DNA from: Dudresnaya verticillata
Lineage: Eukaryota
Assembly: GCA_977862235.1 (NCBI GenBank)
Contig: OZ374559.1
Location: 1,984,001 to 2,048,000, forward strand
Length of the DNA: 64,000 bases
Direction: 5' to 3'
Part shown: one piece after another, positions 1 to 64,000 of the stretch
Layout of the letters: the number at the start of each line of letters is the position of its first letter
Numbering within the stretch: the first letter of the stretch is position 1
Position numbers and translations under genes: made by a program
Notes under the pieces: model-generated
What the model was told of the DNA's origin: nothing
Databases searched by the model: none
The model's input: the letters and a program-made list of their open reading frames with translations, nothing else

Positions 1-2
1 GC

Positions 3-1121
3 TACAGTCGACTAGCAGCACTTGCTAGCTCTTTAGGACTACTGGGGATTGTTTCCAGATGGAATCAATCCCGAGCATCGTCTTCCACGCCAGACCAGAG
101 CACAATTTCTTCCGGGGCATCCTCATCTGATCAGAAGGAGGCTGCTACAGGGTTATCCTCATTTCGTCAGCAGCCGCCCATTTCAGCTCCCAGCGCATCA
201 GATGATCACGAACTAGGGGCCCGATTCGCAAAGGAGGATTGGGAAAGATATCCAGAAAGATATCAGGAGATTCTTGCAGACAAGGAATTTGCACAGCGTC
301 TTTGGGAAGAAGACGTCGCCAAGCAACGTGACTTCGGTGAAGCACAGCAGCTTGCCCAGAGAGACCAGGACGAGGCGAAAGATGCTGTCGTCGCTTTAAC
401 CATTGCGGCCAAGAACCTCGGATTGCAAGAGGATCTACTAGCTGTGTCCGATGAAACGCATGACTGCATGCTTTGTGCAGAGACTGTGGCGGGCACATCC
501 GCGTTCAGGTCCAAGTCTTGTGAACATGTTTTCTGTACTATTTGCATTCGAAAACATATTAGGATTTCTGTTGAGGAAGGAAAGCTTCCAGTCAAGTGCC
601 CGCATTGTCCTTCCGAATACAGCTTGCAGGAGTGCCTCGCACTCATGGCTGGAACTGGAGATCCGGAGCAAAAGCTGAACAAGATGATCATAGAGCGGGT
701 GCATCACCAGCAGATGCATTTTTGTGCGAATCCGACATGCTCCCAGCCGTTTGACTATGCGCTCATTGGAGATGATGACGATGATGATGCTTGCAGAGCA
801 GATTGCCCAATATGTCATACAAGGACTTGTGTCCGGTGCAAGGTCAAGTGGCACGAGGGACGCACCTGCAAGCAATACAAGGAAAACTTAGAGTTCGGTG
901 AGCTGCGCAAGCTGGTGAAGAAGGAGAAATGGCAAATCTGTCCAGGCTGTGGCGAAGCAGTTGAGAGACCGCCAGATGGATGCAACTTTCTGATGTGCCG
1001 TTGTCGGACTGCATTCTGCTATAATTGCGGCGTTAAGTACTTGTCGACGAAGACCACAGCAAACAATTTGCATGGGCAGCCAGGTTGCAACTGCGGACTG
1101 TTCTCATACAAAAGTACGTAA
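3..1121 (+). CDS. RBR E3 ubiquitin ligase with MIU-like motifs (RBR-1), 5' end outside the window
   Basis: The reading frame of ORF 423..1121 is open back to position 3. It encodes DDHELGARF and DKEFAQRLWEED (MIU-like), RING1 (CMLC..CEHVFCTIC..CPHC), IBR (CANPTC..CPIC..CVRC..WHEGRTC) and RING2 (CPGC..DGCNFLMCRC..FCYNC..HGQPGCNC). Confidence 0.92.
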   Translation, partial: YSRLAALASSLGLLGIVSRWNQSRASSSTPDQSTISSGASSSDQKEAATGLSSFRQQPPISAPSASDDHELGARFAKEDWERYPERYQEILADKEFAQRLWEEDVAKQRDFGEAQQLAQRDQDEAKDAVVALTIAAKNLGLQEDLLAVSDETHDCMLCAETVAGTSAFRSKSCEHVFCTICIRKHIRISVEEGKLPVKCPHCPSEYSLQECLALMAGTGDPEQKLNKMIIERVHHQQMHFCANPTCSQPFDYALIGDDDDDDACRADCPICHTRTCVRCKVKWHEGRTCKQYKENLEFGELRKLVKKEKWQICPGCGEAVERPPDGCNFLMCRCRTAFCYNCGVKYLSTKTTANNLHGQPGCNCGLFSYKST

Positions 1122-1144
1122 ATGTTTATACCCCGTGCAAAAGC

Positions 1145-1350
1145 TTTCTTCTTGTTAGGAGTAACCCTTCGGACGAAACGCAAGCACTCACGAATCGCAT
1201 TGTATCTCATCTTCTCCGCTTTCAGGCGCTGGCGATCAATCGCCGTCGTCTTGCCCTTCAGGTAGGTCCTTGCGTAGACGGGGCGACTTAGCGCCCTTCC
1301 AATCCTACCATAAAGGTCCCCATCTCTCTTGTTAGATCATCATCATCATT
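1145..1350 (+). mobile_element. Very short 3' fragment of an RLE-type non-LTR retrotransposon
   Basis: Translates SNPSDETQALTNRIVSHLLRFQALAINRRRL, like the ORF2 C-terminus of the larger RLE copies. It is followed by taaaggtccccatctctct and (cat)n. Confidence 0.7.
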
Positions 1351-1716
1351 TGTTAGATAAAAATAAAGGTTGTGCTAGTTTTGGCCTTTGTATGGCTAAG
1401 TGGTCTAACAGCTCATCGAAAAGATCACAGCATAACATTTCCAGTGCTACCGTACATGGGCCGAAGCAGACCGAGCAGGGCAACTTGGTCAGGTAGTAAA
1501 TCCCTTGGGATCGCTATGTACTGCAATCGGATACCGTCCAGAGCCCCTCCAGAGCGGCTTGCTAGTGACCCGGCGCAACATGTGTACAGCAGCCAGCGAC
1601 TGGGTGGTGTGGGGTACCTTGGTAACCGCCGACTGCACATTGGGACGGTGAGATTTGTGGTGATTGATTCGTCAGTCATGCGGTCAAGAAGGCATTCGAA
1701 GTTTACTCCCGCTCGG

Positions 1717-2560
1717 TTGTTTGTGTTGTTGTATTTTATTTGTTGTTTAACGTGGCCCTGCGTAGGCGACTTTGGGCCATTTGCTGGCACACGGTCGATT
1801 AATGGGCGGGGAGTTATGCACTACAGAGTGGGGATGTGGTAGTGGGTGGGCCTGTCTACTGGGTGGCATGCGGTGAGGGGTATTCTTCGAGGCATATACG
1901 ACGGATGGCTCGCAGGGCGTCGCAGACGCTGGCGGCGGTGGATGGGTTGGGGTCTTGGAGTGACAGAAGTAACAGCGTCTGTGCGCGCGGTCGCAGCGCG
2001 AGGCGGGCGGCTGGACAGCTGGGTGGGATCGGGAAAGTCCCCAAATGCCAGCGTGTGGCTAGCTTCCTGTCTTGATGGTCCGGGAGTTGCAGAGCCAATG
2101 GTAGCCGGTGATGGCTGTAAACCGGTGCCATCCTACTTCCTGATAACGATATTGTCCATTCTCTTATAGAGAGTGTTGTGGGAGACATACCTTGGCGCAG
2201 ACTATCTTGGATGCCTGGATGTTGGAAGGTTGATAGCGCCGTGAGTGTCCGACTTGCCTGCCATGAGGCTTGAGTGTTCTGCCGCCGGGTCAAGCGGCGC
2301 AGGCTGTGAACGAGTTTGTGTTGTAGGGATATTTATAGTGGAGATCCCTGTACGACCCCTCTTGTGACTTCTGCGCTGGAAGGCGTCGCATCGCCCACGG
2401 TCCGTACATAGAGAGATCCAAGAGTCGAGGTTATCATCGCTGTGAGGTGCGGCGGGAGTCGCTCTTCGCAAAGAGATACCAGTTTGGGGCGGTCAACACG
2501 GTCATATGCGCTTTTGAGATCAAGAACGGCTATGTAATCATCCCCGGATGTTGCTGCAAC
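1717..2560 (-). mobile_element. Internally deleted 3' fragment of the APE-RT LINE family
   Basis: Contains LDLKSAYDRVDR..GVVQGSP and RKLATRWHLGTFP segments. The 3' tail (aaacaacaaataaaatacaacaac) is almost identical to that of the element at 23441-28395. Confidence 0.88.
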
Positions 2561-3668
2561 TACGGAATGAGTGGGGAGCAGCAACATTGCTGGCGAAGAA
2601 AATCCTCACCGCCGTGCCATGGCGGCGCTCTTCGTTGACATGGGAGTTTCGGGTGCGCTATCTAATTGCTCTCTTTATTCTCCGACATTTACTGGGCGTT
2701 ATTTACGTGCTATTGTGCGGCTACAATAAAGTCTGTTTTGGATCTCACAGGGAGTTCCTCTTAATATTTGAAAGGTTACTACGGAAGGCCTCAAAGGAAT
2801 TAGCAAAAGCATTTTGCCACATGCACTGGATTTCTGCTGCACTGCAGAGAGATGTATTCGATGTATATATTCAGAAAGCGTGATAATACATATTCAAAGC
2901 TTCAAAACACCTTCAAGGTTGGCCATGAAGGCAACAAATATTTTGGCATGAATACTTTCTGGGGTGGAAAGAGGTGATAAAGCAGTTGAAGTACCTTTTT
3001 TTATCAACAGCCTGTTGCATCATCTCAGTTACAGAGAGTAATGTTATTCCAGAATAGCCCACACGGATCTGAATTTGTGAACTGCATCTCCCAACAGTAT
3101 TTTAGAACAAACGTTTTGACACCTATTCAAATATCGAGAGTTGTCTCTCTCCTGCTCTCAAACTATGCGCGCATGTTTGTATGGAATACGCTAAAAAGAC
3201 CATGGGATAACACAATTCTTTTTATTATGCACTGCGTTGTGATATTGGTACAGTGGATACCCTTTTAGCATCATAGGCCCAACAAGGTGGCGAAATTCAG
3301 ATTCACCAACCCATAGATCCAGATATACCTCCACGGGTATTCCAGATGTTTCTGATTTAAGGAGCTGATGTAATTCAGCAAGCTAGAAATTCTAAGGACT
3401 CAGCATTGTACCATTCTTACGAAGAATTAAATATTCCGATCATTGGCAACTAGGCGTTTTCACGTTTCCTCGTCACCACATTATGCAAACAGAACCATTC
3501 AGAAATAGCCACGCTGGGGTCCGATGTTGAAGTTATTAAGAGCTCATTTGCCTCTCCTTCTTCCCCTTACCCCTGCGAAGAACATTCGCTGCTCTCAAGA
3601 CGTAGAAGGGGCCTGAATCCTAGCATCCTTTCGTTTTTTTCATATTCAACGTCATCCGGTTCGGAGCA

Positions 3669-5525
3669 ATGCAAAACTTCATCATGTCTCCAGTGAAGAA
3701 ACTCGTGCAAATCTGTCGAATTGCTCGGAGAGGTAACGTCACCGAAGAAAAGGAACCATCTATTCAGAAAAGTGTGCTGGCGCTCAAGCATGATGAGACA
3801 GCGATCCTGATGACCGGATATAGAAATCAAAACAATCTTATCGAGAATCTCTACTCGCAAATCGCGATACTTGAGCAGAAAAGTAAGAGTTCAGCTCCAG
3901 CAAGGAAAGCTTCACAAGCCGTTATTGAGACTACCAGGGATGGTAACCAGAATTTTCTTCGGGGCTCGAAGACCGATGAGGATAGGGTAATGAAGATCAC
4001 AACGGGGTACGCAACCTCTTCAGTGGGTCCTGGTGGGATTCGAGATGGGCTGTCCAGTGCAAATGAAGAGGATAGGATCTTGCAGAGCAGATTGGAAGAA
4101 AAGGAATTTAATGATGACAGCTCCAGAAGCGTATTAGAGAGGGACTCTGCCATTCTTTCTTATCGAGGGTCGGACTTGGAGAATTTAAACAATAGGAGGA
4201 ATCAAAGTTCCCTTGGCATATACAATCAAAAGGTCCAAGCATCGAATGATGTGAAGGAGACAGAAACTCTAGTCACCAAGAACGAATTCATGTCTAAGCA
4301 GAATGAGAAGCTTCGCCTCGAAAATCAGGTCTTCCAGACTCGACTGGAGAGCTACTTAGATTTTGATAACAAGAAGAAAGCTCTGGAAGAAGAACTACAT
4401 ATGTTGAAAGAGAAATACCTCGATTTGGAGAAGAAGTTGAACGACGACCAGGAAAGATGGGAAGAAGAGAGGAAACAGCTTGCAGAAAGCGTGACCCATG
4501 TTAGAGATATAGAGGCATTGACGCATTGGCATGAGAGACACGTGGTCAAAATATGTAACCTTAGAGAGGCAATTGGCCCTGAAGAAGCCGGTAATGAACA
4601 CCCTCCAGGTCTTCTTAACCTTACTCTTCCGCCTGTCGCAGGGAAATGGAGGCTCGTACGCTCTATTGGGAGCGGTGGAGGTGGAAATGTTTTCGAAGCA
4701 ATGGATTTAACTAACGAGGAATCTGTCGTGGCAGTGAAGTTAGAAGAAATCAAACCAGGCCAGAGAAGTTTTCTTGAAGTCGAACGACAGGTTTACAGAT
4801 TCATCAGTGCTTTCATAGAACAAGGAGTCGCAGTAGACTTCATGCCGAAAGGTTTATTCTTCGGTGGCTACAATCAAAACTATCGAGCGCTCGTAATGAA
4901 CCGTTTGGGCCCTTCCGTGGACAAACACTGGAAAAGCTTCAATTTCAGATTCACTCTAACTGGAACATTAGCCTTTGGAATCAAAGCACTAAAGTGTCTT
5001 GAAAAGTTTCATGACTACGGCTTTGTGCACCGAGATGTTAAAGCTGCGAACTTTCTAACTGATAGAGAAGGAAATGGGGAGCTGTACTTAACTGATTTCG
5101 GGTTCGCCAAGCACTATGGACAAGAATGGCAATACCCTCCAGGCCAAGAGGAGTTCTTTTTCGGAACCACAAGGTATGCTTCCAGAGCCGCTCACAGGAA
5201 AGAACATCAGTCTCGTGCAAGTGATTTAGAATCACTTGGATACACTATGGTGGAGCTCTTTGGAGGTCTCGCCACTCTGCCTTGGGGCCCAATTGCAGAT
5301 CCAAATGGGCACCTCGGCCCGATTTGTCTCATGAAGGAGCACTGTCCTGTTGAGGAACTGTGCAATGGCGTTCCAGCGTTCCTTAAATTCTTCGAAGTTG
5401 TAGAGGCATTGGCTTTTTCCGAACGTCCAGATTATAACCTGTTGAGGGAAACCCTAACGAGCGGCCAGGCAGGCCTTGACGAACATCTTGATTGGATAAG
5501 GTACAACTACGAAGTCCAAGACTAA
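3669..5525 (+). CDS. Casein kinase 1-like Ser/Thr kinase with a long N-terminal coiled-coil region
   Basis: 618 aa. Motifs: IGSGGGGNV Gly-loop, VAVK, HRDVKAANFL, DFG, GTTRYAS and SRASDLESLGY (CK1-family signature, no APE motif). E/K/L-rich heptads precede the kinase domain. Confidence 0.9.
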   Translation: MQNFIMSPVKKLVQICRIARRGNVTEEKEPSIQKSVLALKHDETAILMTGYRNQNNLIENLYSQIAILEQKSKSSAPARKASQAVIETTRDGNQNFLRGSKTDEDRVMKITTGYATSSVGPGGIRDGLSSANEEDRILQSRLEEKEFNDDSSRSVLERDSAILSYRGSDLENLNNRRNQSSLGIYNQKVQASNDVKETETLVTKNEFMSKQNEKLRLENQVFQTRLESYLDFDNKKKALEEELHMLKEKYLDLEKKLNDDQERWEEERKQLAESVTHVRDIEALTHWHERHVVKICNLREAIGPEEAGNEHPPGLLNLTLPPVAGKWRLVRSIGSGGGGNVFEAMDLTNEESVVAVKLEEIKPGQRSFLEVERQVYRFISAFIEQGVAVDFMPKGLFFGGYNQNYRALVMNRLGPSVDKHWKSFNFRFTLTGTLAFGIKALKCLEKFHDYGFVHRDVKAANFLTDREGNGELYLTDFGFAKHYGQEWQYPPGQEEFFFGTTRYASRAAHRKEHQSRASDLESLGYTMVELFGGLATLPWGPIADPNGHLGPICLMKEHCPVEELCNGVPAFLKFFEVVEALAFSERPDYNLLRETLTSGQAGLDEHLDWIRYNYEVQD

Positions 5526-6374
5526 GTTTTCGATGCTACTAGCTTCAGTTGAGAGAATGTTCTCGCCTCAGTTCTTCTTCTCTCTTTTCAGTAGCTGACT
5601 GAGATATACACTGTAGTACAGAAGAGCCCATAAACAAGTTCGAAGATACCAACAACTCGTTTCCACAAGTCGTAGTGTGCCAGAAACGTTCAAAACTTCT
5701 TCGGTATTGTAGATTACTCTCCAGCCCGCAGTAACACACACACGCAGGACTTGATCCGAAGAAAACTATGGTGGAAAAGCAAAAACATATTTTGGCTTTG
5801 CTCGGTGTAGTGCCGTGATGCTCCCTACTTAGGACCCTACCGTCCGTAGGTACGTAGTAGGTACCTACCGTATGGATATTGGGGCACAGAAAATCTGGAA
5901 AATCAAGCAACTTTCTTCAGCCGCGGAATGACAAAAAGAAGCAGATAAGCTAAACCAGAAACTCATGGTGCTAGCTATGACTCATTGCCGTCGAGGTGAC
6001 AACTATTTATATATACAAATGGCCAAGAAGAAGGTAGAACACAGAGGGGAAGTATCAGTTCCTAGTCCATGAATGGATACAAAACAATATGTGGTACAAC
6101 CTGTTTTGGCTCTCCTGTGGAAGGAGGTCAACCTGATTTTTCTGGAAGACCAAACGAGGGACGGCCTTTGAGTCGAAAGTTTCGACGACGTACTCTCGCA
6201 ACTCGCCGCCTGGTCCGCAACAGCGGATAAACGCTCCTACACTCGATTCCGAACATAGTATCTCTAGTATCTCATTCTCAAAAGTGTACCTGTAACAAGG
6301 AATCTGTCTCGAATTGTTCAACTTGAACCATGATGTGTAAGACTACAGTATATTCCGTCAGCAAGAGATCTCCG

Positions 6375-7304
6375 TCAATGGTCTGTCTCCTGTGGAACAT
6401 AGAAGAGCCCGCAATGGCATGCCGGCTTCCCATGTGAGTTGTTTGCAGTCGTTTCCAATGAGATATACTTTGCTCCGCACGAGTAACAAAACCCGCATCC
6501 GCAACGACATCTAACAAAGTTACAGCCCCCGGTTTGGCGCTCGATAATGTTGCCACAATCGGGGCACTGCTTCCATCCATTCTCAGAAGCGAGTTTCCGC
6601 AGAAGGCATTCCTGTGCATATTCATTGCAGTCTTGGTCCGGATGAAAGACAGATTTGCACTTGACGCAGGTCCTAGTATGACACAGTGGGCACTGGACCC
6701 AACTGAAGTCCCCCAAAAAGCCGCCTTCCCGTATTGCTTCGAACGGGGTATTGCATCTCGGATTGGAGCAATAGTTTATGTTGGATAACAATTCGTTCTT
6801 GATGATGAGCAACTCCAACTTGCCTTCGTTCTCAGTATCGCGCATCAGCATACGACAGCCGTCGGCATCGACGATGGTATCGCAGGATGGACAAGGGATG
6901 GGGAACTTGTCATCCGTGATAGCTACGGAAACATGTTGTCGTAAGCAATCGGTGCAGAAGTTTTGTTTGCAGGGTGTGTGTACAACATAGTCGAATGGGA
7001 AAGGGCCTAGGCAGATTGGGCATGTAGGGCTTGGTTTCGTTGATTGGTGATGCTTGTTGATGAGGGAGTCGCGTTTTTCTTGGACTTCCGTATGTTTCAA
7101 CAGTATTGCGGTAGAGGCGGTAGAGGAGTGAGCTTGGTCGGGAGTGTTCTTCGGGGCGTTTGTGCGCATGGCGGAAGTTGCCAGTGCCGACGCGGACCGT
7201 CCGGACGGTAGCGGCCGTTGGTCAGGGCGCGAGCCCAGCGTAGGGTAGGTCTGCTCGACTCGCGCGTCACCCTGCGACCACTTGCGAAACAGAGTCCACG
7301 GCAT
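6375..7304 (-). CDS. Compact RBR E3 ubiquitin ligase (RBR-2); start may be the ATG at 7169
   Basis: RING1 CPIC..CKQNFCTDC..CPSC; IBR CSNPRC..CPLC..CVKC..HPDQDC; RING2 CPDC..GGCNFVRCRC..FCYSC..HGKPACHC. Confidence 0.9.
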   Translation of the reverse strand: MPWTLFRKWSQGDARVEQTYPTLGSRPDQRPLPSGRSASALATSAMRTNAPKNTPDQAHSSTASTAILLKHTEVQEKRDSLINKHHQSTKPSPTCPICLGPFPFDYVVHTPCKQNFCTDCLRQHVSVAITDDKFPIPCPSCDTIVDADGCRMLMRDTENEGKLELLIIKNELLSNINYCSNPRCNTPFEAIREGGFLGDFSWVQCPLCHTRTCVKCKSVFHPDQDCNEYAQECLLRKLASENGWKQCPDCGNIIERQTGGCNFVRCRCGCGFCYSCGAKYISLETTANNSHGKPACHCGLFYVPQETDH

Positions 7305-7869
7305 GTTCGAGGGACTGGCGGGAGGTGGGTGTGGGGTCGAGACTGGAGCTGGTGTTTGGCAGTAGGCCGTTCAAGTGGAAGGGCGGCGAAATGTTGGGGT
7401 TAGCGTGAGGTAGTTTGGACACAAGGGTGCATGGAGCGGAGCAAGGGGGAGAGGTGTAAGCTTTTTCAGGGCACCAGCGCGGGAACGGAGAGTCATGCAA
7501 GAGCATATGTAGTTGTGTGTGGTCAGCCTGGTCCGCAACGCGATAGTAGCCTTGCCTCAGCAGGGCAAGTGCCCCCACTGCCTGCGTTCCGGTGAAGCTG
7601 CCACGGCAAGGCCGTTGTACGTAGAGCTTGATACTGTACTGGCCCACTAGGCCCGCAAGGCCTTGATGGTTGTACAGGTTGGGCAGCGTTGGCGTTTTTG
7701 CAGTGCGAATTACGATCTCACAATCTCCAAACGAGCGCCGGCAACAATGCTCCATCAAACCCCGTCACGCCCCGTCACGTCCGACCCGTCGCGTCCGACC
7801 CGTCGCAGAAAGCACTCCACCGCCCCACCGCTCCCTTCCGCCGCGCGCCCCTCCCCCCTCACGCCGGCC

Positions 7870-9378
7870 ATGGCCTACCCGCACCCGCCCGCGCACGCCG
7901 TCTCCCAAGACGAGGCGCTCGCGCGCGCGCTGCACGCGGCCGACGCGCAATGCGCGCGCGACGCCGCCGCGGCGGGCGCGCTGGCCGCGTCGGAGGCCGG
8001 GCTAGCGCTGCCGCGGCGCGCGCCGCGCTCCGCGGAGCCGTCGCAGTGCCCGATCTGCCTCGACCTGGCCTCGCCGGCCGCGCTGCTGTCGCCGGGCCGC
8101 TGCGGGCACAGCTTCTGCGCGTCGTGCCTGCGCGCGCACGTCTCCGTGCGCGCGGCCGCGCGCTCGTTCCCCGTGCGCTGCCCCATGTGCCGCGCCTCCA
8201 TCGCGCCCGCCGACTGCCTGGCGCTGCTCGCCGGCACCGGCGCTCCGTTTGTGCAGCTGCAGCGCCTCGTGCTGGAGCGCGAGCACCACGCCGCGCTGCG
8301 CCGCTGCGCCAACCCCGCGTGTGACGTTCCGTTCGACTGGGATGGCGAGGAACACCCGGATCGCCTGCGTCTGGATTGCCCGTTGTGCGGCACAGCTACT
8401 TGTGCGAGATGTCGCAGGGCTTGGCATGAGGGGCGTTCTTGTGCGGAAGAGGGAGATCGCGTTGCTCGAGATGCGATGCAAGCGCATAGAAGAGCCTTAG
8501 AGGGGCAACCGGAACAACCGCATGCACCAGACAGGCCTGGCGTTGTTTGCCCGCGATGTGGAGACCTGTTACATCCAGGTGGTCATCATTGTAACCCTGT
8601 GCTGCCAGAGGAGGATATGCAGGCTTTCTGGGCGGATGCTGCTCGGGAACGAATTGAGTCTCCGCATGAACAGCAGCCACTTGTCGACGAACACTTCTTT
8701 GTTGACGTGAACCCTGGTGATGAGAGGCCGTACCTCCAGTATGACGCAGTACGAGAAGAGCGACTGGACCGTCATGAGGAAGACGAGTTTGGTCGGCAAC
8801 CGAGAGGCGAGAGGAGGCAGCCAGCTCGCCAAAGCAGGTATGAAGAACGCCGATATCTTTATGAGGAGGCTGGTGTGCATGCCCGTGGAGAACCGACAAG
8901 GGAGAGACACGAACCTGTGCATTCTGGAAGACATGAAGATCAACGAGGTCATCATGAGGCTCGCTTTGCTGACACCGAAATTAGAGAAGAGCGGCGGCGG
9001 CGAAGACCAGGCCATCATAGAGAGCGTCGAGCCCACCATGAAAGGCGGGGGCAGAGCGGTCACGTCGACGATTGCTGCAGGAGAGAACGAGAATCCCGGC
9101 GTCCTTTTGAAGCAGAGAATCAGCGGAATAGCATGGTCGTCGATCTTGTCGGTTGGATCGAGCGTGCAGGCCGACGAGATGTCCAAGACCGCATGTTTCA
9201 GGCCGTCCAGCGTCTTCAATGTCCGTACGATTGTGACCGCAGATTCCAACGACTAGTTCTGCTTGAACGCCATCTCACATTCACCAGAAGACACGACGTG
9301 TTCTTGTGTTGCGGTCGTCCCTTTGCGAATCAATATGCCCTGGACCAGCATAAGGATGCAGTGCATACTGCAAGATAG
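7870..9378 (+). CDS. MIU-RING1-IBR protein without a complete RING2, with a C-terminal tandem C2H2-type zinc finger pair (half A)
   Basis: ATG 7870 (MAYPHPP; an in-frame ATG also lies at 7747). DEALARALHAAD; RING1 CPIC..CGHSFCASC..CPMC; IBR CANPAC..CPLC..CARC..WHEGRSC. Only a CPRCG..HC remnant follows, then an R/E/H-rich linker and CPYDC..LERHL..H..CCGRPF..HKDAVH. Confidence 0.85.
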   Translation: MAYPHPPAHAVSQDEALARALHAADAQCARDAAAAGALAASEAGLALPRRAPRSAEPSQCPICLDLASPAALLSPGRCGHSFCASCLRAHVSVRAAARSFPVRCPMCRASIAPADCLALLAGTGAPFVQLQRLVLEREHHAALRRCANPACDVPFDWDGEEHPDRLRLDCPLCGTATCARCRRAWHEGRSCAEEGDRVARDAMQAHRRALEGQPEQPHAPDRPGVVCPRCGDLLHPGGHHCNPVLPEEDMQAFWADAARERIESPHEQQPLVDEHFFVDVNPGDERPYLQYDAVREERLDRHEEDEFGRQPRGERRQPARQSRYEERRYLYEEAGVHARGEPTRERHEPVHSGRHEDQRGHHEARFADTEIREERRRRRPGHHRERRAHHERRGQSGHVDDCCRRERESRRPFEAENQRNSMVVDLVGWIERAGRRDVQDRMFQAVQRLQCPYDCDRRFQRLVLLERHLTFTRRHDVFLCCGRPFANQYALDQHKDAVHTAR

Positions 9379-9528
9379 AATAAGTCAACCAACTTAGCTT
9401 CAAGAAATACACTTCACCTTTCTGTTCTTGCCCCCAACAAGTTTCCAGCGTAAGAATATTTCTTTAGTAGCGTGACAGGGAACCTATCTTCATGAATATG
9501 GATATATGGAAAAAGTGAATGTACTCTT

Positions 9529-9620
9529 GCGAGGAGGACCGTCTATGCTACGCATCTTCCTCTCAGAAAGTGATTGCGAGGGAGACCGTCTATGCTACAC
9601 ATCTTCTTCTCAGAAAGTGA
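9529..9620. repeat. About 45-bp direct duplication overlapping the RBR-3 stop codon
   Basis: gcgaggaggaccgtctatgctacgcatcttcctctcagaaagtga is followed by gcgagggagaccgtctatgctacacatcttcttctcagaaagtga. Confidence 0.8.
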
Positions 9621-11505
9621 ACAATCCACAGTCACAACCTGGTTGCCCATGCAAATTGTTAGCTGTGGGCTTTGTCGACAGGTACTTAACTCCACAATTG
9701 TAACAAAAGGCAGTCCGACAACGGCACATCAGAAAGTTGCATCCATCTGGCGGTCTCTCAACTGCTTCGCCGCAGCCTGGACAGATTTTCCATTTCTTCT
9801 CCGTCAGCAACTTCCGCAGGTCGCCAAACTCCAAGTTGTCCTTGTATTGTGTACAGGTGCGTCCCTCGTGCCATGTGACTTTGCACTTGATACAAGTGCT
9901 TGTACCACATAATGGGCAGTCTGCTCTGCAAGCATCATCATCATCATCATCGTCTAAAACGAACTCATAGTCAAATGGCTGGGAGCATTTCGGATTGGCA
10001 CAGAAATGCATCTGCTGGTGATGCATCCGCTCTATGATCATCTTGTTCAACTTTTGTTCCGGGTCTCCAGTCCCTGCCATGAGGGTGAGGCACTCCTGCA
10101 AACTGTATTCGCAAGGGCACAGCGGACATTTGACTGGAAGCTTTCCCTCCTCGACTGCCGTCTTTATATGCAATCGAATGCAGATGGTGCAGAATACATG
10201 TTCACACGACTTGGGCTTGTACGCGGATGTACCAGCAACAATCTCTGCACAAAGCAGACAATCATGCGTTTCGTCTGGAACACCGATCAAGTTGTCTTGG
10301 ATTCCAAGACTGTTGGCGGCAAGAGATAGTGCAGCGACAGCATCACTAGCCTCGTCCTGGTCCTTTTGAGAGATCTGTTGTGCCTTGTCAAAATCGCGTT
10401 GTTTAGCAGCATCTTCTTCCTGCAGACGTTGTACATACTCATGATCTGCAATGGACTTCTCATGCCTCTCCCGTTCCTCGGCGTCGAGTCGGAGTGCCAA
10501 TTCGAAATCATCCGACGTGCTGAGGGCCGAGACGGGCGCCTTCTGGTCGTGTGAGGATGACCCTGCAACAGGCTTCACTTGCCTAGAGGTGGAAGACCCT
10601 CTCGCGGGCTCATTTCCTTTCCGAAACTCAAGCAGACGGCCGGAAATGCTGGAGAGGCTCTCCCGCGCAGGCATTTCGGCAAACGGACGACGCACTGGTG
10701 TGGCTGTGACTACAGGGGCCTCGGCTGGTAACTGGTGATGAGCGGCGGGCAGGTGTGGAGACAGGACGTCGGTTGGACTCAGCAGGTATGCTGGTATGAA
10801 ACGGGGATCTGGATGATGGGTAGGAGCATTCGCAACGGGGTGTTCTTGGCGCAAGGCAGGAGGGTGAGGAAAAATGCTGTACATTTGCTCGTGCGGGGAC
10901 CAAGGTGGGTCATTATGCGAACTCGGTGGAGCGTGTTGGTAGTACCCGGCGCTCGTCGCGGCAAAAAAGTGTTGCGTCGATGGGGGGCGGTGAGGGTCTG
11001 CGGAAGTAGGGCCCTCGTATGGTTGACACTGAGATGCGGGGGTGCGTTGCTCCAACGGGTGGCTCCCGCGCATATTTGAGTAGCCTAGCGCGCCAGGGTG
11101 TGCGGAGGAGACTCTGGGCTGATGGTAAGGCTGCATAGCTTCAGGATAGTGGCAAGCTGGACCTGCGGCGGGGTTTACCGATGGTTGAGCAGCAGCATTT
11201 GTGCTCATTGCGAGCTGCGAGCTTGGTGCAGCGACATGCGGCCCGCGAGCGGCGTTGGGCGGGAAGGGCATGGTGGCGCGCACGCATGCCGCAGACGGCG
11301 ACGACGGGCTTCCAAGCGGCGGGCTTCCAAGCGGCGGGACGAGTCCCGCCGAGAAGCGCAGGGCGAACTCGCGGTCGGCGGCCGCGCGCGCTTCCTCCGC
11401 GGCGAGGCGGCGCGCGAGCTCGTTGTCGGCGGCCAGCTGCAGCTGGAGCTGCATGCGCCTGCGCGCGTCGTCGGGCGGCGCGTTGGCGCGGGAGCTGTCG
11501 GCCAT
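9610..11505 (-). CDS. RBR E3 ubiquitin ligase with N-terminal and central MIU-like motifs (RBR-3)
   Basis: ATG 11505 (MADSSRAN). MIU-like motifs DNELARRLAAEE, DDFELALRLDAEE and DHEYVQRLQEED. Full RING1-IBR-RING2, very similar to RBR-1. Confidence 0.93.
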   Translation of the reverse strand: MADSSRANAPPDDARRRMQLQLQLAADNELARRLAAEEARAAADREFALRFSAGLVPPLGSPPLGSPSSPSAACVRATMPFPPNAARGPHVAAPSSQLAMSTNAAAQPSVNPAAGPACHYPEAMQPYHQPRVSSAHPGALGYSNMRGSHPLEQRTPASQCQPYEGPTSADPHRPPSTQHFFAATSAGYYQHAPPSSHNDPPWSPHEQMYSIFPHPPALRQEHPVANAPTHHPDPRFIPAYLLSPTDVLSPHLPAAHHQLPAEAPVVTATPVRRPFAEMPARESLSSISGRLLEFRKGNEPARGSSTSRQVKPVAGSSSHDQKAPVSALSTSDDFELALRLDAEERERHEKSIADHEYVQRLQEEDAAKQRDFDKAQQISQKDQDEASDAVAALSLAANSLGIQDNLIGVPDETHDCLLCAEIVAGTSAYKPKSCEHVFCTICIRLHIKTAVEEGKLPVKCPLCPCEYSLQECLTLMAGTGDPEQKLNKMIIERMHHQQMHFCANPKCSQPFDYEFVLDDDDDDDACRADCPLCGTSTCIKCKVTWHEGRTCTQYKDNLEFGDLRKLLTEKKWKICPGCGEAVERPPDGCNFLMCRCRTAFCYNCGVKYLSTKPTANNLHGQPGCDCGLFTF

Positions 11506-12159
11506 GGCGCGGGCGGGGTGCGCGGGCGGGGTGCGCGGGCGGGCGGGGGGTGTGGCAATGCGCACCGCGCACCGCGCGCGCCATGGAGCAGACGTCCGAC
11601 TGCGCAGCGCTGAGCCGCGCGCCAGCCGCGTGACTGGGACGCGACGCGTGACGGCGCGGAGGGCGTGCGCTTCGGCGGATGCCGCGCGCGCCGTGTCCGC
11701 GTGGGCAGTGCCATTGGCGCGAATGTCGCCAGACCGCGCGGCTCATCTCCGCGTCCGCGACCCGAGACGCGCGATTGTTGGAATTGGCAGCCGCGTCACC
11801 ACACAACGAGAGAACGCTGACGTGCGTTATCAACCGCTTCCTCACGAGACCCCCGCGGAGGCAAGCCGGCTGCCTGTCGAGGTCAACTCGCCGCCCACTG
11901 CCGTGTTGGCGAGGCCGGTGGTGTCTGCCCTGTGACAGGGGCAAAGTTCCTCTGTAATATCCCCAACGGACCTTCGCATTTGGAGGCTCTTGCTCGGACT
12001 CGCGGCTTGTTGTACACTGCCGCGTTGGGGTGCGCGATGGAGCCTTTGTTTTCGCGCTTCGGACACACATATCCCCAAGGACAGACCCACGCTAGCCACC
12101 AACCCACGCCACAGGAAGCAAGCTCCAGCACCCACACCCCAACCATCCCAAGTCGCAAC

Positions 12160-14739
12160 ATGGCCGGCCCCTCAAATCGTCAACCACCGCCACGGTACTA
12201 TCCCGTATCCCAAGTCGCCGAAGATGCTGCGCTAGCAGCCAGCTTGATGGCGGAGGACCGCCACGCCCAGGCGCAGCTCTCCTCCGACCTTGAACTTGCG
12301 CGCCGCCTGCATCACTCTTCAGGCTCAGCGGAGCAGGATGCCTTCGAGCGCGACCGCCTTCTAGCCCAGAACCTCTCCGCAAACGACGGTCAGCTGGCCG
12401 AAGATGCCCGTCTGGCGCGCAAGCTGGCCGAGCAGGAACGCCTCGCATCAGAAGACCGCGTTGTCGCACAGCAGATCGCCAATTATCAAGATAATCATCA
12501 AGATATTGGCCAAAGCAAACGCCTGTGCGAGCGCGAGGTCCAGCTCATGCGCGACCGCGAACTTGCCAGGGCTGCGCAGCTCTCGCCGGGGGCACGCTTG
12601 CCGCAGTACGCCGTGGAGAGACACGCGACGCTTGCCGGGCACGGCGAGGGCGAGCCGCGCCCTAAGCGTCTGTTGGAGTATCTCCCGTTTTTCCGCGCCG
12701 ATGCCCCGCGCGAAGAACGATTGCGGGTGCAGCCTGATGCCGTACATTTGGAAGCCTGGCAGAGGAAGGGGGGAGATCAGCGCGAAGTGTACGACGTGCA
12801 CAGAGAGAGGGAGCCTCGAGGTTTGCCATGGGAGCATCTAACACAGCAAGAGAGGGAGCATTTTGTGGGGAGGAGCGGACTCACCGATGGGCTGAGTGGT
12901 CATCGAGAAGCACTGTACTCGGAAAGGGTCCCTCCGGGGCAGCGAAATATGAACCGAGGAGACTCACGTTTCGATCAACGACAAGTCGGATGGCCGTCAA
13001 GTCAGCCGTTGGAGACTCCAGGTGTGCTCGGATCCTCACCAACAACCCGGGAGTCGGACCCACCGCTTCATCCGCACCGAGAGTACACTGTACCGAAGAC
13101 TGTGGAAGTAACCGCAGATCTGCCTGTCGAGGAAACCGCATCTCGTTACCAGCGGCAACAGCCTTCTCTGGGATACAGCAATGGAATGCAGAGTTCTTTA
13201 GGGGATGAACCTAACCCCTCCGTCACAGATCATCGGGACGCCTTGCCCAGTACTTCGTCATCTGATGCCCACTCTCAAGGCTCTTATTACAGTCGCGTCC
13301 CACTCCGCGCCGAATCGGGAAAACATCCTGGCGTGGCAAGCATATACCCAACGTATCCAAATGGCGTAGGCAAGGGATCTACGACGGTGGTAGATATGGA
13401 TCCTTTGGGATCCAGTCACAGCCCATTACAAGGGAGTGTACCTTCTGATTTCCACCATCATGATGCACAAGAACATGTGAGGGCCCACGTTGATGTTTTC
13501 CCGTCAGATCAAGTCTATTCTGAAGATTATGATCGAAGCATCTTCTCCAACCCCGAGTTCCTGGACCACGATATTTTGGAGGCGGAACGTCTTAGCCTAA
13601 ACATGCAGCGTATCGAATTCGAACGAACCACCAATCGATCCCGACCAGCAAACCCAACCCATGACGGAAAGCAAGGAAAGAACGAAAAAGGGAGAAGTAG
13701 CGGCACCCGCGAGCCATCTTTTGACGAGCGTTTCAGAGTTGGACGAGATGCAGGAGCCGTGGATGAAGGAATTCATGAAAGCGAGATGTATTCAAGAAGT
13801 TCTCATCGTGAAGCCAAATCTAAATGGACTCAGGACCATAGAGGTATCCCGTTCGGGATCGCAAGCGGGAGCAGCCTTCGCCCAAAACACGTAGATACAG
13901 CGAAAGGCTGGCAGAGTCTTAGCCCACCTTCTGCGCCCGAACACGATGTGATTTTACAAAAACCAAGTCAGGCCTTGGATTCCAAGAGGCCAGGAGGAAA
14001 AGTGACGGCTACTCGCTCGAGCGTTTTCTCCAAGTGCAGCAACTGCGGCCAGTTTTTTGATTGCCCAACCTGTCGTTGCAAGTTTACAAGATGTGGTTGC
14101 GGCAGTAGTTTCTGCTTCGATTGTGGGGCTGGTTTCACGTCTGAACAACCACAGACCACAAATAGGCATGGGACACCGGGCTGTAGATGCACTTTTTCTC
14201 ATGGCGACGAAGAAGTGCCGGCAAGATTGTTACCAGCTCCCTTGCATGCTCCATTGCCGGCTACAATTGGGTCAGTTCAAGATCCGATGCCCGAAGCCAT
14301 CTCAATTAGGTCAAAAGAGCCGCAAGCGGAACCACGTGCCATCTGTGTTGGCGCTGACGAATCCAGGGACGAAAAAGACCGGAAAGAGGATAATTGGAGG
14401 CTGGAGGACCACAGCTTCATGACCGAGGGGCGGCACGGACATATCAACATCCCCAGGGCTATGAAATGCACCGGGCCAAATGCACTTCCTCCAACAATGG
14501 CACATGAATTGGGCGAGTGTGTTTGTCCCTATTGCAAGCAAAGGTTTGTGGACATTAGATCACTTGAAAGGCATCTCGTCGAGGCGACGAGTCACCCTGT
14601 GTGGCTCTGTTGTAATCGGCCGTTTTACAGCCTCGCCGCAAGAGAGAAGCATGCGCGGGATCATCACAGATCTGCACGGCAGAAAGCCCCAACGGCGTTA
14701 TTTCCCGCACGCGAATCTCCTCGAGTAGCAAGGAAATAA
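12160..14739 (+). CDS. Multi-MIU protein with a solo RING2 (Rcat-like) domain and a C-terminal C2H2-type zinc finger pair (half B)
   Basis: The MAGPSNRQ start is shared with the paralog at 41184. Repeats include DAALAASL, DLELARRL, DRLLAQNL, DARLARKL and DRELARAA. RING2-like KCSNCG..CKFTRCGC..FCFDC..HGTPGCRC; no RING1 or IBR. Ends CPYC..LERHL..H..CCNRPF..HARDHH. Confidence 0.85.
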   Translation: MAGPSNRQPPPRYYPVSQVAEDAALAASLMAEDRHAQAQLSSDLELARRLHHSSGSAEQDAFERDRLLAQNLSANDGQLAEDARLARKLAEQERLASEDRVVAQQIANYQDNHQDIGQSKRLCEREVQLMRDRELARAAQLSPGARLPQYAVERHATLAGHGEGEPRPKRLLEYLPFFRADAPREERLRVQPDAVHLEAWQRKGGDQREVYDVHREREPRGLPWEHLTQQEREHFVGRSGLTDGLSGHREALYSERVPPGQRNMNRGDSRFDQRQVGWPSSQPLETPGVLGSSPTTRESDPPLHPHREYTVPKTVEVTADLPVEETASRYQRQQPSLGYSNGMQSSLGDEPNPSVTDHRDALPSTSSSDAHSQGSYYSRVPLRAESGKHPGVASIYPTYPNGVGKGSTTVVDMDPLGSSHSPLQGSVPSDFHHHDAQEHVRAHVDVFPSDQVYSEDYDRSIFSNPEFLDHDILEAERLSLNMQRIEFERTTNRSRPANPTHDGKQGKNEKGRSSGTREPSFDERFRVGRDAGAVDEGIHESEMYSRSSHREAKSKWTQDHRGIPFGIASGSSLRPKHVDTAKGWQSLSPPSAPEHDVILQKPSQALDSKRPGGKVTATRSSVFSKCSNCGQFFDCPTCRCKFTRCGCGSSFCFDCGAGFTSEQPQTTNRHGTPGCRCTFSHGDEEVPARLLPAPLHAPLPATIGSVQDPMPEAISIRSKEPQAEPRAICVGADESRDEKDRKEDNWRLEDHSFMTEGRHGHINIPRAMKCTGPNALPPTMAHELGECVCPYCKQRFVDIRSLERHLVEATSHPVWLCCNRPFYSLAAREKHARDHHRSARQKAPTALFPARESPRVARK

Positions 14740-16561
14740 TCGTCTGTCTCTGGGCACGAGGCTCCGAGCATATCGCACGAGTGAAATTGTATTTTATGTT
14801 AACTTGACCGGGAGTTCCCAGAGTAAAGAGCACACTTCACAGTTCAGATCCGGGGCTATAGCGTAAACTACACTAAGCTACCCCAAACCAATATAAACCC
14901 CACAGGCGGGTAGGATGGAAAACAAGACAGCGGAGCAGCGGAAGCAGCGGGAGCCTGCAGAGAGAGTTCTTGCGAGGGGACGAGCCCCTGTGGCGGGACG
15001 CCTAGGGAAATGCGAGAGGGCGCCGGAGTACCGTTAATGTTACCGAGCCGCAAGCGAGCTCATGGATTTGCTGGAACGTTCTAACGCCGCGGACGTCATA
15101 CGCAACATTCCGCCCACGGAAAATAGCGTGACCTCTTAGCTTCAGTCTCATCATAAATAGTTTTCTTCGCTCCTCAAAATGCCATTCTATATTGTTGTTT
15201 TTAAAGTGGCTGCGTTTCCCCATCAGGGGGGTCTTTGCAGGGGGGATGTTCGGAAGTATTCCACGGACCGAGGGTTCGGATTGCCTGGAGTCCAGAGCAG
15301 ACATCGCGGAGCGCTTGCGGAGAGGGTTGGCACATCGCTAGGGCTTGGAGATTTTTTGCATGTTGGCGTAGGGCGGCGCACCTGGCGGGGCAAGGAGTGT
15401 GCTTAATAGCCGCGTGGCGGAAGTTGATTCATAGAAGGGCTGAGTCTTTAAAGAGTGAATCTGTCCACGAAGGGATCCAGATCTTTTCGAAACTGTTGCG
15501 CTATTTCGATCCTACGTAGTATAGTGGGAGTAATTTAATCCCTCGTCCTGCATTGTCTTTTTATGAGGATTGAGGTTCTGCCCTTCATACAGGAACGTAT
15601 CCGAACTCAGTGTCATACCTTCCAACCCTACCATAAAGGTCCCCATCTCTCTCATACAGGACCTTTTATACGCAAGAATAAATTATGCCGTTCTCTTTAC
15701 GGATTTGATTTGGACAAACTCAAAGAAGGTTCTGTGAATGTTATACAGTATTCTGTGGTCTAGGGATGACCGTTATTTCATGCCTCGTGATGATGACTGC
15801 TAAATCATAAACAAGCACAGTGGTTAAGGTTGGACAATTTGAGAGGGCTATATTGTGCTCAGGCAAGTTGACCCCGCACGGTAGGTGGCTGTTGCAAGAG
15901 CTTTCCCTGATAGATTGGGCGTAGATTGGGCGTTTATTATGGGCCATGCCCGTATAGCCCTTTTCAAGAGAAAGATGTGGGGGCGATTGACGACGGCGGA
16001 GGCGAGAAACAACGCTACTGTATACCTCGATTATTTACATGCGGCAGTATTCTTAGGAACATTGATACTTCAAGTATCATGTTGTACTTTAGTATCGGAG
16101 ATGGACAGCAAAAATAACCCACGAGTTAATCCGACGAAAATAGGAGCTTGGAGCCCACAATTCCTATCTCGCCTACTCGAGCTGACATCTCGGGCTCGTG
16201 CTAAGAAACAGAACTTGATCTGCTATCTCACCCGGTATCATAACGAACAGACAGCCGGTGGGCACAAATCCAAGATCTTCTTGTCTGATTCATTTCCCCT
16301 GCTCTGCTTATTGAGCCCTTGTTTCTGCATTCTGGCCTCAATCTTTCCGTGCTTTGTTTCTACCTCTTCCCCGCCCTGCCGCGCGTTAGTGCACCGCTTT
16401 TCGCTGCCGTCGCCGGCGTATTCTTCCCGCGCGCTTCGGGGGGAGAACTTGCTGTTCGAGTTCGTGCTACTCCTTTGTGTTCCGTCTTCACGCTTGGCGC
16501 TGCTTCCACTCCGGTTCGACTCCATCTCGCAGTGCTGTGTTACCCTCTATCTTTTCCCAAT

Positions 16562-17662
16562 ATGTCGCCGTCCAATCAGGCCAAACGCTCTACCCAGGAC
16601 GTACACCAAGACGCGTTTGTTGCTTTGACCCACGCTACCGTCGATTTCATGGCTACCTCTGCTGCACTATTGGACAAGGTCGTTGACCTTCAAACTCCTA
16701 CCGCTGTGGACACCTTCCTCTCCACTCTGGCCGACCTGCCTCGTGTGAAGGCGCTCTTACCCACGTTCGAGCGCAACCCCCACTTTCAGTCCCTGCTTCG
16801 CATCTTTTCACACTTCTCTGCTGACTCTGCTGTTTCTGCGAAACCTTCATCCTCTCCTTCGACCCCGCCGAGACCTTCGTATTTAGCGGCTACGACAACT
16901 GGTCCCGCCCCTAAACCGGTTCATCAGCTTCCAGTATTGGGTCGCAAGGGCCTCGTGCAGCATTCCAATGCTGGTACAACACCGCTGTCTCGAAAATTCG
17001 CAGGTTCTGTTTGCCGTACGAACCGCGTCTTGTTCGGTGGGGATCAAAAGCGCTTTATTGCGGTCCGTACTGCCACTGGCGCTCCCCCGCTTGCTTCGCC
17101 TGCTGAATTCCGCAAAGCGCTCAAGCAAGGTGGTTTCCCTGGCTCATGTGCTATCGTCCGCTCTGAAGACCCCACCGTGTTCTATGTCTGTGCTTCGCTA
17201 CGTGATCTCACCTACACGGAAGCTGCGTACAATTCGTTTACTGCTCTGGCAAAAGAATCGGACAACTTCGATGCCCCCCATCTGACCTTTTCCCCACCAA
17301 TCGCTCTCAAGAATGTATTGACGTCGAGTGAAGATATCAATACAATTGCGCGACCGCTACGAAATGAGATCAATCGTCTCGACGCTACAAGCTGTACCTG
17401 GGCTCCTCGAAAATACTTTTCTCTGGCACTGCGCTCAGAGTATGAAGCACTAGAAGAACGAATGACTTCACTCGGGCGCACGCTACCGAGTCTTACCGAA
17501 CCACCGGCGGGCGCTGCTTCTTCCCGACCTTCGCGTGTGTATCCCCGTTATTCTCGACCCGATTCTGATGGATGGACCACTGTTCTTGATTCCCATCCGT
17601 CCGCTCCTCCGTCGGCTTTGTGCCCAGATGCAACCGACACTGCGATGCTTGCGGCTGAGTAA
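16562..17662 (+). CDS. ORF1 of the RLE retrotransposon, function unknown
   Basis: Open frame from ATG 16562 inside the element. Its TAA overlaps the ORF2 ATG (TAATG at 17660-17664). Confidence 0.65.
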   Translation: MSPSNQAKRSTQDVHQDAFVALTHATVDFMATSAALLDKVVDLQTPTAVDTFLSTLADLPRVKALLPTFERNPHFQSLLRIFSHFSADSAVSAKPSSSPSTPPRPSYLAATTTGPAPKPVHQLPVLGRKGLVQHSNAGTTPLSRKFAGSVCRTNRVLFGGDQKRFIAVRTATGAPPLASPAEFRKALKQGGFPGSCAIVRSEDPTVFYVCASLRDLTYTEAAYNSFTALAKESDNFDAPHLTFSPPIALKNVLTSSEDINTIARPLRNEINRLDATSCTWAPRKYFSLALRSEYEALEERMTSLGRTLPSLTEPPAGAASSRPSRVYPRYSRPDSDGWTTVLDSHPSAPPSALCPDATDTAMLAAE

Positions 17663-20551
17663 TGGAAGAAACAACAACCCTCTTTCAAAAATGCCCTCGT
17701 CCGGACATCGTCTTTGCACTTCGTATCCCCACCGTCAAATATATTCCAAATTGTCTTCGTGCGGACTGGCACGCTTGATGCTTCCATCTTTTTAACCGAT
17801 TCGCAGTCGCTTCTACATGTACTGAAAAAGAAGAACGCTTCGCTCGTGTTTGTGCTGTGGCAAAGCTTGTGCTACGGTTTAATGGACGCAGAGAACCCAG
17901 AAATGGCAATAAGGCTGCACTGCTTCGCCGTTTGCGTGACCGCATTCAAATGGCAATTCGCGGGCAATGGAATGACCTTTGGGAGCAAGCCTTCAGTGCC
18001 TTTCCCTCGCTTCCTAATACTTCTTGCCAACCTACAGTTGATCCTTTCCGCCAATGCCGTCGGTTTATGGCCGAGGGGGCCATCAGTAAGGCTGCGCGCG
18101 CTTTGTGCTCTACTACTTCTACTGTTATTGCTAATCCCAATACCAAGACGGTCATGGAATCGCTTCACCCGCGTCCGGAAATTCCAGTTAAACCCCGCTT
18201 GCCACAATCACTCCCAGCTGCATATACCTTCAACGAGGCGGATGTAAGACGGGCTCTTAGAAGTCTTCCAGTACACAGCTCACCTGGCCCGGATGGTCTC
18301 CGTCCGCTTCATCTTAAGGCGTTAACGCATGCCCCGGGTGGTTCGGAGCCATCCCACTCTGCAATCGTGGCTCTGACCGCCTTTTTCAACAAATGTGCTA
18401 CGGGCTCTTTACCTCCTCGCTACAGTGCTTGGTTTGGGGGTGCCTTGATTCTGGGTCTTCCGAAGCACCCATCGTGTGTTTCTAAGCTTCGTCCTATTGC
18501 CATTGGTGGCATCCTTCGTCGTTTCGTTGCCCGCCTGTTGATGAAGAAGATTGCCCAGGACAATGATATACGTGAATACCTTCTTCCTCATCAGTTTGCA
18601 GTGGGAATCCCTCATGGAGCCGAATCTATTATTCACGCCATACGTTCTTTTGCGGAGTTTAATACTGAGCAAGACTATGTCCTTCTTAAGCTTGATGCCA
18701 CCAACGCTTTTAACTGTGTTGAGCGTTCTATTATTCTCAGTGAAGTTATCGAAAGAGCTCCTGGCATTGCAAAGTTTGTGCATTTCCTTTACGTGCATTT
18801 CCTCTACGTTCGCCTCCATCAAACTTCTTGCTGCATATGCTGATGACATTCATGTTGCTGTTCCGCGTTCTATTGCTTTCGATGTTATCCAGTTTCTAAA
18901 GACCCAAGGCCCCAAAATTGGTTTCAATCTGCACATAGCAGTGGGGAAAACAGAAGCTTGGTGGCCTTCTTTATCGTCCCGTCGTGTTTCTCGTTCCACC
19001 TCCCTAGGTTGTCCTATCAACAATCATTCTTTTATCACAGTTCTGAGCGCCCCTATTGGCAGTACTGAGGGCTGTTTACAACATCTAAGAACTAAGCATG
19101 AGCCCATCCAATATTTCTGGGCCCAACTGAAGCAGCTTAATGATCCTCAACTCGTTTTTCATTTATTACGGTACTGTGCTGGAACTTCCAAGCTTTCATA
19201 CCTACTGCGATGCACTCCCCCGCAACTAACCCAATCGATTTCATTAACACATGACTGTGGCATGCGTGGAGTGTTTGAGCACACACACTTTCCACTGTCG
19301 GATGAATCCTGGGATATGGTTTCGCTTCCCATGCGACACGGTGGACTAGGTCTTACAAATGCCCGTCACATTGCACACTGCAGCTATATCACCTCCGTTC
19401 TGTCCTCTCTCGCCTGGATTCGATGCCTGGTACCTTTTGATTCTCCTACTTTGCACCACTTCCTCGCCCCGTCTCTTCACAACATTCGCGAACAGCAACT
19501 ACTCCGTGAAGATCGTGAAAAATGCAGTGTTTCTTCTATCTTGTCGGCCGCATCTTCCATAGGTCATGGTGTCGTTCCCGCATTGTCCCAAGATCTTCTT
19601 CCCTATATTCAACGAAAATTGCGAAACGACCTCATGTCCCACATGACTACTCAGCATAGCTCTCGTGCCCGAGTACGGATTCAATCTACCTCTACTGTCA
19701 ACTCTAGCCGCCCTTTCAGTGCGCTCCCATATGCATCTTCTTCTACCCGCGTGCAACCCGACATATGGCTCACCATGCTCAAACTCAGACTGGGTGTGGC
19801 GATCTTCCGTGGTGATCGCCCTTGTCCTGCTTGTCTCCATGGCACATCCGCTGAAGTTCCACTCCTTGATATCTTTGGACACCATGCCACAATCTGTCGG
19901 TCGGGAACTGGCAGCATTCGCCGCAATGATACCCTCCGAAATCAACTTGGGGCTTTCTTTCGTAATACTGCTCGGAACCATGGCGTTACTGTTCAGCTTG
20001 AACGCAACTTTTCCTACCTAGAGGAGACTGGGGATTCCCGAGTTACGGCGTCTTCTGCACGCACTGCTTCAGAAAGGCGTCGCGATGCCCGTCAATTACA
20101 ACGTACTGAAGACCGTTTCGAAGAAGACCGACGTGACCATCTTTGTATGGATCTCTATATTGATGACCCTGCGTTTGCTCCCCTCCCGCAAGCATTTGAC
20201 GTCTCCGTGGTGACCCCACACCATCCAACTACACAGTCCAAAACGCCTCGCTCTCAACATCAAGCTATTCACCGCCGCGAGCAAGCTAAAGCCCGTCATT
20301 ATCGTCGCTTATGTTCTACCAACCGGATAGAACTCCATCCTATGGTGATGGACATCTATGGTGCCATTGGTTCTGGGTTCGATCGAGGCGCTCAGCGCGT
20401 GGCGAATTTCTTAGCTGCTATGAAGGGCACTTCGCCGATATCTGAGAAACTATCTCTTCTCACCCACCTCACCTCTCTTGTACTTCAATCTGTCGCGGTG
20501 GCTGTTAACCGCCGTTTACTCTTCGACCGTCGCCTTTCAGATGAGTTTTAG
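17662..20551 (+). pseudogene. ORF2 (RT + CCHC + RLE) of the RLE element, disrupted
   Basis: In-frame TGA at 17776. Frameshift and deletion near 18780-18830 (VHFLY is duplicated and the QGDP motif expected before YADD is missing). Confidence 0.85.
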
Positions 20552-20952
20552 ATAAGCCCCCTTACGGGGCTGTAGTCTTTCCTATGCATAAAGGTCTCCA
20601 TCTCTTGTCTGTTCGTAAATTTGCGAAACCGACTGCGGCGGTGGTGGGACCTCTCGTCCGCACCACGCGACGCGAGCGCATAGGCGCGTCGTGGCGTCAC
20701 GCTGGCATCAAAGTGTAAGTCACGCATACGGCGCAACAGCAGCTTCGCATGCCTTACCGTTGTTTCTGTGCTGCAACCCACAGCTAGGATTACCCGGGTC
20801 TCATCGCCTCGGTTATGTACTGCATGGGGCTCCCGAGTCGCAACTCTCCTCTGTGTCTCTTCTGAAGTCGAGAGACATTCTAACAGTGCGGTTGATCTGC
20901 CATCTTTTCGAAACGGCCCGCTGCCCTTCCGAGACCCAACTCTCTGCCCAAC

Positions 20953-23117
20953 ATGTCCGAGAACACTACCCCATCGATCGATGATGTCCGCGAGCTCATG
21001 CAGCGCCAACTGCAACTTACCATGGATAACGAGTTAGCGCGCCGACTCATCGCAGACGACGCCCGTAGCGTCACTGACCACCAGGTTGCCCTAAGATTTG
21101 CGGCAGGGCTTTCCTCCCCACACCCACAGTCTGCTGACTCTGCACTCCCTCCCAACACCAACGGAGAGGACATCAGTGCGCCATCTCCAGAGGAAGACTT
21201 TACAAGTATTGAGCGCCAAGTGCAGCTCGCCATGGACAACGAGCTCGCGCGGCAGCTTACTACGGACAGCCAACTAGCATACCGGCTATCTACAGAAGAC
21301 GCCGAAATCGTCGCCGACCATGACTTTGCCCTTCAATGTGCAGCTGGTCTCTTAGACCCACCGGAAAGCCATCCTCCACAAGCTTCCGAACCAACCCCCC
21401 AGCTCGAAGCTGCTACTGAAGAACAAATGACAATTCCGTCTCCAGAAGAGCCTCGCCGGCTTATCCAGCTGCAGTTGCAGCTCGCAAGGGACAACGAGAT
21501 GGCACGCCAGCTAGCGACACGCGACGCGCGTAATGCAGTTGATCATGACCTAGTCCTGAATCTCCTTGCAGGTAAGGTCTTCCCGCCCGAAAGCCCGAAG
21601 CTGCTGCAAGCGCAACCAGCCTTTGCTAGGTTTGCAAGCCCTATTATCGCACCCCAAGAGCACCTTGTCGCTGCTGTGACAAACTGTCAGCCCGTGCGAC
21701 CCTCCGCCTCTCCCTGCCAAACGATGCTAGCACGATCAATTCTGAAGAGCTTGTCACCGATCAGGAACAAGTTTGTGCTAGTGTTTCTGTAGAGACGGAA
21801 TCTCCCAATGGCACGCAGCTCACTGCCACAACATTAGATGAGCAGATTGCGAGCCCACTCCGACCTACCTTTTCCTTCGCATCTTCGGAACCTACTCATC
21901 TCTCCCAGGGCGGTCAGAGTGCGGAACGTCCTTGTCGCAACGAAGAAACCCCCACTGTTCATCAGGAGACCATCTGCTGCCCATCAGACAGCATTATGTG
22001 TCCTAGCAGATTGGACTACGATCTACTACCAGAACTTAGGGCCCATGTAAGATCAGATTGTTGTGAGATGTTAGAGCGTGGGATCTCTGGAGGAGCGCAG
22101 CTGCCAAATATATCGAGAAGTGAGGAGCCGTCACTACATTCCTCATTACCTGAGCCTGCTGGACAGGAATCTTCTTCTATCCAGGAGTCCATCCCGACTC
22201 CCAACGAGAAGGGTGATCTGGAGTTGGCACTCCTCCTTCATGCACAGGAGTTCGAAATACAACATAATATCACTAGCGACCAGGCCTTTATACAACGCTT
22301 GCTCGAAGAAGAAGCTTTGACAGAAGCTACCGAGAGACGAGACTTTGACGAGGCGCGGAAAATCGCCCAGAGCTACCAGATAGAAGCTAGCGATGCATTA
22401 GCGGCTTCAACAATAGCCGCCAGAAATCTTGGACTACAAGATATCGAATCTGTGCCAGAGAAAACACAGGACTGCTTGCTCTGTGCGGAGACTGTTTCAG
22501 GTATGTCGGCATATAAGCCCAAATCATGCGAACATGTCTTCTGCACCATATGCATTCGAACGCACGTGATGACAGCGGTTGAGGAGGGGAAAATTCCAGT
22601 CAAGTGCCCGCACCCGCAGTGCACTTCCGAATATAGCTTGCAGGAGTGTCTCTCTCTCATGGCCGGGACGGGAGACCCGGAGCAAAAGCTGAACAAGATG
22701 GTTTTGGAACGAATGCATCATCAGGAGATTCATTATTGCGCGAACCCCGAGTGTTCTCAACCATTCGACTATGAGGTTGGAGATGGTGAAGAAGCTGGGA
22801 GAGTAAACTGTCCATTGTGTCTTACAGGCACTTGCGTCAAGTGTAAGGTTGAATGGCACGAGGGACGCACTTGCAAACAGTACACCGACAACTTGGAGTT
22901 TGGAGACCTTCGCAAGCTGGCGGAGAAGGAGAAATGGCAAATTTGTCCAGGTTGCGGCGAACTAGTTGATAGACCGCCAGATGGATGCAACTTTGTAAGG
23001 TGCCGTTGCCAGACTGCCTTTTGCTACAAGTGTGGCGTTGGTTACTTGTCGACGCACCCTACAGCGGAAAATTCACATGGTCAGGCCGGTTGCAGCTGCG
23101 GACTGTTCTCATACTGA
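20953..23117 (+). pseudogene. RBR E3 ligase (RBR-4) with a triplicated N-terminal MIU module; one frameshift
   Basis: One frame (20953-21792) has three QLQL..DNELAR.L modules homologous to the RBR-3 N-terminus. A second frame, open 21630-23117, carries an intact RBR. One frameshift at about 21720 joins them; it could be a real mutation, a sequencing error or a small intron. Confidence 0.8.
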
Positions 23118-23440
23118 GAACAAGATCCATATAGAAGGTCCGCCCCGGGGAAGAGTGGAATAGATCTTCGCGATAGATTAATTGAAACCCTTTGACACGC
23201 CTCACATGCAAATTAAATAGGACAGAGCGTCTTCTCTTCTTACCTAACAACTTAGGAATAATGGGATTCTGGCTTATCCAGAGATCGAGGCACCAGCGAG
23301 TAGAAACAACCCGTAGAGATTTTTTCATGCGGACCTTTATGTAATTGCAGACTGGACTCCCACAACTAGTGTCACAACTGGGCTTTGGGTTGAAGCTTTG
23401 ATGCGTTAAGTTGAGGACCGATAGATAGAGCCAGGTAGTG

Positions 23441-26400
23441 TTGTTGTATTTTATTTGTTGTTTAGCGTGGTCCTGCGTGGGCGACTTTGGCCCATTTGCT
23501 GGCACACGTGCTCTTGGAGAGCAGGAAGTGGTACACTACTGGATGGGGTGGCTGTGGTCGGTGGGCAGGTCTACTGGGAGGCAGGCGGTGAGGGGTAGTC
23601 TTCGGAGCATATACTACGGATGGCCCGCAGGGCGTCACAGACGCGGTGGGCGGCAGATGGATCGGGGTCTTGAAGTGACAGGAGTGACAGGGTCTTCGTG
23701 TGCGGTCGCATCGCGAGGCGGGCAGCTTGGCAGCTGGGTGGGATCGGGAAAGTCCCTAGATGCCAGCGCGTGGCTAGCTTCCTGTCTTGGTGGTCCGGGA
23801 GTTCCAGGGCTAGAGGTAACCGGTGGTGGCTGTAAACTGGCGCCGTTCTTCTTCCTGATAGTGCCATCGTCCATTCCCTTATTGCGAGTGTTTTAGGTGA
23901 CGTACCTTGGTAGGGACTCTGTTGGATGCCTGGGCATCGAAGGATCGATAGCGCCGTAAGTGTCCTACGTGCCTGCCATGAGGCTGGGGTGTTCTGCCGC
24001 ATGGTCAAGCGGCGCAGGCTGTGAATGAGTTTGTGTTGTAGGGATCTTTGTCGCAGTGTTGGGGGCTCCAGCCTGTACAGGGCTCGGAGTTTGCGTAAGC
24101 GAGGTGCGGTAACGACTGGTGATGCTTGGGAGATACATAGGCGGAGGAACTGTGCGTCGAGCTTGTCGAGAGCTTGGGTTAGGTCTTGTGTGCACGGGAC
24201 GAGTGCTAGGCCGTGTTCAATTATTGGACGTATGAAGGCCGAATAGACATATCGGGCGGCGGGGGCAGGCATTGTTGAGCTTAAGTGACCCATTCTCACT
24301 AGCTCGCCTACAGCACGTTGGGCTTTTCTTACGCGCTGTATAGTTGTGGCTGTCCCGATTCCAGACGTTGTGATGTCGACTCCCAGGTAGCGGGCACTTT
24401 GTTGATGCACTATTCTCTCATTGTTTAGGGTGAATGTGCAGTTGTTAGGGCGTGTGCGGTGCCGGGCCGGCATGAGGATGGCACATTTCTTGACAGACCA
24501 ACACATGCCTGTGTCTCGGGCCCACTCTTCGCCGACCTGGAGTGCTGTATGAATAAATGCAGGTGATGGTCCATGAAGGAGGCAATCATCTGCAAACAGG
24601 CGGCCCGGCGGGTTTGACGCAGGTCGGTTCAGTCGCTCACATAATGCGTACGCTAGTGTTTCAATGAACAAATTGAATAAAACTGGGCTTAGCGGAGATC
24701 CCTGCACGACCCCCCTTCTGACTTCTGCGCTGCAAGGCGTCGCGTCGCCCACGGTCCTTACATAAAGGGAACCCAGGGTGGAGGTTATTATCGCTGTGAG
24801 GTGCGGCGGGAGTCGCTCTTCGCACAGGGACAGTAGTTTGGGGCGGTCGACTCGATCATACGCGCTTTTGAGATCAAGAACGGCGAGGTAATCCTCTCCA
24901 GCTGTTACGGACTCCATGGTCATGGCAATTTCCATCTCTGTGCGCAAATGTTTCTGGAACCCCAGCTGCATACGGTGCGGCTTAAATACGCGTTCAACAT
25001 CATAGGCAATCGCCTTTTCCACTGCTTTGCGAAGGTGGGATAGCAGGCAGAGAGGGCGGTAGCTGTCCGGTATGTCCCGGGCCCCGGTCTTGTGTATCGG
25101 AACGAGTATTCCCTGACGCCAGCTGTCTGGGTATATTTCATGGTCACCGCAGCATTTCCAGGTCGCGAAGAGTAGGTCGGCAGCCAGGTCGGGGCACACC
25201 TGTAGCATCTCTATATGTACCTGATCAGGCCCGGCCGCTTTTCCTTTAGACAGGGAGCGAATGGCTCGTTTGAGGGACTTCTTGAAGGATGTTGGGGCGT
25301 AGAATATTCGAGGGGAGGGAGCCGGTGGGGTTTCGGGCGGTGAGCGCATGTGGCGGGTAAAGCTGGCTGGTTGCAGCTTCGGGCCAGGCGCGGCGAGAAG
25401 ATCTGATCGACGTTTACTTTTGCGTTGCTGCGCTCGAATCGTTCTTGACAGGTCCGATTGTGGCCGGAGCTCCAGCTCTTGTCGGGTTGCATCTTCCTGC
25501 CTTCGCTTGATTGCTCGCACGCGAGAGCGGACTATGCGCTGTAGTCTTTTGAATTCTTGTTCTAGTCCCTCCCTCTCGCGTGCATCGCCTGAGTTGATGA
25601 GTTTTCTGTGGGCTCTTTGGCGCTGCGTTCTGAGAATGTCCAGGGCCGGTGGCCAATATGTCTTCGAATGACGATTAAGTCTGGTGCTAGTAGATCGGTT
25701 CTGTATCCAAGGACGCAGAAGAACCTCCGGTAGGGTTGCAATGACTCGCTGGGCTTCCTCTGGGGTACTTACGTTGGCGAGGCTTTGGATAAAGTTGGGG
25801 AAGCTTTCCTTGTACTGGCGGAGAGCTTGGGCGCGGCGGTGTGGGTTGGCGAGAGTTGGCTTGCTAACGCATGGATGATTTGCGTGTTGGGGGGTGTCTT
25901 CCGGTGCTTCTATTCTTCGTTTCGGCTTTTCGTGTCCACTGAGCGTGGGTAATCGCACAAGCACAGGCGAGTGGTCGCTGGAACCGTCCCAGGGGCCTTC
26001 AGCAATGTACGGCAGTAGAATGGCACCGTGGTTGGCGACTACGAGGTCGATGGTACTTGAGCCACCGCTGCCATTTCTGCATCGGAAAGTAGGTGAGGCC
26101 GGCGCAAATACGTCAAAGGGGCTGTTAGCGCACCAAGTGACCACGGCGTTGCCTCTTTGATTGCTTGAGGCGCACCATCGCGTGCTTCTAGCGTTGAAGT
26201 CTCCGAGCACAACCGTGGGACCGTTCATCCGATGCTTGACTGTGTTGAGGACGAGCGCGACGTGGTCGCTGGTGGCACGTGGGCTGATATATATTCCCAC
26301 GATGTCTCCTACACTCTCAATGTGGATGCACAGTGCCTGGTAGAGGGATGGGTGGCTCGGTGGCTCCGGTTGAAGCGAGTATCTCTTCCATGCTCGGCGA

Positions 26401-28395
26401 GAGGGGTTGACGTAGATTGTGACGCCCCCGAGCCATGGGCCGGCCGCTCTGGCGCGCGTCGCGGGGAGCGTAAAGGAAGTGTGTGGGAGTGGGTTTTGTG
26501 CGCGGGGGGGAGGTGAGTTTCCGTGAGGGCGAGGGCTGTTGGGTCGGTTGTCGAGATGAGATCCATAACATCTGGTACGGTGTTTCGTAGGCCTGCGACG
26601 TTCCATGTGCCGATCAACATTATTCTTGCATGCCATTTGGTCCCGGTCGTGCGGGGGGGTAGGTGGGGGCGGCATGTTCAGGTACCGGCGGTTTCGGGGC
26701 ACTGGGTTGGTTTGCTGGGAAAGCGGCGGCGCAGTATTCCGCTCGGCAGGCGACCTTTCTGCGCTTCCGGGAGAGTGTACCGTCTGTGCGTCGTGTCCGT
26801 GTTCCGTGGCAGCCTCCCAGTGGAACTCGTGGATGGTTGTGGGGGTTCGGGCGCGGCTGTGGATCCTTAATGCCCGCGGTAATCCGTCGTGGTGCACGCG
26901 ACGTTGAATGAGTGCACGGATCTCCGAATGGACCGCTGCGAGCGTGCGAAGCCGATGCTGGTACCACTGCGCTGTCGAGCGGTGCGGCGTAAGTTTTCCA
27001 TTGCGCCACCATCGCGTGCCGACGGCTAGCAGGTGTTCCTGTTGTGGGATGTCAGCGGGAGGGCGCAAGGGATCAAAGTCTGCGGGTGCTGGGGTCATGA
27101 AGCGTTCCAGTCTGGAGGTAACCATGTTGCGCATGTCCTCCTCGAAGACTACTTCCACGATGTAGGGGGAGCATGATGTGTGGTAGTAGATTCCTCTTAT
27201 CGCTCGGCGGTTCGCGTTCATGACGTCTTGCAGGATGCACCGGTGAAGCTCTCCGACCGGGACCCATTTAGAGTACGAGAAGTAAGCGACGGTTAATGCG
27301 CTCGTCGTTTTGTACTGCGAGAGAGCTGGGCGGCGGTCATCTGCGTATCGTTTGTGCAGGTCCTCCATCGTGCATGGCCTGGGGTTTTCGCGGCTCACCG
27401 TTATCGGTGGTTTGGCGGCGGCATCTAGGAAGGGAGTACGTGAATTCATGATGGGTTCGGGGCCAGGTGAGGAAGCTATCCCTTCGTTCCTTGGGGGTGT
27501 AGCTTCTGCGGGGGCGCTTGCGCGCACTTCGCTTGTGCTTGCACGTTGGTGGAGCAAATCGGCGAGTCTTTTGGTTTGTTCTTCCGCTAGTTCCCGTGCT
27601 AGGCGTTGAATCTCTTCGGCGCGGACATCAATGTGTGATGTTAACTTTGAGCGCGTGTCCGCCATGTTGCGCTCAATCTCGGCCATCCGAGCGCTGTGGG
27701 TCGCGCTGATCTCTTCCACGCGGAGTTGCGTCTGCTTGAGTCCATTTCCCTGCTCCCGTAATGTGTCGTCGATGCGTTGTAGGAGTCCTTCTGCCAGTAG
27801 TGAGGAGGGCCGGGCTGGACCACGGTTCGGTTTGGTGAGCGTCTGTGGCTTGGCCATGGTGAGAGCAGTTTCACGGAGGGCGTTCGCGATGTGAAGTATG
27901 CGTAGTGAGATCGCACCACCGATTGTGGAGAGGCAGGCAGAGCGGGAGAGGCTTCGGATTCTGGGGCTTGGGGCGGATCGGGTGGCAGGCCTTGGGGAAG
28001 GACAGTACGGGCACAGTGCGTAGTGAAGAGTCGCGGGTGAGAACAAGGAGGGTACGCGGGTGGTTGCAATGTCGTGCAGGGAGGCAGGGGCAGATAGCTC
28101 GGCTCGGGGGTGTTTGGTGTTACCAGAGGTTGGGTGGTGGGGCAGGGAGTCTGGGTCGTTGGCGCCGTCGGCGGCGTGGGTGGCTTCGTAAGCTGGGCAC
28201 TTCCTGGGACGGTTTCTGACGATCAATGGCGTCCTTACTTTGTCAGTGTGGGTGCGCGTGGCGGGATTTGGTTGGCTGGTCCGGAGATGTGCAGTGGCGT
28301 CATCTCGGGGTTTGCTTTGGCCCAGCGAGCCGGGCGAAGCGGAGCACATTTACACCGATGGCTTGTCCGTTGGGAAGATTGATGTGGCCGTTCCG
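23441..28395 (-). mobile_element. Full-length APE-RT LINE (ORF1 about 27857-26620, ORF2 26620-23571)
   Basis: 9-bp TSD caggtagtg at 23432-23440 and 28396-28404. APE motifs TWNV.GL, LTET, GDFNA, IDL and SDH. RT motifs AGPD, YRPLCL, LDLKSAYD, QGSPLSP and FADD. A/C-rich 3' tail. Confidence 0.93.
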
Positions 28396-29369
28396 CAGGT
28401 AGTGGTCCAATGGACTCGCAGCGTGGCGTCGGGCGTGGATATGTAGCAAAGAAGTAGAAGGGCTATTCATATGAGCTCGATGCAGTCGGTATACCGACTC
28501 TATATACTGTACTTTGTGTCTGGGGACACTTTGCTGAAGTGACAGTAAGCTTTTTCGAAGGTGTTTTAAGGCACTTCGCTGAAGTGCATTTTGGAGACAA
28601 AAAGAATAGGCATTTAACGTGTTCTTGAAATTACGATAGGGATGACTGCTTTAGAATATTCGTAGAATATTCGTAGAAGTCACACCCTTACCTGAGTATA
28701 CAACTATTCTATCCTTTACTTCGAAATACGTACTGGTCCTTGTTTCTGACCATGCCTTCTGGTGGACACGAAATGACATTCAAGCTACGCTGCTTGTCAA
28801 CCTGATCCTTCCAGTCAAGGGAAGAGTGTACACTGCAAAAGTGCAGTACAGTAGTATTGTACGTTGCAGTGTACGTGGACTCTGATTGTCCCCGTCATAC
28901 GAAAGGTCGCGCGTTTACCGTTGACTTGCTAAGCGCCCGTTCGTCCTGCGCGGGATTCTGTCTAGCTTGTTGTCTTTACATAAGTAGTCTAGCATGTAGC
29001 ATCTACTTGGTAAAGCAGGTACGAGTTTATGGGTTTTATCACTATAGGCGTGATGGAGTGCTACTGCTAGGGACTGACTAGCTTGGGCTAGTCTATTCCC
29101 CGCTTTGGCACTATTCACACCCGGCATTCAAGCTTAGACTTGAACTCCCGGTACACTACAGCGAGAATCCTTTCTCGCTAGCGAATTGGTCCTTCCGGAC
29201 CACAGTCTCATCTTTGAGTGACACTGCTCGCTGGAAGTGCTGGTTGCACTCGTACGGGTATTGCAGACGTTTGACAGCTTTTATCATCAAGAATTGAACA
29301 TTGTTCCGCAGAAAGTTCTGCACGGCACTTTAACTCCAGCCGTGAAGCTGGAAAACAGTGACGTTGTTC

Positions 29370-30100
29370 TTTAGTATTTTTTATAGTGGTCCTACGTGGG
29401 CAGCAAGGGCCCATGTGCAAGTACAAGCGAGCTTTGGCGTCAGCAAGGGATTCAGGTGCCCTAGGGTACACGTCCTAAACCTCAGTGCCTAGTGGTGTGT
29501 GTGTGGAGGGGTCTAGGACTGGGGCGTGACGTCGGTGGGGCCAGTAGAGAGATGCGTGTTCAGCAGCACGGAGCTGACGGATTTTTTCGAGGTCAGCAGT
29601 GGAAACTGCAGCAAGGCCGTCTAAAGACAGGGCCGGTCGAGATAGGAGTTGTAGGCAATTGTCAAGTTCACGCAGCACAGCACGCTTCGACGGGAAGGAT
29701 TGGGGATTGGGAACGTGACGAAATGCCACCGCACTGAAAGCTTGCGGTCGCGTTGGTAGCGGTGGTCGCGGTGGTCGCGGTGGTCGCGGTGGTCGCGGTG
29801 GTCGCGGTGGTCGCGGTGGTCGCGGTGGTCGCGGTGGTCGCGGTGGTCGCGGTGGTCGCGGTGGTCGCGGTGGTCGCGGTGGTCGCGGTGGTCGCGGTGG
29901 TCGCGGTGGTCGCGGTGGTCGCGGTGGTCGCGGTGGTCGCGGTGGTCACGGAGTTGGAGGGCAGGAGGCAGGCGTTCTTCGGGATACACTGGGGAACTTC
30001 GACGACAAGCGACGGCCATTTGCCACTTTTCAGCCGATATGTTTCAAGAGGTCGGCAACTTACTCCAATCTGTCGCATTATCGGCGTGTGAGTGGAACCC
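29370..30100 (-). mobile_element. Degenerate 3' fragment of a related APE-RT LINE
   Basis: LPPALQL..RDRKLSVRWHFVTFP matches LPLALEL..QDRKLATRWHLGTFP. A 3' end of the gcccacgtaggaccactataaaa type is at about 29380-29420. Confidence 0.75.
29760..29948. repeat. 9-bp minisatellite (ggtggtcgc) x about 21
   Basis: Perfect tandem array, read directly from the sequence. Confidence 0.97.
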
Positions 30101-30124
30101 TCGGCATGGATTTGCATGCTATAG

Positions 30125-31045
30125 CAGAACAAGCTTACAACTCGCCTAGTTTCCCTGTTCCTTCAATATGCCGTGGTTAGCATTAATCGTCGCAAGCTAT
30201 CTCCTCCACCAATTTGCATTAGTTCTGCTTCCTAAGCGCCTTAAGGGACTTCTCTCTATTTTCAGTGTGTTGATATTGGCGTGAATCGCCGCAACCTATC
30301 CCGTCCTCCTGCTATGTGTCCTGGTATTTAGACCCTTTCCCAGGGGTGCTCCTTAGATTATAGTAAAGATGTGTGTGTGTTTGTGTGTGATGGTAAACAT
30401 TTACTAAATGTTTAGGGTGATCCAGCACAGGAAACTAAAGGCCCATTAGCAGGCGCACCTGCATAAAGTGCCATGAACAGAAGGGGCTACTTGTGGAGTA
30501 GCTAATCCGCGAGTATGAGGCGAGAGGGGTGGTCACAGTGGATGACATAGAGAGAGATATTAACTTTATTCAGAGAGGAGCTGCAGTGCTGTTCTACTCT
30601 TCAAGTTAAGATATGAATGTGTCGTTACTGGATTCGGGCATGGAATCCTACACATTTCCCACTTTCTCTCTCCGCAAATCGACCTCTCCACTTGCTTGAT
30701 TTCCTTGGTTCTTCAATACGTCGCCGTCAGCGTTACTTTGTTGATCGAACCAGATGCCCTCCCCCTCATTTCTTAGTTCTATTGCCTAATCCCCTTACAG
30801 GGCTTCCCTTTTTCTCTCAATAAAGGTTCCCCAAGTTAAGATCAGCAAGTAAGCAAGCATCCCTTTAATCGCAAGATTCAGAGTAAGTCCCAAGGGGACT
30901 TAATACGCACTGTTGCTAAAGCGGCGATTACAAAAAGCCTGCGACTGTTAACAGAAACTGCGACACACTGCAATACTAAATGGGTAAGGCGTGTGAGAAC
31001 GGAGGCCTTCTCGCTAGATGGGGACGTAATATCAGTACAGAAAAG
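30125..31045. mobile_element. Pile-up of several very short RLE-element 3' ends on both strands
   Basis: LTTRLVSLFLQYAVVSINRRKL on + at about 30135; another VNRR fragment at about 30270; hairpin plus taaaggttcc at about 30790-30832; EKASVLTRLTHLVLQCVAVSVNSRR on - at about 30935-31015. Confidence 0.7.
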
Positions 31046-31833
31046 CCCTCGTTTCACCCAAAATGCAAGCCAGTGCCTTCCGTTTCATATACAATACCTT
31101 CGTGTACTCAACCTACGAGCTTGACTGCACACTGGTCAGATATAAAGCTACAACGCAAGCCGCAATGGACAGCCTGGATGCTGCATTCTTCCGTCTAGAG
31201 CTGTCGCAGCCGTCGAAACGCATGCCCCGTCTCCGGCTACAGAAGCTCCATGCGATCTTCCAGATTGAACCGCCTCTCCTGCGACGTGCCCTACAGCATA
31301 AGTTAATCGCCTCCCTCCAACGGCATGCTCGACACCAACCGCGCCTATCGAGCCCCTTCTGGCAGGCCCGAGACACGTTACGTGCCCTCCGCCATGTACG
31401 GAATGAGACATTAAAAGAGGCGCTACAAAACCCGCTCACCCCTCGCGTCCTTGCCCAGCAATGGTATTCCGCCTGGAATGAAGCCCTAAAAACAGGGCGC
31501 CGCGTCGCCCCTCTCCCATCGTCTTCGTGTCCCGCCCCGGCCCTCCGACTCGCCGACTACCGCGACAGACTGTTGGCCATCCGCTGGCATTTGGGCACCT
31601 TCCCCATCCTCCCTTCCTGCCCTACCAAACGTGCAACCCTTCGAACCCACACTCAAGCCCTCCATCTGCTCTCCAAACCAGACGCCACCCCCGATGGTCT
31701 ACAGACCAATCCAGTACGATCGCAGCCATCCGCACCCTGTGCTCTGCAGAGTTTCCCTCTCTGAACACGCCGTCATCCTCCCAATCATAGACACACCACC
31801 GCTGTCCTTTTCCCCTTCCCCGGGTACACTACA

Positions 31834-33312
31834 TCATCATCACAACTTTATTGAAGCAAGACGGACAGCGGAAACCCTAATGACTTAGCCGCTGATGACT
31901 ACTGGACGGCCTGGACTAACGGGACGTCGACGATTCACGGCGAGAGCGGTGAGCTGGAGAATGCGGGAAACCAGTGGTGAAACTAACGAATGGTATTCAG
32001 TAGTAGGATTTGTTCCCCGGCGCGTGGCCAGGAAAGAAGCGAGCTTTTGAAGTGCGCTACGGCATTCGGGGCCAATGCCTCCGTGAATGTCGAATCCCAG
32101 CGGCTGAAACGTAATACAATGTGCTGCACAAGCAGTGCGATACTTGCGATGCTTGTCCCGTTCAGCGACTTGGGCGGCCCCTGCAGGAATTTCAGATGCC
32201 TTGGATACAGCGCGAGCAGTAGAGGGAGTCACAATAGTAAGGTCATAACCAATGCATGAATCAGAAAAGGCGGGATCATCCAACACCAAGTCCAATCGTC
32301 GAAGATCGTCCTGTAGATGAAAGGACTGCTCTCTCGTGACAGAAAGCCCGATAGACGGGTGACGGAGACGAGAAAAAAGGAGATCCCTAATAGAATTGTG
32401 ACGACGAGTGGACCCATGGGCACAGGGACATGTCGAAGCATGATACCCCAAACGGTCAAGGGAAACCACGCGACCAGAAACGGATAGACACGCAGAACAA
32501 GGGAGATCTGGCGCAAATACAGGTGCGCCCAAACGCAAGTCGATCATGGTAGCCCATATAGCAGGTGACACAGAGGTGCCTCGGCGTGGATCGGGGAATG
32601 CGGTAAAGGCCATTCGAGATTCCAAACTACCACAGGAGAGAAGTCGGGCCCTTTTCACACGATCTTCTCTCTGAGTCGAACGGATGGAGGGCCAGTAATT
32701 ATCCACCAAACGAGCGTGAACCTTCGCGGAGAGTTCTTCTTGCAAGTGGGGGATGTAACCTCGCTTTTGGGTGCGAGAGAGGAGAGTTGAAAAGTGATAA
32801 TCGCTAGATAATCCGAACCGAGTACACAGGGCATTACAGGTTCGAGCCAAACTCCGCGGCCGTGAGTCGGTGCGAGAGAACATGGAAAGGGCAGGCGAGA
32901 TCAAAGTAGTGAACAAATCCCAAACCCCCATTACAGAACTGATATAGGAAAGTTCGACAAGCGTGGTAGTAGAGGTGAGGCCAAGCCCGCCATATTCAAG
33001 CGGGAGTGTCGCACAAGTCCAGGAATCGTCAGGAAGCGAGTGATGAATACGTTCGAATGCCCTTCGCTGCCCTTGGTCGAATAGATCGGCCTCAGGAAAT
33101 GTTAGATGCGGCGGGGCAGTTCGTAGGGTATAGATCAGCTTGCAAGCACCGGAGCAATAGCGCAAGAGATGATAGGCCATTTGTGGGTCATTTAGAGTTG
33201 GAAGCGCTTCCAATAGACGTGTTTCCCTGACCCGTCGGGAATGAAACTGGGCTTGGCAACCAGCAGAGTGTCCGATAGGAGAGCCGAGCACAGTTAGAGC
33301 ATCATCGTGAGA
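31834..33312 (-). mobile_element. 5'-truncated RLE retrotransposon of a second family, with a (GAT)n tail
   Basis: 10-bp TSD gtacactaca at 31824-31833 and 33313-33322. Motifs CSAC..HASTC, RRHNSIRD, LDLV..YDLTIV..DKHRKY and VNRRR. Confidence 0.9.
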
Positions 33313-33400
33313 GTACACTACAGTGACAGCCCTCTGCCACTGCAGCCGACCCTGGTGTGCTTGCACATGGTCCTTAAAGTCGCCCGAGCGGGACCACATA

Positions 33401-33834
33401 GCATTCATGCATTGGTTATCATCTTACTATTGTTGCTCCCTCTACTGCTCGCGCTGTGTCCAAGGCATCTAAAATTCCTGCAGGGGTCGCCCAAGTCGCT
33501 GAACGGGACAAGCATTGCAAGTACCGCACCGCGTGTGCAGCACATTGTATTACGTTTCAGCCGCTGGGCTTTGACATTCACGGTGGCATTGGCCCCGAAT
33601 GCCGTACCGCACTCCAAAAGCTCGCTGCTTTCCTGGCCACGCGCCGGGGGACAAATCCTACTACTGAATACTATTCGTTAGTTTCACTGCTGGCTTCCCG
33701 CATTCTCTAGTTCACCACCCTCGCCGTGAATCGTCGACGTCCCGTTAGTCCAGTCCTTCCAGTAGTCATCAGGGGCTAAGTCATTAGGGTTTCCGCTGTT
33801 CGTCTTGCTTCAATAAAGTTGTGATGATGATGAT
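33401..33834 (+). mobile_element. Short 5'-truncated copy of the same (GAT)n-tailed RLE family
   Basis: 9-bp TSD gaccacata at 33392-33400 and 33835-33843. It is a slightly diverged inverted match to 31834-32260. Confidence 0.9.
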
Positions 33835-34123
33835 GACCACATAAAACAACCAATAATAGTTTACCGTCACATTTGTTGTTCGCCGTCGTAAAGGCGCTAC
33901 TCAAGCCCTTCTTTCTCCCACTGCACATGGGTGTTCAGAAGCTCAAGTGTCAAGTCTTGGGTCTCCGCGGCCAGCGCCCCCTCTTCGATTCAACACAGAT
34001 AAATATCCCAAATGGAAACCCTGCCATGCGGATTCAATCCAGGGCCTATGGTCGGGGCTCTATCACTTTCTTGTTGGTTTTTTAGCTATGTTAGCACCAT
34101 CTTTTCTGTAGCGCTCTGTCAAT

Positions 34124-35456
34124 GGTGTTTGAAGCAACTCATTGTCTCTTAACCGATTCGATTTGGAAGCTCAGTTCTCTACCGCTGCGATCTGGTGGCC
34201 TAGGACTGACTAGAGCTTCCGCTGTGGTGGATCTCAGCTATTTAGCGTCTCTCGGTTCAAGCATGTCTACCATCCGGACAGTTCTTGGTCCTTTTCCCTT
34301 CCCTGCTGACAACACCCTTGGGCCTTCCCTAGGCCGTCTACGCTCTTCTGTTGGCAAACAGTGTCAAGCCCGACTTAATGATGTAACCACGTTCTTGAAT
34401 TCTTTCCATGCTACTCCTCATGACTCAAGGTCTCCCGGGTCTGTGCATCATGAGCTTTTTTCTTCTATTAATGCCGTGGTTTTGGCCTCTGTGACCCCGT
34501 CATCCAACTCTAGTGATGATCTTCGCTGTCGTCTTCGTCTGCAATCTACCTGCACGGCCAGTTCTGCGCGCGCATTACCGCTGTACCTTCCTCCTTCCAT
34601 GGTACTCGGGTCGAACCTGAAGTTTGGATATCAATGATCCAGCTACGACTTGGACTTCCCATCTTCAGTGGAGATGACCCATGCCCCCGTTGTGTTGATG
34701 GTACCGCTTCTGTTCCCCCTCTTCTTGATGTTTATGGGCATCATGCTACGGTCTGCTCTTCTCGTGAGGGCACGATTCGCCGTCATGATCATCTTCGGGA
34801 TCGTTTAAGTGTCTTATTTCAGACTATCGCCCGCCCCCATGGCGTGCGCGTTGAAGTTGAGCATCGTTTCACTTATTCGGATGAGCATGGGCCCCGTAGC
34901 TCTGTCCCCAACGCTGCCCGAACACGTGCTGAACGCATACGTGACGAGCGTCATGCTGCTTCTGGTGGTCCCCCACAGCCTGTTGATCCACGTGACCAAC
35001 TGCGTATGGATATTTTCGTTGATGATCGTGGCTTTGCCCCTCACCCCCATGGATTTGATGTCTCGGTCGTCAGTCCCCATTCTATTCATGGTTCCACTGG
35101 TCGCGTTGCTGGCCAAGCCATTGCAGCTCGCGAACGTGTCAAACGCTCTCATTACCGCCGCGTGTGCGCTAGTTTGGATATGGTTATCCATCCTATGGTT
35201 GTAGATGTCTATGGCCGTGTTGGATCTGGCTTTGAAGTTGGCGCCCAACGTATTGCTAATTTCATTGCCAGCAAGCGCGGGACCTCTCCGTCTACGGAGA
35301 AACTTCGCCTCACTACTCGTTTACTCTCTTTAGTTCTCCAATGCGTGGCGGTGAGTGTCAACCGCCGCAAGCTTGCTCCTCCGCCTCTTTATGGTAGCTC
35401 TGAATCCTAAGCCCCCTTAAGGGGCTTCTCTCTTGTTGTTTAATAAAGGTCTCTCT
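34124..35456 (+). mobile_element. 5'-truncated RLE retrotransposon related to the 16-20 kb element
   Basis: 10-bp TSD ctctgtcaat at 34114-34123 and 35457-35466. Motifs LPLRSGGLG, CPRC..HHATVC, RRHDHLRD and MDIFVDD..FDVSVV. Hairpin followed by taaaggtctctct. Confidence 0.9.
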
Positions 35457-35461
35457 CTCTG

Positions 35462-36303
35462 TCAATCACTTGGCGAAAAGTCCCGACGACGGTTCAAGCC
35501 GGGGTTGAACTCTTCTCTCGGTGCGTCGGGCAGGACTTCCATCATATCCTCTTCGTTCGTTACAGGGTTGCAGTGACACTCCGTTGTTTCGAGCATGTAA
35601 CCAGACCGCGGAGAGGCCCATCGGATCTTCAATGCTCTTGGATTTCCCGAAGGATGTTCCGAAGATACCTCTACCGGGGTATTCTCCTTCGCCCCATCAT
35701 TTCTCGCCCGACTTCGTCCTCCTCCACACAAGACCGCCCTTCATGCCACTCCCTCCGACATCTGGCACAAGTAACAGTTTGACACAATGGGCAATCCAAC
35801 CGAAGCCTGTGTGGATCGTTCTCACCACCGCTCCAGTCGAACGGGGAATCGCAAGCGGGGTTTGCGCAGCGACGCAATACAGTGTGATGTTCTCGCTCAA
35901 TCGTAATGCGCTGCAGCTGGTCAAACGGCTCACCTGTGCCGGCGAGCAGAGCGAGGCACTCTTCGGGCGGGAGGGAGGCGCGACATAGTGGGCAACATAT
36001 TGGGAAAGAGCGAGCAAACGCACGGGCGGTTACGTGAAAGCGAAGACAAGAGGCGCAAAAGCGGTGGCCACAGGTGGCCGGTGAGTGCATCACGGCGGAA
36101 GAAGTTAGGTCGAAGCAAATCGGACATTGCGACGGCTGGTCCGAGATGTGCTGGTTGGAAGGAAGCACTAATCCGCCTTCCGATGCAGCCAGTGAACAAG
36201 CCATAGCCGAGTCTCGCGCGGATTGCATATCGGCTGCTTGCAGATCGCGAGCGAGCGCTTCGTCTTCGGCAATTGTGCTGGATGGGATCGGGGGATTGTT
36301 CAT
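35462..36303 (-). pseudogene. Second, degraded copy of the MIU-RING1-IBR half A gene
   Basis: ATG 36303. DEALARDLQAAD, RING1 and IBR are collinear with the 7870 gene. After the IBR it frameshifts (HCNPVTNEEDM lies in another frame), then ends at an RLE insertion. Confidence 0.82.
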
Positions 36304-39300
36304 CGTTTTGCTTGCCAGCCGAAAGGTGCATAAGCGACGGGACGCAGGCGTGATTGAGCAGATGGGATGGTATACTTCACTCAAAGGGCAGATCTCCAGT
36401 GTAGTGGAAGCGCGATTTCACCTTTGTCGCATTCTTTCTTCTCATCATTGCAGGTTTGTATCGCATTATTCGTCAGAGCTTCTAGTCTCCATTCTTCGCA
36501 AGTGATGCAGACAACTGCTACTGTCACACCCGCGATGTCAGTGACATTTTCCGCCTGACATTGCCGTGACCCCTCTATCCACGGGGCATTGTTGACGTGT
36601 CGAATTAACCAACAGCATTTAGGGAAACACGTTTGATCTGCCGCAGACAAACGAGTTTGAAAAGTACCAAATCCTGTGAGGTTTGGCGCTCTGGGGACAG
36701 GTGAGACACCAACAGTTTGGGCCCAAACCAAGACCCTTGTGCGCCCATGATGTCCAACCAGTCCGTCTGGAGGTCATTTTCAGTCCATTGCACTGGTTCA
36801 GGACATCTGAGCCGCTGGTGCTTTGCAGGATGGGTACGTGGCAGAGACGAGCAGTCGAGACAGGACGGGGGCCGACAAGAAAGGCCAAAACTTATTACCC
36901 TAAGGGTACCCAGAAAGTGCAAGGATCTGGGCACAGCACAAGAAATGAACTACCGCAACACACCAGAGCCCACTACGGCGTCCAAATCCTCCGAACTTGG
37001 ACGTGATCTCTCAGCAAGACTTCTTGTTCTCCCTAGCACTGTTTCTCTAAGTAAAATGCCGCGCTCTCTCCTTTTTACTCCGTCTTTCCGCCACGTAATC
37101 CGTACCCACCTTACAAATAGGGCTAATTGATTCCGAAGCGTGTCTTGAGCCCATGCGCAATAAGGTAGACGGTTGATGCTGTATCATCCTCAGGCTGGTA
37201 TCAAGCTTGGCAAATGGTATGGAAAAAGCATTTCCTCGTTCGAAGTCAGGGGAGAAAGACCTTTAAGAACGCACGTTCGAAATCAGTGCTTCCAAATGGG
37301 AGCCGGTGTCTGCAACATAGGCTTCACAGCCGTGGTATTGCTACCTGACACACAACTTTAAATCAAGATGGTGGAGACCTTTATGCATAGGAAAGACTAC
37401 TGCACTTTAAATCAAAATTAAAACCCCCTGAAGAAGGTGATGAGTTCAACTTACCAATTGTTTAAAGTGCTAATACTGAGTGCAACGGTGCGAACTTCAT
37501 GATTTCTCTGTCCAAGAGCCATATCGACGTCGAGGGAACTGTTGTGACACAATGCAATGCCATGTCTCCCATTTTTGCCGTATGCAAAGAGTCTCGGACA
37601 CGGAGTCAGACGATGGGACAGAGAGGGAATGCCTTTATTTAAACTGTGCAAGGTGAATTCGCTCTGTTACGGAGAGCTCTTTGTTACAGTAACTGCAGAA
37701 GAACAAGGGTGGGGATCATGCAGCGATAGTTTTTCTGGTGATTCTTTGAAGGGCTGATAGATACTGCTAATCACTTCACAACCTCTGAACCTGAAATCAG
37801 TACCGCCAACTACTCTTGCACATTGGGTGTATCACTGGTCAATCTAATAAGTAAGGACAGTGAGCTCCATAAATGTACTCATTATCGTCGTATTACTGCA
37901 AGTGTACAGTAGGTATGCGGTTTCATTATGGTTGTTGATATCTACGGTCGAGTAGTCCATGGGTTTCAGCTTGGCGTTCAGCATATTGCCGATTTCTTAG
38001 CTGTGAAGAAAGAGACTTCTCCAACTGCCGAGTAAAAGCTCTGACTATCAACCTAGTCTCCCTTGGTCTTCAATTCGTTGCCATGAGTATCTTATCAACC
38101 GCCATATCGTTTCTCCTCCCGCCTTCATTGTGTACTCATCTTGCTTTGTGCCCCTTTTGTGGGATTTTGACAACTCTCCTCCATAGGCCCAGCTGCCGAA
38201 GCAGACGCCCTCCGGTTGATTAAGAGTACATTATCACTCTCATTCTGGCAGACAAAAAGTCGTCTTCTGTGACGAACAGGTACAGCACTCCTGAAGCTCA
38301 GAGCAAATAAAACCATTGAGAGTTTTGAAATTAACTATAGCACGCTGCAACGCAGCGTTCCACCCATACTTTACAATAGCTGTCCGGATTCAAAGCTGTT
38401 TCCCACATTTCTCAGCAACTTCATTGTTTTTGGTTGTATACATCCGTAAATATGTGTGTACTGTAGGGCGCCAGGGGGCAGTGGTAATATAGATTTGAAA
38501 CATCGGCCGAACATCTGATAGAGATGTTCATTGATAGAGCTTACGACAGATGGACAATAGCCTGTCAAATCCAAGCTACACTTAGTGTCAGACATTTAGA
38601 GCTAGATCTGCAATTATAAATTCTCAAAAACGTTTATTAAGTATCATGTTCCTCGAACTAGCTCGAACGAGTTTACACAGTACGACTCTGTAAGTTAGAA
38701 CACCAAAGTCCTGAGTATGAGATCGAGATCGGTGACTTGTCTACGTCAAGGAATTGTCAAAGGATATGCCTCAAGGAAGGATTCTAAAATAGAAACTATA
38801 GACTCCTGCCTCACAAGAGAGCGAGGCCGTTAACGAAAAGGGGAGTGAGGGCTGACGAGGCACTGCACTATGTACAGTGCTGCTGCCTTCCAGAAAATTG
38901 CGAGGATGTAGCTTGCCGGTGTTTAGAGCTAGAGAGTACTGAATACAGTATAAAAGGGAACGGTTCCGGCTACCTTCGAAGGTACCTAACGGAGCCATTA
39001 CCGAGCCATCGATTTATCCTTTTCCAAATAAATACTGACCAGCTATCCATGACTGCGGGGCTGCCAGTACCGCGGGTATAACCCAGCGTGTCGAAACGTG
39101 TCTATAAAACGAATCTTGTGCATATCAGAATGAACGCAACCCTTCAGCAAGAACGCTGACGTGGGGCCGCCCCATCACAGCCACGATCAAGATTGACGGC
39201 CTTCGGGTCCAAATAAAATCGAAACAAGTATGCCATGTGGGTACACTGCGAGTGGTTGGGTGGTGCCCGTGTCTTACTTTCAGAATGTTCTTCAATGTGT

Positions 39301-41183
39301 TTGAGGATTTTGTGTGAAGTTCGCTGAGGAGCTGACATATGTTGTAATCCTTGACAAGATTGGGAGCTTGTAAGTGAAGGAAGTAAGGTAATGTCGTACT
39401 TTAATGTTCCCCAAGGGTGCTCCATATGTGTTCAAGAATGGCAAGTATGGATTGACCACGGTCTTGAAGCGAGAAACGTGGCTATCTTCGTAGGCATAAC
39501 CAGTAGCATCCCTATATAATCCCATTATTCGAAGTAACGATGCCCGCGCGTGGATTGCCAAAACACAGATTTTTATCTCAGGAGAAATATCTAGCAGAAA
39601 ACACGAGTATGTAGTACAGAGTGTGACAGAATGTGATAGAGACGGATGACAGAACGCGCGGCGACCGCGAGGCGCGGGAGGGCGGGTGAGAAACGGATGA
39701 CTACCCAGGCTCGCTGGGTGTCGACGCAACACTGCCCCCTTTTGTACATGTAGTGTCGAGTGATCTAGCGCACAAGTGCGGTCACAGAGAGTCTGCGCAA
39801 CTCTCTGGCTGAACGTGATGGTCACGCGTCGCTGATACGTGGGGCAGTACAGTGCGGTCGGGGCATTACAAAGTGGTCAAAGATACTGACCCGTATTCAC
39901 AGTACTTCGAATGGAGCTGAGTAACGCTCACACCCCGAGCCTTTCTGCTGCCGGACTTCAAGGGACTTTACTCTGAATCTTACCATTAAAGTGATGCTAG
40001 CTGAAGCCAGTTCGTCTGACAGGAAAATATGAAAAATTGCCTGTCAAAGACTCTAAAAAGTGGAGGTGATACTAAACTTTATAGGACGGTTTTGAGTAAA
40101 AAGTGGAGGTGCGAGCTGGGAAAGGGCGGAAGTTGGTAGAGGACGAGAACGCAGGAGGGGGAACTCACTTTATGAGAGGTGATGACGTCTATTGATAGCT
40201 AAAGGTTTCTTCAGAGGATAAAAGAACTCCACTCCTGGCTTGAACTATATTTATAGCACTGCTTTGTCATATTGCACTAGGCGAATCAATAGAGGCTTCC
40301 ATATCAGTATAATACAATATCCGATCCAATAACTTCATTGTCCTCAGGTTCCGATACAGCACAGAGCGGAATTTAATATCGTCGATACGATGATATCTGT
40401 CCCTCTGCAGTGCGATCGGCGGGGCGCATGTCACTATCTCCAGATACTCCTTTTCATATCCGTGAAGGGGGTTTACAGTTTTTGAAAGTTGAGGATGTCA
40501 AATAGAAGAGAAAAAGAACAAACGGGACGGGTTTATGCGCAGTCTTGAGCTGACACTCGGACCCGTGTCTTCGCACAACACCGCGGCATGGTGCGCTGCC
40601 TGACTTTGGCGATGAAGTCTATCAATCCTCAGCGCAGTTCCTTCTAAAAATTGGAGTAGCTTCCTAGCACTAGCTGATTACGTCGCATGATAGTCAACCT
40701 CTATTTGCGATGATCGCAGTTCAAAACTTGGTCGGAGCTATGGAAGAATTTGGACTGCTTTTAAAGAATGATAGGTATTTTACCACGGCGCTGCAGTTAC
40801 TCTCAAAGGCAAAAATACCATTGAACCACTTGCGCTGGCATCCGTTGACAGCACAGAGCGATCACACGGGATTAATATCCTGACAAGCGAATTCACTCAC
40901 CAGTTTAGGCACCCAGTGAGAAGCACAGTCGAGTCCGGGCCATTTTGCTCGGATGACGCTAAATACCCTGGGCTCGGAACAATGGAGACATGATCATGCA
41001 CAAAAAGGAAAGACAGAGTTTGATGGAGCAGCGCTATGGGCAGCACTACAGCGCTGTTAAATCCGAGTCCCTCTTGCAATTCCCTAACACCGATTTCCAT
41101 TCTCATCCAGTCACCCACTCTTCTCAAAACTACTGGACCGAACCGCGCTCACCCACCATTACCACTACGCAACACTGCCCGCC

Positions 41184-43208
41184 ATGGCTGGTCCCTCAAA
41201 CCGGCAATTCTCACCTGGGTACGGCCCTGTCTCGCAAGTCTCCGAAGACGCTAAACTAGCTGCCAGCCCAGCGGCCAGAATATCTCTGGAGGAGTCTCAG
41301 GACCAGCAACGGATCACCTCTGACTTGGGTCTAGCATACTTTCTCTCCTCATTGGGCTCTGTTGAGCAGGAAACCTTCTTGCGTGACCGCCTACTGGCAC
41401 AGCAGCTCTCTGCAGAAGACAAACAGTTATTCCGAGACGCACACCTGGCGTGTAACTTGGCCAAAGAGGAAGCTATCAATTCAAAAGACCGAGTGGCACC
41501 CCTCGAGGCATGTTTAAGGACGCAGCAGGTAAATGATCATGGGCTTCCCTGGCTAAAAAGCTTTTTTGGGTATCGGCCTTTCCGTACCGATGCCTTTCGA
41601 GAGGGAAGGTTTCCATACCAGACAGGAGACAAACGTGTAGTAAGCGCCTGAGAGGAGCAAGAGGGATTTCGGCGCCCAGGGCTCGCCACCAAACCAGGGA
41701 GAGAGATGCAGCCTTTTCCTCCTAAGCAGCTCAAACAGAAACTGAAGGGGGATTTAGAGAAAACACATGAAATTGCCGACGCGACAAACAATGGCCGAGA
41801 AAAGATCTTCTCAGAAGATTTACTGTCCGGGCAGCCAGGAGTGGACTCTGTTTTCGCACACCCTCACATGAGAGGGATTAAACAACCTCCCACCATGCAT
41901 GCGGACAGGCAAGGACTGTACGAATGCTCAGCGCCAACTCCAAAGCCGAGTCCAACACCGCATCATCGTCTAGAGCAGCGTATGAAACCTTTTGCAGGCA
42001 TAAGGTTGGATGAGCCTACAAAGCCTGAGGAACTGGTTTCACGCCATGTAGCACAGCAACCTCGGCCAAATTCGACACAGCGTTGGTCACCTGAGAGCGA
42101 CCTTTCCAAGGCGGAACTTCTTGGACTGCGCATGCAGCAGATGGCATTCGAAGAAAGCGACAGTCGTCGAGCTCGAATGACAAATCTACAGCGTTGCGAC
42201 ATAATGCAACCGAAACGAAATGAGGGTAATGCTCGCGGCGACAACAAGCGATTTCCATCACTGAGTCATGAAACTGGGGGAGATTAAGAAGGTTGCAAAG
42301 ACGAATTTTTCAGGAGTCAGGGCCGTACATATAGCCTGTCTAATCTCTTCAGACTGTTACTCAGACTCCAAGAAAAAGGAGTCGACCGTATCAGCTTCTC
42401 TACTCTTGAGGCTCTGATGCGAGGAAGAACTTCGAGGAACGCGAGCCCGACCATGCGACGCAAGACCCAAACAGAAATGGTGTCTAGAACAGCCAACAGC
42501 GAGAGAGGTTTCTCTAAGTGCAGCGAGTGCGGGCAGTTTTATGAGCGTCCGTCCTGTGAGTGTAACTTCACGCGATGTTTCTCCTGCGGCCACGGATTCT
42601 GCTTCACTTGCGGTGTTGACTTCACTTCTTTGAAGCCCCAGACTGCAAATCGACATGGAATGCCTGGTTGTAGTTGCAGGTTTATACACGGTGACGAAGA
42701 GGCTGCTCCGAGAAGGCTGCCAAATCCCTTCGAGGCGGTGTTACCCCCTGCGACTGCATTAGGCCACCCACCGGCGACCAAGGCAGTTGGACTTCACCTA
42801 AGGTTGAAAACGGTACAGGAAGATCCACCAGACCACGCTGCGACCAGCAACAAATCTAGCAAGGCCATTTGTCCACCGGGAGAACGTTCAGGACGGGGGG
42901 ACCGCAACATCCACAGTGAGGATCTCGTGACTGAGGGTCCTAACGGGCATATCAATATTCCCAGGGCGTTAAAATCCTGCGGCCCGAATACCCTTCCGCG
43001 TGAGATGGAAAAGGATTTGAGTAATGCTGTTTGCCCATATTGCCAGCAGAAGTTTGTCAACATCCCATCACTCGAACGACATCTCGTCGAGGCGAAAAGC
43101 CACGGAGTGTGGCTTTGTTGTAATCGTCCTTTTTACTCTTTAGCAGCAAGAGAGATGCATTCACAAAATCACCCCGTCTCTTCGCTACCGCGACCGAGTC
43201 TTCTGTAA
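41184..43208 (+). pseudogene. Second copy of the MIU + solo RING2 + zinc finger half B gene, with in-frame stops
   Basis: Three same-frame ORFs separated by stops at 41649 and 42285. MAGPSNRQ start, KCSECGQFYERPSCECNFTRC..HGMPGCSC and CPYC..CCNRPFYSLAARE. The C-terminal ORF 42417-43208 is intact. Confidence 0.82.
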
Positions 43209-43440
43209 CAAAGTATCAGGATCGTAGAATTACAGGTAGAGTCCAACTTACGACGTTCTTCTGCAGCAACAGCGTGAACAGTGACGCTGTGCGAGTAGGC
43301 TTCTAGAGCAAGCAAAGAAGAACAGCTGCCTACATACCTGCTAACTTCCTTGCCTCATAAAACCTACATTGGAAGCCCTAAAGTACCCCGCTAATACAGC
43401 AATGCCGCTAATTGATGATTTCCTCTCTTGTGGAGGCTTT

Positions 43441-43555
43441 ATTTAATTGCTTCTGAATAAAGGAATGCTACTCATTTAATTGCTTCCGAATAAAGGAATG
43501 CTACTCATTTAATTGCTTCCGAATAAAGGGATGTCACTCATTTCATTGCTTCCGA
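43441..43555. repeat. 33-bp tandem repeat, about 3.5 copies
   Basis: atttaattgcttccgaataaaggaatgctactc repeated without spacers. Confidence 0.9.
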
Positions 43556-43724
43556 GGCAAGCACAACATTATCACCACCAAAAATGCTACCCTTCGCCTT
43601 GCAAGTTTCCAATCGCTCCCCAATCTGCATCAAGAGTTCAAAACAAGAAATGAGCCAACTTTGTGTGCGTCCAGCTTTTGAAATATATCGTATTCCAGGA
43701 ATCGCAACCTGAATGGTTCGTCCT

Positions 43725-44461
43725 CTATCGGATATGGACTTCTGATACGAAGTTACGAAGATCCAAGTACTTACCCGCCGCAAAGGACCAACACCGCCGT
43801 CGAAATATCGAACACTCAAGCCTTGCACGTCGGAAACCCATTTCGAACCTCGAGACAGAACTACTCTCTCCTATAGCAGATCGCAATACTTCTCTCAATT
43901 GAGTCTGGGAAGGGGAGCAATTCTTGACTGAATCGAAGCAGTCAAACTCGGATCTTACCTGCTTACAAACGCAGTGGCGGAAACCGGTAATTTCGAGAAT
44001 TTCCTCTCGGTCGAAGTGGTCTTGCATGAAGTCGAAGTAGCTTTTGTAGCGCTCAATATGGATGTGCGCAGCCAAAATGATGCCTACCAGCATAGAAAGT
44101 TGAGCGTCTTCTTCGAGATCGCCAATCTTCGTGTCCTTCTGGATACGTACTGCTCCGAACATTGCATATTCTCTTAAGGTTATGATATGCGATTTGGAGT
44201 ATAATATCGTAGTGATGAATTGTTGAGTTGAAAGGACTGCCGGGGCCAGCTGGAGGCCCCTTTGTAGTCTCCCGAGCGGAGAAGACCATCGATTTCACGG
44301 AGCGTAGCCGCTGCTGCCAGATACCGATACTTCATGGACGGGCCAAGCGCTCTTTCTGTAGCAGTTAGCACAGAACGCCAGGTCTCGTTTACAATCTTAG
44401 TCGCTTCATACTCGGAAAGAATCAGATCAACGTCGACGACGTTCGGGTTACCGAGATCCAT
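43725..44461 (-). pseudogene. Possible broken coding sequence of unknown function
   Basis: Adjacent minus-strand ORFs (44180-44461 and 43725-44162) with protein-like composition but no motif I recognise. Confidence 0.25.
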
Positions 44462-45943
44462 TTCTATGGCAGGCCTGGAGATGGGCGAGCCCCAGTGGAA
44501 ACGGAGTTATACGCCTGTATTAGTCAGAGTAAGTTGAGTTGAGAGGAAGCGCGAAAGCGGAAAAGGAAGAAGGTGTGAGTGCGCGCATGTGTGTGAGTGC
44601 GCGCTGGTGTGTGTGTGTGCACGCGTGTGTGTTTGTGTTCGAGTTTCGGCATGTGCGACCGGCTCGGAAAAGAGCAGAAGCTGTGAAGGTCGAGAAGTTC
44701 ATCAACGATTATTCTTTAGATTTTTATTGGTCTTTCCTATGCATAAAGGTCTCCATCTCTTCATTTCTTTCTTTTCCCGCTTTTCCATACATCATCATCA
44801 TCATCATCATAATTTTCCATACCGCCGCCTCGTGGTCCCTCCCTGACCAGAGAGGCACCCCAAGTCAAGCTGTGTGCCTGCGGCTCCCTCGCGATGCCAG
44901 TGGCCTACAGATACATGTCATCGGAGCATACATCAGTCCGAAGGCCAGCCCAAAACAGGTGTTCGGGTTGGACTTCGGGCTGGCATACGCTTCTCTCACT
45001 GTTCAAAGAAATGAGAAGCCATTCTACCGCCCTAGCTAGCTGCTCTCCTTGCCGACATTAACGCTCCTCATGTCAGATAGTGCACTTCATCCAAACTAAA
45101 AAGTGACGGTTCTTCCCAGACGGTATGCTAAGCCAAGCTTTAAAGTCTGGGAGACACCGTGTGCTACCTTTCAAAGCCGCAATGGAAAAAGGAAATCCAT
45201 GATCTGCATCTGCATTACCAAATTTGGGCTCAGATGAGCCCTCATCACTGATGAGCCCAAAAGTTAGCAATAGCGATGTCGACCGACATGAGTTTTCACG
45301 GACCCCTAGCTGCCTTCAGGATTTCGGGATGATATCTATATAACGGTCTGCTCTAAGCGTCACTTCTCCCGGACGCTACCAGGGTCCAGTAGCACCGACA
45401 TACACCCAATACAATGCTGGGCTTCTAAAACCATGCTCCGCTAACCCCGAGTTTCAAAATCACAATCCCATTTCCACCAGACTTGTGAGACCTCCATCCA
45501 ATTTAGACATCACTGTAGAAAACAATGATGATGGAGACCTTTATGCATAGGAAAGTCCAAAGTAGTGAAGGCCCAGTATAAAACAAAAACGTATGGCCTC
45601 AGTTGTGAATCAGTACGGGAAAGGGGGTAGCCCGTAATGTTAACCTGAAGAAGGCATGCAAAAGAAAATCAGTATCACTGAAACAAGACCATCAAGAGTA
45701 AACATTCTGTCCGTGTATTTCAACATGTTCCATATAATGGAATAAGCGTTCTCTTTTTCTTGTTGCAGAGAATTGGTAGATCAAATGTATGATGCTAAAC
45801 TTTGTTGTTTACGATTGCAACAGGAATAGAATCCGCCAGCATTGGCAATGGGTGGCCTAGAGCCACTGCCTTGTTCATCAAGGTATATTCTTATTATTCT
45901 TATACTGTATGCCTTGCATACGCCCTAGTTGTGTCAAGTTGCC

Positions 45944-46723
45944 CTACTGGCATTGGGAATTGCACTTGTAGTGCTTTAGTAGAGCATTCATATCCGCCTT
46001 CATCAGTGACAAATACTTTGCGACGCGCACTTTATCGCGATCCTCTGACAGCTTCCCGCAAAGATCCACACTGTATGCCCCACCACTCTCGTTACACTTT
46101 TGGTTCAAGTGATAGATGAAATGTTCCACCCTTGCCGTGTACCACTCAACGCTACCTTGACTGTTGACTACGCGAACAGTCGCAGCGCTCTCCACAATCA
46201 CGTTGCTAGCGGCCGTAGGGTCTTGAAGAATTTGCTTGCCGTTTGTGCGGATTCCTGTGCATTCGTCCGCTCGATCGATCATCGCAAGGCTCTCCATCAT
46301 ATTCCCGTTCACAGGGTAAGAAGAAGCCACGGAACATGCGGTTGTGCACACGTGGCAAACAGTAGCAGTTCGGGTTGCTCCGCATTCTGCGTACGACGCG
46401 TTACAGAAGCACCGGAGCAACCTCCGGCCTGGGTCAGTGTTGAGAGCGGCAAATGCCAACCGTACCAGACGATTCTGGGCTGCGGCAGCTGCCACCAAGC
46501 GTAGCCCCCGAATTCGGAAAGCGAACAGTCCTCCGACGGCCACAGCCACTAAGCACACGGCTACGGCGTTCTTTTCCTGAGGGGTCTTGAGGTAGTCTGG
46601 CTTCTGCTCTACGGCAACGCTATCGTGCCTGGTCTTTGCGGATGCGATGGGTTGAATCAGCACCGCCACGAACAACATGAGCAGCGGAACAGTGGAAAGG
46701 GTTTTGGACATCATGACAGCCAT
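45944..46723 (-). CDS. Secreted 12-Cys protein, type A, copy 1
   Basis: 259 aa with a signal-peptide-like N-terminus (LLMLFVAVLIQPIASA). Its 12 Cys align with paralog B. Confidence 0.8.
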   Translation of the reverse strand: MAVMMSKTLSTVPLLMLFVAVLIQPIASAKTRHDSVAVEQKPDYLKTPQEKNAVAVCLVAVAVGGLFAFRIRGLRLVAAAAAQNRLVRLAFAALNTDPGRRLLRCFCNASYAECGATRTATVCHVCTTACSVASSYPVNGNMMESLAMIDRADECTGIRTNGKQILQDPTAASNVIVESAATVRVVNSQGSVEWYTARVEHFIYHLNQKCNESGGAYSVDLCGKLSEDRDKVRVAKYLSLMKADMNALLKHYKCNSQCQ

Positions 46724-46727
46724 TGCA

Positions 46728-46776
46728 GTGTGTGTTTGTGTGTGTGTGTGTGTGTGTATGTGTGTGTGTGTGTGTG
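46728..46776. repeat. (GT/AC)n microsatellite immediately upstream of the type A start codon; repeated in each unit
   Basis: Read directly from the sequence; same length in all three units. Confidence 0.9.
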
Positions 46777-49700
46777 GGAGGGGGTCAAAATCGTATTACC
46801 AGTGCTCACGATGTAGTGGAGCAAGTTGCTTGGTAGCTTTCTGGGCGGACTGTTGATGTGATGGATCGTGATATTCATAGCCGCAAGTTGTTGCTTTACA
46901 ATATATACCACTAGGAAGAGCAAGTGCAGGAAGCGGTATGGTGGTATGGTGTTCAACCAGGAGAACTACCACGTTGTAGTGTAGAAAACGGGGCCCGCTT
47001 TGTGGTCTACTCAGTTTAGGATCAGTTCTTTGAAAAGGGGAAGATACGCCTATGGCGTAGGGGTGAAGTGAGGGCTATGGCATTTGCCGATGAAGGAGTC
47101 TTTTCCGGAAGAGTTGTGGGAATGTTTGTATGGGTTTGATTGGTTGAAGGGCGCAAAGTATTATTTAGATGAACATTTGTGTTTTTTGTTGCCATCGCAA
47201 TCGGCTCCTCCTGTGCGAAGGGCGGAGCTCCGACACGTCGCCGATTCACTCCCAACCTCCCAATTTTCAAAGAGCCCCTTTATCCTCGACAAGACACTCC
47301 GCACAGCTCTTCGCCTACGCCAAATGTTGCGCAGTGCATTGAGCACTGCTGCATCCCGCGAATCTGTGTCCTTCTGTCCTTGGTAGGCCCATATTTGTTG
47401 GCTGCAAAGCTCCCATGCATTGTGTGTTCAAAGCGTAAAGCTTCGTAGTGACTGCAGCGCAGTTATAGCTTTTCGACATAATCCATGTCCTTCAAACACA
47501 CTGATTCCCGTAATAGATTTCCGCCCTTCTCCTAGCAACATCACCTTAGGATGATGATCACAAACTGGGCTACACATGTGGAGACACATAGAGGTGAGCT
47601 CTCTCACCTGAGAGATACTATTTTTTCTGTGGGATCCTCGGAAACGTTTTCTGCCTCATACACAGTAATTCAGTGGAAATCTGGATGTCACCGTACCAGT
47701 TCTGGCAATCTTTCTCGGCTGCTTAGATTCTTGACGCATATTAAGGCGATACTCCTAGATTCTTTTGCATAGGCGTTTAGAGATGCGAAGCGCTAGATTT
47801 TACAGAGGAGTGCCTCCTCCTTGGTTATTGCTTCGGGGGAATCATGTATGTATAAATAGAGGCTGTCTGCAACCACATAGCTAACTTCAAAGTTTCCAAG
47901 CGTTAACAGTTTCCAGTGTAGAACGTCTGTTTTCACTTCACCTTATTGTCCAAAATATTTTACAGACTTGCATTGGTCTTGGGACGTCAATGCGTGCACA
48001 GTACTCGAAGAATTTTTCACGTTTCTGCAGTTCATTTGCCCTTCTGGACATGGCACTTTCAGTCTAGAAATTTCGTTGAAGTAAATGAGAGTCGATGGCA
48101 AACCCACAAAATGTTCATCAGGCATGAACGATGTGAAAGGTTCCTCCTCTTCGCTTAGAATCTGATTCAAATTCGTCCATCATCAGTTACTACATCTGTA
48201 CTGGAAAGAATAGAAAGCTGAGTGGCACGTGTTATACACGGTAAGGAGGGGCCGCGGCTAGTGCATGGCTCTAAAACCAGCTCTAAAATATCATTGACAT
48301 ATAGTTGAATGCCTTTCCCACTAATTGCATTTCTAATAACTCAGGTTTCGTCTCGAGTTGAATGACCTAGCTATCAGAGTGCTGGTGCAAGGCCGAACCC
48401 GTCCGGAATCTCTGCAAACCTTGAAGGCATCTCAAAAATATTACACTCTATCTATGTCTTCTGACAATGAGAGGTCTGGCCTGAGAACAGTTATTAAAAA
48501 ACGCATTGGCTACCTAATGCATTCATTGTTATGATATGCCGATAATGTTATATTATGTTAATGGGTTTCAGCATATACGGCTGCAAAATTCCTCTGCGTT
48601 CCATTGCTTTATTATATGCGACAGTTCTGGTCCGCTCTAAACAACCACTTTCGATACTAATATCATGCAAAAAACAAATGAGCAACACTGGAGACTCCTG
48701 TTGCTATGTATGAGATAGCAACCTCTATTTATGTACCTTACCAAAAAATAATGATACAATGATACATTGTATACTAAATAAGAAGATTACCAGCATCGGT
48801 GCCCACTTCTGACAGAAAATAAACGTAGCCAAAATAAGGCAAAGTCAACTCAATCTATGAACGAGACCGGGAATGATAGGGACATAGCAACGAACTTCAG
48901 ATTGAAGGGCACAGTATGTTATACTACCTTGTTTTGTTATCACTGAATCTCTATAAGGGTTTCAGTCTTGCAAATGGTTGAGAGCATTATGTTCGGAGTC
49001 AGTACGGTAAGAACCATTTTCTTGAGAGTACACACAAAGAGGAATTAAAGAACTATTGCCACAAATTCACAAATTGGGGTTGGGCCTTTGCGCCACCTCT
49101 AATCCTTTTGTGCTTCATATATCTCAGCGTTCTTATCGTACGAAAATAGTTCTATTCACAGGAATTGACTGAGACAACGCATTTAGTCTATGTTGTTGTC
49201 TCGGACACTAGCGATGAGAATACACGTTCACTCCAAGTGCCTTACAATGCAATACGTCTACTGGGAATTCTAGAGCCCGCGGTAAACTCTTTCCGCAGCG
49301 TGCAACAGCAACAAGCATCGAACTGAGGTGCCAGCCGTGTGAAGAGCCGTTGACAGGAAGACGGTCCGACTCGCAAGGTAGCTTTCAGCACGGAGGCGAA
49401 ACGTTGCGAGTCGGGCGGAAGAGGAGGGGGGTTTCTGCCAGCATGGAGATGCGCTCGGTACGAGTGGGATCGATGGAACAATGGCGAACATGTCGATGAG
49501 GCTGACCACTCGTTCTGGGAGGATGCCCTGAAGCTGTTGGTTACGGAGAACCTATTTTTTGCAAAAATGGCGTCAGAGAAAATGGGCGCATATGCAACCG
49601 CGGAAGAGCCCCCTGTTCTGCCTACACAACATCCGTCAGATCCTTCCTACGTCAACATCTGAATTGAAAGATACCCTCGAAGGCCCTCGAAGGTACGACA

Positions 49701-51037
49701 TCATCGGATAAACCATTGGCTGCTGTACCATGTTGCTACCGAAGAGAGCATTGCATTGCCTTCATACACCATATCGCCCAGCTAGGTCTGTGGACAGGAA
49801 GTTTAATTTGCGCCGTCAACGATAGTTGCTTTGTAGAAAGTTTTGGATAACGCTACGTATGTTTCAAAGTAGAAAACCCGATTTGTCGCAAACTGAAAGG
49901 CGGATAATCATGGAAAAAAGATTCGGTACAATGTGACTTTCGCAACACAACTCCGCGTTAGATGGTATGGCCATTCTGCCAGGCTCAATACGCCTTGAGT
50001 CGACCTCGAAATTCAGTAAGTACTCCCGGCCAGAAACATCTTCTGCCAACAAACATTAGCCCTAATTCTATGAATACTGCATCTTCTACTATTCTCGGAA
50101 GAGAGGAGACTCAGAAAATCTTCTGAGACATGCTGAGTCAGGAGAAAGGGAATGATGTAGGCAACTGTAGAAGATTTCTGATCTTGACGGGTTCAATCAC
50201 CACCCATTCGCTCGTTGCAATTTTTCATGTGATGACACATGTTCTCATAGGTTTGTTATAAACCCGATCGACTCTGTCTTGTGTTCTATTTTCATCACTC
50301 TCTTCCCTGTTTGTAATAAAAACAAGTCACTTTCCTTACAACTTGCAACGTGTAGAGCCAGTAACGTTACTGCTTCAGCTGTAGACCCACATATTCAGCT
50401 CAGTGAGTATGTGCTGCAAAGCGTTTTGCTTCTATTGCCAACCCTACACGCGTAACTTGACACTCCAAACAAAGGGGCTCGCGGCTCACACTTGCGCTTT
50501 CGTTTCTCAGCCGAGGAAACGACAAGTCTCCCTAACAATCCATCCATTAAGCTCTAGAGTCTGTTTGATATAAAATTGCATCTCCTCCATTGGCCCCCTC
50601 CAAGTCCATCCGCGGAGAGAGCGTCGATCGCAATGGGGAACGATACAGTCTACGAATGAAGTTTCAACGGAATCAGAGAGTACCAGATCCATGAGAGTTG
50701 AGCATATGCAAATTGTACTGGCCAGCATATTCTGGACCATCTGGGCTTGCAAAGTAGCAGAACGTGCAGGGTGGGTGTTTCCCTTTTCCGGGTTCCAAGA
50801 ATAGAATTGCAAACATACCAACAGAAACAATGGAGGAATAGAGGATGCCATCCAGAACGGTTTCTTCCTTTTGCAGATCGACTGAATTCACATACAGAGA
50901 CGCAGTCCTGATCTTCAACTTCACTGCTTGTAGTTCGGAGGAAGCAAGACAGAAAACGATACTTAAGAAGGTGGGTGACTGCGTTCTCGCTATTGCATTG
51001 CGTTCGCAAGCCACTACTCCTCAGCCTGCCTTCCGAA

Positions 51038-51844
51038 ATGAACACGCGGTTTGTATCTATCCCGATTTTACTGCTTCTCGCAGCGGCGGTTCTGCAACCG
51101 GCGGAGTCGTACAGGAGAAAGCATGAACGTTCAGCAGTCAGGAAGAATAGGGATGACTACCTCAAATCTACCGACGAAAAGATACTTGTGCCGGCTTGTG
51201 TAGTTATAGGAGCGATTGGTGGTGCAGTTGCGCTGCGCAATCGGGCGTTCAGGTTGGCGTCTATCAGGGCCGCTTCCGAGCTAGAGAACGCCAGTTGGCC
51301 GGTTAAGTTGGCTATTGCGGCACTGGACACGGAAGTGGTCAAGTCGGCACTGGCATGCTTCTGCCAAACGACAAACACTGTGTGCCGCGAGAATCGAAAG
51401 AAAGAGGCGTGCCTTATATGTGCCGGGGTTTGTGGTTTCGCCGAGATGCTTCCGCCGCAGGGCAGGTCGGACATCGCAGACGAGCTGAGCGCGATGGGGA
51501 GGCAATGCGCATCCGTGCAGACTGGCAGGCAGGTTGTTGTCGGAGGATCACAAGATGCGGTATACGGATCGGTGCGGGATATTGATGACGCCAACTTTTA
51601 CCGGAACAAGGTGAACAACTACATGAAGGATCTGGCGACGAGATGCCCGCAGACCGGTGGAGATTACAGCCCGGATTGTCAGCAGTACTACTCCGGCGTG
51701 GAGGCGCGGAACAAACTGCGACAGAAAGAGTTTGAATATTGGATTCTGAACGACTATAGGGAGGTGATGAAGTCCTATTCGTGTGGGGGCGACTGTCAAG
51801 GGATGGGTGTTCCTGGCGATGGGGGAGAGAAGCCGACCGGTTAG
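51038..51844 (+). CDS. Secreted 12-Cys protein, type B, copy 1
   Basis: ATG 51038 begins MNTRFVSIPILLLLAAAVLQPAES (signal-peptide-like). Collinear homology to type A (DYLK..EK, CFC, CxxCxxxC, GGxYS, YxCxxxCQ). Confidence 0.8.
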   Translation: MNTRFVSIPILLLLAAAVLQPAESYRRKHERSAVRKNRDDYLKSTDEKILVPACVVIGAIGGAVALRNRAFRLASIRAASELENASWPVKLAIAALDTEVVKSALACFCQTTNTVCRENRKKEACLICAGVCGFAEMLPPQGRSDIADELSAMGRQCASVQTGRQVVVGGSQDAVYGSVRDIDDANFYRNKVNNYMKDLATRCPQTGGDYSPDCQQYYSGVEARNKLRQKEFEYWILNDYREVMKSYSCGGDCQGMGVPGDGGEKPTG

Positions 51845-52990
51845 TCGAGCAACTGTGATCCTCGGCGGAGCCCATTCCTTGAGTACACAATGGGCCTGCG
51901 TTATACGGAGAGGGGCTACTCTCACGGGGAGCATGGAAACTCCTATGGGAAGTACGTGCAGCATCCAGCATAGGATTGCCACCGGGACGGGAGTAGCCCG
52001 CTCTGAGCTTTAGTAAATTGTTGCGTGCGTTTGCCAAGAATGCTTCTTCCGTGACACCGCAGCCCCCGCTACAACGGGCTACATCTCTGCGAGAGTACAC
52101 GCGAGACGGCGACGCGTATATTGTAGATGGCGGTGCTGCGCTTCCTTCTCGAACGAAATCGCATCGAACGTCTTCACCAGACACACCGTGGTATTGCGTC
52201 TCGCAAGCAAGGCATCTCAAAAGGACTCCAACGTATGTCTTCTGCAAAATGAGAGGTCTAGCCAGAGAATAGTTATTCAAGTAACGTGTTAGTTACCTAA
52301 TGCAGTCATTGTTGGCAATGGCGGTGTCGACCGTGATGAGTTTTCACGGACCCCTAGCTGGTTTCAGGATTTCGGGATGATATCATACAATGGCCTGTTT
52401 TAAGCGTCACTTCTCCCGGACGCTACCAGAGTCCAGTAGCACCGACATACACCCAATACAATACTGGGCTTCTAAACCCATGCTCCGCTAACCCCGAGTT
52501 TCAAAATCACAATCCCATTTCCACCAGACTTGTGAGACCTCCATCCAATTTAGACATCACTGTAGAAAACAATGATGATGGAGACCTTTATGCATAGGAA
52601 AGTCCAAAGTAGTGAAGGCCCAGTATAAAACAAAAACGTATGGCCTCAGTTGTGAATCAGTACGGGAAAGGGGGTAGCCCGTAATGTTAACCTGAAGAAG
52701 GCATGCAAAAGAAAATCAGTATCACTGAAACAAGACCATCAAGAGTAAACATTCTGTCCGTGTATTTCAACATGTTCCATATAATGGAATAAGCGTTCTC
52801 TTTTTCTTGTTGCAGAGAATTGGTAGATCAAATGTATGATGCTAAACTTTGTTGTTTACGATTGCAACAGGAATAGAATCCGCCAGCATTGGCAATGGGT
52901 GGCCTAGAGCCACTGCCTTGTTCATCAAGGTATATTCTTATTATTCTTATACTGTATGCCTTGCATACGCCCTAGTTGTGTCAAGTTGCC

Positions 52991-53770
52991 CTACTGGCAT
53001 TGGGAATTGCACTTGTAGTGCTTTAGTAGAGCATTCATATCCGCCTTCATCAGTGACAAATACTTTGCGACGCGCACTTTATCGCGATCCTCTGACAGCT
53101 TCCCGCAAAGATCCACACTGTATGCCCCACCACTCTCGTTACACTTTTGGTTCAAGTGATAGATGAAATGTTCCACCCTTGCCGTGTACCACTCAACGCT
53201 ACCTTGACTGTTGACTACGCGAACAGTCGCAGCGCTCTCCACAATCACGTTGCTAGCGGCCGTAGGGCCTTGAAGAATTTGCTTGCCGTTTGTGCGGATT
53301 CCTGTGCATTCGTCCGCTCGATCGATCATCGCAAGGCTCTCCATCATATTCCCGTTCACAGGGTAAGAAGAAGCCACGGAACATGCGGTTGTGCACACGT
53401 GGCAAACAGTAGCAGTTCGGGTTGCTCCGCATTCTGCGTACGACGCGTTACAGAAGCACCGGAGCAACCTCCGGCCTGGGTCAGTGTTGAGAGCGGCAAA
53501 TGCCAACCGTACCAGACGATTCTGGGCTGCGGCAGCTGCCACCAAGCGTAGCCCCCGAATTCGGAAAGCGAACAGTCCTCCGACGGCCACAGCCACTAAG
53601 CACACGGCTACGGCGTTCTTTTCCTGAGGGGTCTTGAGGTAGTCTGGCTTCTGCTCTACGGCAACGCTATCGTGCCTGGTCTTTGCGGATGCGATGGGTT
53701 GAATCAGCACCGCCACGAACAACATGAGCAGCGGAACAGTGGAAAGGGTTTTGGACATCATGACAGCCAT
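52991..53770 (-). CDS. Secreted 12-Cys protein, type A, copy 2
   Basis: Identical to copy 1 except for one D to G change (QDPT vs QGPT). Confidence 0.8.
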   Translation of the reverse strand: MAVMMSKTLSTVPLLMLFVAVLIQPIASAKTRHDSVAVEQKPDYLKTPQEKNAVAVCLVAVAVGGLFAFRIRGLRLVAAAAAQNRLVRLAFAALNTDPGRRLLRCFCNASYAECGATRTATVCHVCTTACSVASSYPVNGNMMESLAMIDRADECTGIRTNGKQILQGPTAASNVIVESAATVRVVNSQGSVEWYTARVEHFIYHLNQKCNESGGAYSVDLCGKLSEDRDKVRVAKYLSLMKADMNALLKHYKCNSQCQ

Positions 53771-56700
53771 TGCAGTGTGTGTTTGTGTGTGTGTGTGTGT
53801 GTGTATGTGTGTGTGTGTGTGTGGGAGGGGGTCAAAATCGTATTACCAGTGCTCACGATGTAGTGGAGCAAGTTGCTTGGTAGCTTTCTGGGCGGACTGT
53901 TGATGTGATGGATCGTGATATTCATAGCCGCAAGTTGTTGCTTTACAATATATACCACTAGGAAGAGCAAGTGCAGGAAGCGGTATGGTGGTATGGTGTT
54001 CAACCAGGAGAACTACCACGTTGTAGTGTAGAAAACGGGGCCCGCTTTGTGGTCTACTCAGTTTAGGATCAGTTCTTTGAAAAGGGGAAGATACGCCTAT
54101 GGCGTAGGGGTGAAGTGAGGGCTATGGCATTTGCCGATGAAGGAGTCTTTTCCGGAAGAGTTGTGGGAATGTTTGTATGGGTTTGATTGGTTGAAGGGCG
54201 CAAAGTATTATTTAGATGAACATTTGTGTTTTTTGTTGCCATCGCAATCGGCTCCTCCTGTGCGAAGGGCGGAGCTCCGACACGTCGCCGATTCACTCCC
54301 AACCTCCCAATTTTCAAAGAGCCCCTTTATCCTCGACAAGACACTCCGCACAGCTCTTCGCCTACGCCAAATGTTGCGCAGTGCATTGAGCACTGCTGCA
54401 TCCCGCGAATCTGTGTCCTTCTGTCCTTGGTAGGCCCATATTTGTTGGCTGCAAAGCTCCCATGCATTGTGTGTTCAAAGCGTAAAGCTTCGTAGTGACT
54501 GCAGCGCAGTTATAGCTTTTCGACATAATCCATGTCCTTCAAACACACTGATTCCCGTAATAGATTTCCGCCCTTCTCCTAGCAACATCACCTTAGGATG
54601 ATGATCACAAACTGGGCTACACATGTGGAGACACATAGAGGTGAGCTCTCTCACCTGAGAGATACTATTTTTTCTGTGGGATCCTCGGAAACGTTTTCTG
54701 CCTCATACACAGTAATTCAGTGGAAATCTGGATGTCACCGTACCAGTTCTGGCAATCTTTCTCGGCTGCTTAGATTCTTGACGCATATTAAGGCGATACT
54801 CCTAGATTCTTTTGCATAGGCGTTTAGAGATGCGAAGCGCTAGATTTTACAGAGGAGTGCCTCCTCCTTGGTTATTGCTTCGGGGGAATCATGTATGTAT
54901 AAATAGAGGCTGTCTGCAACCACATAGCTAACTTCAAAGTTTCCAAGCGTTAACAGTTTCCAGTGTAGAACGTCTGTTTTCACTTCACCTTATTGTCCAA
55001 AATATTTTACAGACTTGCATTGGTCTTGGGACGTCAATGCGTGCACAGTACTCGAAGAATTTTTCACGTTTCTGCAGTTCATTTGTCCTTCTGGACATGG
55101 CACTTTCAGTCTAGAAATTTCGTTGAAGTAAATGAGAGTCGATGGCAAACCCACAAAATGTTCATCAGGCATGAACGATGTGAAAGGTTCCTCCTCTTCG
55201 CTTAGAATCTGATTCAAATTCGTCCATCATCAGTTACTACATCTGTACTGGAAAGAATAGAAAGCTGAGTGGCACGTGTTATACACGGTAAGGAGGGGCC
55301 GCGGCTAGTGCATGGCTCTAAAACCAGCTCTAAAATATCATTGACATATAGTTGAATGCCTTTCCCACTAATTGCATTTCTAATAACTCAGGTTTCGTCT
55401 CGAGTTGAATGACCTAGCTATCAGAGTGCTGGTGCAAGGCCGAACCCGTCCGGAATCTCTGCAAACCTTGAAGGCATCTCAAAAATATTACACTCTATCT
55501 ATGTCTTCTGACAATGAGAGGTCTGGCCTGAGAACAGTTATTAAAAAACGCATTGGCTACCTAATGCATTCATTGTTATGATATGCCGATAATGTTATAT
55601 TATGTTAATGGGTTTCAGCATATACGGCTGCAAAATTCCTCTGCGTTCCATTGCTTTATTATATGCGACAGTTCTGGTCCGCTCTAAACAACCACTTTCG
55701 ATACTAATATCATGCAAAAAACAAATGAGCAACACTGGAGACTCCTGTTGCTATGTATGAGATAGCAACCTCTATTTATGTACCTTACCAAAAAATAATG
55801 ATACAATGATACATTGTATACTAAATAAGAAGATTACCAGCATCGGTGCCCACTTCTGACAGAAAATAAACGTAGCCAAAATAAGGCAAAGTCAACTCAA
55901 TCTATGAACGAGACCGGGAATGATAGGGACATAGCAACGAACTTCAGATTGAAGGGCACAGTATGTTATACTACCTTGTTTTGTTATCACTGAATCTCTA
56001 TAAGGGTTTCAGTCTTGCAAATGGTTGAGAGCATTATGTTCGGAGTCAGTACGGTAAGAACCATTTTCTTGAGAGTACACACAAAGAGGAATTAAAGAAC
56101 TATTGCCACAAATTCACAAATTGGGGTTGGGCCTTTGCGCCACCTCTAATCCTTTTGTGCTTCATATATCTCAGCGTTCTTATCGTACGAAAATAGTTCT
56201 ATTCACAGGAATTGACTGAGACAACGCATTTAGTCTATGTTGTTGTCTCGGACACTAGCGATGAGAATACACGTTCACTCCAAGTGCCTTACAATGCAAT
56301 ACGTCTACTGGGAATTCTAGAGCCCGCGGTAAACTCTTTCCGCAGCGTGCAACAGCAACAAGCATCGAACTGAGGTGCCAGCCGTGTGAAGAGCCGTTGA
56401 CAGGAAGACGGTCCGACTCGCAAGGTAGCTTTCAGCACGGAGGCGAAACGTTGCGAGTCGGGCGGAAGAGGAGGGGGGTTTCTGCCAGCATGGAGATGCG
56501 CTCGGTACGAGTGGGATCGATGGAACAATGGCGAACATGTCGATGAGGCTGACCACTCGTTCTGGGAGGATGCCCTGAAGCTGTTGGTTACGGAGAACCT
56601 ATTTTTTGCAAAAATGGCGTCAGAGAAAATGGGCGCATATGCAACCGCGGAAGAGCCCCCTGTTCTGCCTACACAACATCCGTCAGATCCTTCCTACGTC

Positions 56701-58084
56701 AACATCTGAATTGAAAGATACCCTCGAAGGCCCTCGAAGGTACGACATCATCGGATAAACCATTGGCTGCTGTACCATGTTGCTACCGAAGAGAGCATTG
56801 CATTGCCTTCATACACCATATCGCCCAGCTAGGTCTGTGGACAGGAAGTTTAATTTGCGCCGTCAACGATAGTTGCTTTGTAGAAAGTTTTGGATAACGC
56901 TACGTATGTTTCAAAGTAGAAAACCCGATTTGTCGCAAACTGAAAGGCGGATAATCATGGAAAAAAGATTCGGTACAATGTGACTTTCGCAACACAACTC
57001 CGCGTTAGATGGTATGGCCATTCTGCCAGGCTCAATACGCCTTGAGTCGACCTCGAAATTCAGTAAGTACTCCCGGCCAGAAACATCTTCTGCCAACAAA
57101 CATTAGCCCTAATTCTATGAATACTGCATCTTCTACTATTCTCGGAAGAGAGGAGACTCAGAAAATCTTCTGAGACATGCTGAGTCAGGAGAAAGGGAAT
57201 GATGTAGGCAATTGTAGAAGATTTCTGATCTTGACGGGTTCAATCACCACCCATTCGCTCGTTGCAATTTTTCATGTGATGACACATGTTCTCATAGGTT
57301 TGTTATAAACCCGATCGACTCTGTCTTGTGTTCTATTTTCATCACTCTCTTCCCTGTTTGTAATAAAAACAAGTCACTTTCCTTACAACTTGCAACGTGT
57401 AGAGCCAGTAACGTTACTGCTTCAGCTGTAGACCCACATATTCAGCTCAGTGAGTATGTGCTGCAAAGCGTTTTGCTTCTATTGCCAACCCTACACGCGT
57501 AACTTGACACTCCAAACAAAGGGGCTCGCGGCTCACACTTGCGCTTTCGTTTCTCAGCCGAGGAAACGACAAGTCTCCCTAACAATCCATCCATTAAGCT
57601 CTAGAGTCTGTTTGATATAAAATTGCATCTCCTCCATTGGCCCCCTCCAAGTCCATCCGCGGAGAGAGCGTCGATCGCAATGGGGAACGATACAGTCTAC
57701 GAATGAAGTTTCAACGGAATCAGAGAGTACCAGATCCATGAGAGTTGAGCATATGCAAATTGTACTGGCCAGCATATTCTGGACCATCTGGGCTTGCAAA
57801 GTAGCAGAACGTGCAGGGTGGGTGTTTCCCTTTTCCGGGTTCCAAGAATAGAATTGCAAACATACCAACAGAAACAATGGAGGAATAGAGGATGCCATCC
57901 AGAACGGTTTCTTCCTTTTGCAGATCGACTGAATTCACATACAGAGACGCAGTCCTGATCTTCAACTTCACTGCTTGTAGTTCGGAGGAAGCAAGACAGA
58001 AAACGATACTTAAGAAGGTGGGTGACTGCGTTCTCGCTATTGCATTGCGTTCGCAAGCCACTACTCCTCAGCCTGCCTTCCGAA

Positions 58085-58891
58085 ATGAACACGCGGTTTG
58101 TATCTATCCCGATTTTACTGCTTCTCGCAGCGGCGGTTCTGCAACCGGCGGAGTCGTACAGGAGAAAGCATGAACGTTCAGCAGTCAGGAAGAATAGGGA
58201 TGACTACCTCAAATCTACCGACGAAAAGATACTTGTGCCGGCTTGTGTAGTTATAGGAGCGATTGGTGGTGCAGTTGCGCTGCGCAATCGGGCGTTCAGG
58301 TTGGCGTCTATCAGGGCCGCTTCCGAGCTAGAGAACGCCAGTTGGCCGGTTAAGTTGGCTATTGCGGCACTGGACACGGAAGTGGTCAAGTCGGCACTGG
58401 CATGCTTCTGCCAAACGACAAACACTGTGTGCCGCGAGAATCGAAAGAAAGAGGCGTGCCTTATATGTGCCGGGGTTTGTGGTTTCGCCGAGATGCTTCC
58501 GCCGCAGGGCAGGTCGGACATCGCAGACGAGCTGAGCGCGATGGGGAGGCAATGCGCATCCGTGCAGACTGGCAGGCAGGTTGTTGTCGGAGGATCACAA
58601 GATGCGGTATACGGATCGGTGCGGGATATTGATGACGCCAACTTTTACCGGAACAAGGTGAACAACTACATGAAGGATCTGGCGACGAGATGCCCGCAGA
58701 CCGGTGGAGATTACAGCCCGGATTGTCAGCAGTACTACTCCGGCGTGGAGGCGCGGAACAAACTGCGACAGAAAGAGTTTGAATATTGGATTCTGAACGA
58801 CTATAGGGAGGTGATGAAGTCCTATTCGTGTGGGGGCGACTGTCAAGGGATGGGTGTTCCTGGCGATGGGGGAGAGAAGCCGACCGGTTAG
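58085..58891 (+). CDS. Secreted 12-Cys protein, type B, copy 2
   Basis: Same translation as copy 1. Confidence 0.8.
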   Translation: MNTRFVSIPILLLLAAAVLQPAESYRRKHERSAVRKNRDDYLKSTDEKILVPACVVIGAIGGAVALRNRAFRLASIRAASELENASWPVKLAIAALDTEVVKSALACFCQTTNTVCRENRKKEACLICAGVCGFAEMLPPQGRSDIADELSAMGRQCASVQTGRQVVVGGSQDAVYGSVRDIDDANFYRNKVNNYMKDLATRCPQTGGDYSPDCQQYYSGVEARNKLRQKEFEYWILNDYREVMKSYSCGGDCQGMGVPGDGGEKPTG

Positions 58892-60037
58892 TCGAGCAAC
58901 TGTGATCCTCGGCGGAGCCCATTCCTTGAGTACACAATGGGCCTGCGTTATACGGAGAGGGGCTACTCTCACGGGGAGCATGGAAACTCCTATGGGAAGT
59001 ACGTGCAGCATCCAGCATAGGATTGCCACCGGGACGGGAGTAGCCCGCTCTGAGCTTTAGTAAATTGTTGCGTGCGTTTGCCAAGAATGCTTCTTCCGTG
59101 ACACCGCAGCCCCCGCTACAACGGGCTACATCTCTGCGAGAGTACACGCGAGACGGCGACGCGTATATTGTAGATGGCGGTGCTGCGCTTCCTTCTCGAA
59201 CGAAATCGCATCGAACGTCTTCACCAGACACACCGTGGTATTGCGTCTCGCAAGCAAGGCATCTCAAAAGGACTCCAACGTATGTCTTCTGCAAAATGAG
59301 AGGTCTAGCCAGAGAATAGTTATTCAAGTAACGTGTTAGTTACCTAATGCAGTCATTGTTGGCAATGGCGGTGTCGACCGTGATGAGTTTTCACGGACCC
59401 CTAGCTGGTTTCAGGATTTCGGGATGATATCATACAATGGCCTGTTTTAAGCGTCACTTCTCCCGGACGCTACCAGAGTCCAGTAGCACCGACATACACC
59501 CAATACAATACTGGGCTTCTAAACCCATGCTCCGCTAACCCCGAGTTTCAAAATCACAATCCCATTTCCACCAGACTTGTGAGACCTCCATCCAATTTAG
59601 ACATCACTGTAGAAAACAATGATGATGGAGACCTTTATGCATAGGAAAGTCCAAAGTAGTGAAGGCCCAGTATAAAACAAAAACGTATGGCCTCAGTTGT
59701 GAATCAGTACGGGAAAGGGGGTAGCCCGTAATGTTAACCTGAAGAAGGCATGCAAAAGAAAATCAGTATCACTGAAACAAGACCATCAAGAGTAAACATT
59801 CTGTCCGTGTATTTCAACATGTTCCATATAATGGAATAAGCGTTCTCTTTTTCTTGTTGCAGAGAATTGGTAGATCAAATGTATGATGCTAAACTTTGTT
59901 GTTTACGATTGCAACAGGAATAGAATCCGCCAGCATTGGCAATGGGTGGCCTAGAGCCACTGCCTTGTTCATCAAGGTATATTCTTATTATTCTTATACT
60001 GTATGCCTTGCATACGCCCTAGTTGTGTCAAGTTGCC

Positions 60038-60817
60038 CTACTGGCATTGGGAATTGCACTTGTAGTGCTTTAGTAGAGCATTCATATCCGCCTTCATCAG
60101 TGACAAATACTTTGCGACGCGCACTTTATCGCGATCCTCTGACAGCTTCCCGCAAAGATCCACACTGTATGCCCCACCACTCTCGTTACACTTTTGGTTC
60201 AAGTGATAGATGAAATGTTCCACCCTTGCCGTGTACCACTCAACGCTACCTTGACTGTTGACTACGCGAACAGTCGCAGCGCTCTCCACAATCACGTTGC
60301 TAGCGGCCGTAGGGCCTTGAAGAATTTGCTTGCCGTTTGTGCGGATTCCTGTGCATTCGTCCGCTCGATCGATCATCGCAAGGCTCTCCATCATATTCCC
60401 GTTCACAGGGTAAGAAGAAGCCACGGAACATGCGGTTGTGCACACGTGGCAAACAGTAGCAGTTCGGGTTGCTCCGCATTCTGCGTACGACGCGTTACAG
60501 AAGCACCGGAGCAACCTCCGGCCTGGGTCAGTGTTGAGAGCGGCAAATGCCAACCGTACCAGACGATTCTGGGCTGCGGCAGCTGCCACCAAGCGTAGCC
60601 CCCGAATTCGGAAAGCGAACAGTCCTCCGACGGCCACAGCCACTAAGCACACGGCTACGGCGTTCTTTTCCTGAGGGGTCTTGAGGTAGTCTGGCTTCTG
60701 CTCTACGGCAACGCTATCGTGCCTGGTCTTTGCGGATGCGATGGGTTGAATCAGCACCGCCACGAACAACATGAGCAGCGGAACAGTGGAAAGGGTTTTG
60801 GACATCATGACAGCCAT
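60038..60817 (-). CDS. Secreted 12-Cys protein, type A, copy 3
   Basis: Same translation as copy 2. Confidence 0.8.
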   Translation of the reverse strand: MAVMMSKTLSTVPLLMLFVAVLIQPIASAKTRHDSVAVEQKPDYLKTPQEKNAVAVCLVAVAVGGLFAFRIRGLRLVAAAAAQNRLVRLAFAALNTDPGRRLLRCFCNASYAECGATRTATVCHVCTTACSVASSYPVNGNMMESLAMIDRADECTGIRTNGKQILQGPTAASNVIVESAATVRVVNSQGSVEWYTARVEHFIYHLNQKCNESGGAYSVDLCGKLSEDRDKVRVAKYLSLMKADMNALLKHYKCNSQCQ

Positions 60818-63800
60818 TGCAGTGTGTGTTTGTGTGTGTGTGTGTGTGTGTATGTGTGTGTGTGTGTGTGGGAGGGGGTCAAAATCGTATTACCAGTGCT
60901 CACGATGTAGTGGAGCAAGTTGCTTGGTAGCTTTCTGGGCGGACTGTTGATGTGATGGATCGTGATATTCATAGCCGCAAGTTGTTGCTTTACAATATAT
61001 ACCACTAGGAAGAGCAAGTGCAGGAAGCGGTATGGTGGTATGGTGTTCAACCAGGAGAACTACCACGTTGTAGTGTAGAAAACGGGGCCCGCTTTGTGGT
61101 CTACTCAGTTTAGGATCAGTTCTTTGAAAAGGGGAAGATACGCCTATGGCGTAGGGGTGAAGTGAGGGCTATGGCATTTGCCGATGAAGGAGTCTTTTCC
61201 GGAAGAGTTGTGGGAATGTTTGTATGGGTTTGATTGGTTGAAGGGCGCAAAGTATTATTTAGATGAACATTTGTGTTTTTTGTTGCCATCGCAATCGGCT
61301 CCTCCTGTGCGAAGGGCGGAGCTCCGACACGTCGCCGATTCACTCCCAACCTCCCAATTTTCAAAGAGCCCCTTTATCCTCGACAAGACACTCCGCACAG
61401 CTCTTCGCCTACGCCAAATGTTGCGCAGTGCATTGAGCACTGCTGCATCCCGCGAATCTGTGTCCTTCTGTCCTTGGTAGGCCCATATTTGTTGGCTGCA
61501 AAGCTCCCATGCATTGTGTGTTCAAAGCGTAAAGCTTCGTAGTGACTGCAGCGCAGTTATAGCTTTTCGACATAATCCATGTCCTTCAAACACACTGATT
61601 CCCGTAATAGATTTCCGCCCTTCTCCTAGCAACATCACCTTAGGATGATGATCACAAACTGGGCTACACATGTGGAGACACATAGAGGTGAGCTCTCTCA
61701 CCTGAGAGATACTATTTTTTCTGTGGGATCCTCGGAAACGTTTTCTGCCTCATACACAGTAATTCAGTGGAAATCTGGATGTCACCGTACCAGTTCTGGC
61801 AATCTTTCTCGGCTGCTTAGATTCTTGACGCATATTAAGGCGATACTCCTAGATTCTTTTGCATAGGCGTTTAGAGATGCGAAGCGCTAGATTTTACAGA
61901 GGAGTGCCTCCTCCTTGGTTATTGCTTCGGGGGAATCATGTATGTATAAATAGAGGCTGTCTGCAACCACATAGCTAACTTCAAAGTTTCCAAGCGTTAA
62001 CAGTTTCCAGTGTAGAACGTCTGTTTTCACTTCACCTTATTGTCCAAAATATTTTACAGACTTGCATTGGTCTTGGGACGTCAATGCGTGCACAGTACTC
62101 GAAGAATTTTTCACGTTTCTGCAGTTCATTTGTCCTTCTGGACATGGCACTTTCAGTCTAGAAATTTCGTTGAAGTAAATGAGAGTCGATGGCAAACCCA
62201 CAAAATGTTCATCAGGCATGAACGATGTGAAAGGTTCCTCCTCTTCGCTTAGAATCTGATTCAAATTCGTCCATCATCAGTTACTACATCTGTACTGGAA
62301 AGAATAGAAAGCTGAGTGGCACGTGTTATACACGGTAAGGAGGGGCCGCGGCTAGTGCATGGCTCTAAAACCAGCTCTAAAATATCATTGACATATAGTT
62401 GAATGCCTTTCCCACTAATTGCATTTCTAATAACTCAGGTTTCGTCTCGAGTTGAATGACCTAGCTATCAGAGTGCTGGTGCAAGGCCGAACCCGTCCGG
62501 AATCTCTGCAAACCTTGAAGGCATCTCAAAAATATTACACTCTATCTATGTCTTCTGACAATGAGAGGTCTGGCCTGAGAACAGTTATTAAAAAACGCAT
62601 TGGCTACCTAATGCATTCATTGTTATGATATGCCGATAATGTTATATTATGTTAATGGGTTTCAGCATATACGGCTGCAAAATTCCTCTGCGTTCCATTG
62701 CTTTATTATATGCGACAGTTCTGGTCCGCTCTAAACAACCACTTTCGATACTAATATCATGCAAAAAACAAATGAGCAACACTGGAGACTCCTGTTGCTA
62801 TGTATGAGATAGCAACCTCTATTTATGTACCTTACCAAAAAATAATGATACAATGATACATTGTATACTAAATAAGAAGATTACCAGCATCGGTGCCCAC
62901 TTCTGACAGAAAATAAACGTAGCCAAAATAAGGCAAAGTCAACTCAATCTATGAACGAGACCGGGAATGATAGGGACATAGCAACGAACTTCAGATTGAA
63001 GGGCACAGTATGTTATACTACCTTGTTTTGTTATCACTGAATCTCTATAAGGGTTTCAGTCTTGCAAATGGTTGAGAGCATTATGTTCGGAGTCAGTACG
63101 GTAAGAACCATTTTCTTGAGAGTACACACAAAGAGGAATTAAAGAACTATTGCCACAAATTCACAAATTGGGGTTGGGCCTTTGCGCCACCTCTAATCCT
63201 TTTGTGCTTCATATATCTCAGCGTTCTTATCGTACGAAAATAGTTCTATTCACAGGAATTGACTGAGACAACGCATTTAGTCTATGTTGTTGTCTCGGAC
63301 ACTAGCGATGAGAATACACGTTCACTCCAAGTGCCTTACAATGCAATACGTCTACTGGGAATTCTAGAGCCCGCGGTAAACTCTTTCCGCAGCGTGCAAC
63401 AGCAACAAGCATCGAACTGAGGTGCCAGCCGTGTGAAGAGCCGTTGACAGGAAGACGGTCCGACTCGCAAGGTAGCTTTCAGCACGGAGGCGAAACGTTG
63501 CGAGTCGGGCGGAAGAGGAGGGGGGTTTCTGCCAGCATGGAGATGCGCTCGGTACGAGTGGGATCGATGGAACAATGGCGAACATGTCGATGAGGCTGAC
63601 CACTCGTTCTGGGAGGATGCCCTGAAGCTGTTGGTTACGGAGAACCTATTTTTTGCAAAAATGGCGTCAGAGAAAATGGGCGCATATGCAACCGCGGAAG
63701 AGCCCCCTGTTCTGCCTACACAACATCCGTCAGATCCTTCCTACGTCAACATCTGAATTGAAAGATACCCTCGAAGGCCCTCGAAGGTACGACATCATCG

Positions 63801-64000
63801 GATAAACCATTGGCTGCTGTACCATGTTGCTACCGAAGAGAGCATTGCATTGCCTTCATACACCATATCGCCCAGCTAGGTCTGTGGACAGGAAGTTTAA
63901 TTTGCGCCGTCAACGATAGTTGCTTTGTAGAAAGTTTTGGATAACGCTACGTATGTTTCAAAGTAGAAAACCCGATTTGTCGCAAACTGAAAGGCGGATA

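What the first reader, a model, noticed from the sequence alone, without database searches (positions are those of the whole stretch)
7870..14739. Candidate naturally split RBR E3 ligase: a RING1-IBR half and a RING2-only half encoded by neighbouring genes
Seen: gene 7870-9378 has MIU, RING1 and IBR but only a CPxC..HC remnant of RING2. Gene 12160-14739 has an MIU array and a lone RING2 (about 14035-14200). That RING2 keeps the Cys aligned to the catalytic position (CKFTRC vs GCNFLMC) and the HGxPGCxC tail, but the gene has no RING1 or IBR. Both end in a homologous CPY.C..LERHL..H..CC.RPF..H...H zinc finger pair that the complete RBRs here lack. Established: in RBR ligases RING1 binds E2~Ub and RING2 carries the thioester-forming Cys, normally in one chain. 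Inference: the halves may reconstitute a ligase in trans when brought together by the shared zinc fingers or by ubiquitin chains (an AND gate). Alternatively they may act as an E2 decoy or regulator for the neighbouring full RBRs.
Basis: partly seen in the sequence, partly recalled or inferred. Interest (0 to 1): 0.9.

Follow-up and report, generated by a model that had tools for sequence, protein, structure and literature searches.

The report
Two half ubiquitin ligases, both conserved
Two neighbouring intact genes each keep a different half of a parkin-type ubiquitin ligase, and both halves are conserved by selection; they likely work as separately repurposed parts (one a lysine-free enzyme-docking ligase, one a ubiquitin-chain reader), though a jointly assembled 'split' ligase is not excluded.

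Summary
Gene A (7870-9378) is MIU-like–RING1–IBR–RING2 remnant–zinc-finger pair; gene B (12160-14739) is MIU-like array–lone RING2–zinc-finger pair. Both descend from a four-part RBR+zinc-finger family (43 of 150 hits unsplit, including a Gracilaria protein), so the shared fingers are ancestral. A decayed second pair (A', B') in the window shows the truncations are old and selected: pN/pS 0.26 for A's RING1-IBR and 0.27 for B's lone RING2, like complete RBRs (0.20-0.23). An isolated, selected RING2 is unusual; a 2014 review knew none. The split-ligase reading is only partly supported. A and B were not sisters in three trees; both have damaged the donor-ubiquitin guide helix; B's catalytic loop is remodelled with an extra Cys; A' lost its fingers while keeping RING1-IBR; HOIP halves do not complement in trans. 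New: A has 1 Lys and 77 Arg, and a RING1 with a short loop and linchpin Arg, fitting a converted direct-transfer RING-type ligase. Best reading (0.45): two independently rewired parts. A+B trans ligase: 0.22. Co-occurrence in other genomes, expression and activity remain untested.

The parts
7870..9378 (+). Gene A, 502 aa: helical MIU-like N-terminus, RING1, IBR, RING2 remnant, Arg/Glu-rich linker, zinc-finger module; 1 Lys, 77 Arg
8044..8220 (+). A RING1; last loop C-P-M-C followed by Arg (8179-8193)
8260..8442 (+). A IBR, all ligands kept; RING1-IBR keeps 27 of 29 family-conserved positions
8548..8595 (+). A RING2 remnant: first CxxC through the catalytic-position Cys241-Asn; remaining ligands absent; low pLDDT
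9145..9369 (+). A zinc-finger module: two short helices plus C2H2 and CC-H2 finger pair
12160..14739 (+). Gene B, 859 aa: MIU-like array, long Cys-free linker, lone RING2, zinc-finger module
12223..12594 (+). B array of DxxLAxxL helical motifs (MIU-like by recalled pattern)
   Evidence: pN/pS 0.49 against B'
14026..14193 (+). B lone RING2: catalytic-position Cys640 (14077-14079), extra Cys638 (14071-14073), tail His670 (14167-14169); guide-helix hydrophobics absent
14416..14664 (+). B zinc-finger module
6375..7304 (-). Complete RBR without fingers, head-to-head with A
9610..11505 (-). Complete RBR without fingers, tail-to-tail with A and head-to-head with B
1..1121 (+). Complete RBR core without fingers, 5' end outside the window
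20953..23117 (+). Paralogue of the 9610-11505 RBR; N-terminal motif region and RBR core lie in different frames
35671..36303 (-). A': open 210-codon frame with N-terminal helix, RING1 and IBR, no Lys; frameshifted afterwards
29150..29371 (-). Decayed zinc-finger remnant of A', separated from its 5' part by retroelement sequence
41184..43208 (+). B': co-linear copy of B with two in-frame stops; RING2 and fingers intact

Best explanation
A and B are old, separately truncated members of an RBR-plus-zinc-finger ligase family, each kept by selection, and they likely work as two independently rewired parts: A likely docks ubiquitin-loaded E2 on its RING1-IBR and lets it discharge directly onto nearby lysines like an ordinary RING ligase, while B likely reads ubiquitin chains and uses its lone RING2 as a binding domain with little or no catalysis. 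Shown: architectures, family origin, selection on each kept domain, lysine loss in A, loss of the guide helix and loop remodelling in B. Inferred: E2 binding and direct transfer by A, ubiquitin binding by the helical motifs, a regulatory role of B towards the complete RBRs beside it, and targeting by the finger module.
For: Family origin: 43 of 150 listed hits are unsplit RING1-IBR-RING2-finger proteins. Separate lineages: A and B not sisters in three trees, 0% of 200 bootstrap trees. Selection: pN/pS 0.26 (A/A' RING1-IBR), 0.27 (B/B' RING2), 0.28 (B/B' fingers) against 0.66-0.74 in B's linkers and 0.20-0.23 in complete RBRs. A: 1 Lys in 502 aa, A' 0 in 207; 0 of 43 family RING1-IBR regions are Lys-free; 0 of 70 A/A' differences involve Lys against 38 of 372, 11 of 57 and 11 of 42 in the other pairs; lysine deserts are typical of ubiquitin-system parts (PMC10665810 abstract). 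A and A' have the C-x2-C loop plus Arg that marks canonical RINGs. A' kept RING1-IBR while its fingers decayed. B and B' lack the hydrophobic guide-helix residues present in 123 of 131 family rows at each of two positions; parkin needs this element. B's catalytic loop scores -7.0 (B' 4.2) on a family matrix where members score 28-51, and a Cys two residues before the catalytic Cys was found only in B and B' among 139 rows.
Against: No activity, binding or expression data. B keeps the catalytic-position Cys and the tail His that accompanies loss of the usual +2 His in this family (87 of 92 rows), so catalysis is possible; isolated parkin RING2 is active with pre-activated ubiquitin. The short loop plus Arg also occurs in 14 of 34 short-loop family RING1s, most of them complete RBRs, and HOIP holds E2~Ub open with a short loop. 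The AU test does not reject one A+B clade (p=0.20). A and B were duplicated together and both copies broke. The first 100 codons of A are very GC-rich (GC3 0.97), which lowers Lys there, though not in its C-terminal half or in A'.
Confidence: 0.45

Rival explanations
1. Split ligase: A presents open E2~Ub and B supplies the catalytic Cys in trans, when both gather on one target or ubiquitin chain.
For: Complementary losses in neighbouring genes; equal selection on both halves; B keeps Cys640, all Zn ligands and the tail His; similar dS for A/A' and B/B' fits joint duplication; A keeps a predicted helix after IBR; a HOIP crystal shows E2~Ub meeting the RING2 of another chain.
Against: HOIP RING1 and RING2 mutants do not complement and a review says the same of parkin; guide helix degenerate in both halves; A and B not sisters; fingers dispensable in A'; the complete RBR in the duplicate block is also frameshifted, so co-decay is not pair-specific.
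Confidence: 0.22
2. B is a working ligase without A: its helical array or a neighbouring complete RBR delivers E2~Ub to Cys640.
For: Catalytic Cys and tail His kept under selection; isolated parkin RING2 and HOIP RING2-LDD show RING1-independent activity; B is head-to-head with a complete RBR.
Against: Guide helix lost, loop remodelled, extra Cys; about 480 residues separate the array from RING2.
Confidence: 0.15
3. Gene-model artefact: one transcript is spliced from A's IBR to B's RING2, rebuilding a normal RBR.
For: A's RING1-IBR and B's RING2 are on the same strand in the right order.
Against: Both frames are long and open with their own conserved N-termini and fingers; no GTRAGY-type donor on the + strand of 7870-14739; the intron would span an antisense gene; A' and B' point away from each other; most E3 genes of a red alga lack introns.
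Confidence: 0.08
4. Both are decaying relics of a tandem RBR array with no present function.
For: The array holds broken copies and retroelements; B has a long branch; pairwise pN/pS cannot show that selection still acts today.
Against: 502 and 859 open codons; pN/pS equal to complete RBRs although both copies in each pair share the truncation; maintained Lys avoidance in A.
Confidence: 0.07

Closest known systems
RBR (RING1-IBR-RING2) E3 ligases: HOIL-1L, HOIP, RNF216, parkin, ARIH1/2
   Same: A's model matches HOIL-1L, HOIP, parkin and ARIH RING1-IBR (best Foldseek E 1.5e-7); B's domain ranks RNF216, HOIP and parkin RING2 first, at weak scores (Z 4.7, rmsd 4.3, 54 aligned).
   Different: Neither gene has all three domains. 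A 2014 review knew no isolated IBR or RING2 in nature (PMC3940038 passage).
Unnamed RBR + C-terminal finger-pair family (e.g. KAI0563258.1 Gracilaria domingensis; ORZ30456.1 Catenaria; KAJ3045417.1 Rhizophlyctis)
   Same: Same RING2 tail, same finger module, same N-terminal helix; B even starts MAGPS like P0005 and P0012.
   Different: Members are unsplit; none of the 150 listed hits has the A or B architecture.
HOIL-1L active site with relocated histidine
   Same: Aromatic residue at the usual +2 His position, with a His in the C-terminal tail (family counts; HOIL-1L W462/H510, PMC10575588 passages).
   Different: The tail sequence differs, the tail His could be a Zn ligand, and nothing was assayed.
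Canonical RING E3 ligases
   Same: A has the C-x2-C loop and linchpin-position Arg and no usable RING2.
   Different: A keeps a selected IBR, and its RING derives from an RBR RING1.

Membership tests
RBR E3 ligase (gene A) | RING1 followed by IBR | tested here: met
   Pfam; 27 of 29 conserved positions; fold match
RBR E3 ligase (gene A) | Complete RING2 in the same chain | tested here: not met
   Only first CxxC to Cys241; no RING2 HMM hit
RBR E3 ligase (gene B) | RING1 and IBR in the same chain | tested here: not met
   No Pfam or HMM hit; no Cys in 141-620
RBR E3 ligase (gene B) | RING2 with Zn ligands and catalytic-position Cys | tested here: met
   model pLDDT 86-95 over residues 11-60
RBR E3 ligase (gene B) | Donor-ubiquitin guide helix before RING2 | tested here: not met
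   Hydrophobic in 123 of 131 family rows at -12 and at -9; K and A in B, S and A in B'
RBR E3 ligase (A, B or A+B) | Forms an E3~Ub thioester | not testable with these tools
   needs biochemistry
Split (trans-complementing) ligase | Both halves under selection after the loss | tested here: met
Split (trans-complementing) ligase | Halves come from one ancestral gene | tested here: inconclusive
   Not sisters in three trees, AU p=0.20
Split (trans-complementing) ligase | Halves co-occur in other genomes | tested here: inconclusive
   No A- or B-type relative among 150 of 464 hits or 5 short loci; close genomes seem absent
Canonical RING-type ligase (gene A) | C-x2-C last loop with linchpin Arg | tested here: met
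   also in 14 of 34 short-loop family RING1s, so not discriminating
Canonical RING-type ligase (gene A) | Promotes closed E2~Ub and lysine discharge | not testable with these tools
   needs a discharge assay
MIU ubiquitin-binding motif | Helical DxxLAxxL motif that binds ubiquitin | tested here: inconclusive
   Recalled pattern matches, helix predicted in A; no library match

The most novel reading that the evidence does not exclude
A and B form the first natural two-gene RBR ligase: lysine-free A presents E2~Ub, B supplies a catalytic Cys with a HOIL-1L-like relocated His, and ubiquitylation fires only when both gather on one target.
Probability: 0.22. Interest if true: 0.9.

Novelty: new variant of a known kind. 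Interest (0 to 1): 0.64.

Why it matters
RBR domains are held to travel only as a triad in one chain. B is a natural lone RING2 kept by selection, and A a natural RING1-IBR without a usable RING2 that has purged its lysines. Whichever reading is right, the pair tests open points directly: whether an RBR can work in trans, whether a RING1 can revert to direct transfer, and what a RING2 does without catalysis. It also exposes an apparently undescribed RBR+finger family in red algae and fungi whose catalytic His seems relocated.

Tried and rejected
RNA runs: none was listed for 7600-14900; no evidence either way. Complex prediction of the two finger modules: no verdict, score 0.00, alignments not used; no evidence either way. 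Word-index searches: B 600-859 found nothing; A found only P0001; the alignment search covered only 957-2730 aa, the wrong size range, and found nothing. Metagenome scan gave 5 loci; 3 were family members on contigs of 1.5-2.8 kb, too short for synteny. PDB sequence search with B's RING2 or N-terminus gave nothing significant; Foldseek of the B model had no hit at E<=0.001; the finger module matched only generic C2H2 pairs at Z<=3.4. First mixed alignment misplaced B's RING2 and was dropped. The profile comparison was circular (A in the query) and was replaced. Fifteen database hits with RING2 but no IBR were considered as B-like and rejected: 11 keep the IBR end and/or guide helix, 4 are N-terminal fragments. 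Earlier-findings look-ups gave nothing bearing on this locus. No MIU consensus was found in PMC2699339. Paper searches (listings only) showed no report of a natural split RBR or of this family; subscription papers are not covered.
Full report
OBSERVATION. Gene A (7870-9378, +, 502 aa) and gene B (12160-14739, +, 859 aa) are open single frames. Pfam finds RING and IBR in A and neither in B. B's only Cys-rich parts are a RING2 (14026-14193) and a finger pair; residues 141-620 hold no Cys. B's RING2 matches those of the four complete RBRs in the window at 37-44%, with all conserved Zn-ligand Cys, the catalytic-position Cys640 and the tail His. A's remnant aligns without gaps to the first half of RING2 and includes the catalytic-position Cys241. 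It lies 36 residues after the IBR (family median 27, range 21-49, n=115) but is degenerate: 73 of 5000 shuffles score as high. The MIU label is a recalled pattern, not a library match.

SURROUNDINGS. The order is RBR(+), CK1-like kinase(+), RBR(-), A(+), RBR(-), B(+), retroelements, RBR(+), retroelement, A'(-), B'(+). A and B are each head-to-head with a complete RBR across about 570 and 650 bp. A' has an open 210-codon RING1-IBR frame, then frameshifts, and a finger remnant with several indels about 6 kb away. B' is co-linear with B and has two in-frame stops. The RBR at 20953-23117 also has a frame break. The host is probably a red alga: this is inferred from intron-free genes and from a Gracilaria domingensis relative, not shown.

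FAMILY. The one hit of A, P0001, is an unsplit RING1-IBR-RING2 protein with the same finger pair. A profile search gave 464 hits, 150 listed. By my own HMMs, 43 of 150 have all four parts, 57 are RBRs without fingers, 17 have fingers only, none is RING1-IBR-fingers without RING2, and the 15 with RING2 but no IBR look like fragments or incomplete models. Named members are a red alga and two early-diverging fungi (3 of 20 looked up gave an organism). So the fingers are ancestral, and the complete RBRs of this window are the ones that lack them. A and B were not sisters in a 62-row finger tree, a 33-row finger tree (opposite sides of a 95/92 branch, 0% of 200 bootstrap trees, AU p=0.20) or a 50-row three-domain tree. 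The alignments are short and B's branch is long, so this is suggestive only.

SELECTION. Both copies in each pair share the truncation, so pairwise rates measure constraint after the loss. pN/pS is 0.26 (0.18-0.37) for A/A' RING1-IBR, 0.27 (0.17-0.41) for B/B' RING2 and 0.28 for B/B' fingers, against 0.74 and 0.66 for B's linkers and 0.20-0.23 for three pairs of complete RBRs. Synonymous sites are near saturation (dS about 1.2-1.7 for the A, B and 9610/21996 pairs), which fits one old block duplication. Both halves were therefore functional after truncation.

WHAT A LIKELY DOES. A keeps 27 of 29 conserved RING1-IBR positions; its model is confident there and matches HOIL-1L, HOIP and parkin, while the remnant is low-confidence. 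A has 1 Lys and 77 Arg, A' none in 207 residues; 0 of 43 family RING1-IBR regions are Lys-free. None of 70 A/A' differences involves Lys, against 38 of 372, 11 of 57 and 11 of 42 in other pairs. Other very Lys-poor hits exist (P0022, P0019, P0001) and look like products of very GC-rich genes, whereas A's C-terminal half is 55% GC with 1 Lys and 56 Arg. Lysine deserts are common in ubiquitin-system parts (PMC10665810, abstract). A and A' end RING1 with C-x2-C-Arg, the canonical RING signature (PMC5462532, passages), though 14 of 34 short-loop family RING1s share it. Inference: without a RING2 to receive ubiquitin, A's bound E2 discharges onto lysines, so A purged its own.

WHAT B LIKELY DOES. 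B's RING2 models confidently and ranks RNF216, HOIP and parkin RING2 first at weak Z; IBR has the same fold, so the assignment rests on sequence. The family usually has an aromatic residue at the +2 His position: 87 of 92 such rows have a tail His, against 12 of 37 rows with the +2 His (9 rows dropped as incomplete; rows are related). This recalls HOIL-1L (PMC10575588, passages), and B keeps that set. But B keeps only 16 of 23 conserved RING2 positions, its catalytic loop scores far below the family, B and B' carry an extra Cys two residues before the catalytic one, and both lack the guide-helix hydrophobics whose parkin equivalent is essential (PMC11368401, section 13; PMC11317638, passages). 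Inference: a chain reader with a repurposed RING2, acting on the cluster's ligases or their products.

THE SPLIT-LIGASE READING. For: complementarity, equal selection, joint duplication, B's retained Cys and His, and a domain-swapped HOIP crystal. Against: HOIP mutants do not complement (PMC3463842, section 9; PMC7458406, passages), the guide helix is damaged in both halves (A has His where the family has Leu, counted from the IBR), the fingers were dispensable in A', and co-decay is not pair-specific. I give it 0.22. RING1-independent activity of B has precedent (PMC3709501, passages): 0.15. A splice from A to B is geometrically possible but unsupported (PMC10506303, passages): 0.08.

NOVELTY. 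A 2014 review states that no protein with an isolated IBR or RING2 was known (PMC3940038, passage). Five searches (listings only) showed no natural split RBR or description of this family; tandem RBR arrays are known in plants (PMC2904391, passages). No supplements were read. Verdict: a real new variant of RBR architecture, interest 0.64; 0.9 if A+B prove to be one ligase.

Noticed in passing
RING2 of P0001-P0150 and window RBRs: The +2 catalytic His and a tail His-Gly are nearly complementary across the family (87 of 92 versus 12 of 37), suggesting a relocated catalytic base as in HOIL-1L.
   Followed up: partly
P0018, P0085: Family members that lost only the second Zn site of RING2 while keeping Cys-x-His and the fingers: another route of RING2 reduction.
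   Followed up: partly
17 of 150 hits, e.g. P0021, P0029, P0030, P0084: Proteins with only the finger-pair module, several in 2-6 copies; the module has no dedicated Pfam match.
   Followed up: no
window 3669-5525 (+): CK1-like kinase with a long coiled-coil-like N-terminus inside the RBR cluster; a possible regulator.
   Followed up: no
window 45263-64000: About 7 kb tandem segmental repeat at 99.6-99.8% identity carrying two secreted-looking Cys-rich ORFs (259 and 289 aa) with no Pfam match.
   Followed up: partly
window 23571-28349 (-); 16319-20551; 31063-35410: An intact 1592-aa endonuclease plus reverse transcriptase ORF and several broken retroelement-like frames that split the cluster and A'.
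   Followed up: partly
window 8587-8625 and 35530-35570 (-): HCNPV..EEDM next to the remnant Cys is kept in A and A' although A' changed both Cys of the CxxC to Ser; possible short motif.
   Followed up: partly
window 7870-8170, 11200-11505: Very high GC3 (0.97, 0.86) in the first 100 codons of A and of the convergent RBR, falling to about 0.45-0.55 downstream.
   Followed up: no
window 29746-29951: 9-bp tandem repeat array between the two parts of A'.
   Followed up: no
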